Source of the DNA: Thermoanaerobaculia bacterium
Lineage (GTDB): Bacteria > Acidobacteriota > Thermoanaerobaculia > Multivoradales > JAHEKO01
Direction of reading: 5' to 3'
DNA: 64,000 nucleotides
NCBI GenBank assembly: GCA_041574955.1
Contig: JBFGNS010000004.1
Coordinates: 6,707-70,706 of the forward strand
Made by a program: the position numbers and the translations under genes
Shown here: piece after piece, positions 1 through 64,000 of the stretch
How the letters are laid out: every line of letters starts with the position of its first letter
Numbering within the stretch: the first letter of the stretch is position 1
Notes under the pieces: generated by a model
What the model was told of the DNA's origin: nothing
The model's input: only the letters and a program-made list of their open reading frames with translations
Databases searched by the model: none

Positions 1-545
1 CGCGGCAGGAGGTGCTGGATCGCCAGCAGGCCGGCGCCGTTGTCGGCAAGCAACAGCTCGTGGTCGTCCCCGGCGACCTCCACGTCGATCCTCTCGACGC
101 CGTCTCCCGCCCGCGCGCGCGAGTCCAACCCGGCCAGCTCCAGCAGCTGGTTGGCGGCCAGCTCGACCGCCGCGATCTCGTCGAGGTCGGGGCGGGCCGC
201 GGAGCGCCGGGCGCGCGGCGCCCGCTCGCCGCGGGGCGACGCCTCCCGCTCACGACGAGGGGCCGGCGCGCGTGGAGCCGACACCTCGGCCGCCGGCGGG
301 ACCGGCGGCGAGCCCGGGGCGCCGGCGGCCGACGCCGGCGGCGGCTCCGCCTCGGCCCGCGGCTGGCCGGGCGGGCGGCGCGGGTTGTCGGGATCGACGT
401 CGATCACCACCGACCGGCGGGCGCGCAGGAAACCGTGCCGCTTCTCCACCCGCCGGTAGGCCAGCTCCTCGGGCTCCAGGCCGAAGTGCCGCGCCGCCGC
501 CATCACCGCCTGCTCGAGGCTCCTACCCGAGAAGAACCGTCGCAT
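1..545 (-). CDS. jag: Jag/KhpB-type RNA-binding protein, N-terminal part (gene runs off the left edge of the window)
   Basis: Own translation of the minus strand from ATG at 545-543: MRRFFSGRSLEQAVMAAARHFGLEPEELAYRRVEKRHGFLRARRSVVIDVD..., a Jag_N-like start. The frame stays open to position 1. It lies directly downstream of yidC, as in the conserved rpmH-rnpA-yidD-yidC-jag cluster. It is absent from the ORF track because no stop lies inside the window. Confidence 0.65.
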   Translation of the reverse strand, partial: MRRFFSGRSLEQAVMAAARHFGLEPEELAYRRVEKRHGFLRARRSVVIDVDPDNPRRPPGQPRAEAEPPPASAAGAPGSPPVPPAAEVSAPRAPAPRREREASPRGERAPRARRSAARPDLDEIAAVELAANQLLELAGLDSRARAGDGVERIDVEVAGDDHELLLADNGAGLLAIQHLLP

Positions 546-551
546 CGCTCT

Positions 552-2306
552 TCACTCCGACTTGCCGGGCTTGTCTGCGGCGCCCGCCGCCGCGGCCTTC
601 GCCGTCTTGAGTTTGAGGTAGATCGCCTGCTGGGCGATGCCCAGCAGGTTGTTGGTCAGCCAGTAGAGCACCAGCCCGCTCGGGAAGCCGAGGAACAGGA
701 CGGTGAAGAAGATCGGCATCAGCTGGAACAGGCGCCGCTGCATCGGGTCGGCCGCGCTGGGGGTCAGCTTCTGCTGCAGGAACTGGCTCGCCCCCATCAC
801 CACCGGCAGGACGTAGTAGGGATCGGGCGCCGAGAGGTCCTGGATCCAGCCCAGCCACGGCGCGTGGCGCAGCTCGATCGCCACCGACAGCAGGTTGTAG
901 AAGGCGAACAGCACCGGCAGCTGAAGCAGCAACGGCAGGCAGCCGCCCGCCGGGTTGACCCCCTCGCTCTTGTACAGCGCCATCACCTCTTCGTTCATCT
1001 TGCGCTGCGCTTCGACGTTCGGCCGGTTCTGCTTGTCCTTGAGCTTGCTGCGGTACTTCTGGCGGATCGCCTGGATCTTCGGGTTGAGCTCCTGCATCTT
1101 CTGCATCGAGACCGTGCTCTTGTGCATCAGCGGAAACAGCAGGAGCCGGATGGCGATGGTCATCAGGATGATCGCCCAACCGTAGTTGGCGACCATGTTG
1201 GCGTAGATCCAGCGCAGGCTCTTGAGCAGCGGCAGGGTGAGGAAGCGGAACCAGCCGAGCTCGACCGTCTCCTCGAGCCCGTACGGCAACGCCGCCAGGC
1301 GGTCGTACTCCTTGGCCCCCCAGTAGCTGTCGATCTCCACCGCACCCGAGCCGGCCTGCGCCACCAGCGCCAGCACCCGCGCCGCGCCCTCTTCCTCCTC
1401 GCGAGCCTCGACCTCGGCGCCCTCCGCGAACCGGCCGCCGTCGACCGGCAGGAACAACAGCGGCTTGACCAGCACCTGCTCGACACCGGCGAGCGGCACC
1501 AGGGCGTTGAGGAAGTAGGTGTCCTGGATGCCGATCCAGCGCAGCCCCGACACCGGGACCAGGGTGTCGACGTCGGTCTTCGCCGGGTCGAGCCTCTCGG
1601 TGTCGTCGACCTGGCGGTAGATCACCGCGCGGCGGGCGAACCGGTTGCTGGTCTCGTCCGCGGTCGGGTTGCGGATGCCGGGGCCCAGCAGCAGACCCCA
1701 GTCGGTGCGCCCGGGCACCTCGACCCGGATCCGCAGCAGGCCGTCCGGCTGCAGGGTGATCCGCTTGCTGGCCGTGCCGGCCGCCCCGGAGTAGCGGAAC
1801 TCGAGCGACTCACCGCCCGCCTGGTGCCGCACGCGCTCGACGGCGAACAGCGCGCGGTCGAAACCGGTCGACTGTCCGGCGCGGTCGGTGATCGCGAGCG
1901 GATACGGGAAGCCGCTGCGCTGGCGCACCAGGTCCACTTCGCCGCCGCCGGCGGCGGAGTGCTGCTTGAGCCTGAGCGACACCAGCACCGCGCCGCGGTT
2001 CGAGAAGACGGCCTGGTAGCTGTCGCTCTCGAGCGTCAACCGCTGCTCGCTCGCGGCCTCGATCGGCTCGGGCGCCGGCAGGGCCTCGGGCGCCGCCTCG
2101 GGCATGGCGGGTGCGACCGGCGGGGCCTCCTCGGGCGCCGCCGCCACTGGCCCTGCCGAAGGCTCGGCGGTCGGCGGAGCGGCGGCGGGCGCTTCGCTCA
2201 CCGGCGGCGGCGTGGGCGGGCGCTCGGGTGCCGGGAACAGCTGCTGCCACAGGATCAGCACCGCCACCGAGAGCAGCGTCGCCAGGAGGAGTCTTCGCGT
2301 ATCCAC
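552..2306 (-). CDS. yidC: Membrane protein insertase YidC
   Basis: 584-aa ORF with an N-terminal TM segment (LLLATLLSVAVLILW), a long periplasmic domain and the C-terminal insertase core (PLMHKSTVSMQKMQELNPKIQAIRQKY, GGCLPLLLQLPVLFAFY, WIQDLSAPDPYYVLPVVMG). GTG start. Conserved position after yidD. Confidence 0.95.
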   Translation of the reverse strand: MDTRRLLLATLLSVAVLILWQQLFPAPERPPTPPPVSEAPAAAPPTAEPSAGPVAAAPEEAPPVAPAMPEAAPEALPAPEPIEAASEQRLTLESDSYQAVFSNRGAVLVSLRLKQHSAAGGGEVDLVRQRSGFPYPLAITDRAGQSTGFDRALFAVERVRHQAGGESLEFRYSGAAGTASKRITLQPDGLLRIRVEVPGRTDWGLLLGPGIRNPTADETSNRFARRAVIYRQVDDTERLDPAKTDVDTLVPVSGLRWIGIQDTYFLNALVPLAGVEQVLVKPLLFLPVDGGRFAEGAEVEAREEEEGAARVLALVAQAGSGAVEIDSYWGAKEYDRLAALPYGLEETVELGWFRFLTLPLLKSLRWIYANMVANYGWAIILMTIAIRLLLFPLMHKSTVSMQKMQELNPKIQAIRQKYRSKLKDKQNRPNVEAQRKMNEEVMALYKSEGVNPAGGCLPLLLQLPVLFAFYNLLSVAIELRHAPWLGWIQDLSAPDPYYVLPVVMGASQFLQQKLTPSAADPMQRRLFQLMPIFFTVLFLGFPSGLVLYWLTNNLLGIAQQAIYLKLKTAKAAAAGAADKPGKSE

Positions 2307-2326
2307 GGTCGGTCAGGGGCTCTGCG

Positions 2327-2674
2327 TCAAGGCGGGTCGTAGCCGCCGGGGTGGAACGGGTGGCAGCGCAGCAGGCGGCCCACCGCCTTCAGCGAACCGC
2401 GCCAGGGTCCGTACTTGATCAGTGCGCCGCGCGCGTACTGCGAGCAGCTCGGCTCGAACCGGCAGGTGCGGGGCAGCAGCGGCGACAGGTAGCGCTTGTA
2501 CAGGTCGATCGCGGCGACCAGCAGGCCGGTCAGGCCTCGCGGCCGGGCTTCGGTCCCAGCCCCGCCAGCAGCCGTTCGAGCTCGCTCTCGATCGACCCGA
2601 AGCCCGCGCTTCCCGCCGGCGGCTTGAAGTGCACCACCAGGTCGACCGCCGGCAAGCTGCTGCGCCCCTGCCAT
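2327..2674 (-). CDS. yidD: Membrane protein insertion efficiency factor YidD (start uncertain; the longest ORF overlaps rnpA by about 145 nt, so the true start is probably further downstream)
   Basis: C-terminal 65 aa carry the YidD signature: [64 protein letters not shown]. Position between rnpA and yidC. Confidence 0.85.
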
Positions 2675-2919
2675 CGCCGGTAGATCTCCCGCGCCCGCCG
2701 TTTCAGGCGGTGCCGCACCACGGCCCGGCCGACCTTGCGGCTGGCCGTGATGCCGAGGCGTGGATGGCCCTCTCGGTTGGGGTGCACATAGAGGATGAGC
2801 AGCGAGCCGTGTCGCCGCCGGCCGTGGCGGTAGCAGCTCAGGTAGTCGCGCCTGCGCCGCAGCCGGTGTTGCCGCGGCAGGGATTCCCCCCGGGCCGGGC
2901 GAGCCGGCCGTTCGGCCAT
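2530..2919 (-). CDS. rnpA: Ribonuclease P protein component
   Basis: 129-aa basic protein with [22 protein letters not shown] and [27 protein letters not shown]. Lies immediately downstream of rpmH. Confidence 0.9.
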
Positions 2920-2922
2920 CGC

Positions 2923-3057
2923 TCAGGCGGAGAGGCTCTTGCGACCCTTGCGGCGCCGGCGCTTGAGGATTGCCCGCCCGGCGCGCGTTCGCATGCGCGA
3001 CCGAAAGCCATGGTTCTTCTTGCGCCGCCGGTTGTTGGGCTGAAAGGTGCGTTTCAT
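2923..3057 (-). CDS. rpmH: 50S ribosomal protein L34
   Basis: Hand translation of the minus strand: [44 protein letters not shown] plus stop (44 aa). Too short for the ORF track. This is the canonical L34 sequence and position. Confidence 0.95.
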
Positions 3058-3124
3058 GATCTGTCTCTCATCTGCCGCCAGGACGCCGCGAGGACCGCAG
3101 CCAGCGGGCTAGCGCAAACAACGT

Positions 3125-3154
3125 AATCTACCGGGTTCCGCGACGGCGGGTCAA
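3125..3154 (-). promoter_or_regulatory. Candidate sigma-70 promoter for rpmH-rnpA-yidD-yidC
   Basis: Minus strand reads TTGACC (3154-3149), an 18-nt spacer, then TAGATT (3130-3125), about 70 nt upstream of the rpmH ATG. Confidence 0.4.
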
Positions 3155-3214
3155 CCCTCACGGCCGGCGGGTAGTGCCCCAGGACACGACCGGCCGGCGG
3201 TGCGGCCTGGACGA

Positions 3215-3304
3215 TGGCGGAGAGGGTGGGATTCGAACCCACGGACCGCTTGCACGGTCAACGGTTTTCGAGACCGCCCCGTTCGACCACTCCGGCACCT
3301 CTCC
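3215..3304 (-). tRNA. tRNA-Ser (anticodon CGA), CCA encoded
   Basis: Minus-strand sequence GGAGAGGTGCCGGAGTGGTCGAACGGGGCGGTCTCGAAAACCGTTGACCGTGCAAGCGGTCCGTGGGTTCGAATCCCACCCTCTCCGCCA. It has a 7-bp acceptor stem, anticodon loop CT-CGA-AA, a long variable arm (class II) and a GTTCGAATC T-loop. Confidence 0.9.
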
Positions 3305-3345
3305 GTGAGGACGAGCGCCACCGCGGCGGTGCCCGTCCTGCGATC

Positions 3346-3438
<93 letters not shown>

Positions 3439-3450
3439 GGTTTCGCGCTC

Positions 3451-3918
3451 TCAAAGAACCGCCGGCCGCTCACGCAGCGCGGCGAAGAACCGCCGTAGCA
3501 TACGGGAAGATTCCTCCGCCGACACCCCCTCGGTGACCTCGAGACGATGGTTGAGCCGCTGGTCGGCCACCAGGTTCCCCAGGCTGCCGCAGAAGCCGGC
3601 CTTGGGGTCGCGGGCGCCGAACACCAGCCGCTCGACGCGCGCCAGCACCAGCGCGCCGGCGCACATGGCGCACGGCTCGAGGGTGACGTACATCGTCGTG
3701 CCAGCGAGCCGCCAGCCGCCGACCGCCGCCGCTGCCTGGCGCAGGGCGACGAGCTCGGCGTGCGCCAGCGGGTCGCCGTCGGCCTCGCGCCGGTTGTGGC
3801 CGCGGCCCACGATCTCGCCGCCGCGCACCACCACGGCGCCCACCGGCACCTCCCCAAGCTCCGCCGCGCGGCGCGCCAGCGCCAGCGCCTGCTCCATCCA
3901 GAGTTCGTCTCGTTCCAT
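3451..3918 (-). CDS. tadA: tRNA adenosine(34) deaminase TadA
   Basis: 155 aa. Cytidine/deoxycytidylate deaminase zinc motifs HAELVAL and TLEPCAMCAGAL. N-terminus MERDELWMEQALALARRA is typical of TadA. Confidence 0.9.
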   Translation of the reverse strand: MERDELWMEQALALARRAAELGEVPVGAVVVRGGEIVGRGHNRREADGDPLAHAELVALRQAAAAVGGWRLAGTTMYVTLEPCAMCAGALVLARVERLVFGARDPKAGFCGSLGNLVADQRLNHRLEVTEGVSAEESSRMLRRFFAALRERPAVL

Positions 3919-3998
3919 CGGCGCGCCCCGGGCGGTCCGCCCGCCACCCGATGATAGCCGCCGCCCGCCGCGGCGGCGGGCAGAGCGCGCGGCGCGCC

Positions 3999-4027
3999 TT
4001 TACATACCTCTCTGCCGCGCGTACCAT
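3999..4027 (+). promoter_or_regulatory. Candidate sigma-70 promoter for ffs(-dnaX)
   Basis: TTTACA (3999-4004), a 17-nt spacer, then TACCAT (4022-4027). It ends about 7 nt before the first base of the predicted SRP RNA helix. Confidence 0.4.
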
Positions 4028-4034
4028 CGTTTTC

Positions 4035-4167
4035 GGCAGCGGCGGGCGAAGGGTTCGGGTCCTGTGCACCGAACGGCTCCGAACCTCGTCAGGCCCGGAA
4101 GGGAGCAGCGATAAGGTGCCCGGCTCGGGTGCCGCAGATCAGCCGGAACCCTTCGTCGGCCGCTGCC
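4035..4167 (+). ncRNA. ffs: Signal recognition particle RNA (small/4.5S type)
   Basis: Contains the conserved domain IV motif GTCAGGCCCGGAAGGGAGCAGC (4088-4109; compare E. coli GUCAGGUCCGGAAGGAAGCAGC, with the GGAA tetraloop). A long closing helix is present: ggcagcggc...gggttc at the 5' end pairs with gaaccc...gccgctgcc at the 3' end. The location just upstream of dnaX is a common synteny. Confidence 0.8.
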
Positions 4168-4177
4168 TTCTGCCGTC

Positions 4178-6040
4178 ATGGCCTACCAGGTTCTCGCCCG
4201 CAAGTGGCGTCCGCAGGATTTCTCCGCCGTCGTCGGCCAGCAGTCCGTCGTGACGGCGCTGCGCAACGCGGTGGTCGAGAACCGCATCGCGCAGGCCTAC
4301 CTGTTCTCGGGCATCCGCGGGGTCGGCAAGACGAGCGTGGCGCGCATCTTCGCCAAGGCGCTCAACTGCCCCGAGCGCGACGGCGCCGACCCGTGCAACC
4401 GCTGCGGAGCCTGCGAGGAGATCACCCGCGGCGCCGATCTCGACGTCATCGAGGTCGACGCCGCCACCTACTCCAAGGTCGAGCAGGTGCGCGAGCTGGC
4501 CGAGAGCCTGCGCTACGGGCCGGCGCGCGACCGCTACAAGGTGGTGGTGATCGACGAGATCCACCGGCTGTCGCGCCAGGCGTTCGACGCCCTGCTCAAG
4601 ATCGTCGAGGAGCCGCCACCCCATCTGGTCTTCGTATTCGCCACCACCGAGGTCGAGGCGGTGCCGGCGACGATCCTCTCCCGCTGTCAGGAGTTCCGCT
4701 TCCGGCGGGTGCCGACGGCGACCCTGTCCGAGCACCTGCGCCGGATCTGCGACGGCGAGCAGATCACCGCCAGCGACGCGGCGCTCCGCCTGGTGTCGCG
4801 CGCCGGCGAGGGCAGCGTGCGCGACGCGGTCGCACTGCTCGACCAGCTGGCGACCTTCGGCTCGGGAACGGTCGCCGACGAGCAGGCGTCGCGCATCCTG
4901 GGCGGCGTGGGCGCGGCGTTCCACCTCGGCCTGCTGCGGGCCATCCTGGCCGGTGACAGCGGCACGGTCGCCGGCGCCGCGCGCCAGCTCGACGGCGAGG
5001 GGCGCGACCCGCGCCACGTCTACGCCGAGCTCCTGGCCTACTGCCGCGACGCCCTGCACCTCGCGCTCGGCGGCGACCCCGCCACCATAGACCTGCCCGG
5101 CGACGAGGCGGTCGCGCTGGCGGAGCTGGTCGCCGACCAGCGCTACGAGACCCTGCTGCGGCTGATCCACATGCTGCTGTCGGGCGAGCAGGCGGTGCGG
5201 CGCAGCGAGCAGGGCGCGCTGGCTCTCGAGATCGCCCTGCTACGCGCCGCCGAGCTGCCCAAGCTGACCCGGGTGGAGGAGCTGCTGGGCGGCGGCGGCC
5301 CGGCAAGCGAGGGTCCGGCAAGCGGCGGCCCGGGCGGCGGCGGCCCGAGCGGCGACGGCGAGCCCGCCCCGAAACGGCGCCGCCCGCCGGCGGCGCGCTC
5401 GCGCTCGGCGCCCGGGGCCGACCCCGATCCGGCCGCGGCGCGCCAGGCCGCCGCAGCGAGCGAGCCCGCGAACGACCCCCCGGAAGACCGCCCGAAAGAC
5501 CGCTCGAAAGACCCCCCGAACAAGGCCGCGAGCCGGGCGGCCGCTCCGCCGGACCCGCCCGCTTCCGCGCCCAACGAGCCCGCCGGCGAAGCCGGAAGCG
5601 CCGAGCTGCCCTCCGCCGCGGACCGGGCGGCCGCCGACGCCGGCGCGGAGGACAACGGCGACCAGGTGCGCCGGTTCCTAGACCAGGTGAGCCTGCGGCG
5701 CCAGCCGCTGGCGGCGCACCTGGCCGACGCCGAAGAGGTCCGCTTCGAAGACGGCCGGCTCAAGATCGTCGCCCCGGCCGACGACGACTGGCTGCCGAAG
5801 GCGCTGGCGCGCGAGAACAACCGGGCGGTGCTCGAGGAGTGCCTGCACGCGGTGTGGGGCGAGCGCGCCGACTGGCGGCTGGCGACCGGCAGCGCCGCCC
5901 GCGCGCCGCGGCGCCAGGCGCCCACCGAGCCGGCCGCCGCCCCGCCGAGCCACCCGGCAGCCGAGCACCCGGCGGTGCAGGCCGCGCTCGACATCTTCGG
6001 CGGCACCATCGAGACCATCGACAACAAAACGGAAGGCTGA
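4178..6040 (+). CDS. dnaX: DNA polymerase III subunits gamma/tau
   Basis: 620 aa. N-terminus MAYQVLARKWRPQDFSAVVGQ, Walker A GIRGVGKTS, zinc module CNRCGACEEI, DEIH box and SRC motif (ILSRCQEF), followed by a long Pro/Ala-rich linker and a tau C-terminal domain. Confidence 0.95.
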   Translation: MAYQVLARKWRPQDFSAVVGQQSVVTALRNAVVENRIAQAYLFSGIRGVGKTSVARIFAKALNCPERDGADPCNRCGACEEITRGADLDVIEVDAATYSKVEQVRELAESLRYGPARDRYKVVVIDEIHRLSRQAFDALLKIVEEPPPHLVFVFATTEVEAVPATILSRCQEFRFRRVPTATLSEHLRRICDGEQITASDAALRLVSRAGEGSVRDAVALLDQLATFGSGTVADEQASRILGGVGAAFHLGLLRAILAGDSGTVAGAARQLDGEGRDPRHVYAELLAYCRDALHLALGGDPATIDLPGDEAVALAELVADQRYETLLRLIHMLLSGEQAVRRSEQGALALEIALLRAAELPKLTRVEELLGGGGPASEGPASGGPGGGGPSGDGEPAPKRRRPPAARSRSAPGADPDPAAARQAAAASEPANDPPEDRPKDRSKDPPNKAASRAAAPPDPPASAPNEPAGEAGSAELPSAADRAAADAGAEDNGDQVRRFLDQVSLRRQPLAAHLADAEEVRFEDGRLKIVAPADDDWLPKALARENNRAVLEECLHAVWGERADWRLATGSAARAPRRQAPTEPAAAPPSHPAAEHPAVQAALDIFGGTIETIDNKTEG

Positions 6041-6044
6041 GCCC

Positions 6045-6341
6045 ATGAACCTCCAGAAGCTGATGCAGCAGGCGCAGCAGATGCAGGCCAAGCTGCAAAA
6101 GGAGATGCAGGAGACCGTCGTCGAGGCATCGATAGGCGGCGGCATGGTCACCGTCGAGATGAGCGGAGTCAAGAAGCTGGTCTCGGTCAAGATCGACCCC
6201 GAGGCCATGGACCCCGAAGACCCGTCGATGCTCGAGGACCTGGTGCTGGCGGCGGTCAACGAGGCGGCCCGCAAGGTCGACGAAGCGCTGCAGGCCAAGC
6301 TGGGCAGCGCGGCCAGCGGCCTGTCGACCGGCCTGGTCTGA
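6045..6341 (+). CDS. ybaB: Nucleoid-associated protein YbaB/EbfC
   Basis: 98 aa, MNLQKLMQQAQQMQAKLQKEMQE...GGGMVTVEMSG, in the conserved dnaX-ybaB-recR order. Confidence 0.9.
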   Translation: MNLQKLMQQAQQMQAKLQKEMQETVVEASIGGGMVTVEMSGVKKLVSVKIDPEAMDPEDPSMLEDLVLAAVNEAARKVDEALQAKLGSAASGLSTGLV

Positions 6342-6361
6342 CCGCCATCGCCGCCTCCGGC

Positions 6362-6946
6362 ATGAAGGATCCGCTGTCCCGGCTGGTCGACGAGCTGTCG
6401 CGTCTGCCCGGCATCGGGCCCAAGACGGCCAGCCGCCTCGCCTACCACCTGCTCAAGATGTCGCGCCAGGACGCGGCCGAGCTGGCCGGTGCGATCGTCG
6501 CGGTCAAGGACGAGCTGTTCGAGTGCTCGCGGTGCAACTCGATCACCGCCATCGACCCCTGCCGCTACTGCACCGACCCCCAGCGCGACGACGGGTTGCT
6601 GTGCGTCGTCGAGGAGCCGTTCAACATCCGTCCCATCGAGCGCACCGGCGAGTACCGCGGCCGCTACCACGTGCTGGGCGGCGCGCTGTCCCCCCAGCGC
6701 GGCATCGGTCCCGAGCAGCTGGCGGTGGCCGGGCTGATGACGCGGCTCGACGGCGTCGCCGAGGTCATCCTGGCCACCAACCCCGACGTCGAGGGTGAGG
6801 CCACCGCTCTCTACCTGGCGCGACAGCTCAAGGAGCGAGGGGTCACCGTCAGCCGGCTGGCGTTCGGCATGCCGGTCGGCGGCGACATCGAGTACACCGA
6901 CGAGGTGACCCTGGCGCGCTCGCTGAGCGGCCGGCGGGAGCTGTGA
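6362..6946 (+). CDS. recR: Recombination protein RecR
   Basis: 194 aa. LSRLPGIGPKTASRLAYHLL (HhH), C4 zinc finger CSRCNSITAIDPCRYC and a Toprim region (VVEEP, ATNPDVEGEATA). Confidence 0.95.
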   Translation: MKDPLSRLVDELSRLPGIGPKTASRLAYHLLKMSRQDAAELAGAIVAVKDELFECSRCNSITAIDPCRYCTDPQRDDGLLCVVEEPFNIRPIERTGEYRGRYHVLGGALSPQRGIGPEQLAVAGLMTRLDGVAEVILATNPDVEGEATALYLARQLKERGVTVSRLAFGMPVGGDIEYTDEVTLARSLSGRREL

Positions 6947-6992
6947 TCGGAAGCAGCCGCCGCCGCCGCGTCGTGCGACAATCGCCCCGGGC

Positions 6993-7562
6993 ATGGCCGA
7001 CGCGGGTAACTTCAAGCTGGCCTTCATCGGCAGCCACGGCGTCGGCAAGACGACGCTGTGCTACGGCCTGGCGGCTCGTCTCAAGGCGCGCGACGTCTCG
7101 CTCGAGGTGGTGCACGAGGTGGCGCGGCGCTGCCCGCTGCCGATCAACGAGGAGACCGGGGTCGCCGCGCAGTCGTGGATCCTGCACCACCAGCTGGGCG
7201 AGGAGCTGGTGGCCGGTGACCGCTACCCGGTAGTGCTGTGCGACCGCAGCGTCCTCGACAACTACGTCTACCTGCTGCTTGCCGCCGGCCGGCGACCAGA
7301 GCTCGAGCCGCTGATCGACAGCTGGATGAGGACCTACGACCTGCTGGTGCACGTGCCGATCGTGGCGGCGCCGGCGGCCGACGGCGTGCGCGCCACCGAC
7401 CCCGCGTTCCAGCTCGCTGTCGACCGGCGGCTGGCCGCCGAGCTCGAGCGCCGCGGACTGCCGGCGGTGGTGCTGGACCCGGCCGCCCGCACCGGCTGGC
7501 TCGAGAGCGTCGAGGCGCTGGTGTGGGAGCGGCTCCAGCCGCCCCAGCTGCGGCTGCTATGA
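6993..7562 (+). CDS. P-loop NTPase (AAA_28/NadR-like ATPase family), function unknown
   Basis: 189 aa with Walker A GSHGVGKTT near the N-terminus and a Walker B-like VVLCDRSVLD. No further recognisable domain. Confidence 0.6.
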   Translation: MADAGNFKLAFIGSHGVGKTTLCYGLAARLKARDVSLEVVHEVARRCPLPINEETGVAAQSWILHHQLGEELVAGDRYPVVLCDRSVLDNYVYLLLAAGRRPELEPLIDSWMRTYDLLVHVPIVAAPAADGVRATDPAFQLAVDRRLAAELERRGLPAVVLDPAARTGWLESVEALVWERLQPPQLRLL

Positions 7563-7566
7563 GCCG

Positions 7567-8223
7567 ATGAGCGGTCAGGCGGCGCTCTTCCTGCTGCTCG
7601 CGCTGCTGTTCGTGGCCGCCGTAGTGGTGACCGTGGCGGTGGTGCGGCACGCGCCCCGCAGCCGCGCGGCAGAGCTGGTCGACCGCGGTGATTTCGACGC
7701 CGCGCTGGCCGCCGGCGGGCGGCCCGAGGACCGTCGCGCCGCGGCCACCGCCAGCCGCCACCTGCTGCGGTTCGACGCGGCGGCTGCGCTGCTCGACGAC
7801 CTGCTCGACGACGAGCCGGACGACGGCGAGGCGTTGGTCGAGCGCGGTCTGGTGGCGGCCTACACCGGCCGCTTCGAGGACGCCCGCCGCTTCCTCGAGC
7901 GCGCGGCCCGGGTGCGCGCCGACCTCGCCGAGAGCATCACGCTGCACCGCGCCTGGCTCGAGCTGCGCGCCGGGCAGGAGGCGGCGGCGCGACGGCTGTT
8001 CGAGGAGATCGACGCTCCTCTCGAGTCCAAGCTGCGGGGCGACCTGGCGGGCGACCCGCTGTTCGCCGAGTGGTTCCTGCAGGCCGCCGAGCTGTGGCGC
8101 GCCACCGGCCGGGGCGAGCTGGCGCGTTGGGCGCTGGCGACCGGCCGGCGGGCGGCAGCCGGCAGCCGGCTGGCGGAGGTGGTGGGAGCCGCCGGCGAGG
8201 CGCCTCCGGCCGCACTACAATAG
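7567..8223 (+). CDS. Hypothetical membrane-anchored protein with helical-repeat (TPR-like) region
   Basis: 218 aa. N-terminal hydrophobic helix (AALFLLLALLFVAAVVVTVAVV), then Ala/Leu/Arg-rich helical repeats. Starts 4 nt after the preceding stop. Supported only by ORF length and context. Confidence 0.4.
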   Translation: MSGQAALFLLLALLFVAAVVVTVAVVRHAPRSRAAELVDRGDFDAALAAGGRPEDRRAAATASRHLLRFDAAAALLDDLLDDEPDDGEALVERGLVAAYTGRFEDARRFLERAARVRADLAESITLHRAWLELRAGQEAAARRLFEEIDAPLESKLRGDLAGDPLFAEWFLQAAELWRATGRGELARWALATGRRAAAGSRLAEVVGAAGEAPPAALQ

Positions 8224-9213
8224 GTGGCCGTGAGCGTCGCCGACCAGCTCGGGGCCATCGCCCTGTTCGCCCACTTCGAGGCCGACGATCTGGGCAGCCT
8301 GGCCGCCGCCACCAGCGCCCACCGGGCGGCGGCGGGCGGCCGGCTCGACGAGCTGGCCGACAGCGCCTTCCTGGTCGAGCGCGGCAGCGTCGAGCTGAGC
8401 CGCACGACGCCGTACGGACCGTTCGTGTTGCGCCGCGTCGGCGACGGCGCGCTGTTCGGGGAGGCGACGCTGCTCGGGTTCCAGGCCGGCGCCGACATGC
8501 TGGCCGCCGAAGCCGAGACCAGCGCCCTGGTGTTCGACCGTGACACCGTCGCCGCCCTTTCCGAGGCCAGCCAGCGGTTCCACCTCAGCCTGTTGTGGTC
8601 GCTGTGGAAGAGCCTGTCCGGCAAGCTGCGGCGAGCCAACGACCGGCTCACCGAGTTCTTCAACCCGGCGCTCGACGCGCCGCAGGGGGAGCCGCCGTCA
8701 CGCCCCGCGCCGGCGGCCGGCTTCCGCGTCGACATCGCCGCCAAGCGCGGCCTGTTCCAGGAGCAGCGGCTGTCGGGCCTCGAGATCAACTTCCTCACCA
8801 CGCTGTCGCGCGAAGAGCGCTACGCCGACGGCGAGGCCGTCTTTCACGAGGGCGAGCCGGCCGAGGCGATGTACGTGGTGCTCGACGGCAAGGTCCGGAT
8901 CAGCAAGCACATTCCCGGCGTCGGCGAGGAGGCGCTGTCGTTTCTCGAGCGCGGCGCCTACTTCGGCGAGATGGCGCTGATCGACAGCCAGGCGCGCTCG
9001 GCCAGCGCGGTGGCGCACGGCGGCGAGGCGGTGGTGCTGGCGATTCCGCGCGACGTGCTGGGCGGGCTGCTCGACATCCGGAAGACCTCCTCGCCTCGGC
9101 TGCTGCGCCTGCTGTGCGAGATGCTCTGCCGGCGGCTGCGCGAGCTCGACGACAAGCTGGTCGGCTGGCACATCCTGTCCGCCGGCTCGCCGCCGCACGC
9201 GGCGGCCGACTAG
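8224..9213 (+). CDS. Protein with two cyclic nucleotide-binding (cNMP/Crp-type) domains
   Basis: 329 aa. Two copies of the cNMP-binding pattern (LFGEATLL...; EAMYVVLDGKVRISK...YFGEMALIDSQARSASAVA). GTG start immediately after the upstream stop. Confidence 0.75.
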   Translation: MAVSVADQLGAIALFAHFEADDLGSLAAATSAHRAAAGGRLDELADSAFLVERGSVELSRTTPYGPFVLRRVGDGALFGEATLLGFQAGADMLAAEAETSALVFDRDTVAALSEASQRFHLSLLWSLWKSLSGKLRRANDRLTEFFNPALDAPQGEPPSRPAPAAGFRVDIAAKRGLFQEQRLSGLEINFLTTLSREERYADGEAVFHEGEPAEAMYVVLDGKVRISKHIPGVGEEALSFLERGAYFGEMALIDSQARSASAVAHGGEAVVLAIPRDVLGGLLDIRKTSSPRLLRLLCEMLCRRLRELDDKLVGWHILSAGSPPHAAAD

Positions 9214-9389
9214 CCTGGCCTACTCGCCGCCGCTCGGCGAGCGGCCGCAGGGGCCTGAAGATCCGCGACTTGCCGCCCGCGGGCACCGCAGGCGTACTCC
9301 AGACTACGTCGAGGATGCCCGGACAAGCGGAAGTCGCGCAGCTTCGGGTGCATCCGGACGCGCGACGGCGGCGCGGTGAGAAGGTCGGG

Positions 9390-10463
9390 CTAGCGGTCTT
9401 CGTCCGGCCGCGCGCGGCGGGCGGCGGCGAGCGCCTTGCGCGCCAGCCCGGCGAGCGGCATCTCGCTCAGCGCGGTGTCCCCGAACCAGCCCGCCTCGGC
9501 CGACTCGGCCACCCCTCCGGCGGCGCGCAGCTCGGCCCGCCACAGCTCGACCTCGAGCCGGCGGTTGGTGATGGCGTGGCGCAGGGTGGCGAGCGGCGCG
9601 GCCAGCCGCCAGCGGCCGCCGTAGCGCGCGGCCAGCGCGCGCTCGGCCTCGGCCGGCTCGCCGGCCGCCACCCACGGCAGCTCCCAGAGCCCGGCCAGCA
9701 GCTGCTCCGTCGGTGGCCGGCGGACCAGCAGCAGCCGGCCGCCCTGCCGCGCCAAGGCCGCGATCCGCCGCTCGCGCCGGGGCTCCGGCGACCGCCGCCG
9801 GGACGGTAGCCGCTGCTCCAGCCCGGCGGCAAGCGCGCCGCAGCCCGCGGCCAGCGGACAGCTCGGGCAGCGCGGACGGCGCGGCAGACAGACGGTCGCA
9901 CCGAGCTCCATGAGCGCCTGGTTGACGTCGCCCGGGCGTCCTTCCGCGCCGCCCACCAGCTCGGCGGCGTAGGTCTCGATCCGGCGGGCCACCGCCGCCC
10001 GGTGCACCTCGCGCCGCTCACCCAGCAGGCGGGTGACGACCCGCACGACGTTGCCGTCGACCGCCGGCACCGCCTCGCCGAAGGCGATGCTGGCCACCGC
10101 CGCGGCGGTGTAGCGCCCCACGCCGGGCAGGCGAAGCCACTCGGCGGCGGTGTGCGGCCAGCCGGCGCCGGCGGCCACCAGCGTCCGGGCGGCGGCGTGC
10201 AGCCGGCGGGCGCGCTGGTAGTAGCCGAGCCCCGACCAGGCGGCGAGCACCTGCTCCTCGTCGGCCGCCGCCAGGCTCTCGACGTCCGGAAAGCGCTCCA
10301 GGAAGCGCTGGTAGTAGGGGCCCGCGGTCTCGGCGCGCGTCTGCTGCAGCATCACCTCCGAAACCCACACCGCGTAGGGATCGGCGCTCCGCCGCCAGGG
10401 CAGCTGGCGCGCGTTGGCGTCGTACCAGGCGAGCAGCCGCGCGGCAGCGGCGGTGCGGCTCAA
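9390..10463 (-). CDS. mutY: A/G-specific adenine DNA glycosylase MutY (start placed at TTG 10463; the 673-aa ORF in the track is an upstream read-through)
   Basis: LLAWYDANARQLPWRRSADPYAVWVSEVMLQQTRAETAGPYYQRFLERFP (HhH-GPD), GLGYYQRARRLH, the 4Fe-4S loop CLPRRPRCPSCPLAAGC and a C-terminal NUDIX-like domain. A 357-aa product fits the family. Confidence 0.85.
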   Translation of the reverse strand: MSRTAAAARLLAWYDANARQLPWRRSADPYAVWVSEVMLQQTRAETAGPYYQRFLERFPDVESLAAADEEQVLAAWSGLGYYQRARRLHAAARTLVAAGAGWPHTAAEWLRLPGVGRYTAAAVASIAFGEAVPAVDGNVVRVVTRLLGERREVHRAAVARRIETYAAELVGGAEGRPGDVNQALMELGATVCLPRRPRCPSCPLAAGCGALAAGLEQRLPSRRRSPEPRRERRIAALARQGGRLLLVRRPPTEQLLAGLWELPWVAAGEPAEAERALAARYGGRWRLAAPLATLRHAITNRRLEVELWRAELRAAGGVAESAEAGWFGDTALSEMPLAGLARKALAAARRARPDEDR

Positions 10464-10832
10464 GGGCTGGGCGCGGGCCAGATTGGCCGGCGGGCCGACG
10501 AAACGGCACCGCCCCGACCGCGAGTGGCGGTCGGGGCGGTGTCGTTCGAGAGAAGAATGGAAAAGGGGGGAGGATTCGTTGGGTGGTCTGTTGACTATAC
10601 CCCTCGGCTCGGTAGATCGATCGAGGGGAACTGGGTGATGGGGTTTGGAGAAGTGCCGGACGGCTCGCGCCGCCCGAAGTTGGAAAGAATGTGTTGAGGG
10701 ACCTCCCCGTGAGTCCTTGTCCTTGCTGGCATTTCTTCTTGCAAGCCAGGTGCCAACACCCTCGTCCGCACCCCCGCGCAGCATTGCCGGCGGCCGGTTG
10801 CGGCCCCGTGCCGCATCTGGGAGAGTGGGCCG

Positions 10833-12542
10833 GTGCGAGCCCTGATCGTCGTCTTCCTGCTGCTGGTGGTGGTCGTGGTCGTCGTCGGGGTGGCGGCCGT
10901 CCTGCTGTCGGACGGCGCGGCCGCGGTCGGCAAGCCACGGGTGCTGACCGTGCGGCTGGACCGGCCGCTGCTCGATTATGCGCCGGTACCGGCGCTGCCG
11001 GTGTTCGACCTCGACCCCGGCGCCAGCCTCGCCACGCTCTACCGGGCGCTCGACCGGGCTCGGCACGAAAAGGAGATGGCCGGCGTCGCGGTCTACATCC
11101 AGAGCGCCCGCTTCGGGCTCGCCAAGGCGCACGAGCTGCGGCGGCTGCTGGCCTCGGTCGCCGAGGCCGGCAAGTTCGTCGACTGCTACCTCGAGACGGC
11201 GGGCGAGGGCACCAACGGCACCCTGGCGTACTTCGTGGCCACCGCCTGCGACCACATTTCGCTGGCCCCCGCCGGAGACGTCAACCTGCTCGGTCTGTAC
11301 GCCGACAGCCTGTTCCTGCGCGGCACCTTCGACAAGCTGAAGATCGAGCCCGACTTCCAGGCGGTGGGCGAGTACAAGAGTGCCGGCGAGGCGTTCACCC
11401 GGCACGATCATTCGCCGGCGGCGCGAGCCGCGCTGTCGGCGATCCTCGACGACCTGTACGGCCAGCTGGTGGACGCCGTCGCGACGGCGCGCGAGCTGGC
11501 GCCGGAGCGCGTCCGGGAGCTCGTCGACGGCGCGCCTTACAGCGCCGAGGAGGCGCTCGCCGCCGGGCTGGTCGACCAGCTCGCCTTCCCCGACGAGTTC
11601 GAGGACCGGCTCGCCGAGCTCGCCGGCGGCGAGCCCCTGCTGGTGAGCGCCAGCCGGTTCGGTGCCGGCGGTGAGCGCGGCCGCGGGCCGCTGGCGGTGG
11701 TCTTCGCCCAGGGTGTGATCGTGCGCGGCCGCGGCGGCATCGACGCCTGGACGCGCGATCTCTACGTCGGCTCGGACGACATGCGGCGGCTGCTGCGCGA
11801 GCTGGCCGAGAGCGACGCCGTCAAGGCGGTGGTGCTACGCATCGACAGCCCGGGCGGCTCGGCGCTCGCCTCCGATCTGATCCTGCGCGAGGTGGAACGG
11901 CTGCAGCGGGTCAAGCCGGTGGTCGTCTCGATGTCCGACCTGGCGGCCTCCGGCGGCTACTACATCGCCGCCAAGGCGGAGAAGATCGTCGCCGAGCCGG
12001 CGACGTTGACCGGCTCGATCGGTGTGGTGGCCGGCAAGCTGGTGACGCGGCGGTTCGAAGAGGAGCTGCTGGGGCTGACCCACGACACCCTGCAGCGCGG
12101 CTCGAACGCCGCCATCTACTCGCCGCTCGAGCCGATGACCGAGGTCCAGGCCGAGCAGTTCGGCCGCCTGATGCAGGGCGTCTACGACCGGTTCATCGGT
12201 CACGTCGCCAGCGGTCGCACGCTCGAACCGGCGGCGGTCGAGGAGGTCGCCGGCGGGCGGGTGTGGACCGGCGAGCGGGCCGTGGGCCTCGGGCTGGTGG
12301 ACGAGCTCGGCGGGCTCGACCGCGCGCTCGCGCTGGCGCGCGAGGCGGCAGGCATCGACGACGCCCGCGCCGGCTACCGCTACTATCCGCGGCCGCCCGG
12401 GCTGCTCGAGTTCTTCTTCGGCGACGACTCGGGTCTGCCGCCGCTCGGCGGCGCGCCGCTCGAGCGGCTGCTGGCGCCGCCGCGGCCGCCGGGACTGCTC
12501 GAGCTGCCGGCTCCCTGGCGCGCCTTGAACCGTCCGCTGTAG
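10833..12542 (+). CDS. sppA: Signal peptide peptidase SppA (67K, two-domain type)
   Basis: 569 aa. N-terminal TM (LIVVFLLLVVVVVVVGVAAVLL), two ClpP/crotonase-like halves and the catalytic Ser region SMSDLAASGGYYIAAKAEKIVAEPATLTGSIGVV. Confidence 0.85.
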   Translation: MRALIVVFLLLVVVVVVVGVAAVLLSDGAAAVGKPRVLTVRLDRPLLDYAPVPALPVFDLDPGASLATLYRALDRARHEKEMAGVAVYIQSARFGLAKAHELRRLLASVAEAGKFVDCYLETAGEGTNGTLAYFVATACDHISLAPAGDVNLLGLYADSLFLRGTFDKLKIEPDFQAVGEYKSAGEAFTRHDHSPAARAALSAILDDLYGQLVDAVATARELAPERVRELVDGAPYSAEEALAAGLVDQLAFPDEFEDRLAELAGGEPLLVSASRFGAGGERGRGPLAVVFAQGVIVRGRGGIDAWTRDLYVGSDDMRRLLRELAESDAVKAVVLRIDSPGGSALASDLILREVERLQRVKPVVVSMSDLAASGGYYIAAKAEKIVAEPATLTGSIGVVAGKLVTRRFEEELLGLTHDTLQRGSNAAIYSPLEPMTEVQAEQFGRLMQGVYDRFIGHVASGRTLEPAAVEEVAGGRVWTGERAVGLGLVDELGGLDRALALAREAAGIDDARAGYRYYPRPPGLLEFFFGDDSGLPPLGGAPLERLLAPPRPPGLLELPAPWRALNRPL

Positions 12543-12607
12543 GCGCTCAGCATGGGCACGCCCGGGGCCGCCGCGCGGGCCGCCCGCGCCGCCGGGTGGG
12601 ACCCCGG

Positions 12608-12635
12608 TTGCGCCGCCGAAGCCGTGTGCTATCAT
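12608..12635 (+). promoter_or_regulatory. Candidate dnaA promoter (extended -10)
   Basis: TTGCGC (12608-12613), a 16-nt spacer, then TGcTATCAT (-10 hexamer 12630-12635), about 100 nt upstream of the dnaA start. Confidence 0.45.
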
Positions 12636-12688
12636 CCCGCCGCTCCGCCGAAATCTGACCCTTTCAGGAGCAGCAAAGCTTCAACATT

Positions 12689-12709
12689 TTTTCCACAGCC
12701 TGTGGAAAA
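12689..12709. promoter_or_regulatory. Inverted pair of DnaA boxes between the dnaA promoter and the dnaA start
   Basis: TTTTCCACA (12689-12697) and TGTGGAAAA (12701-12709), each 8/9 to the TTATCCACA consensus, form the palindrome TTTTCCACAgccTGTGGAAAA in a locally AT-richer stretch. Confidence 0.6.
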
Positions 12710-12733
12710 CCGGCCGGGATTCTTGTTGCTCGA

Positions 12734-14011
<1,278 letters not shown>

Positions 14012-14273
14012 CGCCGGCGCGCAGCTCACGGGCTGTGGATGCCGGCTGCGGTCCGCCGGTGGAGAAGCTGTGGAAAGCGGCGCGGACGGCGCCCGGCTTC
14101 CGCAGCCGTCCACCGCTCGTCCACAACGCGGCCACAACTTTTTCCACTCGCCCGGCAGCCTCGCTCGCTCCCTCGGCGCCAACTCGCGAGCGTCGCTTTC
14201 CGCAGTTCCACAGCCGCCTACGGCTACTACTGCTGTGCTATATTGACTATTCTTCCAGACGGAGTCGCCTCCC
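14012..14273. other. Candidate replication origin (oriC) in the dnaA-dnaN spacer
   Basis: 262-bp non-coding spacer with five DnaA-box-like 9-mers sharing the (T)CCACA core. Four are 7/9: 14033-14041 (rev, GCATCCACA), 14068-14076 (rev, CTTTCCACA), 14117-14125 (TCGTCCACA) and 14140-14148 (TTTTCCACT). One is 6/9: 14204-14212 (AGTTCCACA). An AT-rich segment tgctatattgactattcttcc (14235-14256) sits next to dnaN. Confidence 0.6.
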
Positions 14274-15374
14274 ATGAAAATTCGTCTCAAGCGCTCCGAG
14301 TTCCTGAACGAGCTCGCCCCGATGCAAGGCATCGTCGAGCGACGCACCACCATTCCGGTGCTGTCGCACATCCTGCTGCGCGCCGGCGACGGCCGGCTGG
14401 ATCTGGCGGCGACCGATCTCGACGTGTCGCTCACCACCTGGTGCGAGGCCGAGGTCGAGGGCACTGGCGGCATCGCCGTCCAGGCGCGCAAGTTCCTCGA
14501 GATCGTCCGCTCGCTGCCGTCCGACGAGGTGCGGCTGGAGGTGGCGGACGAGAACCGGTTGCGCATCGCCGCCGGCAGCTCGCGCTTCACCATCAACGGT
14601 CTGTCGCCGGACGACTTTCCGACGCTGCCGACGGTGGACGAGAGCGAGGTCGTCGCGCTGCCGTTCGGCAGGTTCAAGGCGATGGTCGGCAAGGTGATCT
14701 TCGCGGTGTCGACCGAGGAGTCACGCTTCCAGCTCAACGGCGCGCTGGTCAAGCTGAAGGACGGCGGCCTCGAGCTGGTGGCCACCGACGGCCACCGCCT
14801 GGCGCTGGTCGAGAACGGTCTCGAGGGCGCCGCCGCCGCCGACGGCGTGCTGGTGCCGCGCAAGGCGCTGCTCGAGCTGCAGCGGTTCGAGGGGGGGGAC
14901 GGTGATCTGGGCTTCGCCAGGGGCGAGCACCACCTGTCGTTCCGGCTCGGGCGGCGGGAGCTGATCTGCCGCATCCTCGAGGGGACCTTCCCGGACTACG
15001 AGCGTGTGATCGCCAAGGACAACGACCGCGTCGGGGTGTTCGATCGGCGGCTGCTGTCGGAGGCGGTACAGCGCGTGGCGCTGCTCACCGGCGACCGGGC
15101 TCGAGCCGTTCGACTGGAGTTCTCCGACGACCGCATGAAGGTGTCGGCGGCCAACCCGGATCTCGGCGAGGCCAGCGAAGAGGTGGACTGCGAGTTCAGC
15201 GGTGACGGCCTCAGTCTCGGCCTGAACCCCGACTATCTGGCACAGTTCCTGGCCGCGGTCGACACCGCCAAGGTGCGGATCGAGCTCAAGGACGAGAACA
15301 CCCAGTGCATCGGCGTGCCGCTCGACGGCGAGGACCAGAGGTACCTCTGCGTCATCATGCCGATGCGCGTCTGA
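14274..15374 (+). CDS. dnaN: DNA polymerase III beta sliding clamp
   Basis: 366 aa. MKIRLKRSEFLNELAPMQGIVERRTTIPVLSHILL... with the three-domain clamp pattern and the canonical position after dnaA. Confidence 0.95.
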   Translation: MKIRLKRSEFLNELAPMQGIVERRTTIPVLSHILLRAGDGRLDLAATDLDVSLTTWCEAEVEGTGGIAVQARKFLEIVRSLPSDEVRLEVADENRLRIAAGSSRFTINGLSPDDFPTLPTVDESEVVALPFGRFKAMVGKVIFAVSTEESRFQLNGALVKLKDGGLELVATDGHRLALVENGLEGAAAADGVLVPRKALLELQRFEGGDGDLGFARGEHHLSFRLGRRELICRILEGTFPDYERVIAKDNDRVGVFDRRLLSEAVQRVALLTGDRARAVRLEFSDDRMKVSAANPDLGEASEEVDCEFSGDGLSLGLNPDYLAQFLAAVDTAKVRIELKDENTQCIGVPLDGEDQRYLCVIMPMRV

Positions 15375-15402
15375 CCGGCCGCCCGGCGCGCCGGCGACGG
15401 CG

Positions 15403-19124
<3,722 letters not shown>

Positions 19125-19128
19125 TCCC

Positions 19129-21648
<2,520 letters not shown>

Positions 21649-21706
21649 GCGGGTGGTCTGCTGCCTGCGCGGCGCCGGGGTGGGCGCGCGACGCGTCTCA
21701 TGTGCT

Positions 21707-21899
21707 GGCCCGGCCGGCTGGGAGTCGCGGGGGAGGGGGTCCCAGGGTACCGGCTCGCGCCGGTCGGGTTTTCTCGGGGGTGCGCTCGCCCGCACTCGGC
21801 TGGCGCGCGGCATCGGCGTCGGACTCCCGCCGGCGTTGCGCCGCGCTGGCCGAGAGCTACCCTGGAACCCCCTCCCCCGCAACTCCGACGCCGGCCTCC
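21707..21899 (+). repeat. Family-1 structured intergenic repeat, copy A (193 nt)
   Basis: Alignable end to end with 45597-45804, 47361-47553 and 62303-62495. Long self-complementary arms (gcgggggagggggtcccagggta / taccctggaaccccctcccccgc) enclose a conserved core (ccggctcgcgc...gcactcggctggcgcgcgg...ggcgtcggactcc...gcgctggccgagagc). Confidence 0.85.
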
Positions 21900-21938
21900 T
21901 TGGGAAGATGGCTCGGGGTCGTGGGGCCGCGTGCAGCG

Positions 21939-22547
21939 ATGTCTGAGCGAGAGCAGCGGCCCGCGGTGGCCGGGGAGGAACGGTCCGGGCCGGCGGCGCC
22001 GGCGCCGGGGCTGCTGTACAGGGTGGCCTGGGTGTTCTACCTGGTGCTGGCGATCGGCGGGGTGGTGTGGATCGGGGTGCGGCGGGGGACGATCCCGCTG
22101 GAGCTGTTCGTGGATCCGGCGGGCTGGTGGATCGACCTGGGGCTGGGCCTCGGGGCCGGCGGCCTGCTGCTCGGGCTGTGGCAGCTGGGGAGGCGGCTGC
22201 TGCCGTCGGCGAGGGCGCTCGAGGGCAAGCTGGGAGAGCTGCTGGCCGGGGTCGACGGCGCCGAGGTGGTGGCGCTGGCGCTGGTGTCGGGCTTCGCCGA
22301 GGAGCTGTTCTTTCGCGGCGCCATGCAGGCGGCCTGGGGCTGGCCGTTGGCCACCGCCCTGTTCGCCCTGCTGCACGTCGGCCCCGGGCGGGCCTACCGC
22401 TCCTGGACCGTCTTCGCCGCCGCCGCCGGCCTGCTGCTGGCCGGCCTGATGGAGTGGCGCGGCAACCTGCTCGCCCCGGTGGTGGCCCACGCCCTGGTCA
22501 ACGCGGTCAACCTGGGGCGGCTGGCGAGGAGAGGCGTGCGGGCTTGA
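21939..22547 (+). CDS. CPBP-family intramembrane glutamic endopeptidase (CAAX protease-like); start re-set to ATG 21939
   Basis: MSEREQRP... followed by several TM helices. CPBP motifs are present: GFAEELFFRG, FALLHV and APVVAHALVNAVN. The 79 aa upstream in the track ORF lie over the family-1 repeat and are rejected. Confidence 0.75.
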   Translation: MSEREQRPAVAGEERSGPAAPAPGLLYRVAWVFYLVLAIGGVVWIGVRRGTIPLELFVDPAGWWIDLGLGLGAGGLLLGLWQLGRRLLPSARALEGKLGELLAGVDGAEVVALALVSGFAEELFFRGAMQAAWGWPLATALFALLHVGPGRAYRSWTVFAAAAGLLLAGLMEWRGNLLAPVVAHALVNAVNLGRLARRGVRA

Positions 22548-22600
22548 GGGCCCGGGGGTTTGACGCGCGGGGCGAACCTCTCTGCGCATGCCAGGGTTGG

Positions 22601-22625
22601 TTCGCTGCGCTCAGGATGACAGCGA
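22601..22625. repeat. Short REP-like palindromic unit (complement reads GTCATCCTGAGCGCAGCGAA)
   Basis: ttcgctgcgctcaggatgacagcga, with tcgct/agcga able to pair. I recall the GTCATCCTGAGCG-type motif as a dispersed intergenic repeat in several GC-rich phyla. There is only one copy in this window. Confidence 0.4.
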
Positions 22626-22635
22626 GCTTCCGGCC

Positions 22636-22690
22636 GCGGCGTCGGACTCCAACCCCGAGCACTACCGCAGGGACCACCCTTCGAAGTGAC
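22636..22690 (+). repeat. Degenerate 3'-half remnant of the family-1 repeat
   Basis: gcggcgtcggactccaacccc...gagcactaccgcagggaccacccttcgaagtgac aligns with the 3' half of family 1 (ggcgtcggactccaccc...gagagctaccctgggaccctgtccccctcgcctctgac). It has an internal deletion and no 5' arm. Confidence 0.4.
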
Positions 22691-22704
22691 AGCAACGCCC
22701 GGGG

Positions 22705-22858
22705 CCATCGCCGGAGGCTGCGCCCGCCGGTTGGAGCCCGGGGCGGAGCGACATCACCCTCGCCTTTGGAGCGCAGCTCCGGGCTCCGGCCGGCCAGCGC
22801 AGCCGGCCCGAAGCTCCGGAGCCCCCAAGCCCCCAAGCCCCCAAGCCCTCGGGCCCTC
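22705..22858 (+). repeat. Family-2 hairpin repeat, copy a, with three tandem GCCCCCAA octamers
   Basis: Aligns with 62580-62721. The 16-bp stem gccggttggagcccgg (22726-22741) / ccgggctccggccggc (22779-22794) closes a 37-nt loop containing GGAGCGACATCACCCTCG. GCCCCCAA x3 lies at 22821-22844. Confidence 0.8.
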
Positions 22859-22909
22859 TACCCCCTCTGCTACACTCACCCGCCCGACCCAAGGAGGCGA
22901 TCACCCCCA

Positions 22910-24292
22910 ATGAGCGGCGACAGTCAGGCGGTCTTCGACCGCATCGAGCGCGAAAAAGAGCGCTACCTCGAGGAGCTCAAGGAGTACATCCGGATCCCGT
23001 CGGTGTCGACCGATCCCGACCACAAAGCCGACGTCCTGCGCTGCGGCGACTACCTGGCCGAGCGGCTCGGCGAGGCCGGTCTCGAGGTCGAGAAGATCGA
23101 CACCGAAGGCAACCCGCTGGTCTACGCCGAGTGGCTGGGCGCGCCGGGCAAGCCGACGGTGCTGTTCTACGGCCACTACGACGTCCAGCCGCCGGATCCG
23201 CTCGAGGAGTGGCGCAACCCGCCGTTCGAGCCGACCGTCGAGGGCGACGAGCTGGTGGCGCGCGGCGCGACCGACGACAAGGGCCAGTCGTACTGCCACG
23301 TCAAGGCGGTCGAGGCGGTGCTGGCCGAGCGCGGCGAGCTGCCGGTCAACGTCAAGTTCCTGGTCGAGGGCGAGGAGGAGATCGGCGGCGAGTCGATCGA
23401 CAAGTACGTGCGCGCCGACGCCGGCGGCAAGCTGGCGTGCGACGCGGTGGTGGTCTCCGACACCTCGATGTTCGGTCCCGGCCAGCCGTCGATCCTGTAC
23501 GGGCTCAAGGGCCTGAGCTACCAGGAGATCCGGGTCTACGGCCCGAACCGCGACCTGCATTCGGGCACCTTCGGTGGCGGCGTCGCCAACCCGGCCAACG
23601 CGCTGTGCCAGATCATCGCGCGGCTGCGCGACGCGGAGACCGGCAAGGTGATGATCCCGGGCTTCTACGACGCGGTGCGCCCGCTGGAAGAGTGGGAGCG
23701 CAAGGAGTTCGCGGCGCTGCCGTTCGACGACGACGCCTACCGCGCCGAGCTCGGCCTCGAGGCGGTGTTCGGCGAGCAGGGCTACACCACGCTCGAGCGG
23801 GTGTGGGCGCGCCCCACCTGCGACGTCAACGGCCTGTGGAGCGGCTACCAGGGCGCCGGAGCCAAGACCGTGCTGCCGGCCAAGGCCGGCGCCAAGGTCT
23901 CGATGCGTCTGGTACCCGACCAGGACCCCGATGAGATCGCCCGCCTGTTCGCCGACTACGTGCGCTCGATCGCGCCGCCCGGCGTGCGGGTCGAGGCCAC
24001 CAACCTGCACGGCGCCGAGCCGGTGCTGGTCGAGATCCAGGGGCCGCTGGCCGACGCCGGGATGGCGGCGCAGGAAGACGTCTGGGGCAAGCGCCCGGTG
24101 CGGGTGCGGGAGGGTGGCTCGATCCCGATCGTCGCCACCTTCTCGAAGGTGCTCGAGGTGCCGGTGCTGCTGCTCGGCTTCGGCCTGCCCGACGACCGCC
24201 TGCACTCGCCCAACGAGAAGTTCAACATCAGCCACTTCTACAACGGCATCCGCACGACCGTGCGGCTGCTCGACCGGATCGGAGCGGCCTAG
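22910..24292 (+). CDS. M20-family metallopeptidase (dipeptidase, ArgE/DapE/CPG2 family); start re-set to ATG 22910 after AAGGAGG
   Basis: MSGDSQAVFDRIEREKERYLEELKEYIRIPSVSTDP..., metal-binding motifs (FYGHYDVQP, ARGATDDKG, VEGEEEIGG) and HSPNEKF near the C-terminus. 460 aa. Confidence 0.85.
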   Translation: MSGDSQAVFDRIEREKERYLEELKEYIRIPSVSTDPDHKADVLRCGDYLAERLGEAGLEVEKIDTEGNPLVYAEWLGAPGKPTVLFYGHYDVQPPDPLEEWRNPPFEPTVEGDELVARGATDDKGQSYCHVKAVEAVLAERGELPVNVKFLVEGEEEIGGESIDKYVRADAGGKLACDAVVVSDTSMFGPGQPSILYGLKGLSYQEIRVYGPNRDLHSGTFGGGVANPANALCQIIARLRDAETGKVMIPGFYDAVRPLEEWERKEFAALPFDDDAYRAELGLEAVFGEQGYTTLERVWARPTCDVNGLWSGYQGAGAKTVLPAKAGAKVSMRLVPDQDPDEIARLFADYVRSIAPPGVRVEATNLHGAEPVLVEIQGPLADAGMAAQEDVWGKRPVRVREGGSIPIVATFSKVLEVPVLLLGFGLPDDRLHSPNEKFNISHFYNGIRTTVRLLDRIGAA

Positions 24293-24337
24293 CCGGCCGG
24301 CAGGCGCGGCCGAGCTCCCGGTGACGGCGGCAGCGAC

Positions 24338-24907
24338 ATGGTGCGAGCGGAGCGGGCGGTGACCAGCGACGGCGTCGAGCGCGAGCTCAAGTTCCCCTGC
24401 GACGATCTCGACGCGGTGCGCTCGCGGCTCGCCGAGCTGGGGGCGGAGCGCGAGTCGACCTCGGCGCTCGAGGACAACCTGGTGTTCGACCGCGACGGCG
24501 AGCTGGCGGCGGCCGGCTGCCTGCTGCGGCTGCGCTCCGACCAGCGCGGCGCGCGGCTGACCTTCAAGGGGCCGGCGAGCTTCGAGGGCACCACCAAGCT
24601 GCGGCAGGAGATCGAGACCGAGGTCGGCGGCGTCGAGCCGATGCACGAGCTGCTGCGCGGCCTCGGATACCGGCTGGCCTACCGCTACCAGAAGATGCGC
24701 GAGGAGTGGCGCCTGGGCGGCGTCGTGGTGTCGCTCGACCACACGCCGATCGGCGACTACGTCGAGTTCGAGGGCGGCGAGGCCGAACGGGTCGCCAGCC
24801 GCTGCCGGTTCGACCCGGCGCGCGCCGAGCCGCGCACCTACTACCGTCTGTACCACGACTACCGGCGGCAGCACCCCGAGGCGCCGCGCGAGATGCTGTT
24901 CGACTGA
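24338..24907 (+). CDS. CYTH-domain protein (class IV adenylate cyclase / triphosphatase family)
   Basis: 189 aa. N-terminal ExExK signature (VERELKF), RLRSDQRGARLTFKG and the size typical of CYTH. Confidence 0.75.
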   Translation: MVRAERAVTSDGVERELKFPCDDLDAVRSRLAELGAERESTSALEDNLVFDRDGELAAAGCLLRLRSDQRGARLTFKGPASFEGTTKLRQEIETEVGGVEPMHELLRGLGYRLAYRYQKMREEWRLGGVVVSLDHTPIGDYVEFEGGEAERVASRCRFDPARAEPRTYYRLYHDYRRQHPEAPREMLFD

Positions 24908-24938
24908 CGGCGCCGCGGCCCGGCGGCGCGAGCGCCAG

Positions 24939-25958
24939 ATGCGGATCAGGTTGCGAGCGGTGGTGCTGGCGGCCGGCTTCGGCACCCGCCTGCGGCCGCT
25001 CACCGAGCGCTGCCCCAAGCCGGCGCTGCCGGTGGCCGGCCGGCCGCTGGCCGCGCTCACGCTCGAGCGGCTGGCCGCCGCCGGCTGCGAGGCGGCGGCG
25101 GTCAACCTGCACTACCTCGGCGACCGGGTGCGGCGGGCGCTGGGCGAGGCGGTCGGCGGCATGCCGCTCACCTACTCCGTGGAGCGCCCGATCCAGGGCA
25201 CGCTGGGCGCGCTCACCGCCCTGCGGAGCTTTCTCGAGCCGGCCGATCTGGTGCTGGTGGTCAACGGCGACAGCCTCTGCCGCTGGCCGCTCGCGCGTCT
25301 GCTGCGCCGTCACCGCACGAGCGGCGCCGCCGCCACCCTGCTGCTGGCGGCCCGCGCCCGCCCCGCGGAGTTCGGCGGCGGCGTGGCGGTCGACCGCCAG
25401 GGGTGGATCGTCGCGCTGCGCGGCGGGGCACCGCGAGCGGCCGGCCGGGCGGTCTTCGCCGGCGCCCAGCTGCTCGAGCCGCGCCTCCTGGCCGGGCTCG
25501 AGGTCGGTCCGGCGGGGCTGGTCGAGGGGCTGTACGAGCCGCTGCTGGCCGCCGGTGAACGGCTGGCGGCGGTGACCACCCGCCGCCGCTGGTTCGACCT
25601 CGGCACCCCCGAGCGCTACCGCCGGGCGGTGCTCGCGTGGGTGCGGGGCGCCCGCCCGTGGGGCCGCAGCTGGCTGGCTCCGGGGGCCGAAGTCGACCCC
25701 TCGGCGCGTCTGCGGCGGGTGGTGGTGGAGGCCGGCGCGGCGATCGCGGGGCGGGCCGAGGTGAGCGGGTCCGTGCTGCTGCCCGGGGCGCGGGTCGGCC
25801 GCGGCGCCCGCCTCGAGCGGTGCGTCGTGGGCTTCGACGCGGAGGTGCCGGCGGGGGCCGAGCTGGCCGGCCGGCTGGTGACCCCGGCGGCACCCGCCGG
25901 CGCAGCGCCGGCGGCGGGCTCGCGGGTCGGCAACGCGGTCTTCACGCCGCTGGCGTAA
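24939..25958 (+). CDS. Sugar-phosphate nucleotidyltransferase with C-terminal left-handed beta-helix-like region
   Basis: 339 aa. N-terminal AVVLAAGFGTRLRPLTERCPKPALPVAGRPL, the NTP-transferase G-x-G-T-R-L motif. Confidence 0.8.
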   Translation: MRIRLRAVVLAAGFGTRLRPLTERCPKPALPVAGRPLAALTLERLAAAGCEAAAVNLHYLGDRVRRALGEAVGGMPLTYSVERPIQGTLGALTALRSFLEPADLVLVVNGDSLCRWPLARLLRRHRTSGAAATLLLAARARPAEFGGGVAVDRQGWIVALRGGAPRAAGRAVFAGAQLLEPRLLAGLEVGPAGLVEGLYEPLLAAGERLAAVTTRRRWFDLGTPERYRRAVLAWVRGARPWGRSWLAPGAEVDPSARLRRVVVEAGAAIAGRAEVSGSVLLPGARVGRGARLERCVVGFDAEVPAGAELAGRLVTPAAPAGAAPAAGSRVGNAVFTPLA

Positions 25959-26031
25959 GGGCGCCGGGGGCGGGGCGGCTGCTAGACTGCGCGCGCCGGC
26001 CGCGCCCTCATGTACTCCCCCGCCGTAACAG

Positions 26032-26712
26032 ATGCCCGCTGACCGCGGCTACCAGCTGGTCGTCTTCGACTGGGACGGCACGCTGCTCGACTCGGTGGCC
26101 AGCATCGTCGCCTGCACCGAGCACACGCTGGCCGAGCTGGAGCTGCCCCCGCCGGTGCCGGGAGCCATCCGGACCGCTCTCGGGCTCGGTTTGCGCGAGA
26201 CGGTGGAGGCGTTCTGCCCGGGCTGCGACCAGCACACCTTCGACCGCATCGTCGAGGTCTACCGCCGCCACTGGCTGACCGATTTCTGCCACCGCCCGGT
26301 GCTGTTCGACGGCGTCGAGCGCGCGCTGGTGGAGCTCGCCCGGAGCGGCCGGCTGCTGGCCGTGGCCACCGCCAAGGGCCGGCGCGGCCTCGACCTCGAC
26401 CTCGAGCGCACCGGCCTGGCCGACCGCTTCGCCGCCACCCGCACGGTGGACGAGGCCCGCTCCAAGCCCCACCCCGAGATGCTCCTCGGGCTGCTCGACG
26501 AGCTCGGCGTGGGCGCGAACGAGACGGTGATGGTGGGAGACACCACACACGATCTGATGATGGCGCACAACGCGGGCGTGGCGGCGGTGGCGGTCACCAC
26601 CGGCTCGCACGGCCGCGCGGCGCTCGACGCGGCGCGGCCGCTGGCCTGCCTGGAGGCGGTGACCGAGCTGCCCGGCTGGCTGGCCGGGCGGCCCGCGCCG
26701 GTCGGCGCCTGA
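26032..26712 (+). CDS. HAD-superfamily hydrolase (phosphoglycolate phosphatase-like)
   Basis: 226 aa. Motif I VVFDWDGTLLDS, motif II-like VATAK and motif IV VMVGDTTHDLMMAHNAG. Confidence 0.8.
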   Translation: MPADRGYQLVVFDWDGTLLDSVASIVACTEHTLAELELPPPVPGAIRTALGLGLRETVEAFCPGCDQHTFDRIVEVYRRHWLTDFCHRPVLFDGVERALVELARSGRLLAVATAKGRRGLDLDLERTGLADRFAATRTVDEARSKPHPEMLLGLLDELGVGANETVMVGDTTHDLMMAHNAGVAAVAVTTGSHGRAALDAARPLACLEAVTELPGWLAGRPAPVGA

Positions 26713-26719
26713 GCCGGCC

Positions 26720-27154
26720 GTGCCCGCCGCCGAGCACTTCCGCCGGCTCGAGCGGATGTACCGCTCGGCGCCGGTCAACGCCTACTACCGGCCGCGGCTG
26801 ACCGTCGGCGAGGCCGAGGCCGAGCTGCGCATAGCGGTCCGCCCGGAGTTCTTCCACGCCGCCGGCGCGGTGCACGGCGCGGTTTGCTTCAAGGCGCTCG
26901 ACGACGCCGCCTACTTCGCGGTCAGCTCGCTGGTCGAGGACGTCTTCATCCTCACCGTCGGCTTCCAGCTCCACTTCGTGCGTGCGGTGTCGGCCGGCGA
27001 GCTGGTGGCGCGCGGCCGCGTGGTCCACCGCTCCCGCCGGCTGTACCTGGCCGAGGCGGTGCTGACCGACGGCGACGGCCGTCAGCTGGCGCGCGGCGGC
27101 GGCAGCTTCATGCCCGGCACCACCCCGCTGGGGCCGGAGCTGGGCTACGCCTGA
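26720..27154 (+). CDS. PaaI/hotdog-fold thioesterase
   Basis: 144 aa. The pattern HAAGAVHGAVCFKALDDAAYFA followed by GRVVHRSRRLYLAEAVLTDGDGRQLA is typical of PaaI-type thioesterases. Confidence 0.65.
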   Translation: MPAAEHFRRLERMYRSAPVNAYYRPRLTVGEAEAELRIAVRPEFFHAAGAVHGAVCFKALDDAAYFAVSSLVEDVFILTVGFQLHFVRAVSAGELVARGRVVHRSRRLYLAEAVLTDGDGRQLARGGGSFMPGTTPLGPELGYA

Positions 27155-28290
27155 GGCGCCAGCTCGAAGACCAGCAGCTCGCCGGCGCGGCGCAGGGTCT
27201 CGGCCACCGCGTCGCGCTCGTCGCCGGCCACCACCAGATGGCCGACCTCCTGCCCGGTGCCGAGCCGCGGCTCGAGCCGGTCGCCGGGCCGGCGGGCCAG
27301 CACCAGCTCGACGGCGCCCGGCAGCGCTGCCACCGCCTCGGCTCCAGCGATGCCGGCCAGGGTGCCGGCACCCGGGTGGAACAGCCGCGTGCCGGCCCAG
27401 CGCGCGGCAGCGCCGGGCAGCCGCGGCTGGCGGCCGAGCTCGAGCTCGAGCCACGCGCGCCACGGGTCGAAGCCCCAGGCCAGCTCGATCAGCCGCAGCA
27501 GATGTCCGCCGGGCGGCCGCAGCGCCAGCTCGCCGAACACGGGGCCGGCGGCGGTCAGGAACAGCTCGAGGTGCACCAGGCCGCGGTCGACCGCGAGCGC
27601 CGCCAGCACGCGGTCGAGCAGCGCCGCGACCGCCGCCGCCGTGGCCGGCTGCAGCCGGTAGGGCACCAAGTTGACCCAACCGGGTTCGACGTACTCGGTG
27701 AAGTTGGTGAACAGCCGCCGGCCACCGGCGACCAGCGCCTCGACGCTCATCTCCTCGCCGTCGATGGCGCCCTCGGCGAGCATGCCCGGCGGCACGCCGT
27801 CGGGCACCGCCGCGGCGCGGTCGAGACGGCTGCTGCCGCGGCCGCCCGAGCCGCGGCGCTGCTTGAGGTAGATCGGCAGCCCCAGCCGGGCGACCAGGCC
27901 GGCGCGATCGAGACCGTCTTCGGCAGTGGCGAAGCGGGCGCACGGCAGGCCGGCCGCCGCCACCGCCCGCTTCATCAGCTGCTTGTCGGTGGCCCGCTCC
28001 GCCACCGCGGCCGGCGTGCCGGCCACCCCGAGAGCCTCCCGCAGCTCGGCGGCGGGCACCACCGCCGCCTCGGTCAGCGCCACCACCGCCGCCACCGGCG
28101 GACCGCCGGCGAGGGCGCGGCGGGCGGCCGCGACCCCCTCCCAGGGGAGGTGGCGCTCGGCGGGCACGCCGGCCGGGCGCCGGTCCGACCACACCACGGC
28201 GTCGAGCCCGAGCCGCTCGGCGGCGACCCTCGCCGCCCGCCGCCGGCCGACGAGCACCACCCGAGCGCCCCGTGGCGCGCCGCCCACCAC
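27145..28290 (-). CDS. ATP-grasp domain ligase, last gene of the arsM-arsS operon
   Basis: 381 aa. ATDKQLMKRAVAAAGLP, GLPIYLKQRRGSGGRGS and EEMSVEALV...HLELFL form an ATP-grasp pattern. The start lies 13 nt after the upstream stop. Confidence 0.7.
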   Translation of the reverse strand: MVGGAPRGARVVLVGRRRAARVAAERLGLDAVVWSDRRPAGVPAERHLPWEGVAAARRALAGGPPVAAVVALTEAAVVPAAELREALGVAGTPAAVAERATDKQLMKRAVAAAGLPCARFATAEDGLDRAGLVARLGLPIYLKQRRGSGGRGSSRLDRAAAVPDGVPPGMLAEGAIDGEEMSVEALVAGGRRLFTNFTEYVEPGWVNLVPYRLQPATAAAVAALLDRVLAALAVDRGLVHLELFLTAAGPVFGELALRPPGGHLLRLIELAWGFDPWRAWLELELGRQPRLPGAAARWAGTRLFHPGAGTLAGIAGAEAVAALPGAVELVLARRPGDRLEPRLGTGQEVGHLVVAGDERDAVAETLRRAGELLVFELAPQA

Positions 28291-28302
28291 CGCCCCGCCG
28301 CC

Positions 28303-29511
28303 CTAGCCGCCGGCGCCGCCGAGCAGCCCGAAGACCTCTTCGACCTGCTGCCAGCCGACGCGCATCAGGAAGGTGGTGTTGCGGCCGTACGACTTGGAGC
28401 CGAGCAGGAAGAAGCCGGGCTCGGGGTTGACCAGGGTGTCGGCGCCGTGGCTCTCCTGCTCCAGGCAGTCGGCGCTGTCCGCCCCCAGCAGCGCCGCCGC
28501 CAGCTTCATCGGGCCGGAGGTGGCGTAGCACTCGTGCACCTGGAGCTGCCGGTAGAGGCGGTGGTCGCCGACGTAGCCGGTGAGCGACAGCAGCCAGTCG
28601 ACCGCCAACGTCCGCTGCGAGCCGGCGGAGTGCCGCAGGGTGGCCTCGATCCGCCCGTCGCGGCGGGCGAGCGACTCCACCACCACGCCGGTCACGGTCT
28701 CGACCGTCGGCGAGCCTCCCCGGGCCAGCCGGTTGGCCCGCACCAGCAGCTGGGCGCGCTCGGGCAGCGGATCGTCCGGCTGGGGGTCGAAGGCCGGGGC
28801 GTCACGCCGCAGCGCCCAGTAGACGCGGCCGCCGGGCCGTCGCTCGGCGAGCGCGGCCAGCCCGGTCACCGCGGTCTGGGCCGAGTGCCCGGCGCCGACC
28901 ACCAGCACCGTCTTGCCGGCCCACAGCTCGGCCTCGGCCTCGAAGTCGGGGATGTGGCGCCGGATCGCGTCCTCCAGCTCGCGCTCGCCGGGCGCCGCGA
29001 TGCCGCCGTCGCCGGTGGCGTTGGGGTTGGAGTAGCTGCCGGTGCAGTCGAGCACCACGTCGGCGCTGGCTACACGCTCGCCGGCGGGACCGGCGAGCAG
29101 CAGCCGGAAACGGCGCTCGGCGCGGCGGCCGGTGCCGATCTCGTCGCTCTTGAGAAGCCCCTGGCGCCCCACCTCGAGCACCCGCGTGGCGGTCTCGACG
29201 TGTGGCCGCAGCTCCGGCAGGGCGGCCAACGGCGCCAGCAGCCGGGTCACCAGCTCGTCGCCGGTCGGGCAGTCGTCGCCCTCCGGCACCGCCTGTCCGG
29301 CGGCCTCGAGGTGGCGGCGCATGCGCGGCGAGACGTTGAGCGACCAGGGGGAGAACAGCCGCACGTGGCCCCAGCGGCGGACGTCGCCGGCGATTTGCTC
29401 GCCGGCCTCGTAGAGGGTGAACGGGTAGCCGTGGTCGACGGCCGCCAGGGCGGCCTCGAGGCCGGTCGGGCCGGCGCCGAGAATGGCGATGTGGGGGCGG
29501 GCTGCGGGCAT
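28303..29511 (-). CDS. FAD/NAD(P)-binding oxidoreductase (pyridine nucleotide-disulfide oxidoreductase-like); start re-set to ATG 29511
   Basis: MPAARPHIAILGAGPTGLEAALAA (first dinucleotide fold) and KTVLVVGAGHSAQTAV (second). 402 aa. The 1037-aa track ORF is an upstream read-through. Confidence 0.7.
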   Translation of the reverse strand: MPAARPHIAILGAGPTGLEAALAAVDHGYPFTLYEAGEQIAGDVRRWGHVRLFSPWSLNVSPRMRRHLEAAGQAVPEGDDCPTGDELVTRLLAPLAALPELRPHVETATRVLEVGRQGLLKSDEIGTGRRAERRFRLLLAGPAGERVASADVVLDCTGSYSNPNATGDGGIAAPGERELEDAIRRHIPDFEAEAELWAGKTVLVVGAGHSAQTAVTGLAALAERRPGGRVYWALRRDAPAFDPQPDDPLPERAQLLVRANRLARGGSPTVETVTGVVVESLARRDGRIEATLRHSAGSQRTLAVDWLLSLTGYVGDHRLYRQLQVHECYATSGPMKLAAALLGADSADCLEQESHGADTLVNPEPGFFLLGSKSYGRNTTFLMRVGWQQVEEVFGLLGGAGG

Positions 29512-29567
29512 TGTGGGATCTCTCCTGGAGCGGGCGCGGTGGGAGGGTGGCCGTGCGGGGTGGGGTG

Positions 29568-30575
29568 TCAGAAACGCGACGCGGCGCGCTCCTTGGCGGG
29601 CAGGATCTCGAGGCAGGTCGTCCACCAGCCGGTCTCCACCGTCTCGACGAACTCCTCGGGCAGCCGCTCGAGCCGCATCTCCGCGGCCAGCGAGCGGTGG
29701 TCGTAGGCCAGCCGGCGCAGCTCGACGCGCAGCTCGCCGTCGCGCTCCTCGACCAGCGCGTAGCGCACCCGCGGGTCGCCGTCGTTCGCCGGCCGGCCGA
29801 TCACCCCGACGTTCACCGCGTCGCGTCCCGAGGGCAGCCGGCGGTGCCAGGGCAGCCCGGTGTGGGTGCACAGCAGGCCATCGCACCGCTCCTGGCGGCA
29901 CAGCACCTCGAGAAACGGCGCCGGCGAGGTGGAGGCGAAGAGGAACTCGTTGATGCGCCGCGGCGAGCCGTGGACCAGCAGCAGCTCTCGGCCGCCGACC
30001 CGCACGCGCCGGCGGCGCGGCCAGCGGCCCATCCAGCGGCGGAACTCCGGCGAGCAGCGCTCGGTGGTGTAGCGGTAGGAGATCTCGGCGAACCGGTTGT
30101 CGCGCGGGTCGGTGTAGCCGCAGTTGCAGTCCTCGCGGCCGGCGGCGAGCGACTCCTCGTAGTTGCCCATGACGCCGGCCACGCCGCCCTGCTCGAGCAG
30201 CGGCCAGGTCTTCTCGGGCGACGGGCCGAAGCCGCCCAGATCGCCCAGGCAGTAGACCGCGTCGACCCCGAGCGTGGCGGTCTCGTCGAGCAGCGCGGTG
30301 AGCGCGTAGTGGTTGTTGTAGACGCCGCCGAACACCGCGATGCGGGCGAACGGCCCCTCCACCGCGACGCCGTCGTCGACCGGCGCCAGGTAGCCGTCGG
30401 TCGCCGCCTGCCGCCCGGCGGCGTTCAGCCGGCGTCCGGCGTCGCGCGCGGCGCGGCGAAACTCGCCCAGCGGCACCAGGCGCTCGCCCCAGGTGGCCAT
30501 GCCGCGGTGGGCGGTGAGCTTGGCGGCGGCCTGGCGGCGCTGCTCGTCGGTGTCGGTGGGCGGTCGGTGCGACAT
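29568..30575 (-). CDS. Metallophosphoesterase-family protein
   Basis: 335 aa. IAVFGGVYNNHYAL, YCLGDLGGFG, MGNYE and LLLVHGSP are calcineurin-like phosphoesterase motifs. From memory, an uncharacterised metallophosphoesterase family is a recurrent neighbour of arsS/arsM. Confidence 0.75.
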   Translation of the reverse strand: MSHRPPTDTDEQRRQAAAKLTAHRGMATWGERLVPLGEFRRAARDAGRRLNAAGRQAATDGYLAPVDDGVAVEGPFARIAVFGGVYNNHYALTALLDETATLGVDAVYCLGDLGGFGPSPEKTWPLLEQGGVAGVMGNYEESLAAGREDCNCGYTDPRDNRFAEISYRYTTERCSPEFRRWMGRWPRRRRVRVGGRELLLVHGSPRRINEFLFASTSPAPFLEVLCRQERCDGLLCTHTGLPWHRRLPSGRDAVNVGVIGRPANDGDPRVRYALVEERDGELRVELRRLAYDHRSLAAEMRLERLPEEFVETVETGWWTTCLEILPAKERAASRF

Positions 30576-30596
30576 GGCGCTTACGGGTGGCGGGCG

Positions 30597-31484
30597 TCAG
30601 GTCCGGCAGCTCACGCCGTAGGCGTGGCAGGTCCAGCACGCCGGGTGATCGAGCGCGAACGGCTCCAGGGTGTCGGCCAGCGCGCTGCCCATCTTGGCGC
30701 TCGGCTCGTTGACCAGGATCGGGCAGACCCAGACCCCCTGGTCGGTGACCATGCGGCAGGAGGAGCACTGCAGGTGGTTCCAGCCGTCCTCGGGCGCGTC
30801 GCCGTCGCGCAGCCGCTGCCAGCTCTCGTAGGCGCCGCCGCGCTCGGCCTCGGCGCCGATGCGGAACACCGGCAGGATCTTGAGCCGCGGCTTGGCGATG
30901 CCGAGCCGGGTGAGCAGCGCGAAGAACCGCCGCTTGCCGTCGGCGCTGGCGTTGTCGTCGTGCACCTCGGTGACGGTGATCACCGGGTTGAGCCCCGCCG
31001 CCACCAGGTTGCGGATGCCGCCCAGGATGCGCTCGAAGGTCCCTTCGCCGCGGATCGGGTCGTTCGAGGCGGCGTCGTAGCCATCGAGCGACACGCGGAG
31101 GTCGAGCGAGTAGTCGCCGGCCGCGTCGAGCGCCGCCAGCCGCCGGCAGCGCGCCGGGTCGAGCAGCAGCCCGTTGGTCAGCACGCTGGCCGGCCCGTAG
31201 GCCAGCGTGGCCTCGAGGATCGCCTCCATCTCGGGGTTCAGGAACGGCTCGCCGCCGGTGAAGTAGTACTCCTTGACGCCCAGCCCGGCGGCCTCCTCGA
31301 GGTGGCGCGCGACGCTCTCGAGGTCCATGAACTCGTGGGTGTGGTTGGTCGGCGAGCAGGAGACGAAGCAGTGGGTGCAGGCCAGGTTGCACACCGTGCC
31401 GCCGACCTGGAACCACAGCGTGTCGAGCGAGCGCAGCTCGACCCGCGGCACGCGGTCCACAGAGCGCTCGTGGAGCCGGCTCAC
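30597..31484 (-). CDS. arsS: Radical SAM protein with Cys-rich C-terminal domain, ArsS-like (arsenosugar-type organoarsenical biosynthesis); start placed at GTG 31484
   Basis: LWFQVGGTVCNLACTHCF (CxxxCxxC cluster), GGEPFLNPE and a C-terminal Cys-rich tail (LQCSSCRMVTDQGVWVCP...HPACWTCHAYGVSC). It starts 10 nt after the arsM stop. Confidence 0.8.
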   Translation of the reverse strand: MSRLHERSVDRVPRVELRSLDTLWFQVGGTVCNLACTHCFVSCSPTNHTHEFMDLESVARHLEEAAGLGVKEYYFTGGEPFLNPEMEAILEATLAYGPASVLTNGLLLDPARCRRLAALDAAGDYSLDLRVSLDGYDAASNDPIRGEGTFERILGGIRNLVAAGLNPVITVTEVHDDNASADGKRRFFALLTRLGIAKPRLKILPVFRIGAEAERGGAYESWQRLRDGDAPEDGWNHLQCSSCRMVTDQGVWVCPILVNEPSAKMGSALADTLEPFALDHPACWTCHAYGVSCRT

Positions 31485-31494
31485 GGCACCGCTC

Positions 31495-32649
31495 TCAGCA
31501 GCAGGCGTCTGGGCCGCAACACGGAACCTCTTCGGTGGTGACGTCGTACTCCTCGCCCTTGGTCTCGCGCGGGTGGCGCAGCGGCGTGCGCGAGCAGTCG
31601 AACGGCGGTGCCTCGTCGAGCGGTACCTCGACCAGCGGGTCGACGAAGTCGAACTGGCCGGCGTACGGCTCCTGGCGGTAGAGCTGGTAGGTCTTGTCGC
31701 ATACCGCGTAGCGGCGGCCACGCTCCATGCGGTGGCCGTCGTCGTCCAGCACCTCCTTGAACGGCCCGCGGTAGACGACGGCCTGCTTGCGCTCGAGGCA
31801 CGGCCCCTCCTTGCCGGTGAACGCCTCGACGGTGAGCGAGCGGAACTCGATGCCCTCCACCGTGCGCCACGGCCCGACCTGGCGCTCGAGCACCCGGATG
31901 CCGTGGAAGCCGGCCCGCTCGAAAGCCTCCAGAAAGCCGTGCTCGGTGAACGCGCCCGAGATGCAGCCGCTCCACAGCTCGCGGTCCCGCTGCATGGCGA
32001 GCGGCACCGGCTCGTCGCTGACGATGTCGGAGATCACCGCCCGCCCGCCGCGTCGCAGCACGCGGTGGATCTCGTCGAACAGCTGCCGCTTCTGGCTGTT
32101 GTCGACCAGGTTGAGAACGCAGTTGGAGACCACCACGTCGACCGCCCCGTCGGCCACCAGCGGCCGGTCGCGGCGCAGCTCGTCGCTCAGCTCGTGCACC
32201 GCCATCAGCTCCTCGACGTTGCGCACCGGGCGCTCGGCCAGGCGCTGCTCGAGCAGGTCGAGGTCGAGCGTCAGGTCCTGGATGCGGCCGCGACGGAACT
32301 CGACGTTGGCGTAGCCCAGCCGCCCGGCCACCCGCGGCGCGTTGCGGCGCGCCACCTCCAGCATCTCGGGCGTCATGTCGACGCCGATCACCCGCCCCGT
32401 CTCGCCGACCACCTGGGCGGCGATGAAGCAGATCTTGCCGGTGCCGCTGCCCAGGTCGAGAACCGTCTCGCCGGGCCGCAGGTGGCGGCTGGGATCGCCG
32501 CAGCCGTAGTCGCGCTCCAGCACCTCATCGGGGATCACCGCCAGGTAGCGCGGATCGTAGTCGGTCGGGCAACACAGGTCGGCGGCGCGCGCCTGCGCGC
32601 CTTCGGTGTAGCGGCTCTTGACGGCTTTCTCGACATCGGCAACGGACAT
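31495..32649 (-). CDS. arsM: Arsenite S-adenosylmethionine methyltransferase ArsM
   Basis: 384 aa. SAM motif VLDLGSGTG plus the ArsM cysteines in the expected contexts ([37 protein letters not shown]). Cys-rich C-terminus [14 protein letters not shown] lies 7 nt upstream of the ATG. Confidence 0.85.
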
Positions 32650-32746
32650 GGGGAGGCTCCTCGTCGTCTCTGCTGGGTGCCCGGACGCGGGTGACGGCTG
32701 GCGTCACCCGGGCCCGGCGGCGGCGCGGTGGTGGCGGCGGCGAGGC

Positions 32747-33496
32747 TCAGCCGGGCGGCGAGCGGCCGCGGGCGGCTCGCGCCGCGGCCGGCCGCAGGCG
32801 GCCGACGACCGGCGGCAGGGGCGGCCGGCACAGCCGCCGCAGCAGCCGGCGCAGGGCGTCCAGCCACGACAGCGGCAGCCGCCGCAGGCCGGCCAGCCAG
32901 CGGCCGAGGTCGGCCGCCCGGTCGAGATCGGCCAGCGGCTCGAGCAGCGTCACTTCGACGCCACCGGAGTGCGCCGCCGCCAGCAGGCTGGCGAGGGTGT
33001 CGGAGCGCCGCCAGGCCACCGCGGCCAGCAGATCGTCTACCGGCCGGTCGGCGGCCAGCAGGTAGAAGCCGCCGTCGGGCGAAGGGCCGACCACCAGCCG
33101 CCCCGGCGTGCGCGACAGCTCGGCCAGCGCGGCGGCCACCTGCCGGCGGCCCAGGCCCGGCGCGTCGGAGCCGACCACCACCAGCGGGCTCGTCGCCGAG
33201 GGTCGCTCGCCGGCCATCGCCCGTCGCAGCCGCTCGCCGAAGCCGCCGCCGGCCTGCGGCCGGTGCTCGACGTCCCCGGCCGGCGCCAGCCGGCGCGGCG
33301 AGCAGACCCGCAGCCGGCAGCCGTTGGCCCGGCCGGCGGCGAGCGCGGCCGCCAGGCAGTCGCGGTGGAGCGCCAGCTCCCACGCGGCCAGCCGGCTGGG
33401 CAGCAGGCGGCGCCGCGCGCGCTCGCGCCGCGGGCCGAGCGTGAACACGAGGAGTGTCGGGCGGCTGGCGGACGCCGAGCTGGTGGGGTCGGGCAT
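32747..33496 (-). CDS. DUF2064-family protein (glycosyltransferase-like fold, TIGR04282 type); start re-set to ATG 33496
   Basis: 249 aa. TLLVFTLGP..., VVVGSDAPGLGRRQVAAALAEL and LVVGPSPDGGFYLLAA match the DUF2064 pattern as I remember it. Confidence 0.7.
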   Translation of the reverse strand: MPDPTSSASASRPTLLVFTLGPRRERARRRLLPSRLAAWELALHRDCLAAALAAGRANGCRLRVCSPRRLAPAGDVEHRPQAGGGFGERLRRAMAGERPSATSPLVVVGSDAPGLGRRQVAAALAELSRTPGRLVVGPSPDGGFYLLAADRPVDDLLAAVAWRRSDTLASLLAAAHSGGVEVTLLEPLADLDRAADLGRWLAGLRRLPLSWLDALRRLLRRLCRPPLPPVVGRLRPAAARAARGRSPPG

Positions 33497-33631
33497 GCTC
33501 TCGTTGGCGGTATACGCCGCCCGGTGCAGAATCGGTTTCCCGAGCCGGGAGGCGGCCAGTCTACATGCCGGGCCGACGTATACTCGCGGGACCTTGCATC
33601 TCGCGCCACAGCCAGCGTCGGCGGGGCGCCG

Positions 33632-34681
33632 GTGAGGATCGCCTCCGTCGGCAAGGCGTTTCCTCGCCACTACTACGAGCAGGAGACGCTGCTGGCCGCC
33701 TTTCGCCGCCTGTGGGCGGATCGGTTCTTCAACCCCGAGAGGCTGGAGAGCCTCCACCGCAACGTACTGGTGGGTGGCCGCCACCTGGCCCTGCCGCTCG
33801 AGCGCTACGAGCAGCTGGCCGGCTGGGGCGAGGCCAACGACGCCTGGATCGAAGTGGCGCAGGAGGTCGGCGCGGCGGCGGTGAGCGATGCCCTGGAGCG
33901 CGCCGGGCTGGCGGTGGACCAGGTCGACGCCCTGCTGGCGGTGACCGTGACCGGCGTCGCCACGCCGTCGCTCGACGCGCTGCTGATCAACCGCCTCGGC
34001 CTGCCGTCGCGCACCCGACGCTACCCGATCTTCGGTCTCGGCTGTGTCGCCGGCGCCGCCGGCGTGGCGCGCGCCGCGGACTACGTCAAGGCGTACCCCG
34101 GACAGGTGGCGGTGCTGGTGTCGGTCGAGCTGTGCTCGCTGACCTTGCAGCGCGAGGACCTGTCGATCCCCAATCTGATCTCCTCGGGGCTGTTCGGCGA
34201 CGGCGCGGCCGCGGTCGTGGTGGTGGGTGACGAGCGCCGCGCCGCCGGGCCGCGGGTCGTAGCCAGCCGCTCGGTCTTCTACCCCGGAACCGAGGAGGTG
34301 ATGGGATGGCGCATCACCGAGCGCGGCTTCCAGGTGGTGCTGTCGGCCGAGGTGCCGGAGATGGTGCGGCGGCACCTGCGCGCCGATGTCGACCGCTTCC
34401 TGGCCGACCACGGCCTCGACCGGCGGCAGATCGCGAGCTGGGTCGCCCACCCCGGTGGGCCGCGGGTGCTGGAGGCGATGGCCGAGAGCCTGGAGCTGCC
34501 CGAAGAGGCGCTGGCGGTCACCTGGCGCAGCCTGCAGGAGGTGGGCAACCTGTCGTCCACCTCGGTGCTGCTGGTGCTCGACGAGACGCTGCGCGAGCAC
34601 CGGCCGCCGCCCGGCAGCCCGGGGATGATGCTGGCGATGGGGCCGGGCTTCTGCTCGGAGCTGGTGCTGCTCGAGTGGTAG
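33632..34681 (+). CDS. Type III polyketide synthase (chalcone/stilbene synthase family); start placed at GTG 33632
   Basis: 349 aa. Catalytic Cys (PIFGLGCVAGAAG), His (VAHPGGPRVL) and Asn (VGNLSSTSVL), with a GPGF C-terminal motif. Confidence 0.9.
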   Translation: MRIASVGKAFPRHYYEQETLLAAFRRLWADRFFNPERLESLHRNVLVGGRHLALPLERYEQLAGWGEANDAWIEVAQEVGAAAVSDALERAGLAVDQVDALLAVTVTGVATPSLDALLINRLGLPSRTRRYPIFGLGCVAGAAGVARAADYVKAYPGQVAVLVSVELCSLTLQREDLSIPNLISSGLFGDGAAAVVVVGDERRAAGPRVVASRSVFYPGTEEVMGWRITERGFQVVLSAEVPEMVRRHLRADVDRFLADHGLDRRQIASWVAHPGGPRVLEAMAESLELPEEALAVTWRSLQEVGNLSSTSVLLVLDETLREHRPPPGSPGMMLAMGPGFCSELVLLEW

Positions 34682-34715
34682 CGCCGCCGCCCCGCCCCGC
34701 CGCCCGGGAAGCGCC

Positions 34716-35237
34716 GTGGTGAGCCGCGTTCTCTACCTGGGGCTCGTCGGGCTGGTGGCGGTCCAGCGGCTGGCCGAGCTGCGGCTGGCCGGCCACAACA
34801 CCCGACGCCTGCTGGCAGCCGGTGCGGTAGAGCACGGTCGCGGCCACTACCCGGTGATGGTGGCGCTCCACACGCTCTTCCTCGTTGCCTGCCCGGCGGA
34901 GGTCTGGTTGCTCGAGCGACCGCTGGTGCCGCCCCTCGCCGGCGCCATGCTGCTCGCCCTGGCGGGCTCGACGGCGCTGCGCTACTGGGCGATCGCCAGC
35001 CTCGGCGAGCGCTGGACGACGCGAGTGCTGGTGCCGCCGGCGGCGCCGCGGTTGCGTCGCGGACCGTACCGCTACCTGCGTCACCCCAACTACCTGGCGG
35101 TGGTGGTCGAGATGGCCGCCCTGCCGCTGGTGCACACCGCCTGGCTCACCGCGCTCGTCTTCAGCCTCGCCAACGCGGCTCTGCTCGTGGTGCGCATCGG
35201 CTGCGAGGAGACCGCGCTGTCGCGGCCGGCCGGGTAG
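34716..35237 (+). CDS. Isoprenylcysteine carboxyl methyltransferase (ICMT)-family membrane methyltransferase
   Basis: 173 aa, multi-TM, with RGPYRYLRHPNYLAVVVEMAALPL. This is the same family as the methyltransferase partner of bacterial type III PKSs (B. subtilis BpsB/YpbQ type). Confidence 0.75.
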   Translation: MVSRVLYLGLVGLVAVQRLAELRLAGHNTRRLLAAGAVEHGRGHYPVMVALHTLFLVACPAEVWLLERPLVPPLAGAMLLALAGSTALRYWAIASLGERWTTRVLVPPAAPRLRRGPYRYLRHPNYLAVVVEMAALPLVHTAWLTALVFSLANAALLVVRIGCEETALSRPAG

Positions 35238-35250
35238 ACTGCGCCGGGGC

Positions 35251-35490
35251 ATGACCAGAGAGGAGATTCTCGCCGGCGTCGCTGAGCTCGCCCGCCGGGA
35301 GCTGGGCTGGAGCGGTCCGCTCGAGCCCGAGATGCGGCTGCTCGAGGAGCTGTCGCTCGACTCGCTGCGCCGGCTGACCCTGGCGGTGGCGGTGGAGAAC
35401 CGGTTCCGCATCCGGCTGTCGCCTGAAGACGAGGCCGCGCTCGAGACGGTGGCGGATCTGGTGGCGGTGATCGACCGGCGACGGCGGTGA
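35251..35490 (+). CDS. Acyl carrier protein
   Basis: 79 aa. MTREEILAGVAELARRELG...LEELSLDSLRRLTLAVAVE with the phosphopantetheine Ser in the LDSL motif. Found inside a longer spurious track ORF. Confidence 0.8.
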   Translation: MTREEILAGVAELARRELGWSGPLEPEMRLLEELSLDSLRRLTLAVAVENRFRIRLSPEDEAALETVADLVAVIDRRRR

Positions 35491-36866
35491 GCGGGGCGGC
35501 GTCAGGTCGGGGCTGGACGGTGCGGCTCGGGTCGCTGGTGGAGCCCGCCCCGCGGTCGCTCGACGAGCCCTCCTTCGTCCGCACGGTGGTGTGGGTGAGC
35601 CTGTGGACGGCGCTGGTGGGAGGGGCCCTGCTGGCCGGCAACGGCCTGGCGGAGGGCCGGCGGAACATCGCCGTCACCGCCGGCGCGTTCACCGCGATCG
35701 CGGCCGGCCTGCTGTGGCTCGGCCGCATCGGCCGGCTGCGGCTGGCCGGCGGCCTGCTCCCGTTGGTCTCGCTCGTCCTGCTGACGCTGGCGCTCGACCG
35801 CAACCTGGGCATTCACGACAGCGGCGTCCTGTGCTTGCCGGTGATCGTCATCTTCGCCGGCCTGACGCTCGGACGCCTCGGCGCGGTGGCGTTCGCGGCG
35901 CTGGCCAGCGGCGCCGCCTTCTGGCTGGTGCGGCCGGAGGGCCGGCGGCCGACGCCGGCGATGCTGGCGGCCGAGACCGGCGTCGGCGATGCGGTGGCGG
36001 TGACGATCCTGCTGGCCGTGACCACCGCCCTGCTGTGGGTGATCATCGCCGGCCTGCGCGGCAGCCTGCGACGGGCGCAGGCGAGCGCCCGAGCGCTAGC
36101 CGCGGACATCGAGGAGCGCCGCCGCGTCGAGGGTCAGCGCGAGGCGCTGATTGCCGAGCTCGAGTCCAAGAACGCCGAGCTCGAGCGGTTCAACTACACC
36201 GTGTCGCACGACCTGCGCAGCCCGCTGGTAACCATCTCGGCGTTCATCGACCTGGCGGAGCAGGACGCCCGACAGGGCAGCGAGGAGCGGCTGCACTCCG
36301 ACCTGTCGGTGGTGCGGCGCGCCGCGGCCACGATGCGGTTGCTGCTCGAGGACCTGCTCGAGCTGTCGCGCCTCGGCCGAACCCAGCTCAGGCTGCGCGA
36401 GGTGGAGGTGCGCCAGGTGGTCGAGGAGGCGTTGTCGGTGCTGGCCGGCCCGATCGCCGAGGGCCGGGTGGAGGTGACGATCCAGCAGGGGCTGCCCACC
36501 GTGCTGGCCGACCGGGCACGGCTGCTGCTGCTGCTGCAGAACCTGCTCGAGAACGCGATCAAGTTCCGTGACGCGCGGCAGCCGGAGGTCGAGGTCGGCT
36601 GCCAGCGGCGCTCCGGGCGGGAGGTACTGTACGTGCAGGACAACGGAGTCGGCATCGCGCCCGCCCTGCACGAGAAGGTGTTCGAGGTGTTCTCGCGGCT
36701 GGACTCCAGGATCGAGGGCACCGGGCTCGGGCTGGCGCTGGCGCGGCGGGTGGTGGAGCTTCACGGCGGCGAGATCTGGGTCGAGTCGGAGGGCGCCGGG
36801 CGCGGCGCCAGGTTCTGCTTCACGCTGGCGGCGGCCGCCCCGGAGCCGGTGGGGGCAGGGCGGTGA
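35487..36866 (+). CDS. Membrane sensor histidine kinase (no adjacent response regulator)
   Basis: 459 aa. About six N-terminal TM helices, a coiled coil, the HisKA H-box FNYTVSHDLRSPL, and HATPase N/G boxes (LLENAIKF, DNGVGI, GTGLGLA). Its GTG overlaps the ACP stop (GTGA). Confidence 0.85.
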   Translation: MSGAASGRGWTVRLGSLVEPAPRSLDEPSFVRTVVWVSLWTALVGGALLAGNGLAEGRRNIAVTAGAFTAIAAGLLWLGRIGRLRLAGGLLPLVSLVLLTLALDRNLGIHDSGVLCLPVIVIFAGLTLGRLGAVAFAALASGAAFWLVRPEGRRPTPAMLAAETGVGDAVAVTILLAVTTALLWVIIAGLRGSLRRAQASARALAADIEERRRVEGQREALIAELESKNAELERFNYTVSHDLRSPLVTISAFIDLAEQDARQGSEERLHSDLSVVRRAAATMRLLLEDLLELSRLGRTQLRLREVEVRQVVEEALSVLAGPIAEGRVEVTIQQGLPTVLADRARLLLLLQNLLENAIKFRDARQPEVEVGCQRRSGREVLYVQDNGVGIAPALHEKVFEVFSRLDSRIEGTGLGLALARRVVELHGGEIWVESEGAGRGARFCFTLAAAAPEPVGAGR

Positions 36867-38605
36867 CCGCCCGCACCCTCGGCGAGCTGCTTCTCGCCGC
36901 GGACGGCGTCACCGACAGCGGCTTGCGGCTGCTCGACGGCCGCGGACGGGCGACCCGGGTGAGCTGGGCGGAGCTCGTCCGGAGCGCGGGCCGGACGGCC
37001 GGGCGGCTGGCAGCGGCAGGGGTGGAGCCGGGCGACCGGGTGGCGCTGGTCTACCCCACCGGGCGCGGCTTCTTCGACGCCTTCTTCGGCTGCGTGATGG
37101 CCGGTGCCGTGCCGGTCCCGCTGTACCCGCCGGTGCGTCTCGGCAGGCTCGACGAGTACCACCGCCGTACCGCCGGCATGCTCGACGCGGTGGCCGTCCG
37201 GATGGTGCTGGCCGACCGGCGGATCCGCCGGCTGCTGGGCGAGACCGTTGCCCCGGCCGCTCCGCCGCTCGGCTGCCGGCAGCTGGCGGAGCTGCCCCGC
37301 GCCGAGCCGCTGGCGGTGGCGAGCGAGCCCGAGGCGCTGGCGCTGGTGCAGTTCTCCTCCGGCACCACTCTAGCGCCCAAGCCGGTGATGCTCAGCCATC
37401 GGGCGCTGCTCGCCCAGACCCGCCTGCTGAACGGCTTCTGGCCCGACCAGGGCGAGCTGCGCCACAGCGGAGTGTCGTGGCTGCCGCTCTACCACGACAT
37501 GGGGCTGATCGGCTGTGTGCTGCCGGCGCTCGAGCGCCGCACAGACCTGACGCTGATCGGCCCCGAGCGGTTTGTCGCCGAGCCGGCGGTGTGGCTGCGG
37601 GCCATCTCCCGCTACCGGGCGACGGTGTCGCCGGCGCCCAACTTCGCCTACGGGCTGTGCGTCGAGAAGATCCGCGACGAGCAGCTCGCAGGCGTCGACC
37701 TGAGCAGCTGGCGGGTCGCGCTCAACGGCGCCGAGGCGGTGTCGCCCGAGGTGCTGCGCCAGTTCGCCGAGCGGTTCGCGCCATGGGGTTTCCGGCGCCA
37801 GGCGTTGACTCCCGTCTACGGGCTGTCCGAAGCCGCCCTGGCGGTGACCTTCTCGGCGCTCGACGGGCCGTTCGTCGGCCGCCGGTTCGACCGCCAGGCG
37901 CTGTACGGCCGCGGCGAGGCGGTGGCCCGCGACGACGGCGTCGAGCTGGTCTCGGTCGGCCGGCCGCTGCCGGGCTTCGAGCTCTCGCTGCGAGCGCCTG
38001 ACGGCCAGCCGGTTGCCGACGGCCGCACCGGCCGGCTCTGGGTGCGCGGTCCGTCGCTGATGGCGGGCTACTTCGGCCGGCCCGACGACACCGCCGAGGT
38101 GCTCGTCGACGGCTGGCTGGACACCGGTGACCAGGGCTTTGTCGACGGCGGCGAGCTGTTTCTCACCGGCCGCGTCAAAGACCTGATCATCGTACGTGGG
38201 CGAAACCACGCGCCGGAGGAGATCGAGTACGCGGTCTACGGCCTGCCGGGGGTGCGCACCGGCTGCACGGCGGCGGTGGCCTACCTGCCAGAGGGCGGCG
38301 AGCGCGAGGAGCTGCTGCTGCTGGTCGAGCTGCGGCCGGCGGCAGACGGTGACCTGCGGCGCGAGCTGCCCGAGCTGTGCCGCCAGCGGGTGCTGGCCGC
38401 CGCCGGACTGGCGCTCGACCGCGTGGTGCTGCTCGAGCCCGGCACCCTGCCGCGCACCTCGTCGGGCAAGATCCGCCGCCAGGACGCGCTGCGCCGCTAC
38501 CGCGACGGCCGGCTGGCGCCGCCCGCGGCGGTCAACGTGGTGACCCTGGCGCGCGCCATGGTGCGTTCGCGGCGCGCCTTCGGCCGCACGAGGAGCAACG
38601 ACTGA
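36863..38605 (+). CDS. Fatty acyl-AMP ligase / AMP-dependent synthetase
   Basis: 580 aa. Adenylation motifs LVQFSSGTTLAPKPVMLSH, YGLSEA, DTGDQG and a late GKIRR-type motif (SSGKIRR). The start overlaps the kinase stop (GTGA). Confidence 0.8.
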   Translation: MTARTLGELLLAADGVTDSGLRLLDGRGRATRVSWAELVRSAGRTAGRLAAAGVEPGDRVALVYPTGRGFFDAFFGCVMAGAVPVPLYPPVRLGRLDEYHRRTAGMLDAVAVRMVLADRRIRRLLGETVAPAAPPLGCRQLAELPRAEPLAVASEPEALALVQFSSGTTLAPKPVMLSHRALLAQTRLLNGFWPDQGELRHSGVSWLPLYHDMGLIGCVLPALERRTDLTLIGPERFVAEPAVWLRAISRYRATVSPAPNFAYGLCVEKIRDEQLAGVDLSSWRVALNGAEAVSPEVLRQFAERFAPWGFRRQALTPVYGLSEAALAVTFSALDGPFVGRRFDRQALYGRGEAVARDDGVELVSVGRPLPGFELSLRAPDGQPVADGRTGRLWVRGPSLMAGYFGRPDDTAEVLVDGWLDTGDQGFVDGGELFLTGRVKDLIIVRGRNHAPEEIEYAVYGLPGVRTGCTAAVAYLPEGGEREELLLLVELRPAADGDLRRELPELCRQRVLAAAGLALDRVVLLEPGTLPRTSSGKIRRQDALRRYRDGRLAPPAAVNVVTLARAMVRSRRAFGRTRSND

Positions 38606-38606
38606 G

Positions 38607-39713
38607 ATGGCCCGGCCGGACCTGCTGGTGGTCGGTGGCGGCCCGGCCGGGCTGGCGACGGCGATCGCGGCCCGCTGCGCCGGGCTGAGCGCGACCGTGG
38701 TCGACCGCTCGCGGCCGCCGATCGACAAGGCGTGCGGCGAGGGAATCATGCCGGCCGGCGTCGGGCGGCTGGCCGAGCTCGGCGTGGAGCTCGACCCCGT
38801 CGCATGCCGGCCGTTCCGCGGCATCCGCTACCGCGATGGAGAGCTGTCGGCCGCCGCCGACTTTCCGGGCCGGCCGGGGCTGGGAGTCCGCCGCACCACC
38901 CTCCACCAGGCGCTGGCCAAGCGGGCGGCGGCGGCGGGTGTCGAGCTGGTGTGGGGGCGGGTTGTGCGGGCGCTCGAGGGCGGCACGGCCGTCACCGACG
39001 ACGGGCCGCTCGGGGGCCGCTGGATCGTCGGCGCCGACGGGCTGACCTCGCGAGTGCGGCGGTGGGCGGGGCTCGAGCGGCCGCTGCCGCGGCGGTTCCG
39101 CTTCGGCGTCAGGCGGCACTACCAGGTCGCGCCGTGGAGCCACCGGGTGGAGGTCTGGTGGGCGGACGGCTGCGAGGCGTACGTCACGCCGGTGTCGGCC
39201 GGTGAGGTCGGCGTGGCCCTGCTGTGGAGCGGCGGCAAGGCCGACTTCGACCGCCTGCTGGGCCGTTTCCCGGGCCTCGCCGAGCGGCTGGCGGGGGCGG
39301 CCAGCAGCTCGCGCGACCAGGGCGCCGGCCCGCTCCACCGCGAGCCGCGGGCGGTGTGGCGCGGCCGGGTGCTGCTGGCCGGCGACGCCGCCGGCTACTA
39401 CGACGCCATCACCGGCGAGGGGCTGGACCTCGCCTTCCACCAGGCGTTCGCCCTGGTCGACGCCGTGCGCCATGACGACCCGCGCCGCTACGCGCTCTTC
39501 TGCCGGCGAATGTACCGGCTGCCGTTCGCGCTCATCCGGCTGCTGCTCGTCGCCGAGCACCGGCCGTGGCTGCGCCGCCGGCTGATCCGCACGCTGGCCG
39601 AGGACCCGCGCCTGTTCGCCCGGCTGCTGGCCATCCACGCCCGTGAGCGGCCGCCGCGCAGCCTCGGACTGGCCGGCGTCTGGCGGCTGGCGCGCGGCCT
39701 GGCGCGGGCCTAG
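38607..39713 (+). CDS. FAD-dependent monooxygenase/oxidoreductase (geranylgeranyl reductase/aromatic hydroxylase family)
   Basis: 368 aa. DLLVVGGGPAGLATAIAAR (FAD fold), DKACGEG and LLAGDAAGYYDAITGEG. Starts 1 nt after the ligase stop. Confidence 0.8.
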   Translation: MARPDLLVVGGGPAGLATAIAARCAGLSATVVDRSRPPIDKACGEGIMPAGVGRLAELGVELDPVACRPFRGIRYRDGELSAAADFPGRPGLGVRRTTLHQALAKRAAAAGVELVWGRVVRALEGGTAVTDDGPLGGRWIVGADGLTSRVRRWAGLERPLPRRFRFGVRRHYQVAPWSHRVEVWWADGCEAYVTPVSAGEVGVALLWSGGKADFDRLLGRFPGLAERLAGAASSSRDQGAGPLHREPRAVWRGRVLLAGDAAGYYDAITGEGLDLAFHQAFALVDAVRHDDPRRYALFCRRMYRLPFALIRLLLVAEHRPWLRRRLIRTLAEDPRLFARLLAIHARERPPRSLGLAGVWRLARGLARA

Positions 39714-39847
39714 CCCGAGCTTCTGACCGAGCCGCCGCTGCGCGTCCGGATGCAGCTGGACCTTCACGACGTCTCTTGTTCGGTCTTCAGGCACCCGCGG
39801 CCGCTCGCCCAGCGGCTCGATGAGAAGGTCAGGCTAGCCGGCGGCCG

Positions 39848-40876
39848 TCAGGGGGTCGCCGAGCCGCCGCGGGCCCGCCCGCTGCGCACGCGGTAGGAGA
39901 CGAGCAGGCGCGCGTTCACCAGCGGCTCGTCACCGGCACCGGTAGCGGGCGGCCGCGCGACGTCGAGCGGGCTGTAGAACAGCTCTCCCACCAGCCGCAG
40001 CCGGGGAGACGGCGCGAACGCCAGACCGGCGGTCAGCGAGCCGGTGACGCCGTCGGTGACGAGCAGCGAGCGGTCCACCACCCCGGCGTAGCGCGCCCGC
40101 ACCTGGAACTCGAGATCCAGGTGGCTGACGGTGATCGCAACGTACGGTTCCGGGCGGCGGCCGGCACGCGGACGTCGGGCGGCGGCGAGCTCGACGCCGA
40201 CCGCCCGGACGGTCTGCTCGTCGGCGGACGGCTCGCGGCACAGGAACGGGTTGCGGGAGCGGTCGTCGCCGGCCGCGACGCTCTGCCGGTCGCAGGTGAG
40301 GTCACCACGGATCCGGCCCAGCTGGCCGAAGGCGCGCCACCCCAGCCGCCAGCGGCTGCCGGCGACCAGCGGACGGGCCACCGCGACGTCGGCGAGCGAG
40401 GCCTCGACCCCGTGGCGCTCCACCGGCGGCACCAGACCGACGCTCAGCGACAGCGAGCGCGGCAGGCCGACCACCAGCCGCGGGCGGAGCAGCAGCGAGC
40501 CGCGGTTGAGGGCTTCCGTCTTGGTGCCGTTGAAGCCGACGGTGCGCTCGGTCTCGCTGAGCGTCGGAATCCAACCGCCCTCGAGGGCGATCTCGACGGT
40601 CCCCGGGGCCAGATCGCGCGGCGGGCCGAAGCCGGTCGGCAGGCCGACCGACGCGAAATACTTCATCGCCCACGACTCGGGCCGGTCGAACGCCAGCGAG
40701 TCACGGACCTCGACCAGGACCTGCGCGGTGGCGGGTGCGGCGGCCAGGCAGACCGCGGCCAGCCGCGCAGCCAGCCGGGCAGCCAGCCGGGCAGGTGGAC
40801 GCGCGGCCGGCCGCCAGCGCCGCCGGCCCTCGGCCTCAGTAGCCCGGGCTCGGCGGCGGGGCGCTGTCGCCGACAC
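39848..40876 (-). CDS. Hypothetical secreted/outer-membrane-like protein (start uncertain)
   Basis: 342-aa ORF. Signal-like LAARLAAVCLAAAPATAQV, then a pattern rich in alternating residues and Gly/Arg ending in ...LLVSYRVR (beta-barrel-like). The longest ORF overlaps the upstream gene by 41 nt. Confidence 0.45.
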   Translation of the reverse strand: MSATAPRRRARATEAEGRRRWRPAARPPARLAARLAARLAAVCLAAAPATAQVLVEVRDSLAFDRPESWAMKYFASVGLPTGFGPPRDLAPGTVEIALEGGWIPTLSETERTVGFNGTKTEALNRGSLLLRPRLVVGLPRSLSLSVGLVPPVERHGVEASLADVAVARPLVAGSRWRLGWRAFGQLGRIRGDLTCDRQSVAAGDDRSRNPFLCREPSADEQTVRAVGVELAAARRPRAGRRPEPYVAITVSHLDLEFQVRARYAGVVDRSLLVTDGVTGSLTAGLAFAPSPRLRLVGELFYSPLDVARPPATGAGDEPLVNARLLVSYRVRSGRARGGSATP

Positions 40877-41249
40877 GGATCGAGCCCTTCATGCCGTGGG
40901 TGTCGGTGTGGGTCAGGCAGTCGTACTCGAACGTCTTGCCGCGGTCGGCCTCGGTGAAGGTGCGCTCGAACAACGCGCCCTGCTGGGTGAAGACGAAGCC
41001 GCTGTCGAAGGTGCCGTCCTTGGCGGTCACCGTATGGGTGAGGTCGCCGCCCCGCAGCACCCACCGGACGGTGGTGCCGGGCTGGATGGTGAGCGACATC
41101 GGGGTGTAGCGGAAGTCCTGAAGCTCGACCGTCGAGCCGGCGGGTGCAGGCGGCGCGGTGGGGCCGCCGTTGCCGCCGCCGCCACCGCTGCAGGTGCCGA
41201 CGGCCAGAGTCAGCAGCAAGGTCGCGACCAGCACGCAGGTTCGTTTCAT
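40836..41249 (-). CDS. Cupredoxin (plastocyanin/azurin-like) copper-binding protein, probable lipoprotein
   Basis: 137 aa. Signal peptide ending LAVGTC, a Gly-rich linker, and type-1 copper ligand spacing H...C..H....M (THTVTA...YDCLTHTDTHGMKGSIRV). Confidence 0.75.
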   Translation of the reverse strand: MKRTCVLVATLLLTLAVGTCSGGGGGNGGPTAPPAPAGSTVELQDFRYTPMSLTIQPGTTVRWVLRGGDLTHTVTAKDGTFDSGFVFTQQGALFERTFTEADRGKTFEYDCLTHTDTHGMKGSIRVGDSAPPPSPGY

Positions 41250-41333
41250 CTCACACCTCCTGGATTGGCGATCGGGCAGAGCGGGCGGGACGCCGCGCCC
41301 GTACCTTCTGTTTGTGAGTCCCGGCGGCAGGCC

Positions 41334-41367
41334 GAAAGGTTCACCGGCGAGCGGTTGAACCTTTCGC
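41334..41367. promoter_or_regulatory. 14-bp inverted repeat in the cupredoxin / ECF-sigma divergent region
   Basis: cgaaaggttcaccg (41334-41347) and cggttgaacctttcg (41353-41367) are near-perfect reverse complements, with one extra t. The right arm contains TGAACC, an ECF -35-like element, about 60 nt upstream of the sigma gene. Confidence 0.35.
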
Positions 41368-41422
41368 TCGCGGTGACGGACTCACCGGATAGACCCGCCA
41401 CCGGCGGGGCCGGAGACCCCAG

Positions 41423-42019
41423 GTGCGTCCAGAAGCCAGCGCCCGCGCCGCAGACGACGCGGCCGACCGCCACCTGCTCGAGCGGGTGGCGCGCCGCGAC
41501 CGTGCCGCCTTCGAGCGGCTGTACGAGCGCTATGCCGACCGCGTGGCGCGCTACCTGTTGCGCCTGGTGGGCCGCCGGGAGGTGGTGGAGGAGGCGCTCA
41601 ACGACGTGATGCTGGCGGTCTGGCGTGGCGCCGGGAGCTTCGCCGGGCACTCCCGGGTCTCCACCTGGATCCTGGGGATCGCCTACCGCAAGGGGGTCGA
41701 CGCGCTGCGCCGGCTGGTTAGGCAGCCGATCGCGGTGCCGGCGGAGAGCGCCGAGAACGGCGAGCCGCCGGGCGACGAGCTGACCGCGGAGCAGCTCCGG
41801 ATGTCGCTCGAGCGGGCGCTCGAGACGCTCTCGGCCGAGCAGCGGGCGGTGGTCGAGCTGACCTACTACTTCGGCTACTCGTACCGCGAGATCGCCGCCA
41901 TCACCGGCTGCCCGGTCAACACGGTCAAGACCCGCATGTTCTACGCCCGCAAGCGGCTGCAGGCGGCGTGGTCCGGCCGCGACAGCGCTGGGAGCGCCGC
42001 CGGGGAGGAACGCAGCTAG
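41423..42019 (+). CDS. ECF-type RNA polymerase sigma-70 family factor
   Basis: 198 aa. Region 2 (FERLYERYADRVARYLLRLVGRREVVEEALNDVMLAVW) and region 4 (LSAEQRAVVELTYYFGYSYREIAAITGCPVNTVKTRMFYARKRL). Confidence 0.85.
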   Translation: MRPEASARAADDAADRHLLERVARRDRAAFERLYERYADRVARYLLRLVGRREVVEEALNDVMLAVWRGAGSFAGHSRVSTWILGIAYRKGVDALRRLVRQPIAVPAESAENGEPPGDELTAEQLRMSLERALETLSAEQRAVVELTYYFGYSYREIAAITGCPVNTVKTRMFYARKRLQAAWSGRDSAGSAAGEERS

Positions 42020-42682
42020 ATGCACGACCCGACTCGCGACCAGGCCCTGAGTCATGCCGAGACCGCCGAGCTGCTGCCGTGGCTGGTCAACGGTAGCCTG
42101 GCGGACGACGATCTGCACCGCGTCGAGGCGCATCTCGAGCGGTGCGCCGACTGCCGGCGGGAGGCCGCGCGGCTCGAGCGGATGGCGCGCGCGCTCGCCG
42201 GGCGGGCGGAGCCGGTCGCCCCGCCCCGTCCCGACTTTGCCGCCGTGATGGCGCATATCGAGGCGGCGGAGTCGCCGGGCGACGGGGCCTCCGGGCGGCG
42301 CGCACGGCCGGCCTCCGGGCGCAGCTTCGCCTGGCTGCTGGCTGCCCAGGCGGCAGCCGTGGCGTTGCTGTCGGTGGTGCTGCTGTGGGCGTCGGCGCCC
42401 GGCGACGTCGGCGCCGGGTTCCGCACCCTGGCGCGACCGGCGGCGGCGCCGGCGCTCGCCTCGGCGCCGCGACTGCGCGTCGTCTTCGAGGAGCAGCTGA
42501 CCGAGGTCGAGCTGCGCGACCTCCTGCTGTCGGTGCGCGGCCGGGTGGTGGCCGGACCGACGCCGTTCGGCGTCTACACCGTGGAGCTGGCGTCGATCGA
42601 CAGCGGTGAGCTGGCCGGCGTGGTCGACAGGCTGCGGCGCAGCGGCAAGGTCCGGTTCGTCGAAACGGTGGTGGGCCAGTAG
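42020..42682 (+). CDS. Anti-sigma factor (zf-HC2 type) with one TM segment
   Basis: 220 aa. HLERCADCRREAARL matches the H-x3-C-x2-C motif. TM segment FAWLLAAQAAAVALLSVVLLW. Starts at the base after the sigma stop. Confidence 0.7.
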   Translation: MHDPTRDQALSHAETAELLPWLVNGSLADDDLHRVEAHLERCADCRREAARLERMARALAGRAEPVAPPRPDFAAVMAHIEAAESPGDGASGRRARPASGRSFAWLLAAQAAAVALLSVVLLWASAPGDVGAGFRTLARPAAAPALASAPRLRVVFEEQLTEVELRDLLLSVRGRVVAGPTPFGVYTVELASIDSGELAGVVDRLRRSGKVRFVETVVGQ

Positions 42683-43911
42683 TGCGAGCGCTCCGCCCGA
42701 GCGGCGCCCGCGCCGGGGCTGCGCTGCTGCTGGCGGTGGGCCTGGCGGCCGGCTCGCCGAGCGCCGCCGCGCACCGGGGACGCGACGCGCAAACCGCCGA
42801 AGAGCAGCGGCAAGAGCAGGTGATGGCCGTGCTCAAGCCGTCGCCGCCGACGCTGTGGAACCGGGACGCCCGCGCTCTGGCCCAGGCCTACGAGGCCGAG
42901 CTGGTGGTGGCCTGGACGCTGCGCTCGCTCGACGCGCCCTGCATAATCCTCGAGCCGCGGTCGGGGCGGTCGCTCGAGGCGGTCGTCGCGTCGCTCTCCG
43001 CCGACCACCGCGTGCAGTGGGCGCAGCCGGTGCAGTACTTCAGCCTGCTGACCGAGTACAACGACCCCCACTACCATCTGCAGCACGGAGCGCACGCCCT
43101 CGACCTCGGTCAGGCCCATGCCCATGCCACCGGCCGCGACGTCACGGTGGCCATCGTCGATACCGGGGTCGACGTCGCCCATCCGGATCTGCGCGACCGG
43201 GTGGCGGGCGCGCAGAGCCTGCTCGAGCGCGACCGCGGCGGCTTCACCGGCGACGTCCACGGCACCGCCGTGGCCGGCGTCATCGCGGCGCAGGCCAACA
43301 ACGAGGTCGGGATCGTCGGCGTGGCGCCGGACGCCAGGCTGCTGGCGCTCACGGCGTGCTGGCCGGTCGGTGACGCCGGCGGCGCGGCGTGCAACAGCTA
43401 CACCCTGGCGGGGGCGCTCGACGCCGCGATCCACCGCCGCGCCGAGGTGATCAACCTGAGCCTCACCGGGCCACGGGACCGGCTGGTCGAGACGCTGATT
43501 CTCGAGGCGGTCGCGCGGGGGACCACGGTGGTCGCCGCGGCCGACGAGGGCAGCGCCGACGGCGGCTTTCCGGCTTCCCTGCCGGCGGTGCTGGGCGTCG
43601 GTGCCGCCGGCGCCGGCGAGGCCGAGCCGGTGGCCGCGGCCGGCCGGGTGCTGGCTCCCGGCGAGGACATCCTGACCACCGTGCCGCGCGGCGCCTACGA
43701 CTTCCTGTCGGGCAGCTCGCTGGCCGCCGCGCACGCCTCCGGGGTCGTCGCGCTGCTGGTCCAGTGCCGCCCGGGCACGGCCCCGGCGGAGCTGCTGCGG
43801 ATCGTCGTCGAGACCGCCCGCCGAGACCCGGCCGCCGCGCGGCCCGGTACGATCGATGCCGCCGCGGCGCTGGGTCGGCTGACGGTCTCGGGACCGTGCG
43901 CCAGCCGTTAG
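42682..43911 (+). CDS. Secreted S8-family (subtilisin-like) serine peptidase
   Basis: 409 aa. Signal peptide, and catalytic triad contexts VAIVDTGVDVAHPDL (Asp), HGTAVAGVIAA (His) and SGSSLAAAHASGVVALL (Ser). The start overlaps the anti-sigma stop. Confidence 0.9.
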   Translation: MRALRPSGARAGAALLLAVGLAAGSPSAAAHRGRDAQTAEEQRQEQVMAVLKPSPPTLWNRDARALAQAYEAELVVAWTLRSLDAPCIILEPRSGRSLEAVVASLSADHRVQWAQPVQYFSLLTEYNDPHYHLQHGAHALDLGQAHAHATGRDVTVAIVDTGVDVAHPDLRDRVAGAQSLLERDRGGFTGDVHGTAVAGVIAAQANNEVGIVGVAPDARLLALTACWPVGDAGGAACNSYTLAGALDAAIHRRAEVINLSLTGPRDRLVETLILEAVARGTTVVAAADEGSADGGFPASLPAVLGVGAAGAGEAEPVAAAGRVLAPGEDILTTVPRGAYDFLSGSSLAAAHASGVVALLVQCRPGTAPAELLRIVVETARRDPAAARPGTIDAAAALGRLTVSGPCASR

Positions 43912-43966
43912 CCGGGCAGCTGTCGCGCCGACTCCCGCCGCGCTGCGGCTAGAATGGTCGGCTGCG

Positions 43967-45541
43967 ATGGCCGCCAGCACCAGCAGACGCCGCCCGCAGC
44001 AGTGGGCCAAGGTGCGCGCCGCCGAGCGCAGCCGGGTGACGTTCTCGCCGCACCGGCCCAACGCCCTGGCGCTGGCCTACGCCAACAGCTACCACGTCGG
44101 CATGTCGAGCCTGGCGGTGCAGCGGGTCTGGGAGCTGGTCAACACCACCCCAGAGTGGTCGTGCGAGCGGTTCTTCGCCGACGGCGACGGCCCGCCGCTG
44201 TCGGTCGAGACCGACTCGCCGCTCGCCGCTTTCGGCGCGGTGGCGTTCTCGATCTCGTTCGAGGAGGACTACGTCAACCTGCTCGAGATGCTCGGCCGCG
44301 CCGGCATCCCGGCGCGGCGGTGCGAGCGCGGCGCCGAGCACCCGCTGGTGCTGGTGGGCGGCTCGTGCGCCATGATCAACCCGCTCACCCTGTCGGAGTT
44401 CGTCGACGTCTTCCCGCTGGGCGCCGCCGAGAACCTGCTGCCCGATCTGCTGGCGGCGCTGGCGGGCGAGAGCCGGCGCGAGGCGGTGCTCGAGCGGCTG
44501 GCCGCGCAGCCCGGCTTCTACGTGCCGGCGCATCACCGGCCGGAGGGCGACGGCCTGTTCCACCGTCTGCACAAGCTCGAGCTGTCTGAGGAGCAGATGC
44601 GCCGGCCCGGCCACCTGCCGACCACCGCCATCGTCACCCCCCACACCGAGTTCGCCGACAAGTTCCTGGTCGAGATGTCGCGCGGCTGCCCGGAGAAGTG
44701 CCGCTACTGCTGGGCGACGTTCGGCATGGGCCGGTTCCGCTGGCACCCGACGGATTTCATCCTCGCGGCGATCGAGCGCGCCCGGCCGCTCACCGACCAG
44801 CTCGGCTTCGTCGCCACCGCGGTGGGCGACCACCCGGAGATCGAGCGCATCCTGGCCGAGGCCAACACCCTCGGGTTCCGCACCGCGGTGTCGTCGATCC
44901 GCATCCCGGCGGTGACCGATGGGGTGCTGGCGGCGCTCGCCGCCTCCGGCGACCGCTCGATCACGCTGGCGCCCGAGACCGGCAGCGACCGGCTGCGCGA
45001 GAGGCTCAACAAACCGGTTCCCAACCGGCTCCTGCTCGACAAGGTGCGGCTGATCTTCCGCCACGGCTTCACCGGGCTCAAGCTGTATTTCATCATCGGG
45101 CTGCCCGGCGAGACCGACGAGGACGTGCAGGCGATCCTCGACCTGGCCGCCGAATGCCGCGCCATCATGCTCGAGGAGCTGGCGCCCACCGGCGTCGTCG
45201 GCCAGATCGACCTCGGGGTCAACCTGCTGATCCCCAAGCCGTACACCGGCTACCAGCGTGAGCGGCTGGAGGAGCCGGCGGTGCTCAAGCGGCGCATCCG
45301 GCTGCTCCGCCGCGGCGTGGCGCGGCTGCCCAACGTCTCGCTCGGCACCATGTCGATCCGCCAGGCGATCTGGCAGACCTACATCACCAAGGCCGGCCCC
45401 GACGCTGCCGAGGCTCTGGAGGCGGCGGCCGCGGGGATGCCGGTGTCGGCGCTCTTGCGCGAGTACGCCGACCGCATCGAGCCCGAGGTGTTCGAGCGCG
45501 CCGACGGGCGGCTGCGGTGGCAGTTCCTGCGGACGGCCTAG
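43967..45541 (+). CDS. Radical SAM protein with N-terminal B12-binding-like domain, function unknown
   Basis: 524 aa. LALAYANSYHVGMSSLAVQRVWELV (N-terminal domain) and the cluster motif MSRGCPEKCRYCWATF. Resembles the uncharacterised radical SAM family I remember as TIGR03960-like. Confidence 0.8.
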   Translation: MAASTSRRRPQQWAKVRAAERSRVTFSPHRPNALALAYANSYHVGMSSLAVQRVWELVNTTPEWSCERFFADGDGPPLSVETDSPLAAFGAVAFSISFEEDYVNLLEMLGRAGIPARRCERGAEHPLVLVGGSCAMINPLTLSEFVDVFPLGAAENLLPDLLAALAGESRREAVLERLAAQPGFYVPAHHRPEGDGLFHRLHKLELSEEQMRRPGHLPTTAIVTPHTEFADKFLVEMSRGCPEKCRYCWATFGMGRFRWHPTDFILAAIERARPLTDQLGFVATAVGDHPEIERILAEANTLGFRTAVSSIRIPAVTDGVLAALAASGDRSITLAPETGSDRLRERLNKPVPNRLLLDKVRLIFRHGFTGLKLYFIIGLPGETDEDVQAILDLAAECRAIMLEELAPTGVVGQIDLGVNLLIPKPYTGYQRERLEEPAVLKRRIRLLRRGVARLPNVSLGTMSIRQAIWQTYITKAGPDAAEALEAAAAGMPVSALLREYADRIEPEVFERADGRLRWQFLRTA

Positions 45542-45596
45542 CGAAAGCGAGCCGGCTGGCTGGTTGCTCGTCGAGCCGGCGTACCGCCCTGGTGCT

Positions 45597-45804
45597 GGCC
45601 CGGCCGGCTTGGAGTCGGGGGGAGAGGGTCGGCCCAATAGGGACTACATCTCCGGCTCGCGCCAGTCGGACTCTGCTTAGGGGGTGCGCTCGCCCGCACT
45701 CGGCTGGCGCGCGGGCGTCGGCGTCTGACTCCCATCGGCGTTGCGTTGCGCTGGCCGAGAGCTACCTGTCGACCCCTCTCCCCTCGACTCTGACGCCGAC
45801 ACCC
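45597..45804 (+). repeat. Family-1 structured intergenic repeat, copy B (208 nt, most diverged)
   Basis: Same core as the other copies (ccggctcgcgcc...gcgctcgcccgcactcggctggcgcgcgg...gcgctggccgagagc). The stem sequence is different but still complementary (gtcggggggagagggtcg / cgacccctctcccctcgac). About 15 extra nt sit at the tip of the 5' arm. Confidence 0.8.
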
Positions 45805-45873
45805 GGTGGATCCGCTCAACAGCTGGCAGCTCTGGCCAAGAGGGCTGTCGGGGCGAGTGGGATCCGGATCGAC

Positions 45874-46128
45874 TCAGGCCTTGCTCTCCGGCGGCGTGAT
45901 GTCCTTGATCGGGGGCTTTTCCGGCGGCGGCTCGCCGCGCTCCTGGAGCGAGCCCAAGAGCAGGGTGAGCAGGCCGAGCAGGATCTCGTCGATGAACGGG
46001 ATCAGGTCGGGGATCAGCAGGTCGACGAAGAACAGCGTCGCGGCCACCGCGAACAGCTGCGGGAAGCGCAGCCGGGCGCCGAAGCGGCCGAGCAGAGAGC
46101 GGATGAGACCCTGGGGCGGCGTCGCCAT
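45874..46128 (-). CDS. Small hypothetical membrane protein
   Basis: 84 aa. Central hydrophobic stretch FPQLFAVAATLFFVDLLIPDLIPFIDEILLGLLTLLLG and a Pro/Glu/Lys tail. This is the only plausible ORF in the interval. Confidence 0.5.
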   Translation of the reverse strand: MATPPQGLIRSLLGRFGARLRFPQLFAVAATLFFVDLLIPDLIPFIDEILLGLLTLLLGSLQERGEPPPEKPPIKDITPPESKA

Positions 46129-46166
46129 GGCGGCCCATCATACGGGACCCGCCGACCGGTGGCCGG

Positions 46167-47078
46167 CTACTCCCGCGGGCCGAGCCCCGGCCGCCCCTCG
46201 AGCTCCTCGAGGGTGCGCGGCCAGTCGTCCTTGAGCAGCCGCGACAGCGCGCGGTCGGCGAGCAGACGACCGCCGGTCTGGCAGCCGGCGCAGTAGTTGG
46301 CCTCGTTCTCGGCGTAGACGATGCGCTGTACCGGCGCGCCGCAGTCGGGGCACGGCTGGCGGTGGCGGCCGTGTACAGCCATGCCGTCGCGGAAGGCGGT
46401 GACCTTGGCCGGGAAGCCTTTGCCGGCGTCGGCGACGAGCCGCTCGGCCCACTCGGCGAGCACCGCCCGCGCGGCGTCGTACAGGCGGTCCACCTCGCCG
46501 TCGTCGAGCCGGCCGGTGAGCTTGAACGGCGACAGCCGGGCGCGGTGGAGGATCTCGTCCGAGTAGGCGTTGCCGACGCCCGAGAAAAGCCGCGGATCGG
46601 TCAGGGCGCGCTTGAGCGTGTGGCTGGCCGAGCGCAGCCGGGCGGCGAACTCGGCGCGGCCGGCGGTGAGGATCTCGAGCCCGCCGGGGTCGTGCGCCGC
46701 CAGGGTCTCGGCGCCGGCGACGACGTAGAGCGACGCCCGCTGCTTCTTGCCGGCCTCGGTCACGACCAGGGTGCCGCGCGGGAAGTCGAGCGCCGCCAGG
46801 CCGATCCGCCCCGGCGGCCTGGCGCCGGGCGGCCGCCAGCGCAGCCGACCGGCGACCATCAGGTGGAGCACCAGGTAGAGCTCGCCGTCGAGCTCGAGGA
46901 CGATGCGCTTGCCGAGCCGCCGTACTCCGCGCACCCGCCGGCCCTCGGCGGCCGTCACCGGCGGCGCCACCGAGCGCAGCAGGAACGGGCTCCGGATCCG
47001 CACCCGCTCGAGCGGCTCGCCCACCACGCGGGGCGCGAGCGCGTGCAGATAGGCCTCGATGTCGGGCAGCTCGGGCAT
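46167..47078 (-). CDS. Fpg/Nei-family DNA glycosylase/AP lyase (start set to the ATG giving N-terminal MPELPD)
   Basis: MPELPDIEAYLHAL (catalytic N-terminal Pro after Met removal), H2TH region and the C-terminal zinc finger CPDCGAPVQRIVYAENEANYCAGCQ. Confidence 0.85.
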   Translation of the reverse strand: MPELPDIEAYLHALAPRVVGEPLERVRIRSPFLLRSVAPPVTAAEGRRVRGVRRLGKRIVLELDGELYLVLHLMVAGRLRWRPPGARPPGRIGLAALDFPRGTLVVTEAGKKQRASLYVVAGAETLAAHDPGGLEILTAGRAEFAARLRSASHTLKRALTDPRLFSGVGNAYSDEILHRARLSPFKLTGRLDDGEVDRLYDAARAVLAEWAERLVADAGKGFPAKVTAFRDGMAVHGRHRQPCPDCGAPVQRIVYAENEANYCAGCQTGGRLLADRALSRLLKDDWPRTLEELEGRPGLGPRE

Positions 47079-47220
47079 GGGAGTGCCGGTCATTCTAGGT
47101 CCGCGGTATCGACGGAGCGAGACAGGGATCCAAGGGGCGCTTCAACACAAAGCGAACGTTCGTTCTTTTGCGTTGATTGTCGGTGCGGTTTCACCCTTCG
47201 GAGGGACACCGGAGCCTGGG

Positions 47221-47286
47221 CCACCCCCGGGAAGGTGCGCCTGCCGGGGGCCCGGGGCGGAGCGACCTCCATCGCCCCTTTTGGAC
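47221..47286 (+). repeat. Family-2 repeat, truncated copy c1 (5' half only)
   Basis: ccacccccgggaaggtgcgcctgccgggggcccggggcggagcgacctccatcgccccttttggac aligns with the first half of 62580-62650. The 3' stem arm is missing and the sequence runs into a family-1 fragment. Confidence 0.6.
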
Positions 47287-47301
47287 ACCGGGATGCGTGC
47301 T

Positions 47302-47343
47302 GGCCCGGCCGGCTCGGAGTCGACGGGGACAAGGTCCCAGGTA
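47302..47343 (+). repeat. Extra, isolated 5' arm of the family-1 repeat
   Basis: ggcccggccggctcggagtcgacggggacaaggtcccaggta duplicates the first ~42 nt of family 1 with 3 substitutions and one missing g, 18 nt upstream of full copy C. Confidence 0.7.
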
Positions 47344-47360
47344 GCGGCGGGTCGGCGGTG

Positions 47361-47553
47361 GGCCCGGCCGGCTCGGAGTCGAGGGGGACAGGGTCCCAGG
47401 GTACCGGCTCGCGCGCAGTCGGACTTTCGAGCGGGGCGCTCGCCTGCACTCGGCTGGCGCGCGGCATCGGCGTCGGACTCCACCCGGCGTTGCGCTGCGC
47501 TGGCCGAGAGCTACCCTGGGACCCTGTCCCCCTCGCCTCTGACGCCGGCCTCC
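47361..47553 (+). repeat. Family-1 structured intergenic repeat, copy C (193 nt)
   Basis: Near-identical to copy D (62303-62495), with a perfect 24-bp stem cgagggggacagggtcccagggta / taccctgggaccctgtccccctcg. Confidence 0.85.
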
Positions 47554-47567
47554 GCGGGGCGAGGGGG

Positions 47568-47607
47568 GCCTCGAGGGCTCGGGGGCTCGAGGGCTCGAGG
47601 CTTGAGG
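47568..47607. repeat. Tandem octamer array (5 units, GGCTCGAG-like)
   Basis: gcctcgag ggctcggg ggctcgag ggctcgag gcttgagg. Its reverse complement resembles the GCCCCCAA / GCCCTTGA units that follow family-2 copies a and d. Confidence 0.7.
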
Positions 47608-47626
47608 CCTGGCGCTGCGTAAGCCG

Positions 47627-47682
47627 GCGGGGGCCCGGTCGGAGCGACATCACCCTCGTGTGGCCAAGCGACCGGGCCCCGC
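47627..47682 (+). repeat. Family-2 hairpin repeat, copy c2
   Basis: Stem gcgggggcccggtc (47627-47640) / gaccgggccccgc (47670-47682) closes a loop containing GGAGCGACATCACCCTCG. Confidence 0.7.
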
Positions 47683-47856
47683 GCCCAACGCGCTGGCCGG
47701 GGGCTCGGGGGGCTGCTGCTCGTCCTCGACGGGAGACAGGGCCGGGTACCGGAGGGTGCAGGGCGGTCGGGGCACTCGCGCCGAAAGCCCTTTGGCTACG
47801 GGGGACTGTGGCGCTGGCACGGATCCTGAAGCCCGGGGCCGGCGAGGAGGCCCGAG

Positions 47857-48570
47857 ATGATGCGACGGAATATGACTTTGGCACTGGCCGGCGGCGCGCT
47901 GGCGCTGGGGCTCATGGTGGCCGCGCCGGCCGAGGCGGGGCACGCCGGCTGGTCGTTCGGCGCCGGCTTCCGGGTCGGCGGCTTTGATTTCCAGATCGGC
48001 TTCCGCGACGGCGGGCGGTACGGTCCGGGCCCCTACTTCCACACCCGCGGCGCCCTGAGCTACCCTGGCCACCGCTGCGGCAGCTACTGCCTGCGCAGCG
48101 GCCGCGACTTCTACCACCACTACACCTGCCCGCTGGTCGGCCTCCACTTCAGCCGCTTCGGATACTCGTCGGGCTACTACCTCGATGCGTACCCGCCGCC
48201 GGGTTTCTTCTTCCGCGGTTACTACGGCGGCTACCACGACCGCCACTACCGGCACCGTGCGCCCAGCCGCCGGCACGGCTACTATCTCCACCGGGACCGC
48301 CACCGCGACCGCTGGTGGGACCACCGCGGCGACCGCTGGGACCGTCGTGACCAGCGGCGCGACCGCCGCCGCGACTGGCGGCGGGACCGGCGGCACGACC
48401 GGCGCGACGAACGGCGTGACTGGCGGCGCGACCGGCGGGATGACCGCCGCGACTGGCGCGAGGACCGGCGTCACGATCGGCGCCGTCACCGCCTGCGCGA
48501 TCGCGACGACCGCCGCCGCGACGACGACCGGCCGCGGGCCCGCCGCCGCGGCCGCCGGGGTCCCGGCTAG
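47857..48570 (+). CDS. Secreted hypothetical protein with Arg/Asp/Trp/His-rich repeat tail
   Basis: 237 aa. GAGGAGG lies 6 nt upstream of the ATG. Clear signal peptide MMRRNMTLALAGGALALGLMVAAPAEA. A Gly/Tyr/Phe-rich middle region with three Cys, then about 90 aa of DRRxDWRRDRR-type repeats. Confidence 0.6.
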   Translation: MMRRNMTLALAGGALALGLMVAAPAEAGHAGWSFGAGFRVGGFDFQIGFRDGGRYGPGPYFHTRGALSYPGHRCGSYCLRSGRDFYHHYTCPLVGLHFSRFGYSSGYYLDAYPPPGFFFRGYYGGYHDRHYRHRAPSRRHGYYLHRDRHRDRWWDHRGDRWDRRDQRRDRRRDWRRDRRHDRRDERRDWRRDRRDDRRDWREDRRHDRRRHRLRDRDDRRRDDDRPRARRRGRRGPG

Positions 48571-48587
48571 GGGCCCGGTCCCGGCTC

Positions 48588-49547
<960 letters not shown>

Positions 49548-49567
49548 CGCGGAATCCGGACGGCCGG

Positions 49568-50152
49568 TCAGGCCAGCAGCTTGGCGAGCGTGGCGGCCAG
49601 CTTCGCTCCCAGCTCTTGGACCGCCGCCTGCTGCTTGGCGTCCACCAGCGAGCCGTCGTCGGCGAACGCCTGATGGGCACGGCTCACCGCGCGCTGATCG
49701 GGCAGCACCAGGACGCCGAGGTTGGAGAGGATGGCGCGCACGTGCACCAGGCCACGCAGGCCGCCCAGCGAGCCGGGCGAGGCGCTCATCAGCACGGCCG
49801 CCTTGCCGCGGAACGCGACCAGCGGCGGCTCGTCGGGCTCGCTGCGGCGCGACGCCCAGTCGATGGCGTTCTTGAGCACGCCGGTGATCGAGGAGTTGTA
49901 CTCGGGCGAGGCGATCAGGAAGCCGTCGTGCTCGCGCATCAGCCGCTTGAGCTCGGCAGCGTTGGCCGGCATGCCCTCGGCGCGCTCGAGATCCTGATCG
50001 TAGAGCGGCATCGGCAGGTCGGCCAGATCGATGCGGGTGACCTCGGCGCCCGCCTTCCGCGCGCCGGCGACCGCCACCGCCAGCAGGCGCTTGTTGTACG
50101 AGCCGCGGCGCGTGCTGCCGGCGAAGGCGAGGATCCTGGGCTGGTCGGACAT
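49568..50152 (-). CDS. NADPH-dependent FMN reductase
   Basis: 194 aa. ILAFAGSTRRGSYNKRLL and SPEYNSSITGVLKNAIDWASR are flavodoxin-like FMN reductase motifs. Confidence 0.8.
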   Translation of the reverse strand: MSDQPRILAFAGSTRRGSYNKRLLAVAVAGARKAGAEVTRIDLADLPMPLYDQDLERAEGMPANAAELKRLMREHDGFLIASPEYNSSITGVLKNAIDWASRRSEPDEPPLVAFRGKAAVLMSASPGSLGGLRGLVHVRAILSNLGVLVLPDQRAVSRAHQAFADDGSLVDAKQQAAVQELGAKLAATLAKLLA

Positions 50153-50244
50153 CGGGAGCTGGGCGCGTCGCGGCCGCGGGCTGTCTGACGATCGGGCCGG
50201 GCCGGAGGGGTGGCGGCGTGGCCGGGCTGCCAGAGTCTACACGC

Positions 50245-50266
50245 GCCGCGACGAGACGGTCGCGGC
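50245..50266 (-). terminator. Terminator-like hairpin after the GGDEF-EAL gene (no U tract)
   Basis: gccgcgac (50245-50252) / gtcgcggc (50259-50266), an 8-bp stem with a 6-nt loop, about 50 nt downstream of the stop at 50319. Confidence 0.3.
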
Positions 50267-50318
50267 CCCGGGCCCGGCGCTCTCGGCGGCGCGCCGCGCC
50301 GGTCGCAGGCGGGCGCCG

Positions 50319-52151
50319 TCAGGCGATGGCGGCGGCGGCCGGGGCGCGAACGAGCTCGGCGACGCGCGCCGCCGGCAGCGGCCGGTGGAACAGGAAGCCC
50401 TGCAGCTCGTCGCACCCCTGGGAGCGCAGGAAGCCCGCCTGCGCCTCGGTCTCGACGCCCTCGGCGACCACCACCAGGTTCAGCTTGCGCGCCATCGCGA
50501 TGATGGCGGCGGCGATGGCGTCGTCGTCCTCGTCGCGCGTCAGGCCGACCACGAACGAGCGGTCGATCTTGATGACGTCGAACGGGAAGCGGCGCAGGTA
50601 GGTGAGCGAGGTCTGGCCGGTACCGAAGTCGTCGATCGCCAGCTGCACGCCGCCGTCTCGCAGCTCTTCGAGCTGGCCGAGCAGCCGGGGGTCGTCGCGC
50701 AGCACGGCACGCTCGCTCAGCTCGAGCTTGAGCAGCCCGGGCTCGGTGCCGTGCTCGGCGAGGACAGCGAGCACGCCGCGCGCGAAGTCCGGCTGCTCGA
50801 GCTGGCTCGAAGCGACGTTGACCGACACCGGCACCAGCTCGATGCCCTGCTCCCGCCAGCGGCCGAGCTGGCGGCAGGCCTCGCGCAGCACCCAGTCGCC
50901 GATCGGCACCATCAGACCGGTGTCCTCGGCGATCGGCACGAACTCGTCCGGCGCAAGCAGCCCGCGCTCGGGATGCTGCCAGCGCACCAGCGCCTCGAGG
51001 CCGGTGATCCCGCCGCCGGCGTCGACCAGCGGCTGGTAGTGGAGTACGAGCTGGTCCTCCTCGAGCGCTCGCCGCAGCCCGAGCTTGATCTCCAGCTTGT
51101 GGACCGCGGCGCTCTTCATCGAGCTGTCGAAGAACAGGCAGGTTCCCGGCCCCTTGGACTTGGCGTGGTACATGGCGGTCTCGGCGCGCTGCAGCAGGGC
51201 GTCCTCACCGCTGCCGTCCTCGGGCGCCAGCACGACGCCGATGCAGGAGGTCAGGTGGAGCTTCTTCTGCTGGATGGCGAACGGGCCGGCCATCGCTTCG
51301 ATCAGCCGGCGCCCCACCCGCTCGACGGCCGCGCGGTCGTTCACCTCGTTCATCAGGATGACGAACTCGTCGCCGCTCAGCCGCGCCACCGAGGTGGTGC
51401 CGTCGTCGCCGCCGCGCTCGCGGGCCAGCGTGTCGCCCGAGCGCAGGCTGCGCCGCAGACGTTTGCCGATCTGGCGCAGCAGCTCGTCGCCGCGCTGGCG
51501 GCCGAGTGTCTCGTTGATCTCCTTGAATCCGTCGATGTCGAGAAACAGCACCGCGATCTGCTTGCCGTCGCGCTCGGCGCGCGCCAGCGCCAGCCCCAGG
51601 AAGTCGGTGAACAGGGTGCGGTTCGGCAGCCCGGTCAGGTCGTCGTAGTGCTTCAGCCGCAGCATGGCGTCGCTGGCGGCGAGGGCGTTGCGCTTGGCCT
51701 CTTCGAGCGAGAAGCGGTCCTCGCGCAGCCGGTTGAGCAGCCGCCAGGTGCTGAGGCAGCGCGCCAGCCGCTGGGTCAGCAGCGTCCAGGAGATCGGTGG
51801 CGGTACGACGTCGGTGGCGCCGGCCTCGAAGGCGTCTTCCACTGCTCGCTGTCCGCCCTCGGAGAGCAGCACGAAGATCGGCAGCTCGGCGCCGTCGGCG
51901 GTGCGGCGCACCTCGCGGCACAGCGAAAGGCCGTTGCCCCCGGCCGCGTCGTCGAGCAGGATGGCGTCCGGCATCTCAGAGCGCAGCAGGGCGAGCAGCT
52001 CGCGCAGCGAGCCGGCGGGGGTGGTGCGGAAGCCGGCGCCGCGCAGCGCGGCGTGGGCCAGGGGCCGCAGCTCGCCGCCGAGCGCGTGCAGCACCAGGTG
52101 CTGCCGGTTGCCGGAAGCGCCGCGGGCCGGGAAGAAGCCGCCGGGGCTCAC
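50319..52151 (-). CDS. Receiver-like domain / GGDEF / EAL signalling protein (start placed at GTG 52151)
   Basis: About 610 aa. REC-like N-terminus (PDAILLDDAAGGNGLSLCREV), a GGDEF domain with the variant motif RLSGDEFVILM, and an EAL domain with EALVRWQHP, DDFGTG and KIDRSF. Confidence 0.85.
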   Translation of the reverse strand: MSPGGFFPARGASGNRQHLVLHALGGELRPLAHAALRGAGFRTTPAGSLRELLALLRSEMPDAILLDDAAGGNGLSLCREVRRTADGAELPIFVLLSEGGQRAVEDAFEAGATDVVPPPISWTLLTQRLARCLSTWRLLNRLREDRFSLEEAKRNALAASDAMLRLKHYDDLTGLPNRTLFTDFLGLALARAERDGKQIAVLFLDIDGFKEINETLGRQRGDELLRQIGKRLRRSLRSGDTLARERGGDDGTTSVARLSGDEFVILMNEVNDRAAVERVGRRLIEAMAGPFAIQQKKLHLTSCIGVVLAPEDGSGEDALLQRAETAMYHAKSKGPGTCLFFDSSMKSAAVHKLEIKLGLRRALEEDQLVLHYQPLVDAGGGITGLEALVRWQHPERGLLAPDEFVPIAEDTGLMVPIGDWVLREACRQLGRWREQGIELVPVSVNVASSQLEQPDFARGVLAVLAEHGTEPGLLKLELSERAVLRDDPRLLGQLEELRDGGVQLAIDDFGTGQTSLTYLRRFPFDVIKIDRSFVVGLTRDEDDDAIAAAIIAMARKLNLVVVAEGVETEAQAGFLRSQGCDELQGFLFHRPLPAARVAELVRAPAAAAIA

Positions 52152-52484
52152 TCCTGCTCCACCCAGCTGTTGACCGCCACCGTGCTCGCCGCCGCGTCGG
52201 CCCACGCCAGGCCGTCTGACCACGGGAAGCCATCGGACCGGCAGACAGCCACAGCGCAGAGCGCCGTCGTGTACCTTCGCTGCGAGCTCCAGCCGCCCAT
52301 AACCCAACCTCCGACCGCTGGAGCAGCAAGGGAAGTACCAGAGACCGACGTCGATGGATCGCGAGCGGCCCGGCACCGCAAGAGGTCAACCGGGGCAACA
52401 CTTTCCGGTGACAGCGCGCGGACGAGCCGGGGGGCTCGAGACGGCGGACCGGTAGCGCGGGCCGAAAGAAACGGCGGTGATCGT

Positions 52485-52510
52485 GGCGCCCGGTTGCAAG
52501 AACCGGCGCC
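52485..52510 (-). terminator. Terminator-like hairpin after the 5'-3' exonuclease gene (no U tract)
   Basis: ggcgcccggtt / aaccggcgcc, 10 bp with one bulge and a 5-nt loop, starting 11 nt downstream of the stop at 52521. Confidence 0.35.
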
Positions 52511-52520
52511 CCGCGCCGTC

Positions 52521-53396
52521 TCAGCGGGCCTCGACCCGGGCGGCAAGGCCGGCCAGGCCGAGCTCCTCGAGCACGCGGCGGGCTGCCCCGGCACCGGGGT
52601 CGCGCCGGGCGAGGCCGTCGAGCCCGGGCCAATCGATCGGCGCATCGGCGGCGAGAACCGCCAGCCGGCGCGACAGCAGGGCCCGTTCGCGGCCGGCCTC
52701 GAGACGCGCCGCGACCGAGCGGGCGCCGCGCAGCTCGAGCCCGGCGACCCGATCCAGATCGTCGTAGATCGCCGCCAGGTCGGGAAACTCGGCCAGCAGC
52801 GCGGCCGCGGTCTTGCGGCCGATGCCCGCGACGCCGGGGATGTTGTCCACCGGGTCGCCCGCCAGCGCCAGGAGATCCGGTATCTGCTCGGGCCGGACGC
52901 CGAACTTCCGCACCACCTGCCGGCGGCCGTAGCGCTCACCGCGCGCGAAGTCGAGCAGCTCGACGCCGTCGCCCACCAGCTGGCAGAGGTCCTTGTCGGA
53001 GCTGACGATCACGACGCGGAGCCCCTCGGCGCCGAGCTGCCGGCAGAGGGTGGCGAGGAGGTCGTCGGCCTCGTACCGGCGGTCGATGAAGGTGGCCCCG
53101 AACAGCCCGGCCAGCCGGCGGCAGGCGTCGAGCTGGGCCTCGAGCTCGGGCGGCGGCAGATCGCGCTGGGCCTTGTAGTCCGGGTAGATCTCGTTGCGAA
53201 AGCTGGTCGTGAGGCTGCCGTCGAACGCCACCGCCAGGTGGGTGGGCGCGAGCTCACGGACCAGCTTGAGCAGGAAGTCGGCGAAGCCGCGCAGCGCGTT
53301 GGCCGGCTGGCCCGCGGCGTCGGTGATCGAGTCCGGCAGCGAGAAGTAGGCGCGGAAGATGTACGGGCTGGCGTCGACCAGGCAGGCTTCGGGCAC
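52521..53396 (-). CDS. 5'-3' exonuclease / flap endonuclease (Pol I N-terminal domain family); start placed at GTG 53396
   Basis: 291 aa. LVDASPYIFRAYFSLP, FRNEIYPDYKAQR, YEADDLLATL and the H3TH region NIPGVAGIGRKTAAALL. Confidence 0.8.
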   Translation of the reverse strand: MPEACLVDASPYIFRAYFSLPDSITDAAGQPANALRGFADFLLKLVRELAPTHLAVAFDGSLTTSFRNEIYPDYKAQRDLPPPELEAQLDACRRLAGLFGATFIDRRYEADDLLATLCRQLGAEGLRVVIVSSDKDLCQLVGDGVELLDFARGERYGRRQVVRKFGVRPEQIPDLLALAGDPVDNIPGVAGIGRKTAAALLAEFPDLAAIYDDLDRVAGLELRGARSVAARLEAGRERALLSRRLAVLAADAPIDWPGLDGLARRDPGAGAARRVLEELGLAGLAARVEAR

Positions 53397-53412
53397 GGTG
53401 CTGCCTCGCGGG

Positions 53413-53832
53413 TCAGTCGAGCGGCGGCCGCCGGCGGTCGGCCTTGAGCCGGCTCCGGCGGCGCTTCTCTTCGAGCCGGCGCCGCGCTGCGGCGGCACCC
53501 GGCCGGGTGGCGACGCGCCGCCGCCGGCGCTCGAGCGCCCCCGCCACCAGCTCGACGAAGCGCGCCTCGGCGGCGGCGCGGTTGGCCGCCTGCGTGCGGT
53601 GCTTCTGACTCGTCACGCGCAGCACCCCGGACCGGTTGATCCGCGTCGCCAGCCGCTCGGCGAGGCGCTGCTTCTGGCCGGCAGTCAGGGTGGGCGAGCC
53701 GGCGACGTCGAACAGCAGAGTGACCCGGCTCTCGACCTTGTTGACGTTCTGGCCGCCGGGGCCCGAGCTGCGCGAGGTGACGAAGCTCAGCTCGTCGTCG
53801 GGGAGCGTCAGCCGTTCGTCGATCACCGGCAT
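53413..53832 (-). CDS. arfB: Alternative ribosome-rescue factor ArfB (peptidyl-tRNA hydrolase); start re-set to ATG 53832
   Basis: 139 aa. SRSSGPGGQNVNKVESRV (GGQ motif) and a basic C-terminal tail (RRRLEEKRRRSRLKADRRR). Confidence 0.9.
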   Translation of the reverse strand: MPVIDERLTLPDDELSFVTSRSSGPGGQNVNKVESRVTLLFDVAGSPTLTAGQKQRLAERLATRINRSGVLRVTSQKHRTQAANRAAAEARFVELVAGALERRRRRVATRPGAAAARRRLEEKRRRSRLKADRRRPPLD

Positions 53833-54260
53833 CAGCGGTAGGTCTCGCCGGCGTGGCGCAGCCAGCCACCCGGGCGGCGGCCGCCGGGGTCGTGGTGGGT
53901 CCAATGGATGACGCCGCCGCGCTCGTTCCACTCGTACTGGCCGCGGAAGCCCACCCGGTCGCCGGCGGCCAGCGGCGCGCGCGGCGCCAGGTCGATGTTG
54001 TGGCTCACCAGCACCGTCTGCCCCGAATCCAGGCGCAGGATGAAGCGCTGGTGGCGCGAGCCTTCCCGGTCGTCGGCGAGCAGCCGCTCGACCGTGCCCT
54101 CAGCTTCGACCACGACGCCCGAGCGGCGCTGCTCGAACGCCTGCTCGAGCAGGGCCTCGCCGCCGCCGGCCGCCGGCGCGGTGAGCTGGCGCCCGGCCCA
54201 CACCGCCACCACCAGGCCGGCGGCCAGCAGGATCCGGAGCTGTCGGCGCGTCAGCCGCAC
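53832..54260 (-). CDS. DUF3465-family protein
   Basis: 142 aa. N-terminal TM/signal, then SRHQRFILRLDSGQTVLVSHNIDLAPR...GDRVGFRGQYEWNERGGVIHWTHHDP, matching DUF3465 as I remember it. Its stop overlaps the arfB ATG by 1 nt. Confidence 0.7.
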   Translation of the reverse strand: MRLTRRQLRILLAAGLVVAVWAGRQLTAPAAGGGEALLEQAFEQRRSGVVVEAEGTVERLLADDREGSRHQRFILRLDSGQTVLVSHNIDLAPRAPLAAGDRVGFRGQYEWNERGGVIHWTHHDPGGRRPGGWLRHAGETYR

Positions 54261-54275
54261 GCCGTCATTGTAGGT

Positions 54276-54884
54276 CTAGCCGTCGGCGCGGACGGCGGTG
54301 AGCTCCAGGTTGCGGAACTCGGTGTCCTCGGGCAGCACCAGGCTGGTGGTGTAGACGTAGCGGTCGTCGTCTTCGATCGTGGTGACGGCGCGGATCTGGA
54401 ACTTGGTGCCAGTGGCCGGATCGGTCAGCTCGGCGGTGGTGGTGCGCTCGGCCCCCTCCTCGCTGCAGCTGCCCCGGTAGATCAGGGTGTAGGTCCCCTG
54501 GGTGTCGCGCCAGGTCCCGACGTACTGCTTGGCCTGGTTGTCGTAGCCGTCGGTCGACCAGCTCTCGTACGGCCGTCCCAGCAGCTCGCCGCGGTAGACG
54601 GTGTGCAGGAACCGGCCGCCGAGGATGGTGCGCGCCTCGGCCGTGCCGCTGGCCTCGACCGGCTCGCCGTCGGGCGTCAGCCAGACCTTGAGGGTGTAGC
54701 GCCAACGGCCGGCCAGGCGTGCCAGGTGCTGATGGTGGGTACCGGGCTGCGCCGGGTCGTCGAGCGCCGCGGCGGCTGCCGTCGCGTCGTCGCCGGCCGG
54801 CTCGTTCGCCGGCTCCTGGGCGCCGGCGGTGGCAGCGGCGAGAACGGCCAGGATCAGGGCTGGGACGGCGGTTCGGCGGTGCAT
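54276..54884 (-). CDS. DUF1579-family secreted protein; start re-set to ATG 54884
   Basis: 202 aa. Signal peptide MHRRTAVPALILAVLAAATAGA, then LAGRWRYTLKVW...ILGGRFLHTVYRGELLGRPYESWSTDGYDNQAKQYVGTWRDTQGT. Confidence 0.65.
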   Translation of the reverse strand: MHRRTAVPALILAVLAAATAGAQEPANEPAGDDATAAAAALDDPAQPGTHHQHLARLAGRWRYTLKVWLTPDGEPVEASGTAEARTILGGRFLHTVYRGELLGRPYESWSTDGYDNQAKQYVGTWRDTQGTYTLIYRGSCSEEGAERTTTAELTDPATGTKFQIRAVTTIEDDDRYVYTTSLVLPEDTEFRNLELTAVRADG

Positions 54885-54972
54885 GCGCGGGCTCCTCGCT
54901 GGACGGTTCGGTGCGCTCGGCCGCGCCCGGCGGCGCGGCGGCACCATCATAGCCCTGCGGTAGAGTCGCGCC

Positions 54973-55794
54973 GTGGCCGAGCCAACCCTGCCGGCGGACT
55001 CCTGGCGCGCACGGCTGCACGAGATCATCTTCGAGGCCGAGACGCCGGGCGGCAGGGCGTTCGATGTCGCCCTGCTGCTGGCCATCGTGCTGAGCGTGAT
55101 CGCCGTCTGCCTGGAGAGCGTCGGCTCGATCCGGGCCCAATACGGCGGGCCGCTGCGCGCTCTCGAGTGGCTGTTCACGCTGTTGTTCACCGTCGAGTAT
55201 GTCCTGCGCCTGCTGTCCGTCGGCCGGCCCTGGCGCTACGCCCTGAGCTTCTACGGCCTGGTCGATCTGCTGGCGGTGGCGCCCACCTACCTCAGCCTGC
55301 TGGTCGCCGGCACCCAGTCGCTGATCGTCATCCGGGCGCTGAGGCTGCTGCGCATCTTCCGCATCCTCAAACTGGCGCAGTTCGTCGGCGAGGCGCGCAT
55401 GCTGCACGCCGCGATGCGCGCCAGCAGCCGCAAGATCATCGTCTTCCTGGGCACGGTGCTCACCCTGGTGCTGATCATCGGCGCCCTGATGTACCTGATC
55501 GAAGGTGCAGACAACGGCTTCACCTCCATCCCGCAGTCGGTCTACTGGGCGATCGTCACCATGACCACGGTGGGCTACGGCGACGTCGCCCCCCAGTCGG
55601 TGCCGGGCAAGGTCCTGGCGTCGGCGGTGATGATCCTCGGCTACGGCATCATCGCCGTGCCCACCGGCATCGTCACCGTCGAGATGGCCAGCGCCCTCAA
55701 GCACTCGACGCGCACCGAAGCGTGCATGGAGTGCGGCGCCGAGGGCCACGCCGTCGATGCGGTCTACTGCAAGTACTGCGGCACGCGGCTGTAG
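54973..55794 (+). CDS. Voltage-gated-type K+ channel (6TM) with C-terminal zinc-ribbon
   Basis: 273 aa. S4 with Arg every third residue (VIRALRLLRIFRILKLAQF), selectivity filter TMTTVGYGDV and a C-terminal CMECGAEGHAVDAVYCKYCGTRL. Confidence 0.85.
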   Translation: MAEPTLPADSWRARLHEIIFEAETPGGRAFDVALLLAIVLSVIAVCLESVGSIRAQYGGPLRALEWLFTLLFTVEYVLRLLSVGRPWRYALSFYGLVDLLAVAPTYLSLLVAGTQSLIVIRALRLLRIFRILKLAQFVGEARMLHAAMRASSRKIIVFLGTVLTLVLIIGALMYLIEGADNGFTSIPQSVYWAIVTMTTVGYGDVAPQSVPGKVLASAVMILGYGIIAVPTGIVTVEMASALKHSTRTEACMECGAEGHAVDAVYCKYCGTRL

Positions 55795-55838
55795 CCCGGT
55801 GAGGCGCGCGTGACCTGCTGGCTGCCCGGAGCCGTCCG

Positions 55839-58541
55839 ATGAGCCGTCGCGGCGTCCTGTTCCCGGCCAAGGACGCGCCGTTGCGCGACGACGTGCGGCG
55901 GCTCGGCGCGCTGGTCGGCGAGATGCTGGCCGAGCAGGGCGGGCGCGAGCTGTTCGAGCAGGTGGAAGAGGTGCGGCAGGCGGCGATCCGCCGGCGGCGG
56001 CGCGGTGGCGAGGACGGCGGCGGCCTGGCGGATCGGCTGGCCGGCCTCGAGCCGCGGGTAGCGGCCGAGCTGGGACGCGCCTTCGCCGCCTACTTCCAGG
56101 TCGTCAACCTGGCGGAGAAGGTGCACCGCATCCGGCGCCGCCGCGCCCACCAGCGCCGCGGCCGGCCGCAGAGCGACGGCCTCGAGGAGGCGGCCCGCAG
56201 GCTGGTGGCGGCCGATCTCGGGGCGCGGCGGCTCGCCGAGCTGCTCGACCGGCTGAGCCTCGAGCCGGTGTTCACCGCCCATCCGAGCGAGGCCACCCGC
56301 CGCACGATTCTCGAGAAGGAGCAGCGCATCGCCCGCCGGCTGATCGAGCGGTTGGACCCTTCGCTGACGCCGCCCGAGAAGCGCGTGCTGTGGGCGCGCA
56401 TCCGCGCCGAGGTCACCGCCTCGTGGCAGACCGAGGAGCACCCCGAGCTGCGCCCAAGCGTCGGCGAGGAGCTGGAGCAGGTGCTGTTCTACCTGAGCGG
56501 CGTCATCTACGCGGTCGTGCCGATGCTGTACGAGACCCTCGAGGGCGCGCTCGACGAGGCGTTCGGCGAGGCGGCTGCCGGCCTCCGGTTGCCGACCCTG
56601 CTGCGCTTCGCCTCCTGGGTGGGCGGCGACATGGACGGCAACCCCAACGTCACCGCCGACACCTACCGGGCGACCCTGGCGCGCCACCGCCGGGTGATTC
56701 TGGCGCTGTACGACCGCGAGCTGGGGGACTTGGCCGGCAGGCTCAGCCAGGGCCGCTCACGGGCGGCGGTCGACGCGGCGGTGGAGCGGCGCCTGGCGGA
56801 GTACGGCGAGCGGTTCCCCGCCGCCCGCGAAGCGGTTCCCGAGCGTCACCGGGACATGCCGTACCGGGTGTTGCTCCACCTGATGCGGGCACGGCTCGAG
56901 GCGACCGTTTGCGACGAAGCGGCCGGCTACCGGGAGGCGGACGGGCTGTCGCGCGACCTCGAGCTGATCGCCGCCAGCCTGGCGCGCCACCGCGGCCGGC
57001 AGGCCGGGCTGTTCCGGGTCCAGCGCCTGCTGCGCAAGGTCGACTGCTTCGGCTTCCACCTGGCGCGCGTCGACCTGCGCCAGGACGCGCTGGTGCACCG
57101 CGCGGCTGCCGGCCGGCTGCTGGGCGAGGCCGACTGGCTGTCGCTCACCGCCGCCGAGCGGCAGCGGCGGCTGGCGCGTGCCCTCGACACGGGCGAGCGG
57201 CCGGCGGTCGACCCCGGCGACGAGGACCGGCGGGTGCTGGCGGTGTTCGAGACCGTCGCCGACTGTCGGCGCCGCTACGGCGGGGCGGCGATCGGCCCGC
57301 TCGTCATCAGCATGGCCGAGGGGGCCGACGACGTCCTGACGGTGCTGCTGCTGGCGCGCTGGGCGGGTCTCGAGCAGGACGGCCGGGTGCCGCTCGACGT
57401 GGCGCCGCTGTTCGAGACGGTGGGCGACCTGCGCGCCGCCCCCGAGGTGCTGGGCGAGCTGCTGGGGGATGCCCGCTACCGCCGGCATCTCGAGACCCGG
57501 CGCCACCGCCAGATGGTGATGGTGGGCTACTCGGACAGCGGCAAGGACGGCGGGCTGGCGGCGTCGCGCTGGGCGCTGCATCGGGCGCAGGAGTCGATGG
57601 CGGCGGTGCTCGACGAGGCGGGCGTCGAGCTGACCGTCTTCCACGGCCGTGGCGGTACGATCAGCCGCGGCGGCGGCAAGACCCACCGCGCCATCCTGGC
57701 GGCGCCGCCGTCGGCGGTGCGCGGGCGGCTGCGGTTGACCGAGCAGGGTGAGACCATCGACGCCAACTACGGGTTGCGCGCCATCGCCCTGCGCCACCTC
57801 GAGCGGGCCGCCGCGGCGACCCTGCTGGCGACTGCGCTGCCGGCCGAAGGCCCGGCCGGCGCCTGGGCGGAGGTGATGGACGAGATCGCCCGCGACAGCC
57901 GGGACGCCTACCGCGGCCTGGTCTATGCCGACGGCTTCGAGGGGTACTTCCGCGCCGCCACGCCGATCGACGTCATCGAGCGCATGCGCATCGGCTCGCG
58001 ACCGGCGGCGCGGCGCAGCCGGCGCGGCATCGAGAACCTGCGCGCCATCCCGTGGGTGTTCGCCTGGACCCAGAGCCGACACCTGCTGCCGGGCTGGTAC
58101 GGCCTGGGCACGGCGCTGGCGGAAGCCCGCCAGCGCCACGGCGCCCAGCTCCTGGCCGAGATGGCGGGCGGCTGGCCGTTCTTCGCCGCCCTGCTCGAGG
58201 ACGTCGAGATGGTGCTGGCCAAGGCCGACCTGGCGATCGCCGCGCGCTACGCCGGGCTCGCCGGCGAGGCGGGGAGCGCGACCTTCGCCGCCATCCGCGA
58301 GGAGTTCGAGCGCACCGTCGTCGAGCTCGGGCGGATCACCGGCAGCGAGGCCCTGCTGGAGCGCGACCCGGCGCTGAGGCGCTCGATCGTGCTGCGCAAC
58401 CCCTACGTCGATCCGATGAGCCTGCTGCAGGTCGACCTGCTGGCGCGCTGGCGCGCCGGCGGGCGGCGCGACGACGAGCTGCTGCGGGCGCTGCTGGTCA
58501 CCGTGCACGGCATCGCGCGCGGCCTGCAGAACACCGGCTGA
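55839..58541 (+). CDS. ppc: Phosphoenolpyruvate carboxylase
   Basis: 900 aa. VFTAHPSEATRRT, MVGYSDSGKDGG, FHGRGGTISRGGG and the C-terminal ...GLQNTG. Confidence 0.95.
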   Translation: MSRRGVLFPAKDAPLRDDVRRLGALVGEMLAEQGGRELFEQVEEVRQAAIRRRRRGGEDGGGLADRLAGLEPRVAAELGRAFAAYFQVVNLAEKVHRIRRRRAHQRRGRPQSDGLEEAARRLVAADLGARRLAELLDRLSLEPVFTAHPSEATRRTILEKEQRIARRLIERLDPSLTPPEKRVLWARIRAEVTASWQTEEHPELRPSVGEELEQVLFYLSGVIYAVVPMLYETLEGALDEAFGEAAAGLRLPTLLRFASWVGGDMDGNPNVTADTYRATLARHRRVILALYDRELGDLAGRLSQGRSRAAVDAAVERRLAEYGERFPAAREAVPERHRDMPYRVLLHLMRARLEATVCDEAAGYREADGLSRDLELIAASLARHRGRQAGLFRVQRLLRKVDCFGFHLARVDLRQDALVHRAAAGRLLGEADWLSLTAAERQRRLARALDTGERPAVDPGDEDRRVLAVFETVADCRRRYGGAAIGPLVISMAEGADDVLTVLLLARWAGLEQDGRVPLDVAPLFETVGDLRAAPEVLGELLGDARYRRHLETRRHRQMVMVGYSDSGKDGGLAASRWALHRAQESMAAVLDEAGVELTVFHGRGGTISRGGGKTHRAILAAPPSAVRGRLRLTEQGETIDANYGLRAIALRHLERAAAATLLATALPAEGPAGAWAEVMDEIARDSRDAYRGLVYADGFEGYFRAATPIDVIERMRIGSRPAARRSRRGIENLRAIPWVFAWTQSRHLLPGWYGLGTALAEARQRHGAQLLAEMAGGWPFFAALLEDVEMVLAKADLAIAARYAGLAGEAGSATFAAIREEFERTVVELGRITGSEALLERDPALRRSIVLRNPYVDPMSLLQVDLLARWRAGGRRDDELLRALLVTVHGIARGLQNTG

Positions 58542-58556
58542 AGGGGGCTGTCGGGC

Positions 58557-59438
58557 GTGGGCCTCGCACGGCTGTGGCGGCTGCTACCGCGGCGCAGCCG
58601 GGCCGCGGCCTGGCGGCTGCTCGACCGGCTGGGGCCGCTGCCGGTGCGGCTGGCCTACGGACCGGCGCGCGGCCGCTGGCTGCTGGCGCCGGCGAGCCGC
58701 CTGCTCGCCTACCGCGGCGGCCATCACGAGCGCGCGGTGCTCGACCTGGTGGCTGAACGGCTGGCAGCCGGCATGACCTTCGTCGACGGCGGCGCCTTCC
58801 TCGGCTATTTCACGCTGGCGGCGGCGGCGCGGGTCGGCGGCGGCGGGCGGGTGTGGGCGTTCGAGCCGCAGCCGGCGAGCCGCTCGACGCTCGAGCGCAC
58901 CGTCGAGCGCAACGGGCTGGCGCAGGTCACGGTGGTGCCGGCGGCGCTCGGCGAGACGCCGGGCGAGGCGCGGCTGCTGGACTCGTCCAACCCCTCGATG
59001 GCGCGGCTGGCGGCTGGCGGCGGCGCGGGCGGTCGGAGGGTGAAGGTGACAAGCCTCGACCGCTGGGCAGCCGATACCGGTGCCCGGCCCGACCTGGTCA
59101 AGCTCGACCTCGAGGGCGGCGAGCTGGCGGCGCTGCGCGGCGCCGCCGGCATGATCGCCCGCTGCCTTCCGACCCTGGTGGTCGAGCTCCATCGCCGGTC
59201 GGGCGCGGCCGACGCGCCGCGCGCGGTGGTGGAGTGGCTGTGGGGCGCCGGCTACGAGCTGGCGGTGCTGGCGGCCGAGGGGCGGCGGGCGGTGGCGCCG
59301 GCGCTCGGCCGGCTGGAGGCCGCCGACCCGGCGGCGGGCGAGGTGGTGGTCCTCCACCTGCTGGCCACGCCCGCCGGGGGCCGGATACGATCGACGCACC
59401 GTCAGAAGGGAGGGTCGAGTGTTCTGTCCCCAGTGTGA
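58557..59438 (+). CDS. FkbM-family methyltransferase
   Basis: 293 aa. FVDGGAFLGYFTLAAA, VWAFEPQPASRSTLERTV and DLVKLDLEGGELAAL. The 3' end overlaps the next ORF by 20 nt. Confidence 0.7.
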   Translation: MGLARLWRLLPRRSRAAAWRLLDRLGPLPVRLAYGPARGRWLLAPASRLLAYRGGHHERAVLDLVAERLAAGMTFVDGGAFLGYFTLAAAARVGGGGRVWAFEPQPASRSTLERTVERNGLAQVTVVPAALGETPGEARLLDSSNPSMARLAAGGGAGGRRVKVTSLDRWAADTGARPDLVKLDLEGGELAALRGAAGMIARCLPTLVVELHRRSGAADAPRAVVEWLWGAGYELAVLAAEGRRAVAPALGRLEAADPAAGEVVVLHLLATPAGGRIRSTHRQKGGSSVLSPV

Positions 59439-59817
59439 GGCCGAGTACCGAGAGGGAATCACCCAGTGCGTCGACTGCGAGGTGCCGCTGGTCGAGGGTC
59501 CGCTGCCGGGGGTCGAGCATCCCGAGCCCGACATGGTCGAGGTGCTCGAGACCTCGGATCCGTCGCTGCTGCCGGTGGTCGTTTCGCTGCTGCAGTCGGC
59601 CGGCATCGAGCCGGACGTGCAGGGCGACGAGGTGATGGGCGTGCTGCCGGTGGGCGAGTTCGGCGGCGCCGGCTGGACCAGCGACGGCCACGGGCTGCGC
59701 ACCGTGGTGCGGGTGCCGCGCGCGCGCGCTGCAGAGGCGCTTGAGCTGCTGGCCGGCGTCGAGGAGGAAAGCACGGAAGGCGACGGGGCGGAGGCGGAGG
59801 AGCCGTCGGCCGGCTAG
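59419..59817 (+). CDS. Hypothetical protein with N-terminal zinc ribbon and DUF2007-like domain
   Basis: 132 aa. MFCPQCEAEYREGITQCVDCEVPL, then VEVLETSDPSLLPVVVSLLQSAGIEPDVQGD, and an acidic tail. Confidence 0.5.
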   Translation: MFCPQCEAEYREGITQCVDCEVPLVEGPLPGVEHPEPDMVEVLETSDPSLLPVVVSLLQSAGIEPDVQGDEVMGVLPVGEFGGAGWTSDGHGLRTVVRVPRARAAEALELLAGVEEESTEGDGAEAEEPSAG

Positions 59818-59875
59818 CCGGGCGCGCCATCCGCGCCGGGCGCCGCGACCGTAGAAGCCGAGGAGGCGCCGGTAG

Positions 59876-62224
59876 ATGCCCGACGAGCGAGACCCGCTGG
59901 CGGCGGTGCGGCAGGACCGTCCGCTGCTGCCGTTCCTGCCGCTGATCTGGGTGGCGTGGGCGGACGGCGAGCTGGCCGCCGAGGAGGCGGCGGCGATCCG
60001 CGAGCGCATCACCGCCAGCCGGCTCGACGACGACTGCCGCCGCCGGCTCGGCCAGTGGCTGGATCCGGCCAGCCCGCCGCCGCCGCGCCAGCTGCAGGCG
60101 ATCCTGCGCACCGTGCGGCGCGCCGCCGCCGGCCTGGGAGACTCGGCGCGCGGCTCGCTGGCCGAGCTGGGCAGCGAGCTCACCCGGCAGGTGGCCGGCG
60201 AGGCCGAGCTGTCGGCGGCCGAGCGCGAGGCGCTGGTGGCGCTCGAGGAGGCGCTGGGAGTGGCCGGCGGCGAGCTGTCGCGCGAGCTGGTGAGCGAGCG
60301 GAGGCCGGCGGCGCCGGAGGCCGTGCCGGCGCCCGGCTTCGAGCCGGCGGCGCTCACCAGCTGGGCCGAAGGCGCGAGCCACGGCATGCGCCAGCGTGTC
60401 CGGGCGGTGCTGGCGCGGCCGGAGTTCCGCTACCGCTACGACCTCCAACGCGACGCCTACCGCGACCAGGTGCTGGCGTGGTGCCGGATCCTGGCCGACG
60501 AGGGCCTGGGTGCGCTGTCGATGCCGCCCGAGCACGGCGGCGAGGGCGACCTGGCGGGGTTCATCACCGCCTTCGAGACGCTGGCGATGTTCGACCAGAG
60601 CCTGCTGGTCAAGTTCGGCGTCCAGTTCGGGCTTTTCGGCGGCAGCATCGTCGGGCTCGGTACACATCGCCACCACGAGCGTTACCTGCGCGCCGTCGGA
60701 CGGCTCGAGCTGCCGGGCTGTTTCGCCATGTCCGAGACCGGCCACGGCTCGAACGTCGCGGACCTGGCCACCGTGGCGCGCTTCGACGCCGAGCGCGACG
60801 AGTTCGAGATCCACACTCCCGAACCGCTCGATCGCAAGGACTGGATCGGCGGCGCGGCGCGACACGCGCGGCTGGCGACGGTGTTCGCCCAGCTCGAGAT
60901 CGACGGCGAGCGCTACGGCGTGCACGCCCTGCTGGTGCCGATCCGCGACGCCGAGGGCCGGCCGCTGCCGGGTGTGGCGATCGAGGACTGTGGCGACAAG
61001 GAAGGGCTCAACGGCGTCGACAACGGGCGGCTGAGCTTCGACCGGGTGCGGGTGCCGCGCGACAACCTGCTCGACCGCTTCGGCCAGGTGGACGCCGACG
61101 GCACCTATTCGAGCCCCATAGCCAGCCCAGGCCGGCGGTTCTTCACCATGCTGGGGACCCTGGTGGGCGGCCGCATCAGCGTCGCCGGCGCGGCGCTGAC
61201 GGCGGCCCGCTCCGGCCTCGCGATCGCCATCCGCTACGGCGAGCGGCGGCGCCAGTTCGGTCCCGCCGGGCGCCCCGAGGTGCCCCTCATGGAGTACCGC
61301 ACGCACCAGAGGCGACTGCTGCCGCGGCTGGCCGCCTGCTACGCCGTCGGCTTCGCCCAACGGCACCTGGTGGAGCGGTTCGTGGCGCGTACCGAAGCCG
61401 ACGCGCGCGAGGTAGAGGGGCTGGCAGCCGGGCTCAAGGCCTACAGCTCGTGGCACACCGTGGCGACGCTCCAGACCTGCCGCGAGTGCTGCGGCGGCCA
61501 GGGCTACCTGCGGGTCAACCGCATCGCCCAGCTGATGGACGACACCGACGTCTACACCACCTTCGAGGGCGACAACACGGTGCTGCTGCAGCTGGTGGCC
61601 AAGGGGCTGCTGACCCGTTACCGCCACCAGTTCGAGGACCTGAGGCTGGGCGGTCTGGTGCGCTACCTGGCGTCGCGCGCGATGGCGGCGCTGGCCGACA
61701 TCAACCCGGTCTTCCCGCGCCGCACGGACGAGGCGCATCTGCGCAACCCCGAGTTCCATCTGCACGCCGTGCGCTACCGCGAGGAACGGCTCCTGGTGTC
61801 GGCGGCGCGGCGGCTCAAGGCGCTGATCGACGACGGCCGCGACTCGTTCGAGGCGCTCAACCTGTGCCAGGACCACCTGGTGACCCTGGCGCTGGCCTAC
61901 GTCGAGCGGGTGGTGGTCGAGCAGTTCCAGCAGGCGGTGGCCGGGCTCGAGGACGAGGCGCTGGCGCCGGTGATGACCCGGCTCTACGACCTGTGGGCGC
62001 TGTGGCGGATCGAGAGCGACCGGGGGTGGTTTCTCGAGAACGGCTATCTCGAGGGCTCGAAGGCCAAGGCCATCCGGTCGCTGGTCAACCGGCTGCTCGC
62101 CGAGGTGCGCCCCGACGCCCTCGGCCTGGTCGAGGCGTTCGGCATCCCCGACAACTGCCTGGCGGCCCCGATCGCCTTCGACCTGGCGCCGGACCTGGCC
62201 GGGGGCGGGTCGGAAACGGCCTGA
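59876..62224 (+). CDS. Acyl-CoA oxidase/dehydrogenase-family flavoenzyme with an N-terminal extension of about 170 aa
   Basis: 782 aa. FAMSETGHGSNV, GDKEGLNGVDNGRLSF, CCGGQGYL and TFEGDNTVL are acyl-CoA oxidase-type motifs. Confidence 0.85.
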   Translation: MPDERDPLAAVRQDRPLLPFLPLIWVAWADGELAAEEAAAIRERITASRLDDDCRRRLGQWLDPASPPPPRQLQAILRTVRRAAAGLGDSARGSLAELGSELTRQVAGEAELSAAEREALVALEEALGVAGGELSRELVSERRPAAPEAVPAPGFEPAALTSWAEGASHGMRQRVRAVLARPEFRYRYDLQRDAYRDQVLAWCRILADEGLGALSMPPEHGGEGDLAGFITAFETLAMFDQSLLVKFGVQFGLFGGSIVGLGTHRHHERYLRAVGRLELPGCFAMSETGHGSNVADLATVARFDAERDEFEIHTPEPLDRKDWIGGAARHARLATVFAQLEIDGERYGVHALLVPIRDAEGRPLPGVAIEDCGDKEGLNGVDNGRLSFDRVRVPRDNLLDRFGQVDADGTYSSPIASPGRRFFTMLGTLVGGRISVAGAALTAARSGLAIAIRYGERRRQFGPAGRPEVPLMEYRTHQRRLLPRLAACYAVGFAQRHLVERFVARTEADAREVEGLAAGLKAYSSWHTVATLQTCRECCGGQGYLRVNRIAQLMDDTDVYTTFEGDNTVLLQLVAKGLLTRYRHQFEDLRLGGLVRYLASRAMAALADINPVFPRRTDEAHLRNPEFHLHAVRYREERLLVSAARRLKALIDDGRDSFEALNLCQDHLVTLALAYVERVVVEQFQQAVAGLEDEALAPVMTRLYDLWALWRIESDRGWFLENGYLEGSKAKAIRSLVNRLLAEVRPDALGLVEAFGIPDNCLAAPIAFDLAPDLAGGGSETA

Positions 62225-62248
62225 AGAGTGTGTACTGGCGGTGCCGGT

Positions 62249-62291
62249 GTGCCCCGACCTGGGGAAGTGGCGGGAGAGGGTCGTGGGGCAC
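62249..62291 (+). repeat. GC-rich hairpin immediately upstream of family-1 copy D
   Basis: gtgccccgac (62249-62258) pairs with gtcgtggggcac (62280-62291), with a 2-nt bulge. It is followed by caccgggatgc, which also precedes the family-1 fragment at 47288-47298. Confidence 0.4.
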
Positions 62292-62302
62292 CGGGATGCA
62301 TG

Positions 62303-62495
62303 GGCCCGGCCGGCTCGGAGTCGAGGGGGACAGGGTCCCAGGGTACCGGCTCGCGCGCGGTCGGACTTTCGGGCGGGGCGCTCGCCTGCACTCGGCTGGC
62401 GCGCGGCATGGGCGTCGGACTCCACCCGGCGTTGCGCTGCGCTGGCCGAGAGCTACCCTGGGACCCTGTCCCCCTCGCCTCTGACGCCGGCCTCC
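62303..62495 (+). repeat. Family-1 structured intergenic repeat, copy D (193 nt)
   Basis: Perfect 24-bp stem 62322-62345 / 62454-62477, extended with one mismatch and one bulge to ggccggc / gccggcc. 108-nt conserved core. Confidence 0.85.
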
Positions 62496-62579
62496 GGTGA
62501 GAGCAGCGGGAATCGGCCGCCGGCTCCGCGCATCACCGGTCGCCAGTCAGCGCTCCTCGAAGCGAGAACAGCGCGGTAG

Positions 62580-62721
62580 CCATCCCCGGAGGGTGTGCCC
62601 GCCGGCTCGGGGCCCGGGGCGGAGCGACATCACCCTCGCCTTTGGAGCGTAGCGCCGGGCCCCGAGCCGGCCGCGCGCCCGGCCCGAAGCCGCAAACCCA
62701 GCCCCCAAGCCCTTGAGCCCC
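62580..62721 (+). repeat. Family-2 hairpin repeat, copy d
   Basis: Perfect 17-bp stem gccggctcggggcccgg (62601-62617) / ccgggccccgagccggc (62655-62671), with a 37-nt loop containing GGAGCGACATCACCCTCG. Followed by GCCCCCAA/GCCCTTGA units (62701-62721). Confidence 0.8.
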
Positions 62722-62741
62722 GTGAGATATGCTCCCCGCCG

Positions 62742-63869
62742 GTGCTCCCGCTACAGCGGTCGTTGTTGAAGGTGGCAGCCCTCGGGGCCTCGATGCTGGC
62801 GTCCGGCCTGGGAGGGCTGTCCTGGGCTCAGGAAGAAGGTCCGGTGGAGCCGCTCGAGGGGCTCGATCCGGTGCTGCTGGTCGAGGGCCGGGAGGTCCAG
62901 GGCGAGCCCGGGATTACGGTGGCGCGCGGGCGGTTCCGCTACTCGTTTGCCGGTGAGGAGACCCGGCGCCGGTTCGAGGCCGATCCCGAGCGGTACGAGA
63001 TCCGCTACGGCGGCGCCTGCGCGCGCATGCGCTCGGCCGACGGCAACCCCGACCTGTTCGCGGTGCACGACGGCGGGATCTACGTTTTCGGCAGCGCCGA
63101 GTGCTGGCGTGCCTTCCGCGCCGCGCCGACCGACTACCTGGACCGGCCGCCGGCGCCGCTGGGCGACGACCCGGCAGCCTCCGAGCGCGGCCGGCAGCTG
63201 ATCGAGCGGGCGGTCGCCGCGGTCGGCGGCGCGGCGGTGGTGGACGCCGTACGGGTGCTGCTCGAGAGCGGCACGATACCGCCGCCGGGCGGTAGCGAGG
63301 CCGAGCCGATCCCGGTCACCCTGAGCTTCGAGCTCGCCGGTCGGGCGCGTCAGGACGCGGTGCGCTCCTTCGGCCCGCTGTCGATGATCCTGAACGCCGA
63401 CGGTCTGTTCCAGGTGACCCGCTTCGGCGTCGAGCGGCGGCTCGACTACCACCGGCTGTTGTTCGAGCGCGAGCTGGCGCGCCACCCGCTGGCGCTGCTC
63501 GCCGCGCGCACCGGTGCCGGCTTCCGCGCCGTCGCACTGCCGCCGCCCGCCGGCGGGGGAACGGTCGAGCGCGTGGCCGTCGACACCGGCGGCCAGCGGC
63601 TGGTGCTGGCGCTCGACGCCGGCAGCGGTCTGCCGGCCAGCCTGGCGTTCGACGGCCAGGGACCCGACTGGCGGGTGGGCGAGGTGGAGGTCGTCTACTC
63701 GGACTACCGCGCGGTCGACGGCCTGCTGCTGCCGTTCCGCCGCGAGGGAAGGTACGGCGGCGGTCCGTTCCCGGCGCGGAGCTTCGTGGTCGAGTCGGCG
63801 CGGATCGACCCCGAGCTGCCGCCCGACCTGTTCGCACCGCCGCAGCCGGAGACGGGCGACAGCGGGTGA
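62742..63869 (+). CDS. Secreted hypothetical protein with N-terminal YHS-like domain (start uncertain; GTG 62742 chosen)
   Basis: Signal-like LLKVAALGASMLASGLGGLSWA. GLDPVLLVEGREVQGEPGITVARGRFRYSFAGEETRRRFEADPERY resembles YHS/TRASH-type domains. The 49 aa upstream in the track ORF lie over the family-2 repeat and are rejected. Confidence 0.55.
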   Translation: MLPLQRSLLKVAALGASMLASGLGGLSWAQEEGPVEPLEGLDPVLLVEGREVQGEPGITVARGRFRYSFAGEETRRRFEADPERYEIRYGGACARMRSADGNPDLFAVHDGGIYVFGSAECWRAFRAAPTDYLDRPPAPLGDDPAASERGRQLIERAVAAVGGAAVVDAVRVLLESGTIPPPGGSEAEPIPVTLSFELAGRARQDAVRSFGPLSMILNADGLFQVTRFGVERRLDYHRLLFERELARHPLALLAARTGAGFRAVALPPPAGGGTVERVAVDTGGQRLVLALDAGSGLPASLAFDGQGPDWRVGEVEVVYSDYRAVDGLLLPFRREGRYGGGPFPARSFVVESARIDPELPPDLFAPPQPETGDSG

Positions 63870-64000
63870 GGGCGGCGCTGGCCCTCGCCGCCTCGGTGCT
63901 GGCGCTCGCCGCGCCGGCGCCGGCCGGCGACTGGCCGCAGTGGGGCGGCCCGGGGCGCGACTTCCGGGTGCCCGACGAGGGGCTGGCGGCGAGCTGGCCG
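63866..64000 (+). CDS. PQQ-like beta-propeller repeat protein, N-terminal fragment (runs off the right edge)
   Basis: The GTG overlaps the upstream stop (GTGA). VRAALALAASVLALAAPAPAGDWPQWGGPGRDFRV is a signal peptide followed by the DWPxWGG start typical of PQQ/BamB-like propellers. Confidence 0.5.
   Translation, partial: MRAALALAASVLALAAPAPAGDWPQWGGPGRDFRVPDEGLAASWP

Follow-up and report, generated by a model that had tools for sequence, protein, structure and literature searches.

The 193-nt segment lying between gyrA and the next gene in a Thermoanaerobaculia genome recurs elsewhere in the same 64,000-nt stretch of DNA (the window, as this whole stretch is called here), and its long complementary ends raise the question of whether such a repeat marks a structured RNA or a mobile element. 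The initial annotation had leaned towards an RNA and had placed four copies in the window, all of them intergenic and on the + strand, and all four placements were reproduced here: 21707-21899 (copy A), 45597-45804 (copy B), 47361-47553 (copy C) and 62303-62495 (copy D). A fifth occurrence, missed in that reading, is a solo fragment consisting of the 5' arm only, of type GACGGGGACAAGG, at 47297-47345 (+), some 59 nt (start to start) upstream of copy C. The 21-nt 5' terminus GGCCCGGCCGGCTCGGAGTCG occurs five times in the window with at most one mismatch, as against 0.07 occurrences expected by chance, and the family (family-1, with full members of 193-208 nt) amounts to 4.5 copies in 64 kb, spaced 2-24 kb apart amid housekeeping genes in DNA of 73.3% G+C.

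Full copies are made up of arms of about 43 bp enclosing a core of 108-111 nt, with 43 nt in the 5' arm (55 in copy B), 108 nt in the core (111 in copy B) and 42 nt in the 3' arm. Copy A (193 nt; 5' arm 21707-21749, core 21750-21857, 3' arm 21858-21899; arm type GCGGGGGAGGGGG) is preceded at 21700-21706 by the semi-conserved unpaired tail ATGTGCT. Copy B (208 nt; 5' arm 45597-45651, core 45652-45762, 3' arm 45763-45804; arm type GGGGAGAGGG) is the most diverged of the window copies and has extra bases in its 5' arm. Copies C (193 nt; 5' arm 47361-47403, core 47404-47511, 3' arm 47512-47553; arm type GAGGGGGACAGGG) and D (193 nt; 5' arm 62303-62345, core 62346-62453, 3' arm 62454-62495) share identical arms and cores that are 97% identical. 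About 12 additional bases to the left of the element are also similar at these two loci (CACCGGGATGC); their flanks are otherwise unrelated. The termini read GGCCGGC ... GCCGGCC in the window and GGTCGGC ... GCCGACC in a copy from a sister species, the left tails read ATGTGCT, TGGTGCT, GCGTGCT, GCGGTG and TGCATG, and the 3' flank of the elements is TCCGG or TCCTT.

Gene calling, based on third-position G+C (GC3) and Pfam, places copy A 58 nt past the gyrA stop and 39 nt ahead of a gene for a CPBP/Rce1-like membrane protein (gene X, 21939-22547). Copy B lies 55 nt past a radical SAM gene that is convergent with a DUF6116 gene, and copy D starts 78 nt past the stop of an acyl-CoA oxidase gene. 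Copy C occupies a divergent region, with fpg (- strand, start 47093) on one side and a + strand gene (47857-48570) on the other. About 20 window ORFs, mostly those flanking the copies, were scanned against Pfam and included no transposase or integrase.

Outside the window, the family was found only in close company. No species-representative genome encodes a GyrA more than 85% identical to the one here, and the best 80 GyrA loci all come from uncultured Acidobacteriota, mostly labelled Thermoanaerobaculia; nhmmer found no copy in 1.4 Mb around gyrA of 80 relatives. A 25-mer core pattern had no match in 185,579 species-representative genomes and JGI metagenomes, and neither did plasmids and phages (blastn) or viral contigs (scans with a covariance-model check) yield any. 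The 120 loci returned by a 19-mer metagenome scan were dismissed, after nhmmer and inspection, as chance matches in coding DNA. Other copies are restricted to two same-species MAGs (GCA_041608635.1 and GCA_041609615.1; DNA 99.4-99.7% identical) and to a single diverged copy in a sister species whose orthologous genes show about 85% nucleotide identity. Copies B, C and D are carried by all three same-species assemblies wherever a contig covers the site, and no presence/absence polymorphism was seen among these three. Copy B is identical in the same-species contigs L002 and L206; the solo 5' arm is present in L002 and absent in L206, where one full copy starts at that position, a difference that reflects either strain polymorphism or assembly collapse.

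The sister-species copy (L203:2016-2214; 124 bits with the family covariance model) is full length and diverged, and it has mutually complementary arms of its own. It resides at a locus different from those of the window copies, and the corresponding locus of the window is unoccupied. Repeated pieces of the ends adjoin this copy: three from the 5' end (CCGGTCGGCT..GGAG; spacing about 44 nt) precede it, the first of them some 48 nt past a co-oriented gene, and three or four from the 3' end (GCCGCCGACCTCCGG; spacing about 49 nt) follow it, in arrays that echo the solo 5' arm beside copy C. Another 66 kb or so of the sister assembly, comprising L005 and L207 from the same 929-kb contig plus L208 from a different contig of that sample, contained no further copy.

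Comparison with relatives indicates that at least two of the copies were inserted. Gene X comes after gyrA in most relatives, and in 37 of them the distance from the gyrA stop to the first aligned residue of gene X has a median of 12 nt (range -56 to +241), whereas the gap between the two genes in the window is 290 nt, 193 of which are copy A. Likewise, the radical SAM and DUF6116 genes are 91 nt apart in two relatives (L204 and L205), as opposed to 333 nt in the window, where the gap holds the 208-nt copy B. Since the same gene junctions are tight and empty in relatives, copies A and B are insertions that differ between species. For copy B no empty site could be defined at the nucleotide level, the intergenic DNA of the relatives being too diverged to align, and site D is not comparable because gene order past the acyl-CoA oxidase differs in relatives. 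A large gyrA-gene X gap in one relative (L028) was set aside, as it contains no structured element. Direct repeats of at least 3 nt flank none of copies A, B, C and D at any plausible boundary, and since C and D are near-identical, target duplications, had they been made, should still be intact there. The assemblies themselves bear the mark of a repeat: short-read contigs stop inside copies (L001 in D, L002 in C) and run through the divergent copy B, while in L206 a C-type copy continues on its right into other sequence (an msrA-like start). This different flank and the missing solo arm imply additional copies at other sites, recombination among copies or a collapsed assembly, all of them typical of a dispersed repeat. 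No full-length parent element and no transposase with these termini was found in the window or in the other loci sampled.

The arms measure 42-55 nt; their complementarity is 84-86% in copies A, C and D, and in the last two it includes a perfect stretch of 24 bp. Much of what had first been said about them is borne out. The 24-bp stem of copy D (62322-62345 with 62454-62477) and its extension to GGCCGGC/GCCGGCC were recovered, the three differences between the 5' arms of A and D (C/A, G/C and G/A) are each visibly mirrored in the 3' arm, and copy B does represent a third self-complementary arm type, the GGGGAGAGGG type being found in both of its arms. In the segment that follows GGAG, the 5' arm and the reverse complement of the 3' arm read, respectively, TCGCGGGGGAGGGGGTCCCAGGGTA and TTGCGGGGGAGGGGGTTCCAGGGTA in copy A, TCGAGGGGGACAGGGTCCCAGGGTA and GCGAGGGGGACAGGGTCCCAGGGTA in copies C and D, and CCGAGAAGTGGGGGGCCCCGGGTA and CCGAGAGGTGGGGGGTCTCAGGTA in the sister-species copy. 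To gauge covariation, copies A, B, C and D and the sister-species copy were aligned by fitting them to a covariance model. In this alignment, which through that fitting leans towards the modelled structure, 91.8% of the cells pair and both sides have changed in 20 of 76 pairs, compared with 6.8 +/- 2.0 in shuffles (none of 500 reaches 20) and with 0-7 in slid controls. The compensatory changes reported between copies are hence real and mirrored well beyond chance, and 12 of the 20 doubly changed pairs fall in the 25-pair outer helix.

These mirrored changes sit mid-arm, inside the perfectly paired segment of 24-27 bp. The terminal 15 bp or so preserve, in every copy, the same left-right asymmetry (a G bulge in the 3' arm and fixed mismatches), and the two termini are conserved yet unlike, both in sequence (5' GGC-TC versus 3' GGCGTC) and in their unpaired tails (GTGCT and TCCGGTG). 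Simple gene conversion from arm to arm is disfavoured by this asymmetry, which conversion would erase. We infer from the aligned copies that the two ends probably differ in function and that mid-arm sequence may be under no constraint other than pairing. Identity between copies ranges from 70 to 91% in the arms and from 70 to 89% in the cores; arms and core thus diverge at an equal rate, and within the family the core shows no special conservation. The inner stem of the core proposed at the outset (ctcggctggcgc/gcgctggccgag, with two G-U pairs) does exist, but it is invariant among the window copies and therefore supplies no covariation evidence.

Taken together, the multiplicity of copies, the junctions that are empty in relatives, the different locus occupied in the sister species, the truncated ends and the diverging but complementary arms argue for a non-coding, non-autonomous palindromic repeat of the MITE/REPIN class, inserted in one narrow Thermoanaerobaculia lineage, and we hold this to be the probable nature of family-1. 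It is a previously undescribed family of a known kind of element, mobile or formerly mobile. The best reading is hence not that of a proven new RNA gene, but that of a hairpin repeat with arms held complementary. The argument that mirrored arms speak against a mobile element is not supported, for copies A and B are insertions and established mobile repeats such as REPINs (PMC3116915) and bcr1 (PMC3184786) mirror their changes in the same manner.

Among the competing explanations, the one that survives best holds that family-1 is a functional cis-acting RNA module of the + strand (a 3'-UTR stabiliser, processing site, terminator or operon insulator), with closing helix and core under selection for RNA structure and each copy an independent functional instance. 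The strong covariation of the arms is in keeping with such a module, and so are the folding energies at first sight. As RNA, copy D has a minimum free energy of -147.1 kcal/mol on the + strand (z = -9.1) and of -131.2 kcal/mol on the - strand (z = -7.3), with -146.1 kcal/mol (z = -6.8) for copy A and -115.9 kcal/mol (z = -3.4) for copy B; as single-stranded DNA, copy D reaches -80.6 kcal/mol (z = -8.9). The window copies fold better on the + strand by 6-16 kcal/mol, and the core hairpin holds several G-U pairs on that strand, which had been taken as favouring a + strand RNA. This last inference does not withstand closer analysis. The core alone is no stabler than dinucleotide shuffles (z of -0.1 to -1.6 on the + strand and of -1.0 to +0.4 on the - strand), and the energy shift between strands is compositional, since the + strand of the core has an excess of T (16-21) over A (5-12) and dinucleotide shuffles show the same shift. 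Wobble-type mismatches in the outer stem are also balanced, with five that pair on the + strand only (three in B, one in C/D, one in the sister-species copy) and five on the - strand only (two in A, three in the sister-species copy), and for the sister-species copy it is the - strand that gives the slightly more stable fold.

Orientation and position leave a similarly mixed picture. All five of five copies share one orientation, which is weak evidence (about 1 in 16), and because the entire window has a weakly positive GC skew and the + strand carries most of its genes, the directions of replication and transcription are inseparable here. Copies A, B and D start 55-78 nt past the stops of co-oriented genes and the end-piece array of the sister-species copy about 48 nt past one (48-78 nt overall), a suggestive pattern of location 3' of genes that would suit an RNA module. 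Copy B and the sister-species copy lie between convergent genes, though, so that their position is less informative, and copy C, the exception to the pattern, sits in a divergent promoter region and not in a 3' UTR. Moreover, gyrA and gene X abut in relatives, which gives no sign that a spacer between them is a conserved requirement; divergence is as rapid in the core as in the arms, and the family is confined to one narrow lineage. Copy D, the only copy scanned in this respect (62100-62900), has no T-run and no terminator-like or promoter-like site. Rfam searches of the whole window at the gathering threshold returned only an SRP RNA and two tRNAs, leaving the element unmatched, and copy D at E<=10 gave just two noise matches of 11-16 bits. 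The early statement that the element belongs to no named RNA family, REP or MITE thus stands insofar as it has no Rfam match and falls in no named family, although it does fit the broader MITE/REP class. On balance, we consider an RNA module of this kind unlikely.

Several more specific candidates were dropped. An intrinsic terminator does not agree with a hairpin that is followed by TCCGG or TCCTT and by no T-run. Integron attC sites are imperfect palindromes ended by RYYYAAC and GTTRRRY core sites and arrayed as cassettes beside an integrase; the present elements end in GGCCGGC/GCCGGCC and are dispersed among housekeeping genes, and no integrase was found. A retron ncRNA was discarded on account of there being no reverse transcriptase nearby, and a small ORF because the ATG of copy D is not conserved in copy C. 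As regards coding potential in general, the six frames of the element were joined as a single protein query, so as to catch spurious ORFs called over other copies, and this query had no homologue among 5.8 billion proteins; in the same search, gene callers were seen to have called no ORF over any copy.

A second explanation would make family-1 a classical MITE derived from a DDE insertion sequence, with arms acting as transposase-bound terminal inverted repeats and mirrored differences marking subfamilies co-evolved with different transposases. Elements with long inverted arms, small, non-coding, present in multiple copies and inserted between genes would fit this description well, but no direct repeats surround the four copies, the near-identical C and D included, and three arm types within 64 kb would need three cognate transposases, when no transposase was found in the window ORFs scanned. 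Across all copies, that of the sister species included, no part of the arms is better conserved than the outermost termini, a point in favour of this explanation. The mirrored changes, on the other hand, are located mid-arm, whereas the terminal 15 bp or so keep their conserved asymmetry. The several reiterated end motifs on each side of the sister-species copy are likewise reminiscent of transposons with multiple transposase-binding sites, of which Tn7 and Mu are known examples. All in all, we deem a DDE origin quite unlikely. Finally, the notion that there is no element at all, but only chance similarity or the remnants of segmental duplication of intergenic DNA, can draw on the extra similar bases to the left of C and D (CACCGGGATGC) and is rejected as barely credible in view of the otherwise unrelated flanks, the five terminus occurrences where 0.07 are expected, the diverged full-length copy at another locus in another species, folding z-scores of -3.4 to -9.1 and the covariation of the arms.

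The hairpin repeat family that we favour can be set against several known systems. ERIC/IRU, Correia (NEMIS) and RUP elements are imperfect palindromes of 100-170 bp lying beside genes, with which they are co-transcribed; the resulting robust hairpins can make mRNA more or less stable. Family-1 resembles them in being palindromic over its whole length and inserted next to genes; they differ from it in having defined target duplications (TA in the case of Correia) or partner insertion sequences, and there is no sequence similarity. Of the hallmarks of classical MITEs, family-1 displays terminal inverted repeats, small size, lack of coding capacity, multiple dispersed copies and, between species, insertion polymorphism, but not target-site duplication. 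A closer parallel for the behaviour of the arms is bcr1, a repeat of about 155 bp in the Bacillus cereus group in which, as summarized in a review, compensatory base-pair changes keep a double-stranded structure (Klevan 2007, reviewed in PMC3184786). As characterized in that review, bcr1 is also a small mobile intergenic repeat and is transcribed (PMC3184786). In the same account, each bcr1 insertion is accompanied by 5-bp direct repeats, of which none are seen at family-1 copies, and bcr1 forms two independent stem-loops, in contrast to the single closing helix of about 40 bp in family-1, and the sequences are unrelated.

Within the same phylum, long inverted repeats are known to flank the IS200-like Y1 transposases termed TIRYTs, one sharply defined group of which belongs to Acidobacteria (Di Nocera et al. 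2013, PMC3733652). The inverted repeats of TIRYTs also form dispersed families, some of which share the motif GGGGWSAS (PMC3733652). As in family-1, these are long inverted repeats unrelated to REPs, moderately abundant, dispersed and often arranged as dimers. The motif fits both arms of C and D (GGGGACAG) and of B (GGGGAGAG), although an 8-mer may occur by chance in arms so rich in G, and it is missing from copy A (GGGGAGGG) and from the sister-species copy; with this distribution it can be taken only as a lead. The published families, moreover, come from Acidobacteriia, whereas family-1 comes from Thermoanaerobaculia, and no TIRYT gene flanked by family-1 arms was seen in the window or in the sampled loci.

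The most extensive set of likenesses is with REPINs, which are doublets of REP sequences that form hairpins and are mobilised by RAYT Y1 transposases (Bertels & Rainey 2011, PMC3116915). In REPIN hairpins compensatory changes on two sides are common, the ends are asymmetric with an unpaired 5' tail, solo remnants occur and there is no target duplication (PMC3116915). Family-1 is similarly non-coding and extragenic, with two inverted halves that make one long hairpin in single-stranded DNA or RNA. It shares with REPINs the compensatory changes, the asymmetric conserved ends, the unpaired 5' tail and the lack of target duplication, as well as solo halves as remnants, ordered or tandem higher-order arrangements and a location downstream of genes. 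It departs from them in size (about 193 nt versus some 70-110 nt), in possessing a spacer of 108 nt, conserved to the same degree as the arms, and in its tail, which reads (A)TG(C)GTGCT and lacks the GTAG (or CGTC) tag that is the hallmark of REPs. Since it lacks both this tag and a target duplication, we class family-1 as a new family within the broad MITE/REPIN class that can be assigned to no named family.

If family-1 is such a repeat, it would be moved, or would formerly have been moved, in trans by an enzyme encoded outside the window. A plausible route would have a single-strand hairpin handled as substrate by an HUH/Y1-type transposase, RAYT- or TIRYT-like, as proposed for REPINs. We tentatively prefer this route over a classical cut-and-paste DDE transposase, as a possibility more than as an expectation, on the grounds that target duplication is lacking even at the young copies C and D, that the termini are conserved and unlike and that the copies share one orientation. 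The constraint on arm pairing would then act on the single-stranded intermediate, on a transcript or on both. Most copies start 23-78 nt past the stop of a co-oriented gene, and this proximity to the stop codon suggests that they are probably co-transcribed with the upstream genes. In that event, folding into the hairpin (-115 to -147 kcal/mol as RNA) would take place at the 3' ends of mRNAs or within operons, gyrB-gyrA-gene X among them. Stabilising, cleaving and insulating effects on transcripts have been shown for other bacterial MITEs, and by analogy the family-1 hairpin could stabilise, cleave or insulate the transcripts that carry it.

A broader relationship was also considered. The covariance model matches more distant long hairpins as well, namely one in L072 (49 bits), one in L057 (39 bits) and two in L034, each of which starts 23-45 nt past a co-oriented gene; the L072 and L057 elements, of about 190 nt and with arms of different sequence in each, do so at about 45 nt. 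The reverse strands of true copies, nonetheless, reach 26-40 bits on the same model, the core-only alignment scores z of about 0 (L072), 4.0 (L057) and 2.5 (L034a) against shuffles, and a loop of 107 nt is not special among some 20 hairpins in 1.55 Mb, the loops of which span 31-151 nt. With near-equal reverse-strand scores, a core similarity that is nil for L072 and no more than borderline for L057, and an ordinary loop length, homology of these hairpins to family-1 is unproven. What is solid is that Thermoanaerobaculia harbour other palindromic families with conserved ends and core and with arms that are unrelated in sequence yet complementary. In an unrelated CTAGTGT...ACACTAG family, present in three other genomes, the arms change yet stay paired, and L034 has a pair of elements after gyrA with the same pattern. 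The idea that family-1 is a branch of class-wide Thermoanaerobaculia hairpin elements recognised by their shape, with short termini and core conserved and about 25 bp of mid-arm free to vary if paired, strikes us as improbable. Were it true, such elements would either be mobilised by an uncharacterised system that is specific for structure, or constitute a functional RNA module of 3' ends with a transposon-like mode of spread.

For the family itself, no partner enzyme was found among the window ORFs scanned, and its case carries a caution of general import, in that covarying arms alone do not count as evidence for an RNA gene when the repeat is palindromic. Repeats of this sort have practical consequences, too, for they break short-read assemblies, as illustrated by the two MAG contigs that end inside copies. 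In the organism, copy A is lodged within a gyrB-gyrA-gene X unit that is tight elsewhere and could thus alter the expression of the operon. More generally, family-1 adds a clean and previously undescribed repeat family to a class of Acidobacteria known almost only from metagenomes, and its combination of mirrored arms, asymmetric ends and lack of target duplication makes it a useful test case for the question of whether hairpin repeats outside the Proteobacteria may be moved as single strands by HUH-type enzymes.

The chromosome is variable in the region in which Family-1 copy C resides, between fpg and a GGDEF/EAL gene (window 47094-50318). In the window this segment comprises copy C itself and genes for a low-complexity hypothetical protein, a PALP enzyme and an FMN reductase, and in three relatives (L203, L204 and L205) a CoA-ligase-type gene lies directly after fpg. 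Comparison of window 47290-47800 with a contig of the same-species MAG GCA_041608635.1 (L206:13300-13783) reveals a difference: the 59-nt solo arm, a fragment of the Family-1 5' arm upstream of copy C, is missing at the C locus of the MAG, where the copy runs on into another right-hand flank, which carries an msrA-like start. Either the repeat has given rise to a chimeric assembly, or the difference is real and stems from a rearrangement or an extra copy. The motif CACCGG occurs to the left of copy D (62273-62278) and to the left of the solo arm at C (47286-47291), and could pair with the complementary CCGGTG found after the 3' end of D (62494-62499) and of several other copies. The palindrome may thus reach some 25 nt further to the left, with an asymmetric internal loop in between, and the true boundary of the C/D-subfamily element possibly with it.

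In the sister species, the diverged Family-1 copy on contig L203 is surrounded by tandemly repeated versions of its own end motifs (L203:1885-2350), with three 5'-end pieces upstream of the copy, at a period of ~44 nt, and three or four 3'-end pieces downstream, at a period of ~49 nt. Such an arrangement resembles multiple end-binding sites or repeated abortive events. The window counterpart of this sister-species locus is occupied by the minus-strand copy of a third repeat of ~130-170 nt, found at two intergenic sites in inverted orientation (9225-9395, plus strand; 39705-39835, minus strand) and bounded by CTAG at both.

The core GGCGGAGCGACATCACCCTCG defines a second family of repeats, which recurs in the vicinity of Family-1, always on the plus strand and upstream of plus-strand genes (22724-22814, 47238-47281, 47630-47700 and 62600-62690). 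Its distance downstream of Family-1 is 80-105 nt at copies C and D and ~825 nt at copy A, one diverged copy adjoins the solo arm at 47297, and in two cases a Shine-Dalgarno-like AAGGAGG is found close to the end of the repeat. It may constitute a leader or promoter module, or else a partner in a mosaic repeat. The window also encodes two tRNAs and the small SRP RNA (3218-3438, minus strand; 4053-4151, plus strand), the latter followed by a probable dnaX-type ORF, all of which is ordinary housekeeping context.

Further palindromic elements are present in other Thermoanaerobaculia. One family, unrelated to Family-1 and delimited by CTAGTGT...ACACTAG, was identified in three other genomes of the class (L019:14866-15033, L028:1836-1987 and L063:12314-12481). 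Its termini and core are conserved, with core alignments surpassing 300 of 300 shuffles, whereas the intervening stretches of the arms share no sequence relationship among the genomes and still pair perfectly within each element. The CTAG of this family could represent a target duplication. A CTAGTGT motif is also contained in the alternative right flank of the same-species MAG. In a further genome, two palindromic elements of 126-139 nt lie directly after gyrA in opposite orientations (L034:8642-8767, plus strand; 8838-8976, minus strand), with cores that are ~85-90% alike (z = 24) and completely different arms. With this pair, the junction 3' of gyrA has been occupied a second time, independently.

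Follow-up and report, generated by a model that had tools for sequence, protein, structure and literature searches.

Introduction

Repeated palindromic elements have been well studied in Proteobacteria; to our knowledge, they are essentially undescribed in the Acidobacteriota and in their class Thermoanaerobaculia, which is known almost only from MAGs. Among bacterial MITEs and long palindromic repeats, Correia/NEMIS, ERIC, RUP and the Deinococcus SRE are familiar examples. Elements of the IS200/IS605 type have hairpin ends that are recognised and target the lagging-strand template, and an intrinsic terminator comprises a GC-rich stem and a loop of 3–8 nt followed by a U-tract. REP repeats reach high copy numbers and usually flank a cognate gene for a RAYT (a Y1 transposase). 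REP sequences are imperfect palindromes of 20–40 bp that carry, at one of their ends, an unpaired tag reading GTAG or CGTC, and a REPIN consists of two such units in inverted order (PMC3733652).

The stretch of DNA analysed in this study (64 kb, referred to below as the window) is the chromosomal origin region, dnaA to gyrA, of a Thermoanaerobaculia (Acidobacteriota) MAG with a GC content of 72–76%. It carries yidC, rnpA, two tRNA-Ser genes, the SRP RNA, dnaX, dnaA, dnaN, recF, gyrB and gyrA, and its further genes include those for a CPBP protease and an M20 dipeptidase. Among named sequences, those that match the M20 dipeptidase best come from Thermoanaerobaculia MAGs. A preliminary description of this DNA had reported a repeated hairpin, here called Family-2, in which an 18-nt loop motif is conserved on stems that differ from copy to copy. 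Family-2 was found to be a hairpin-forming element spanning ~100–170 bases. As it stands, it is one more palindromic repeat of intergenic DNA, specific to one lineage of a phylum that has received little study, and nothing points to a function for the host.

Materials and methods

The Family-2 copies compared are a, c1, c2 and d in the window and two from public contigs, designated L009 and L057. Copies a, d, L057 and L009 served as the basis of a covariance model (R1). Two sibling MAGs (GCA_041609615.1 and GCA_041608635.1), reached via members of 90%-identity clusters, are 99.2–99.7% identical to the window in every stretch shared, and short Logan contigs from one sample series were also compared. 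For the comparison of spacers, relatives were used that share the gene order dnaA ... gyrA, CPBP, M20, CYTH.

Results

The 18-mer GGAGCGACATCACCCTCG occurs exactly three times in the window, at 22745-22762 (copy a), 47641-47658 (copy c2) and 62621-62638 (copy d), each time on the + strand. By chance 0.17 occurrences would be expected, none of 100 dinucleotide shuffles reached three, and no further sites were found in the window at up to three mismatches. Each exact occurrence sits within the loop of a long GC-rich hairpin. The count agrees with the preliminary description, which had listed three exact copies together with a degenerate and truncated one at 47221-47286; the latter (copy c1) is indeed decayed and does not fold.

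Copies a and d are 82% identical along ~165 nt (22681-22848 and 62557-62720 on the + strand; BLAST), and the Family-2 unit of this length is made up of an upstream module, an 8-bp outer stem, the hairpin, a post-hairpin segment (GGCC.GCGC..CCGG.CCGAAGC) and an array of the octamer AGCCCCCA. The conserved loop of these two copies is 31 nt long (GGAGCGACATCACCCTCGCCTTTGGAGCG[C/T]A) rather than the 18 nt originally proposed, and holds two GGAGCG boxes 23 nt apart. Copy a scores 106.4 bits with R1 for 22706-22810. Its extended hairpin (22716-22804) has an MFE of -88.1 kcal/mol (z = -4.0) and consists of an 8-bp outer stem (22716-22723/22797-22804) and an inner stem (22726-22744/22776-22794) around the 31-nt loop (22745-22775), which the 18-mer opens. 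The hairpin itself had been recognised earlier, with an inner stem of 16 bp and two U-G pairs; folding gives 19 bp and three G-U pairs. At its 3' end (22820-22848), the octamer is repeated 3.6 times in tandem (TRF score 58, 100% matches).

Copy d scores 100.8 bits with R1 for 62581-62686, and its extended hairpin was placed at 62591-62680, with the loop at 62621-62651, by folding and by alignment to the model. The outer stem again has 8 bp, two of them U-G (62591-62598/62673-62680). In the inner stem, with arms of 20 nt (62601-62620/62652-62671), the 17 perfect pairs reported for this copy were recovered and are followed by one G-G mismatch and two further pairs. A partial counterpart of the octamer array lies after the hairpin at 62700-62717.

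Copy c2 (47603-47699, + strand; R1 32.9 bits, E = 3e-4) is a deletion derivative in which the second half of the loop and the 3' arm that originally followed it are gone. The remaining 5' arm pairs instead with a downstream segment (47627-47640/47670-47682), giving 13 bp with one bulged G and not the 14 bp first described, and in the L057 copy the homologue of this substitute arm is the post-hairpin segment. An octamer repeat, which reads CTCGAGGG on the + strand, lies upstream of c2 at 47565-47601; it is on the minus strand, whereas the octamer tails of a and d point the other way. Copy c1 (47192-47286, + strand) is 75–78% identical to a and d by BLAST and scores 15.3 bits with R1 (E = 0.6). 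It retains the upstream module, the 5' arm and a decayed loop with the altered motif GGAGCGACCTCCATCGCC at 47259, forms no hairpin (z = +0.57) and stops after TTTTGGA, where sequence of a second repeat, Family-1, begins.

Relatives of the element are few. An exact scan for the 18-mer over 596 Gb of representative genomes gave 56 matches, of which 55 are isolated chance occurrences and one is homologous (L009), and a scan of metagenomes for CCGGN{2,3} followed by the 18-mer gave a single match (L057); viral contigs yielded no match to the same element. The L009 copy opens a 4.6-kb contig that belongs to a Thermoanaerobaculia MAG. GCA_041609615.1 holds both the dipeptidase of the window and the M28 peptidase of L009, each at an identity of at least 90%, which places L009 and the window in one species-level lineage. 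Four copies are present in the 64-kb window and five loci are known in the lineage. With filters off, R1 found no further copies in the window and, in ~140 kb of relatives and siblings, none beyond the orthologous copies. A BLAST search of a plasmid collection with Family-1 and Family-2 gave no match, and nothing was found in the literature on the motif strings or on repeats of Thermoanaerobaculia. A search of Rfam 15, proposed earlier as a check, matched no described RNA family: there was no hit at the gathering score, and at E <= 10 two regions gave only noise from microRNA models.

In an alignment of five sequences only (a, d, c2, L009 and L057), fitted to the structure by the model, 95.1% of the stem cells are paired and six stem pairs have changed on both sides, two of them as register shifts in a GGGCCC run. 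None of 500 shuffles reached the observed covariation score, and pairing falls to ~50% when the partner is shifted by one column. Clear compensatory changes from G-C to A-U are seen in copy a and in L009, a G-C pair at the top of the c2 stem has become U-A, and the outer stems of a and d differ by one swap of C-G for G-C. Matched one-base indels also occur on both sides of the arms. Hairpins of 17–27 bp (13 bp in c2) are maintained by compensatory substitutions together with paired indels. Judged on these few sequences, the covariation of the stem is real, and the statistics that had been suggested as a check bear out the claim that the stems differ yet stay complementary.

Among copies a, d, L057 and L009 the pairwise difference is 4.8% in the loop against 23–31% in the arms and flanks, about five-fold lower, and 3 of 31 loop columns are variable compared with 32 of 75 elsewhere (p = 0.001); both contrasts are overstated in this set, since L009 and L057 were found by an exact match to the 18-mer. 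Copies a and d, the only pair free of this ascertainment, differ at 1 of 31 positions in the loop and at 8 of 36 in the arms (Fisher p = 0.03). Within the population, the c2 18-mer carries a T to G change in all 10 of the other (Logan) contigs and one contig of the d locus has a SNP in the loop; no in-situ polymorphism was found in the arms of copies a, c2 and d among the siblings and Logan contigs. The loop does vary, then, within the population. As had been noted for copy a, G-U pairs are confined to the + strand, with five G-U and no A-C pairs. The + strand as the folding strand is suggestive and not firm, since all five wobbles come from copies a and d and the loop is able to form a 9-bp hairpin of its own on the minus strand.

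All Family-2 copies are intergenic. Their neighbours are genes for the CPBP protease and M20 dipeptidase, an Fpg glycosylase and an Arg-Asp-rich protein, an acyl-CoA oxidase and a YHS-domain protein, and an M28 peptidase. These are unrelated to one another, and the association with particular gene classes that had been envisaged was not found among the flanking genes. Copies a, d and L009 follow the ends of genes and c1 and c2 lie between divergent genes; in terms of gene orientation, two copies stand after co-oriented genes, two between divergent genes and one antisense just past a convergent gene, while another precedes a gene of its own orientation. Neither a transposase nor a Y1_Tnp/RAYT domain was detected among ~40 of the ~43 predicted genes of the window. 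The four Family-2 copies and the four full copies of Family-1 all have + orientation and lie on the right-hand side of dnaA, where the cumulative GC skew is rising; this bias concerns one 50-kb stretch of one replichore and also matches the direction of most genes.

The element has entered several intergenic sites that are unrelated to one another and, in one case, the extreme 3' end of a gene. The spacer between the CPBP and M20 genes, which holds copy a, is 362 nt long here compared with 188 and 82 nt in relatives whose dipeptidases are 82% and 80% identical, and copy a is absent in the relatives L058 and L059. Only the last ~45 nt of the spacer are shared with relatives, and they include an extended -10-like TGCTAnACT and a ribosome-binding site; judging by these bases, copy a would lie upstream of the likely dipeptidase promoter and outside the leader. 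In the gyrA-CPBP spacer, 291 nt here against 29–52 nt in relatives, the surplus is a Family-1 copy. The L009 copy begins ~25 nt past the stop codon of the M28 peptidase gene, and the peptidase ends ~14 codons before the C-terminus common to five relatives, exactly at the element. Its closest relative (L091) has no Family-2 in the 389-nt spacer 3' of the M28 gene and carries a canonical hairpin and T-run terminator there. Family-2 is missing, then, from two orthologous loci in relatives of 77–82% identity. An origin of the peptidase's acidic C-terminus from the L009 copy can be set aside, as the relatives carry the same acidic tail.

Among the closest genomes the copies are stably inherited. 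Copy a is in place with an identical hairpin in the siblings L065 and L066 (99.2–99.3% identical); the 362-nt spacer shows nine differences among the three genomes, all outside the hairpin and five of them, at 22651-22702, within or just beyond a Family-1-like remnant. Copy c1 is identical in the sibling MAG contig L068, and c2 is found in situ in 10 Logan contigs. No consistent direct repeat that could represent a target-site duplication was recognised at the boundaries of similarity between a and d, where sharp ends were not identified. The spacers of the relatives, for their part, are too diverged for empty sites to be defined.

Family-1 is a foldback of 215 nt. The copy directly upstream of d lies at 62298-62515 (+ strand), and the consensus fold has 75 pairs, eight of them compensatory; the other full copies, also on the + strand, are at 21702-21919, 45592-45808 and 47356-47573, with a partial one at 47297-47355. 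Directly upstream of copy a, a stretch that by its sequence reads like the 3' part of Family-1 (GGCGTCGGACTCC...) is present at 22637-22700 (+ strand). Throughout the window, Family-2 copies follow either Family-1 or one of its remnants. The module TCGCTGCGCTCAGGATGAC (22602-22620, + strand) is the single exact match in the window, and two related copies flank the Family-2 element of L057. Family-1, Family-2, the TCGCTGCGCTCAGGATGAC box and the octamer arrays form a BIME-like mosaic.

The two families have in common the motif GCCCG(G)CCGG(C)TNGGRG at the base of the 5' arm, and their 3' arms share the complementary C(T/C)CCGA.GCCGGCC. The 5' motif gave seven matches, all on the + strand and only at Family-1 and Family-2, against 0.03 expected for a pattern that was derived post hoc, after the sequences had been viewed. 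Because of this shared motif, the Family-2 stem may be a shared terminal inverted repeat and not a free scaffold. The families nevertheless appear to have separate histories, as the spacers between them are unrelated and the Family-1 copies at 47356 and 62298 are 98% identical compared with ~78% for c2 and d. When run against the interior of all four Family-1 copies, R1 scored 11–16 bits, which is at noise level, and there is only a hint, from this model, that the Family-2 hairpin may be homologous to the inner hairpin of Family-1.

Both repeats coincide with breaks in assemblies. Family-1 lies at the start of contig L065 and at the ends of L069 and L070; L009 starts inside Family-2, the L057 copy is ~70 nt from the end of its contig, and at the d locus each of the ten Logan contigs begins within the 18-mer, at ~62624. 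The breaks at Family-2 suggest that it is a multi-copy element. In the sibling contig L068, Family-1 is joined to an msrA locus and not to c2, which may represent a rearrangement or a chimeric assembly.

Discussion

Like REP, REPIN and BIME sequences, Family-2 is an extragenic, GC-rich imperfect palindrome that mostly follows coding regions, forms mosaics with other short repeats and keeps its stems by compensatory change (PMC3733652). It is likewise lineage-specific, inherited vertically once inserted and probably transcribed as an RNA hairpin (PMC3733652). Several features set it apart. Family-2 is a single hairpin of 70–90 nt with arms of 17–20 nt and a 31-nt loop, and its arms are not separate palindromes. 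No GTAG or CGTC stands beside the stem in copies a, c2, L009 and L057, the sole GTAG being 12 nt upstream of the outer stem of copy d; no RAYT gene was seen in the window, and the copy number is possibly low. In REP sequences, stem and tag are conserved and the loop is free, whereas Family-2 has the opposite pattern. The REP/RAYT relationship suggested in the preliminary description thus fits in kind, but not in the size of the unit or in the tag.

Bacterial MITEs offer a second parallel. They too are non-coding, 100–250 nt long, have inverted-repeat arms whose transcripts form a long hairpin, and insert in intergenic DNA and at the 3' ends of genes, with presence or absence differing between related genomes. 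Family-2 is small, has no conserved ORF and is present or absent between related genomes in the same manner, and the terminal motifs common to Family-1 and Family-2 recall MITEs derived from one insertion sequence. In contrast to MITEs, Family-2 showed no recognisable target-site duplication, and an insertion sequence with matching ends that could be its parent is not known; the arms also vary in their mid-portion, whereas the terminal inverted repeats of MITEs are normally their most conserved part. A third likeness is to IS200/IS605 ends and PATEs, in which the hairpin is the recognised feature and a single-strand logic applies (PMC6006769). The single orientation of the eight copies would place the hairpin-forming strand on the lagging-strand template, as in IS200/IS605 elements; unlike these, the window shows no TnpA, TnpB or other HUH gene.

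Taken together, Family-2 is probably a small, non-coding and non-autonomous palindromic insertion element (REP/BIME-, ERIC- or MITE-like), one module of a mosaic of intergenic repeats that is specific to its lineage, in one uncultured Thermoanaerobaculia species. Its copies would spread in trans, either through a hairpin-forming single strand or through the shared terminal inverted repeats and a transposase encoded elsewhere; the mobilising machinery is postulated throughout, since no transposase or RAYT gene lies within the 64-kb window. The hairpin and its 31-nt interior may be kept because only intact copies propagate, that is, by selection on the element and not for a service to neighbouring genes. 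Once inserted, a copy would probably be co-transcribed and act at most as a generic stable RNA hairpin, and the one orientation on the right replichore would fit co-transcription and targeting of the lagging-strand template alike. Some observations sit less easily with an insertion element. So little divergence in the loop would not be expected of a purely selfish repeat in decay, except where propagation depends on the loop, G-U pairs on the + strand only would also fit a functional RNA, and the 18-mer is very rare in public data.

The conserved interior and the preserved pairing are also what would be expected if a + strand transcript showed the 31-nt loop to a protein or RNA partner on a stem serving as scaffold, as a portable regulatory or stability module, and the + orientation of all window copies, with stems in a and d that are complete only in that sense and carry five G-U and no A-C pairs, agrees with such a functional hairpin. 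We consider it rather unlikely, because the element is absent at the orthologous sites of relatives and its neighbours are unrelated, with inconsistent positions relative to genes and one antisense copy; together with the lack of a gene-class association, this absence points away from a dedicated riboregulator and towards a palindromic repeat that is mobile. Moreover, the identity of the loop in L009 and L057 is partly an artefact of ascertainment, in-situ polymorphisms strike the loop twice and the arms never, c2 is retained despite having lost half of its loop, and the 9-bp hairpin of the minus-strand loop blurs the choice of strand. Rfam families and riboswitches would in addition be represented by curated models and conserved at orthologous sites, and Family-2 is neither. 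Stem covariation could also have arisen with no selection on pairing, had a core been inserted into pre-existing palindromes with Family-1-type termini or had quasi-palindromes been corrected by template switching. The outer arms do match the Family-1 motif, the variable position of Family-2 (CT-N-GG) varies among Family-1 copies too, nesting exists in that Family-1 begins directly inside the decayed loop of c1, and paired indels between copies are typical of templated events. Such an origin nonetheless seems improbable: correction templated by the other arm would tend to erase the three G-U pairs of copy a, the innermost pairs of c2, which would belong to the inserted core, have co-changed (GGC/GCC to GTC/GAC), and the window holds no empty palindrome of the proposed target type.

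A duplicated factor-independent terminator, or a hairpin that stabilises the 3' ends of mRNAs, is very unlikely, despite the high stability of the stems, the position of a and d downstream of co-oriented genes and the short distance from a stop codon to the L009 copy. No copy is followed by a T-run, a terminator scan was empty at the copies, and the loop has 31 nt, a conserved interior that a terminator does not need; c1 and c2 stand between divergent genes, one copy is antisense to its neighbour, and after the same M28 gene L091 has the canonical hairpin and T-run. The earlier statement that this is not a plain terminator is therefore upheld. Even less can be said for a short protein-coding gene on the minus strand (GAGGGTGATG..., translated as MSLRPGP...), a reading that can practically be dismissed. 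An SD-like GAGG followed by an ATG inside the conserved loop, and five of the six frames being open across the element, would speak for it; the copy sequences themselves contradict it, as the frame after MSLRPG is wholly different between copies and in L009 stops after seven codons. Nor was a homologous protein found: the 75-aa ORF across copy a, in one + frame, had no match among 1.84 billion representative proteins, and a word-indexed search with a concatenate of the peptides from five frames (spurious ORFs) gave one word candidate and no scored match. Finally, Family-2 and Family-1 might together be the substrate of an undescribed hairpin-recognising mobilisation or binding system of Acidobacteriota, with its specificity in the 31-nt loop and the GGAGCG boxes, and thus be either REP-like with inverted logic or a portable RNA module bound by protein; this seems improbable.

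With the insertion element as the preferred reading, the mildly unusual trait of Family-2 would be an interior that appears more conserved than its arms, as judged from few and partly biased sequences. If the loop is recognised rather than the stem, the element would be an unusual variant on the REP/MITE theme. For the lineage itself, the repeats, and Family-1 especially, fragment and possibly mis-join MAG assemblies. They also give rise to long spurious ORFs in a genome of 75% GC, and one insertion has apparently shortened a peptidase gene.

The Family-1 repeat and a motif common to both families

The intergenic hairpin repeat Family-2 shares its mosaic with a second foldback repeat, Family-1, which is 215 nt long and occurs at 21702-21919, 45592-45808, 47356-47573 and 62298-62515, with a partial copy at 47297-47355 beside the full copy at 47356-47573. 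All copies in the window lie on the + strand, and two of them share 98% identity. The Family-1 consensus folds into a structure of 75 pairs with a conserved, branched interior; compensatory change is seen at 8 of the pairs. Compared with other Thermoanaerobaculia, Family-1 is an insertion between gyrA and the CPBP gene.

At the base of the 5' arm, both families carry GCCCG(G)CCGG(C)TNGGRG. Seven matches were found in the window (21708, 22722, 45598, 47303, 47362, 62304 and 62597), all on the + strand, against 0.03 expected by simulation, the pattern having been defined post hoc. This common motif suggests that Family-1 and Family-2 have terminal inverted repeats in common or a single origin.

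Differences between sibling MAGs at repeat sites

Contigs of the sibling MAGs start or end in Family-1. When positions 1-400 of the GCA_041608635.1 contig (L068) are compared with window 47297-47750, the 59 nt that partially duplicate the 5' arm of Family-1 in the window are missing from this sibling, and Family-1 is followed by an msrA gene where the window has Family-2 copy c2 and the gene for the Arg-rich protein. Either the repeat was the site of a true rearrangement, or the assembly is chimeric. In the GCA_041609615.1 contig (L067, 4240-4350), the M28 peptidase gene departs from the allele of the public contig L009 about 20 codons before that allele's end, at ...LLPRK|VKPVKAD*. It continues into a tandem array of the 23-nt unit GGAAGTCGGTGAAGGCCGACTAG, four or more copies long, which extends to the end of the contig and replaces both the Family-2 copy and the ancestral acidic tail.

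Boxes and simple repeats near Family-2

A box, TCGCTGCGCTCAGGATGAC (reverse strand GTCATCCTGAGCGCAGCGA), lies at window 22602-22620, and another of this type at about 130-155 of L068; in L057, a public contig, the Family-2 copy is flanked by two related boxes in direct orientation (about 3125-3150 and 2925-2950, minus strand). The box also gives rise to spurious peptides, HPERSEGS for example. Similar boxes are common in intergenic DNA of soil bacteria. Octamer tandem repeats, AGCCCCCA, were found 3' of Family-2 copies a (22820-22848) and d (62700-62717), and the reverse-complement type, CTCGAGGG, 5' of copy c2 (47565-47601). Family-2 in L009 adjoins, on the same side, a tract coding for poly-Glu whose antisense strand is C-rich. 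Family-2 may prefer C-rich simple repeats, or these associations may be coincidental.

Other features of the window

Downstream of Family-2 copy a, CTCTGCTA(G/C)ACT (22868-22882) is conserved in three genomes, including two relatives lacking Family-2 at this site (L058, 9958-9972; L059, 9955-9969). In each of the three the M20 dipeptidase start follows about 30 nt further downstream, and the sequence is likely to be an extended -10 promoter element.

No ORF in the 1.5-kb stretch at 9214-10712, upstream of the S49 peptidase gene and dnaA, passed the codon-bias filter. Since the cumulative GC skew of the window reaches its minimum at around 4-10 kb, this stretch is possibly oriC.

The N-terminus of the 237-aa product of the Arg-rich protein gene (47857-48570) is signal-like, and its tail is a long repeat rich in Arg, Asp and His (RRDxRRD...). 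Comparison of the protein with Pfam gave no match, and its 90%-identity cluster contains five members, all from this lineage. Dozens of Logan contigs carry identical or near-identical copies.

Follow-up and report, generated by a model that had tools for sequence, protein, structure and literature searches.

The window analyzed here, a stretch of 64,000 nucleotides from a Thermoanaerobaculia bacterium (contig JBFGNS010000004.1), carries a minus-strand operon in which we recognize a conserved unit of five genes, encoding a DUF2064 protein, an ArsM-type methyltransferase, a radical SAM enzyme, a degenerate metallophosphoesterase-fold protein (MPE) and a flavoprotein. On balance, we lean towards the reading that these five genes form an organoarsenical module, in which a new radical SAM family takes the place of ArsS beside the ArsM clade of the window. 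This reading draws on the adjacency of the radical SAM gene to the MPE and flavoprotein genes, on gene fusions, on varied linkage to ArsM, on mutual exclusion with ArsS, on conserved cysteines and on an importer embedded in related operons. If true, a third ArsM-partnered radical SAM family would broaden the known biochemistry of arsenic, and thousands of genes that lack annotation in Acidobacteriota, Planctomycetota (anammox bacteria included), Gemmatimonadota and candidate phyla would gain a function; these groups are relevant to how arsenic cycles through soils, sediments and paddy fields. The module points to undescribed bacterial arsenic chemistry in many uncultured phyla.

A compact run of six genes

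Six consecutive minus-strand coding stretches, evident from the codon-position GC plot of the window, span positions 27145-33496, with intergenic gaps in the ORF translations of 97, 10, 21, 56 and 12 nt from the DUF2064 gene to the ATP-grasp gene. The run is bounded on one side by a plus-strand 4HBT thioesterase gene (26720-27154) that is convergent with the ATP-grasp gene and overlaps it by 10 nt, and on the other by a divergent plus-strand type III PKS gene (about 33560-34681). The GC plot, translations and domain calls agree with the coordinates, domains and gaps given for these genes in a preliminary description of the same DNA. Since other genomes also carry five of these genes together, the arrangement goes beyond chance. 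That description had also remarked that no arsenic resistance genes are adjacent, and indeed a scan of ~45 ORFs of the window turned up no arsR, acr3/arsB or arsC. An FMN_red protein at 49568-50236 was rejected as ArsH, scoring 61.8 bits on the ArsH model against a cutoff of 292.

The DUF2064 protein (32747..33496, minus strand; 249 aa) scores 72.5 bits on Pfam DUF2064 (cutoff 25.8) and 95.7 bits (cutoff 134) on TIGR04282, which we take to be an "arsenosugar biosynthesis glycosyltransferase"-like family of the DUF2064 type. Such a gene adjoins ArsM in loci L004, L005, L010-L012, L085-L087, L091, L093, L095 and L096, and genes for a PstSCAB-like importer lie inside the operon in the relatives L005, L011, L087, L096 and L119.

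The ArsM-type As(III) SAM methyltransferase (31495..32649, minus strand; 384 aa) aligns to CmArsM (PDB 4kw7/4fr0) with E=8e-35. All four catalytic cysteines of ArsM/AS3MT can be placed, as had been claimed: C50, C177 and C230, in YGCG, SNCV and SGC contexts, align to CmArsM C72, C174 and C224, and the C26/C27 pair, 23-24 residues before C50, occupies the place expected for C44, an equivalence assigned by position and not by alignment. Scores remain under the NCBIfam cutoffs (326.6 bits on NF040538, cutoff 500; 203.6 on PRK11873, cutoff 263; 115.7 on NF038099, cutoff 400), and the clade is marked by a ~37-residue insertion; homologues at 75-84% identity occur in hundreds of clusters. Judged by alignment and score, the protein is a clear ArsM homologue, yet one of a separate clade. 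Its resemblance to NF040538 (arsinothricin ArsM) is common to ArsMs partnered with ArsS, and is therefore uninformative on the product.

A radical SAM family that is neither ArsS nor ArsL

The radical SAM enzyme (30597..31484, minus strand; 295 aa) is placed in the superfamily by a PF04055 score of 75.8 bits (cutoff 29.5), and combines a CNLACTHC motif at residues 32-39 with a Cys-rich tail. Across the family alignment, C32, C36 and C39 (CX3CX2C) and G77-G78-E79 are invariant, as are C240, C254, C283, C286 and C293 in a SPASM/twitch-like region with a terminal tri-Cys tail. There are more than 7000 homologues, the best 120 of which share 77-88% identity with the window protein. Sampled by 125 representatives (50% clustering, E<1e-30), the family spans at least 10 phyla, with about 80% identity within the class and about 50% between phyla. 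The top NCBIfam match, with 106.8 bits, is to the Rv1681 family, whose cutoff is 380. Enzymes that use NTPs, MoaA and viperin for instance, are among the neighbours in sequence and fold.

The preliminary description had labelled this protein ArsS-like and had named a position outside the ArsS clade as a refutation; that is where the protein falls. It was rejected as ArsS with 55.9 bits on TIGR04167 (cutoff 300), covering only profile positions 4-147, and its 24.7% identity to genuine ArsS is confined to the core. Genuine ArsS proteins from L113, L116 and L104 score 421-440 bits over their full length, and divergent members of the window family score 45-64 bits. The C-terminal ArsS signature of the HCFGCTAG-x-GS-x-CGG type (Cys or Sec) is absent: the window protein ends in HPACWTCHAYGVSCRT, and ArsS sequences from L101-L116 terminate in HCFGCTAGAGSGCGG.

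For ArsL, the reference points are a CX3CX2C near residues 194-216 in a protein of about 430-450 aa (architecture of BgArsL, PMC8552651) and a C-terminal tri-Cys motif (RCCLKC, CCxxC) that binds As(III) (bioRxiv 10.1101/2024.02.01.577332; 10.64898/2026.04.29.721666). The window protein was rejected on both counts, being 295 aa long with its motif at 32-39 and containing neither RCCLKC nor CCxxC. The ArsL model NF040542 is not among its best 25 NCBIfam matches, which extend down to E=2.5e-8. By profile scores and cysteine pattern, the protein thus belongs to a large unnamed family that is neither ArsS nor ArsL.

Conserved partners and gene fusions

The MPE (29568..30575, minus strand; 335 aa) barely reaches the Metallophos_2 cutoff (29.3 bits, cutoff 27). 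Compared with PDB 3rqz, SDVHAN has become GGVYNN and GNHD has become GNYE, and GD, Asn and the HGSP His are retained. The replacement of D-x-H by GGxYxN and of GNH by GNY holds in at least 95% of 71 sequences, and the canonical dinuclear site (D-x-H, GD, GNH[DE], H, GHxH) is incomplete. Invariant over 70 loci are D149-C150-x-C152-G-Y-x-D-P-x-D-N160 and C321. Its motifs indicate a protein that has the family fold with a degenerate active site. The FAD/NAD(P)H flavoprotein (28303..29511, minus strand; 402 aa) has two dinucleotide-binding domains, scores 34 bits on Pyr_redox_2 and is TrxR/FMO/YpdA-like, with no conserved cysteine; its cross-phylum profile matches YpdA/Bdr, FMO and TrxR via the N-terminal motif only.

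Neighbourhoods were counted on 52 species-representative loci anchored on the radical SAM gene. The MPE gene lies downstream on the same strand within 3 kb in 46 of them, and the flavoprotein gene adjoins the radical SAM gene in 27. Together with flavoprotein-radical SAM fusions, these counts show the additional phosphoesterase and flavoprotein of the earlier description to be genuine, conserved partners. Six loci, anammox fusion loci included, are without an MPE gene, and the MPE is therefore no strict requirement. ArsM adjoins in 5/52 loci and DUF2064 in 6/52; within 10 kb, ArsM occurs in about 10-15% of loci (44/52 are without it). The non-ArsM loci have lineage-specific housekeeping neighbours (e.g. 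ferrochelatase, Dtd, AccA or a ThiO-like oxidase), and because they form the majority, the radical SAM-MPE core may have a broader, non-arsenic function.

Fusions recur in independent assemblies. The radical SAM enzyme is fused to ArsM in P0258 and members of the Brocadiales (anammox Planctomycetota), and the flavoprotein is fused N-terminally to it in P0269/P0432 (Planctomycetaceae), P0247 (Zixibacteria) and P0313. P0372 joins a radical SAM protein of a related type (34% identity) to a genuine TIGR04282 domain (163.6 bits). Linkage of ArsM and the radical SAM gene is found in four differing gene orders, in Acidobacteriota, KSB1 (FAD-rSAM-ArsM-MPE), L033 and Brocadiales. All three homologues of the ArsM clade that were placed on contigs (L085-L087) sit in an ArsM-rSAM-MPE-flavoprotein block, with an annotated DUF2064 gene in L085 and L087 as well.

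When metagenome loci were anchored on the window ArsM clade instead, 32 of 35 had a radical SAM neighbour: genuine ArsS in 18, the window family in 12 and a third type in 2, leaving 3 with none. No locus carried two of these radical SAM types (0/35), and the MPE and flavoprotein appeared only with the window family. An operon of ArsM and a radical SAM enzyme with extra enzymes foreign to the ArsS and ArsL pathways, as originally proposed, is borne out.

The ATP-grasp gene as a local addition

The last gene of the run (27145..28290, minus strand; 381 aa) encodes an ATP-grasp protein of the L-amino-acid-ligase type, with 29.8 bits on PF02222 (cutoff 27), 44.3 bits on PF18603 LAL_C2 (cutoff 29.4) and E=1.3e-16 to the L-amino acid ligase PDB 4wd3. 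It had been put forward as the key novelty of the operon, a view that its distribution contradicts. The gene is missing from all 164 anchored loci (84 radical-SAM-anchored and 80 ArsM-anchored), from which it follows that the conserved unit comprises five genes; it is also absent from L085-L087. It follows a flavoprotein gene of the window type only in the window and in L171-L173, where the gaps are 126, 10 and 10 nt. Only 36 homologues were found, and relatives at 48-55% identity occur in unrelated contexts, two of them beside a MATCAP peptidase. The protein diverges much faster than its neighbours (58-67% versus 75-88% identity), and in relatives different genes follow the flavoprotein gene: ferrochelatase, AAA_15/DUF4276 or Lactamase_B. 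We regard the ligase as at most an accessory gene of this sub-lineage, a local add-on.

Proposed mechanism and alternative explanations

In the proposed five-gene organoarsenical module, As(III) would be held by thiolates, for which the C283/C286/C293 tail of the radical SAM enzyme, likened here to the CCxxC tail of ArsL, and the Cys triad of the MPE are candidate sites. The radical SAM enzyme would form the As-C bond via a SAM-derived radical, and ArsM would add one or more methyl groups. We infer the roles of the other proteins from motifs and fusions. The MPE may be an arsenic-handling partner, whether as As(III) carrier, as an arsenate reductase derived from a phosphatase or as an enzyme that hydrolyzes a nucleoside-type intermediate. 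Electrons for the [4Fe-4S] cluster of the radical SAM enzyme could come from the NAD(P)H flavoprotein, as the fusion of the two proteins suggests; alternatively, the flavoprotein could oxidize the trivalent product. DUF2064 might carry out a downstream transfer step common to ArsS-type cassettes, and in some relatives the operon-embedded PstSCAB-like importer might supply arsenate. A more far-reaching version, which we hold only tentatively, combines a third, mechanistically distinct family of As-C-forming radical SAM enzymes with a Cys-based, phosphatase-derived arsenic handler (e.g. an arsenate reductase or As(III) carrier), a dedicated flavoprotein reductase and Pst-like arsenate import, which would yield a new class of organoarsenicals in numerous uncultured phyla of soils and sediments, with amino-acid ligation by the ATP-grasp protein in the sub-lineage of the window.

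Three other readings were weighed against the module. That the radical SAM-MPE(-flavoprotein) core is general and unrelated to arsenic, for instance in nucleotide or cofactor modification, with the radical SAM enzyme acting on a phosphorylated metabolite that the MPE trims, and with ArsM and DUF2064 as secondary neighbours in some lineages, has perhaps one chance in a few: it would account for the 44/52 loci without ArsM inside 10 kb, for their housekeeping neighbours, for identities at a level typical of core metabolism, for MoaA and viperin among the relatives and for the missing ars resistance genes. It sits poorly with the repeated radical SAM-ArsM fusions, with an ArsM linkage retained over four gene orders and lineages, with the substitution of the window family for ArsS beside the same ArsM clade, never both, and with the genuine TIGR04282 domain fused to a related radical SAM enzyme; and for an MPE with canonical catalytic residues missing and a Cys triad acquired, a thiophilic ligand fits better than phosphoester hydrolysis.

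Somewhat less probable still is non-orthologous displacement, whereby the new radical SAM enzyme performs the ArsS reaction, transfer of 5'-deoxyadenosyl to methylated As(III), and the operon makes ordinary arsenosugar precursors and no new compound. ArsS itself adds 5'-deoxyadenosyl to dimethylarsenite to give DDMAA (bioRxiv 10.64898/2026.04.29.721666). The canonical N-terminal CX3CX2C, the ArsM clade and kind of DUF2064 partner shared with ArsS cassettes and the mutual exclusion of the two radical SAM types all suit displacement; against it, the MPE and flavoprotein never accompany genuine ArsS, the C-terminal cysteine architecture differs, and most family members have no adjoining ArsM, whereas published work describes ArsS as dependent on a methylated substrate. 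We find improbable the model of the preliminary description, in which the radical SAM protein is orthologous to ArsS and the six genes, ATP-grasp included, make up one pathway to a ligated organoarsenical. Co-directional genes with gaps of at most 97 nt, an ATP-grasp gene of the L-amino-acid-ligase type only 12 nt past the flavoprotein gene and the repeat of that adjacency in L171-L173 speak for it, but the TIGR04167 score lies far below that of genuine ArsS, and the ligase gene is absent from both sets of anchored loci and from L085-L087, has few homologues, diverges fast, has relatives in unrelated contexts and occupies a variable slot.

Comparison with known systems

To our knowledge, only two radical SAM enzymes, ArsS and ArsL, are known to form arsenic-carbon bonds. 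ArsL transfers a 3-amino-3-carboxypropyl group and ArsS a 5'-deoxyadenosyl group, each working with ArsM. The five-gene module resembles the ArsM-ArsS arsenosugar cassette (TIGR04167, with TIGR04282/TIGR04283 DUF2064-type proteins) in that the same ArsM clade adjoins a radical SAM enzyme, at a gap of 10 nt in the window, in a slot interchangeable with that of genuine ArsS; a DUF2064/TIGR04282-type gene is present in both, and both radical SAM enzymes have an N-terminal CX3CX2C and a Cys-rich C-terminus. It differs in the tail, which is CxxCx6C in the window family and HCFGCTAGAGSGCGG in ArsS, and in the accompanying degenerate MPE and flavoprotein, both of which ArsS loci lack. With the ArsL-ArsM arsinothricin pathway it shares the pairing of a radical SAM enzyme with ArsM, three C-terminal cysteines and an ArsM whose top score is on the arsinothricin ArsM model; the window operon is, however, without the ArsQ permease.

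Among characterized families, the best sequence and fold matches of the radical SAM protein are SPASM/twitch enzymes (anSME, SkfB, PqqE, MftC, BlsE), although every score on such families is far under its cutoff. The pattern C240-x9-G-x3-C254 ... C283-x2-C286-x6-C293 is like that of a truncated SPASM domain, but it accounts for no more than 5 of the 7-8 cysteines of SPASM, and the loci have no conserved peptide substrate gene nearby. Finally, the MPE is similar to calcineurin-like metallophosphoesterases of the YfcE/SapH/PF1291 type (PDB 3rqz, 3qfm, 1nnw, 2gju) in its fold and in its GD, GN and H motifs, whereas the Asp and His of motif I and the His of motif III have been replaced, and a DCxCGYxDPxDN insert and C321 have been gained.

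An operon of six genes near the replication origin

In the window, where GC content is 72-77%, a codon-position GC plot shows six consecutive coding stretches on the minus strand at 27145-33496, and their translations leave gaps of 97, 10, 21, 56 and 12 nt. Pfam and NCBIfam searches identified them, in order, as DUF2064, an ArsM-like methyltransferase, a radical SAM protein, a Metallophos_2 protein of degenerate metallophosphoesterase fold (MPE), a Pyr_redox_2 flavoprotein, and an ATP-grasp protein with an L-amino-acid-ligase C-terminal domain. Genes, coordinates, gaps and domains thus reproduce those of the preliminary description, as do the cysteine contexts of ArsM: three align with C72, C174 and C224 of the reference structure CmArsM, and a CC pair lies where C44 is expected. 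The radical SAM protein carries CNLACTHC at residues 32-39 and has a Cys-rich tail. The reported absence of arsR, acr3/arsB and arsC was also borne out in those ORFs of the window that were scanned. An FMN_red-family NADPH-dependent FMN reductase (49568-50236, minus strand) was considered as ArsH and ruled out, scoring 61.8 bits on the ArsH model against a cutoff of 292. A promoter and terminator scan of this 75% GC DNA gave no signal beyond the shuffled background.

On the plus strand, a 4HBT thioesterase gene (26720-27154) converges on the six-gene stretch from one side, and a type III polyketide synthase gene (about 33560-34681) diverges from it on the other. The latter is part of an srsABC-like phenolic-lipid cluster (33560-39713, plus strand), comprising the type III PKS, an ICMT-family methyltransferase, a FAAL-like AMP-binding enzyme and a FAD_binding_3 hydroxylase, with a histidine kinase gene inserted within it. 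Many Thermoanaerobaculia-type relatives have such a cluster divergently adjoining the radical SAM module, with or without ArsM and DUF2064 between them (for example in L001, L002, L004-L008, L086, L087, L093, L095 and L096; L numbers denote loci of relatives in other genomes or metagenomes), and the two may be functionally linked, for instance in making arsenolipids. An ECF sigma factor, a zf-HC2 anti-sigma factor, a subtilase and then a Radical_SAM_N2 radical SAM protein are encoded at 41393-45541 (plus strand); the PKS block ends with a radical SAM gene in L004 and L087, and the Radical_SAM_N2 domain is likewise found in that of L087. At 62580-63869 (plus strand), an ORF weakly resembles YHS domain-containing (seleno)proteins, at 43.4 bits against a family cutoff of 70. 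On the other side, 2530-21648 is the neighbourhood of the chromosomal replication origin, with rnpA (2530-2922, minus strand), dnaX (4115-6040), dnaA (12659-14011), dnaN (14247-15374), gyrB (16167-19124) and gyrA (19102-21648); only about 13-20 kb separate dnaA from the module.

The radical SAM enzyme belongs to an unnamed family

The preliminary description had called the radical SAM protein ArsS-like, in an arsM-arsS operon; the ArsS label did not hold. It scores 55.9 bits on the ArsS model TIGR04167 (cutoff 300), through the generic N-terminal core only, and family members down to 30% identity are likewise far from this model. Genuine ArsS genes recovered here reach 421-440 bits, end in HCFGCTAGAGSGCGG at the C-terminus, and share 24.7% identity with the window protein, confined to the core; together, these scores and this comparison rule out ArsS identity. 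ArsL identity was ruled out by architecture: ArsL is about 430-450 aa long with its cluster motif near residues 194-216 (PMC8552651), and its RCCLKC tail binds arsenic (bioRxiv 10.1101/2024.02.01.577332, 10.64898/2026.04.29.721666), whereas the window protein has 295 aa and lacks ArsL's length, motif position and RCCLKC tail. Judged by these comparisons, the enzyme is neither ArsS nor ArsL. Its top NCBIfam match is the Rv1681 family (106.8 bits, cutoff 380).

The family to which it belongs is large, strongly conserved and unnamed. More than 7000 homologues were found, the best 120 being 77-88% identical and mostly from Thermoanaerobaculia MAGs; clustering at 50% left 125 representatives with E<1e-30. 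A scan of species-representative genomes yielded 80 loci, and the taxa represented include Acidobacteriota, Planctomycetota, Gemmatimonadota, Eisenbacteria, KSB1, Latescibacterota, Myxococcota, Elusimicrobiota, Fibrobacterota, Chloroflexota, Gammaproteobacteria and Brocadiaceae. Besides the SAM-cluster cysteines, C240, C254, C283, C286 and C293 are invariant, forming a truncated SPASM-like pattern with a tri-Cys tail at the end. An AlphaFold2 model from a shallow alignment had a mean pLDDT of 59, with values below 50 in the Cys-rich regions, and Foldseek matched this low-confidence model only to generic radical SAM structures in the PDB (TM ≤0.49).

MPE and the flavoprotein are recurrent partners

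For the 52 loci that extend 3 kb or more to both sides of the radical SAM gene, we counted genes lying within 3 kb of it on its strand. MPE was present in 46 of these and the flavoprotein in 27, while DUF2064 was found in six (11 anywhere in the locus). All neighboring ORFs were also clustered de novo using reciprocal coverage, since single linkage chained unrelated ORFs; no further broadly recurrent partner emerged. The other recurrent neighbors were lineage-specific housekeeping genes, and several of the clusters that recurred proved to be antisense shadows of the radical SAM and MPE genes themselves.

Compared with its canonical relative 3rqz, MPE has GGVYNN for the motif I sequence SDVHAN and GNYE for GNHD, and retains GD, Asn and the His of HGSP. 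D149-C150-x-C152-G-Y-x-D-P-x-D-N160 and C321 do not vary among the 71 sequences compared. From these motif changes and invariant cysteines, MPE appears to have lost one metal site and gained a Cys triad. The flavoprotein carries a pair of GxGxxG motifs and no conserved cysteine; its profile matched PDB entries (YpdA, FMO, TrxR) by the N-terminal FAD motif alone, so that a finer class is not assignable.

Gene fusions join several of these functions. In the homologue P0258, radical SAM and ArsM are fused with every ArsM cysteine motif intact; its cluster contains four long members, which come from assemblies of Brocadiales, 'Ca. Wunengus' and other Planctomycetota. Flavoprotein-radical SAM fusions are P0269/P0432 (Planctomycetaceae), P0247 (Zixibacteria) and P0313.

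In L005, L011, L087 (9128-12563), L096 and L119, and probably in L009, four genes for a divergent PstSCAB-type ABC importer adjoin the ArsM and radical SAM genes or, in several of these relatives, are embedded between the two. In NCBIfam, PstC scored over its curated cutoff, and PstS, PstA and PstB under theirs. The embedding of this Pst-like importer suggests dedicated uptake of arsenate or phosphate; the window has no PstSCAB-type transporter. Ferrochelatase is encoded right after the flavoprotein in L001, L002, L005, L006, L008, L014, L017, L085 (gap of 7 nt), L095 and L119. It recurs there in Thermoanaerobaculia-type relatives and is absent from distant phyla and from anywhere in the window's 64 kb, where the ATP-grasp and 4HBT genes occupy its slot; we provisionally took it as lineage synteny rather than a module member.

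The ATP-grasp gene is a local accessory

The preliminary description had stressed the ligase, which proved not to be a defining component. No ATP-grasp gene was found in the 52 neighborhoods, nor in any of 84 radical SAM-anchored or 80 ArsM-anchored loci. Only 36 homologues had E<1e-10. Relatives with 48-55% identity have unrelated gene surroundings; in two cases (L089 4055-6546; L090 3899-6406) a gene for a MATCAP-family (PF08014) peptidase comes next, a pairing that resembles reversible C-terminal amino-acid addition by ligase and carboxypeptidase. In the loci of the three closest relatives (L171-L173; 67%, 58% and 58% identity), the ATP-grasp gene lies immediately downstream, on the same strand, of a window-type flavoprotein gene (75-88% identical), and is followed by a HAD gene, as it is in the window. 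This kept adjacency points to an add-on conserved within a narrow sub-lineage and, on its genomic distribution, outside the core module; in that sub-lineage it may have a tailoring role. The slot after the flavoprotein is variable in relatives, holding ferrochelatase, AAA_15/DUF4276 or other genes. A defence-system-like AAA_15/AAA_21 ATPase and DUF4276 pair directly follows the flavoprotein gene at L002 13129-14952 and L087 15701-17158.

ArsM pairs with alternative radical SAM enzymes

The window ArsM is a member of a conserved clade (75-84% identity) that comprises hundreds of clusters. Three members were picked for their very long contigs (L085-L087, one read on a 24-kb copy); all three have the ArsM-radical SAM-MPE-flavoprotein block, and two an annotated DUF2064 gene. 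From the 80 ArsM-anchored metagenome loci, we counted the 35 with a detectable partner or sufficient flanking sequence. Genuine ArsS was the partner in 18, a window-type enzyme in 12 and a third type in two, with none in three; no locus of the 35 had two types. Members of this clade are therefore almost always partnered with a radical SAM enzyme, which can be of the window-type family instead of ArsS. MPE and flavoprotein occurred beside ArsM only with the window-type enzyme, never with genuine ArsS. The earlier interpretation is partly supported: the operon and its extra enzymes MPE and flavoprotein are real and conserved, with a radical SAM partner other than ArsS.

The third type is 34% identical to the window's enzyme, has the tail HPHCAKFCVLGGASCS and is unnamed in NCBIfam (L094 4039-4989; L142 8128-9096; also P0372). 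P0372/P0433 join it to a genuine TIGR04282 DUF2064 domain, which scores 163.6 bits against a cutoff of 134. The best match of the window ArsM is an arsinothricin ArsM model; this match was rejected as a clue to an amino-acid-type product, since ArsMs whose partner is ArsS or the third type give equal scores.

Proposed function and relation to known systems

An organoarsenical module is the most economical reading of these gene associations, and one we consider somewhat probable. As(III) would be held by cysteine thiolates, with the radical SAM tail as a candidate site, analogous to ArsL's arsenic-binding CCxxC tail, and the Cys triad of MPE as a second. The radical SAM enzyme would form an As-C bond with a SAM-derived radical and ArsM would perform methylation, while the flavoprotein would give electrons to the radical SAM cluster, as the fusions suggest, or oxidise a trivalent product. 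DUF2064 would provide a step common to ArsS cassettes, and in some relatives the Pst-like importer would supply arsenate.

The main rival, which we regard as rather unlikely, gives the radical SAM-MPE pair a wider function that has nothing to do with arsenic. Most loci of the family indeed lie amid housekeeping genes and have no adjacent ArsM, which is on the same strand within 3 kb in only five of the 52 (eight within 10 kb). Where ArsM is linked, the order varies: DUF2064-ArsM-rSAM-MPE-FAD in Acidobacteriota, FAD-rSAM-ArsM-MPE in KSB1, and rSAM-MPE-DUF2064...ArsM in L033 (rSAM, radical SAM; FAD, flavoprotein). That the linkage is kept in differing gene orders argues for functional coupling and against inherited synteny.

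In the searchable literature, we found no description of the radical SAM family, including with metallophosphoesterase and arsenic, and nothing relevant on DUF2064 with arsenic or arsM in Thermoanaerobaculia. The organoarsenical module would work similarly to ArsM-ArsS and ArsM-ArsL in pairing ArsM with a radical SAM enzyme. It differs from both: its radical SAM enzyme falls outside the two families in the comparisons made here, and it adds two partners never reported with either.

Follow-up and report, generated by a model that had tools for sequence, protein, structure and literature searches.

Gene organization of the operon

The window, a 64,000-nt stretch of DNA from a Thermoanaerobaculia genome (Acidobacteriota, 73% GC), contains six co-directional genes at 33632-39713, in the order type III polyketide synthase (PKS), ICMT-family methyltransferase (ICMT), acyl carrier protein (ACP), sensor histidine kinase (HK), fatty acyl-AMP ligase (FAAL) and FAD-dependent oxidoreductase (FAD). 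These genes and the region upstream of them are as follows, with the first two features taken from gene calls on an identical contig (GCA_041608635.1).

32747-33496, - strand: DUF2064/TIGR04282-like gene, upstream neighbour
33497-33631, no strand: divergent intergenic region of 135 bp between the DUF2064/TIGR04282-like gene and the PKS gene, presumed operon promoter
33632-34681, + strand: type III PKS, 349 aa (Pfam Chal_sti_synt_N/C; clade of PKS10/11, SrsA, PkqA and FtpA)
34716-35237, + strand: ICMT-family integral membrane methyltransferase of the SrsB/BpsB/FtpB type, 173 aa (Pfam ICMT, 95 bits, cutoff 24)
35251-35490, + strand: free-standing ACP, 79 aa (Pfam PP-binding; phosphopantetheine-attachment Ser38 in LDSL)
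35487-36866, + strand: orphan sensor histidine kinase, 459 aa (Pfam HisKA, 42 bits; HATPase_c, 91.5 bits)
36863-38605, + strand: FAAL, 580 aa (Pfam AMP-binding; FAAL-type insertion)
38607-39713, + strand: FAD-dependent oxidoreductase, 368 aa, putative hydroxylase of the SrsC/PkqC/FtpE type (GxGxxG, GADG and GDAAG motifs)

The junctions read from the sequence are GTGA start/stop overlaps at 35487-35490 (ACP/HK) and 36863-36866 (HK/FAAL) and one nucleotide (38606) separating the stop codon of the FAAL from the FAD ATG, confirming the six + strand genes and the tight boundaries described in the initial annotation. The remaining spacings are 34 nt (PKS-ICMT) and 13 nt (ICMT-ACP). The enzyme assignments made there were also correct, as judged by matches to Pfam Chal_sti_synt_N/C, ICMT, PP-binding, HisKA with HATPase_c, AMP-binding and FAD_binding_3. 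All six ORFs have coding-type GC3 values (0.87-0.94). Independent gene calls on the identical contig gave the same six genes, and a shorter contig (GCA_041609615.1) carries the first four at full length together with a FAAL truncated at the contig end. A scan of 33497-33631 with the sigma-70 consensus, which is uninformative for this organism, gave no site, and the promoter is therefore placed in this region from position only. Within the operon, one promoter-like and one terminator-like match were detected, both at or near the level of shuffled sequence and again dependent on a consensus uninformative for the organism.

Pathway enzymes and the predicted product

The N- and C-terminal Chal_sti_synt domains of the PKS scored 65 and 72 bits (cutoff 27), and the closest solved structure was M. 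tuberculosis PKS11 (4JAO; 345 bits over residues 3-349, roughly 55% identity). Cys138, His273 and Asn306, located in GLGCVAG, AHPGG and VGNLSS, align with the triad motifs of PKS11, and Cys138 corresponds to the position changed to Ser in entry 4JAT; the intact Cys-His-Asn triad claimed originally is thus borne out. Homologues with 73-81% identity to the PKS make up more than 120 clusters, and JGI names many of these alkylresorcinol/alkylpyrone synthase. We also noted Trp226 in an MGW motif common to PKS11 and the Streptomyces PKS. For ArsB/ArsC, a Trp/Gly determinant of cyclisation is mentioned in PMC9927152.

For the window proteins, every match to a specific NCBIfam equivalog model scores below cutoff, including the ACP models matched by the ACP. 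The product of 36863-38605 is, as judged from its sequence, a FAAL: it carries the FAAL insertion (47 residues between YGLSE319 and GRPLPG366, aligned throughout to E. coli FAAL 3PBK) and is nearer to FAALs than to acyl-CoA ligases, with 3PBK as the best solved structure at 320 bits and acyl-CoA ligases at 126 bits or less. Its top NCBIfam matches were all FAAL models (PRK09192, 436 bits, below the cutoff of 600). The FAD protein matched Pfam FAD_binding_3 above cutoff (59.5 bits) and gave weak PDB matches (38 bits or less) in which monooxygenases were mixed with one reductase. Because its best NCBIfam match was to a geranylgeranyl-reductase family and fell below cutoff (104 bits, cutoff 158.8), the label of hydroxylase follows from operon orthology and not from the protein's own sequence.

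By homology to characterised systems, the FAAL would adenylate a free long-chain fatty acid and load it onto the free-standing ACP, and the type III PKS would use the acyl-ACP as a starter, with three malonyl-CoA, to form a cyclised alkylresorcinol or alkylresorcylic acid. O-methylation of the ring by the ICMT-family membrane methyltransferase and hydroxylation by the FAD enzyme would then yield a methoxy-alkyl-hydroquinone or benzoquinone retained in the membrane. We read 33632-39713 as a probable operon of the Ftp/Srs/Pkq type whose product would be a long-chain phenolic lipid or benzoquinone derived from an alkylresorcinol, and put the probability of this reading at about 0.75. The pathway proposed in the initial annotation, a fatty-acyl-primed phenolic lipid with FAAL/ACP delivery that is O-methylated and hydroxylated, is plausible and essentially right; the rarity attributed to it did not stand, as described below.

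Homology does not settle the ring type, because the PDB entry of PKS11, the closest solved homologue, names it as an alpha-pyrone synthesis PKS. The PKS could, like PKS11 or ArsC, be an alkylpyrone synthase, making a methylated or oxidised alkylpyrone in place of a resorcinol-derived quinone, and the JGI name of its homologues leaves both options. The PKS11 gene belongs to another gene cluster than that in the window. The PKS, ICMT and FAD proteins are 55, 55 and 47% identical to the products of consecutive PKS, ICMT-family and "FAD-dependent monooxygenase" genes on a plasmid of Streptomyces sp. NBC_00184, an operon for which the analogy to Srs drawn earlier holds. Such PKS/methyltransferase/oxidoreductase trios lead to alkylresorcinol methyl ethers and alkylquinones in Streptomyces and to polyketide quinones in Streptomyces and mycobacteria, M. 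smegmatis among them (PMC9927152, PMC10896814), which makes a pyrone product unlikely.

The embedded sensor histidine kinase

The only non-standard feature of the operon is the HK, which is translationally coupled and lies between the ACP and the FAAL. It had been listed only as a kinase, and its standing as the one unusual element of the operon had been passed over. On its domain content it is a two-component sensor histidine kinase specifically, with six N-terminal transmembrane helices, a long signalling helix, HisKA (His241) and HATPase_c; neither a PAS nor a HAMP domain was detected in the protein. Across an alignment of 30 family members, the residues of the H, N, G1 and G2 boxes are invariant (His241, Asn352/Asn356, Asp385-x-Gly387-x-Gly389 and Gly411-x-Gly413-x-Gly415), and a loop motif, G-I/V-H-D followed by Pro (Gly108, His110, Asp111, Pro118), is conserved. 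The AF2 model of residues 1-243 has six helices (pLDDT 77.5), and a search of the modelled membrane domain against the PDB returned no match with E <1. This sensor domain is present in 127 representative protein clusters. The GC3 of the gene (0.93) is host-like, and the HK junctions, searched for signs of a mobile element, contain only short, chance-level repeats; the 8-mer GGCGGTGA, common to both junctions, is not significant at 73% GC. No receiver domain was found in the operon or the flanking genes, and the nearest belongs to an RR-GGDEF-EAL protein encoded on the other strand at 50319-52385, ~13 kb away.

In tblastn searches with all six proteins against the best 80 related genome loci, an embedded HK was detected in none (0/80). 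In a metagenome scan with an alignment of the HK membrane domain, the 600 matches listed were mostly to the kinase core, and the approximately 20 membrane-domain loci among them did not adjoin PKS, ACP or FAAL genes. On a 1.4-kb metagenomic contig from a divergent lineage (L094; SRR29257371), the C-terminus of an ACP is followed directly by an HK, with overlapping stop and start codons. This HK is 45-47% identical to that of the window, and the two are sisters in a neighbor-joining tree (72 of 100 bootstraps). The ACP-HK pair with its sister kinase indicates that the ACP-HK linkage may be old, and the sister relation suggests a single old insertion of the HK that has since been retained. Another relative (L096) overlaps a UbiD-family gene and adjoins the genes for NDH-2 and VKOR, which use quinones. 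The neighbours of other family members are a GHMP kinase and nucleoside hydrolase, a TPR protein and gamma-glutamyltranspeptidase, or Na+/H+ exchangers. We rejected a general tie of the HK family to quinone metabolism, given that the UbiD, NDH-2 and VKOR locus is a single suggestive case and the other contexts are unrelated.

We consider the HK to be a lineage-specific addition, cotranscribed and probably also co-translated with the pathway genes. At somewhat less than even odds, it is a passenger, an orphan HK gene inserted neutrally into the ICMT-FAD interval, which is prone to rearrangement, and its function has nothing to do with the lipid pathway. This interval varies among close relatives, two of which (Thermoanaerobaculia loci with PKSs 78% and 76% identical to that of the window) have only the three-gene form and have lost the ACP and FAAL. 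Members of the HK family are also embedded in unrelated operons with 4-nt overlaps, and a partner regulator is absent nearby. A neutral insertion fits less well with an intact gene that has kept all catalytic boxes and a host-like GC3, or with the recurrence of the ACP-HK linkage in a divergent lineage.

That same recurrence, together with the coupling of the HK on either side and the tree pointing to one retained insertion, argues for a functional tie to the pathway, which we regard as possible but doubtful. Through its six-helix domain the HK might detect either the phenolic lipid or quinone itself or a lipid-induced change in membrane or redox state, and signal to a distant response regulator for feedback or a downstream response. 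A sensor part that is wholly membrane-embedded in the AF2 model and the quinone users beside L096 are consistent with such a tie. Set against it are the unrelated contexts of the remaining family members, the absence of an adjacent response regulator and the 80 of 80 related operons that do without the HK. The second instance, moreover, is a contig of 1.4 kb on which a PKS or FAAL is not visible, and 72% bootstrap in a distance tree is moderate support. Nor does the HK show any known quinone-binding motif. Quinone-responsive kinases of the RegB/PrrB type, which sense through a membrane domain, have an HK-like layout (~460 aa, six transmembrane helices, HisKA and HATPase_c directly following, no periplasmic domain), but the GGxxNPF loop motif of the RegB type is absent from the HK as read, and the likeness is one of analogy only.

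The most that can be said is that the HK is made simultaneously with the lipid and is located in the membrane, which the lipid is not expected to leave; that the HK senses membrane lipids or quinones is speculation. We think it improbable that the HK is dedicated to sensing the membrane product of its own operon (an alkylresorcinol or polyketide quinone) or the redox state of that product. If it were, a type III PKS operon would for the first time be seen to contain a translationally coupled two-component sensor, and the uncharacterised membrane domain would be defined as a lipid/quinone sensor. A response of the HK to the pathway product would assign a function to this unannotated six-helix domain and offer an entry point to how bacteria monitor membrane phenolic lipids and non-isoprenoid quinones.

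Occurrence of the gene set and relation to known systems

The complete set PKS-ICMT-ACP-FAAL-FAD was found in the same order in 27 of the 80 related GTDB species genomes (counted over the best 80 related loci), mostly Acidobacteriota and Myxococcota but also other phyla. Across the 80 loci, no gene accompanies the PKS gene more constantly than the FAD gene, and Myxococcota MAG loci with this order have PKSs 62-66% identical to that of the window. In 2016 an acidobacterium was reported to have an M. xanthus-type ORF organisation; the PKS, methyltransferase, AMP-dependent synthetase and monooxygenase genes were compared, identity between the acidobacterial and M. xanthus clusters was given as 47-58%, and alkylresorcylic acid was sought by mass spectrometry and not found (PMC5006271). 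The cyanobacterial Hid cluster is a three-gene PKS/methyltransferase/oxidoreductase cluster without FAAL and ACP, and its PKS is said to take a C14 acyl-ACP thioester as its starter (PMC8086630). The gene combination is that of the M. xanthus ftp operon, and the initial annotation was wrong in holding it to be uncommon outside cyanobacteria and actinobacteria.

The window operon belongs to the ordinary, widespread bacterial Ftp/Srs type and is unusual only for the embedded HK; its biosynthetic part is nothing new in kind. Operons of the Ftp type, for alkylresorcinols or quinones, occur commonly in Thermoanaerobaculia and in other Acidobacteriota. Most of these abundant bacteria have not been cultured. 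Polyketide quinones could act in them as membrane modifiers or carry electrons as an alternative to other carriers, roles that have been proposed in mycobacteria and Streptomyces. The one lead to come from the operon is its embedded sensor kinase.

The SrsABC genes of Streptomyces griseus, PkqABC of Mycobacterium smegmatis and HidABC of cyanobacteria share the core of the window operon, a type III PKS, a membrane methyltransferase and a flavin oxidoreductase, but have no dedicated FAAL, ACP or kinase. The ftp operon of Myxococcus xanthus, likened here by gene set and order, has the same five enzyme types (the type III PKS FtpA, a methyltransferase, an ACP, the FAAL FtpD and a monooxygenase). 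Its products are given as alkylresorcylic acid and alkylquinone (Hayashi et al. 2011, as summarised in PMC5707447, PMC10896814 and PMC5006271), with FtpA accepting the acyl-ACP produced by FtpD (PMC5707447) and both Srs and Ftp products being oxidised to alkylquinones (PMC10896814). Genes for this FAAL-to-ACP-to-type III PKS starter route are present in the window operon too, which differs from ftp in the sensor histidine kinase inserted between the ACP and the FAAL.

Operon layout and genomic setting

The window has a GC content of 73%. Its PKS protein is identical on contigs of two Thermoanaerobaculia-type MAGs (GCA_041608635.1 and GCA_041609615.1), and the closest GTDB species representatives are Thermoanaerobaculia/Acidobacteriota MAGs. 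Coding frames were chosen with a GC3 filter, which gave a single + strand frame per gene across 33.6-39.7 kb:

33632-34681, + strand, type III PKS
34716-35237, + strand, ICMT methyltransferase
35251-35490, + strand, ACP
35487-36866, + strand, histidine kinase (HK)
36863-38605, + strand, FAAL
38607-39713, + strand, FAD enzyme

GTGA overlaps were found at 35487 and 36863, and FAAL and FAD are separated by a single base. Independent gene calls on the GCA_041608635.1 contig gave the same six genes (6/6), while the shorter GCA_041609615.1 contig stops within the FAAL gene. The gene boundaries in the initial annotation match these frames, overlaps and gene calls exactly.

The dnaA-dnaN-gyrB-gyrA genes are ~20 kb away from the operon, in a replication-origin neighbourhood at 552-21648, and cumulative GC skew climbs from ~12 kb:

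first of the 552-21648 genes, - strand, yidC
within 552-21648, dnaX
12659-14011, dnaA
14247-15374, dnaN
16167-19124, ORF, probably gyrB
19102-21648, gyrA

Just 3´ of the operon, there is a run of genes (41423-43911) encoding an ECF sigma factor, a zf-HC2 anti-sigma factor and an S8 subtilase, preceded by a convergent 342-aa protein without a Pfam match and a small cupredoxin-like protein. Further along, the ORF at 47830-48570 has no Pfam match. Its N-terminus is signal-like, and its long tail is rich in Arg, Asp, His and Trp and highly repetitive (…RDRRRDWRRDRRHDRRDERRDWRRDRRDDRRDW…).

A cluster of four genes is oriented divergently to the PKS operon:

29568-33496, - strand, metallophosphoesterase, radical SAM protein, ArsM-like methyltransferase and DUF2064 protein

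All matches in this cluster score below cutoff, including those of the ArsM-like methyltransferase, which has a Cys-rich C-terminus (NF040538 arsinothricin ArsM, 327 bits, cutoff 500), and the DUF2064 protein (TIGR04282 'arsenosugar biosynthesis glycosyltransferase', 96 bits, cutoff 134). The metallophosphoesterase and ArsM-like genes mapped 5´ of the PKS gene in most relatives from Thermoanaerobaculia and in no other phylum, and the DUF2064 gene was seen in two related loci (L003 and L007). This conserved cluster resembles arsenic-methylation or arsenosugar genes and may be an organoarsenic pathway, and its synteny with the PKS may be only vertical.

Biosynthetic proteins and putative pathway

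Domain, motif and structure matches confirmed what the initial annotation had observed of the operon and how it had named the genes, except that its "kinase", a kinase gene indeed, is more exactly a sensor histidine kinase (HisKA and HATPase_c). The PKS has Chal_sti_synt_N/C domains (Pfam), matches M. tuberculosis PKS11 (4JAO) over its full length with 345 bits and has all catalytic residues, Cys138/His273/Asn306, in place. The ICMT gene matches Pfam ICMT (95 bits), and the ACP has a PP-binding domain with Ser38 within LDSL. For the FAAL gene, the top NCBIfam models are FAALs throughout, the score is 320 bits against E. coli FAAL 3PBK versus ≤126 bits against acyl-CoA ligases, and the 47-residue YGLSE-to-GRPLPG segment aligned along its whole length to 3PBK. 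The FAD gene encodes an FAD_binding_3 protein that is remotely similar to both group A flavoproteins and geranylgeranyl reductases.

By homology, the FAAL would activate a long-chain fatty acid and load it onto the ACP, and the PKS would elongate the acyl-ACP with malonyl-CoA and then cyclise it to an alkylresorcinol or alkylresorcylic acid. The membrane methyltransferase would O-methylate the ring and the flavoprotein would hydroxylate it, giving a hydroquinone or benzoquinone. Homology does not settle the ring type, as PKS11, the nearest structure, bears the name of an alpha-pyrone synthesis PKS. The precise reaction assigned to the FAD enzyme is putative, since its top NCBIfam match is the geranylgeranyl-reductase family, below cutoff.

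An embedded sensor histidine kinase

The HK is intact, with host-like GC3 (0.93) and catalytic boxes all invariant in a 30-sequence family alignment. Its HisKA and HATPase_c domains (Pfam) are preceded by ~200 hydrophobic residues; this N-terminal region has no Pfam coverage. An AF2 model of residues 1-243 (pLDDT 77.5) has six helices followed by a single long signalling helix, and gave no significant match against PDB. Representative protein clusters with the sensor domain number 127, and it lies N-terminal on kinases of many lengths; the family alignment shows a conserved loop of G-I/V-H-D then Pro.

Protein mapping placed an HK at the equivalent position in none of the 80 best related operons (0/80); in one of these, L011, ACP runs directly into FAAL through an ATGA stop/start overlap. 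Full-length homologues share 40-47% identity with the window HK; these are orphan kinases, in unrelated contexts. The closest, P0123, is encoded on a short (1.4 kb) Logan metagenomic contig (L094, from SRR29257371) and is preceded by an ORF ending LAPEDEAGIETVGDLVVAI, whose stop overlaps the P0123 start (L094 1-92). By its sequence this is clearly an ACP C-terminus, like the window's LSPEDEAALETVADLVAVI, and L094 represents a second lineage with ACP-HK coupling. At the end of the contig (1438-1442), a further ATG overlaps with the P0123 stop. The window HK and P0123 were sisters in an NJ tree (72/100 bootstraps). On thin evidence, one short contig and moderate bootstrap support, a single old HK insertion may have persisted in two or more diverged lineages. 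The HK junctions at 35483-35490 and 36859-36866 finish in an identical 8-mer, GGCGGTGA, that includes the overlapping stop and start; the repeat could be chance given 73% GC.

No response regulator was found in the operon or flanking genes. The sole receiver domain among the window ORFs scanned is ~13 kb from the orphan HK:

50319-52385, - strand, response-regulator-GGDEF-EAL protein

At a single locus (L096 1-4882), a family member 45% identical to the window HK, with a similarly lengthened signalling helix, overlaps a UbiD C-terminal-domain gene by 4 nt. NDH-2 and a VKOR-thioredoxin protein come next; all of these are quinone-linked. That the kinase senses the lipid product seems rather unlikely. 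The embedded sensor kinase sets the operon apart as a variant worth noting.

Distribution and known systems

The PKS matches more than 120 database clusters with 73-81% identity, and alkylresorcinol/alkylpyrone synthase is the name given to many of them. Window proteins were mapped onto the best 80 loci from GTDB species genomes (PKS 57-78% identical). The full PKS-ICMT-ACP-FAAL-FAD set, with order kept, was present in 27/80, and several others were interrupted by contig ends. Hosts were Thermoanaerobaculia, other Acidobacteriota, Holophagae, Myxococcota, Rokubacteria and Bdellovibrionales-labelled MAGs; the suggestion that this gene set is uncommon outside cyanobacteria and actinobacteria therefore does not hold. 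PKS-FAD alone was found in 31 of the 80 (L041, L044, L047-L082; Acidobacteriaceae and Sulfotelmatobacter), with no ICMT, ACP or FAAL detected there by protein mapping, so no partner accompanies this PKS clade more constantly than the flavoprotein. A few loci have a PKS-ICMT-FAD form, among them the two with the closest PKS, L007 (5549-8249, 78% identical) and L008 (10001-12683, 76%). As these lack ACP and FAAL, the ICMT-FAD interval is a gain/loss site within Thermoanaerobaculia.

The operon is thus of a known, common type, not a rare one. Its five-gene set matches the ftp system of M. xanthus, where acyl-ACP made by the FAAL FtpD is accepted by FtpA (PMC5707447) and the resorcinol is then oxidised to alkylquinones (PMC10896814). 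The three-gene core corresponds to SrsABC and PkqABC (PMC9927152) and to cyanobacterial HidABC (PMC8086630), and a Streptomyces plasmid carries a copy of the core whose PKS/ICMT/FAD proteins are 55/55/47% identical to those of the window, the third gene being annotated as an FAD-dependent monooxygenase.
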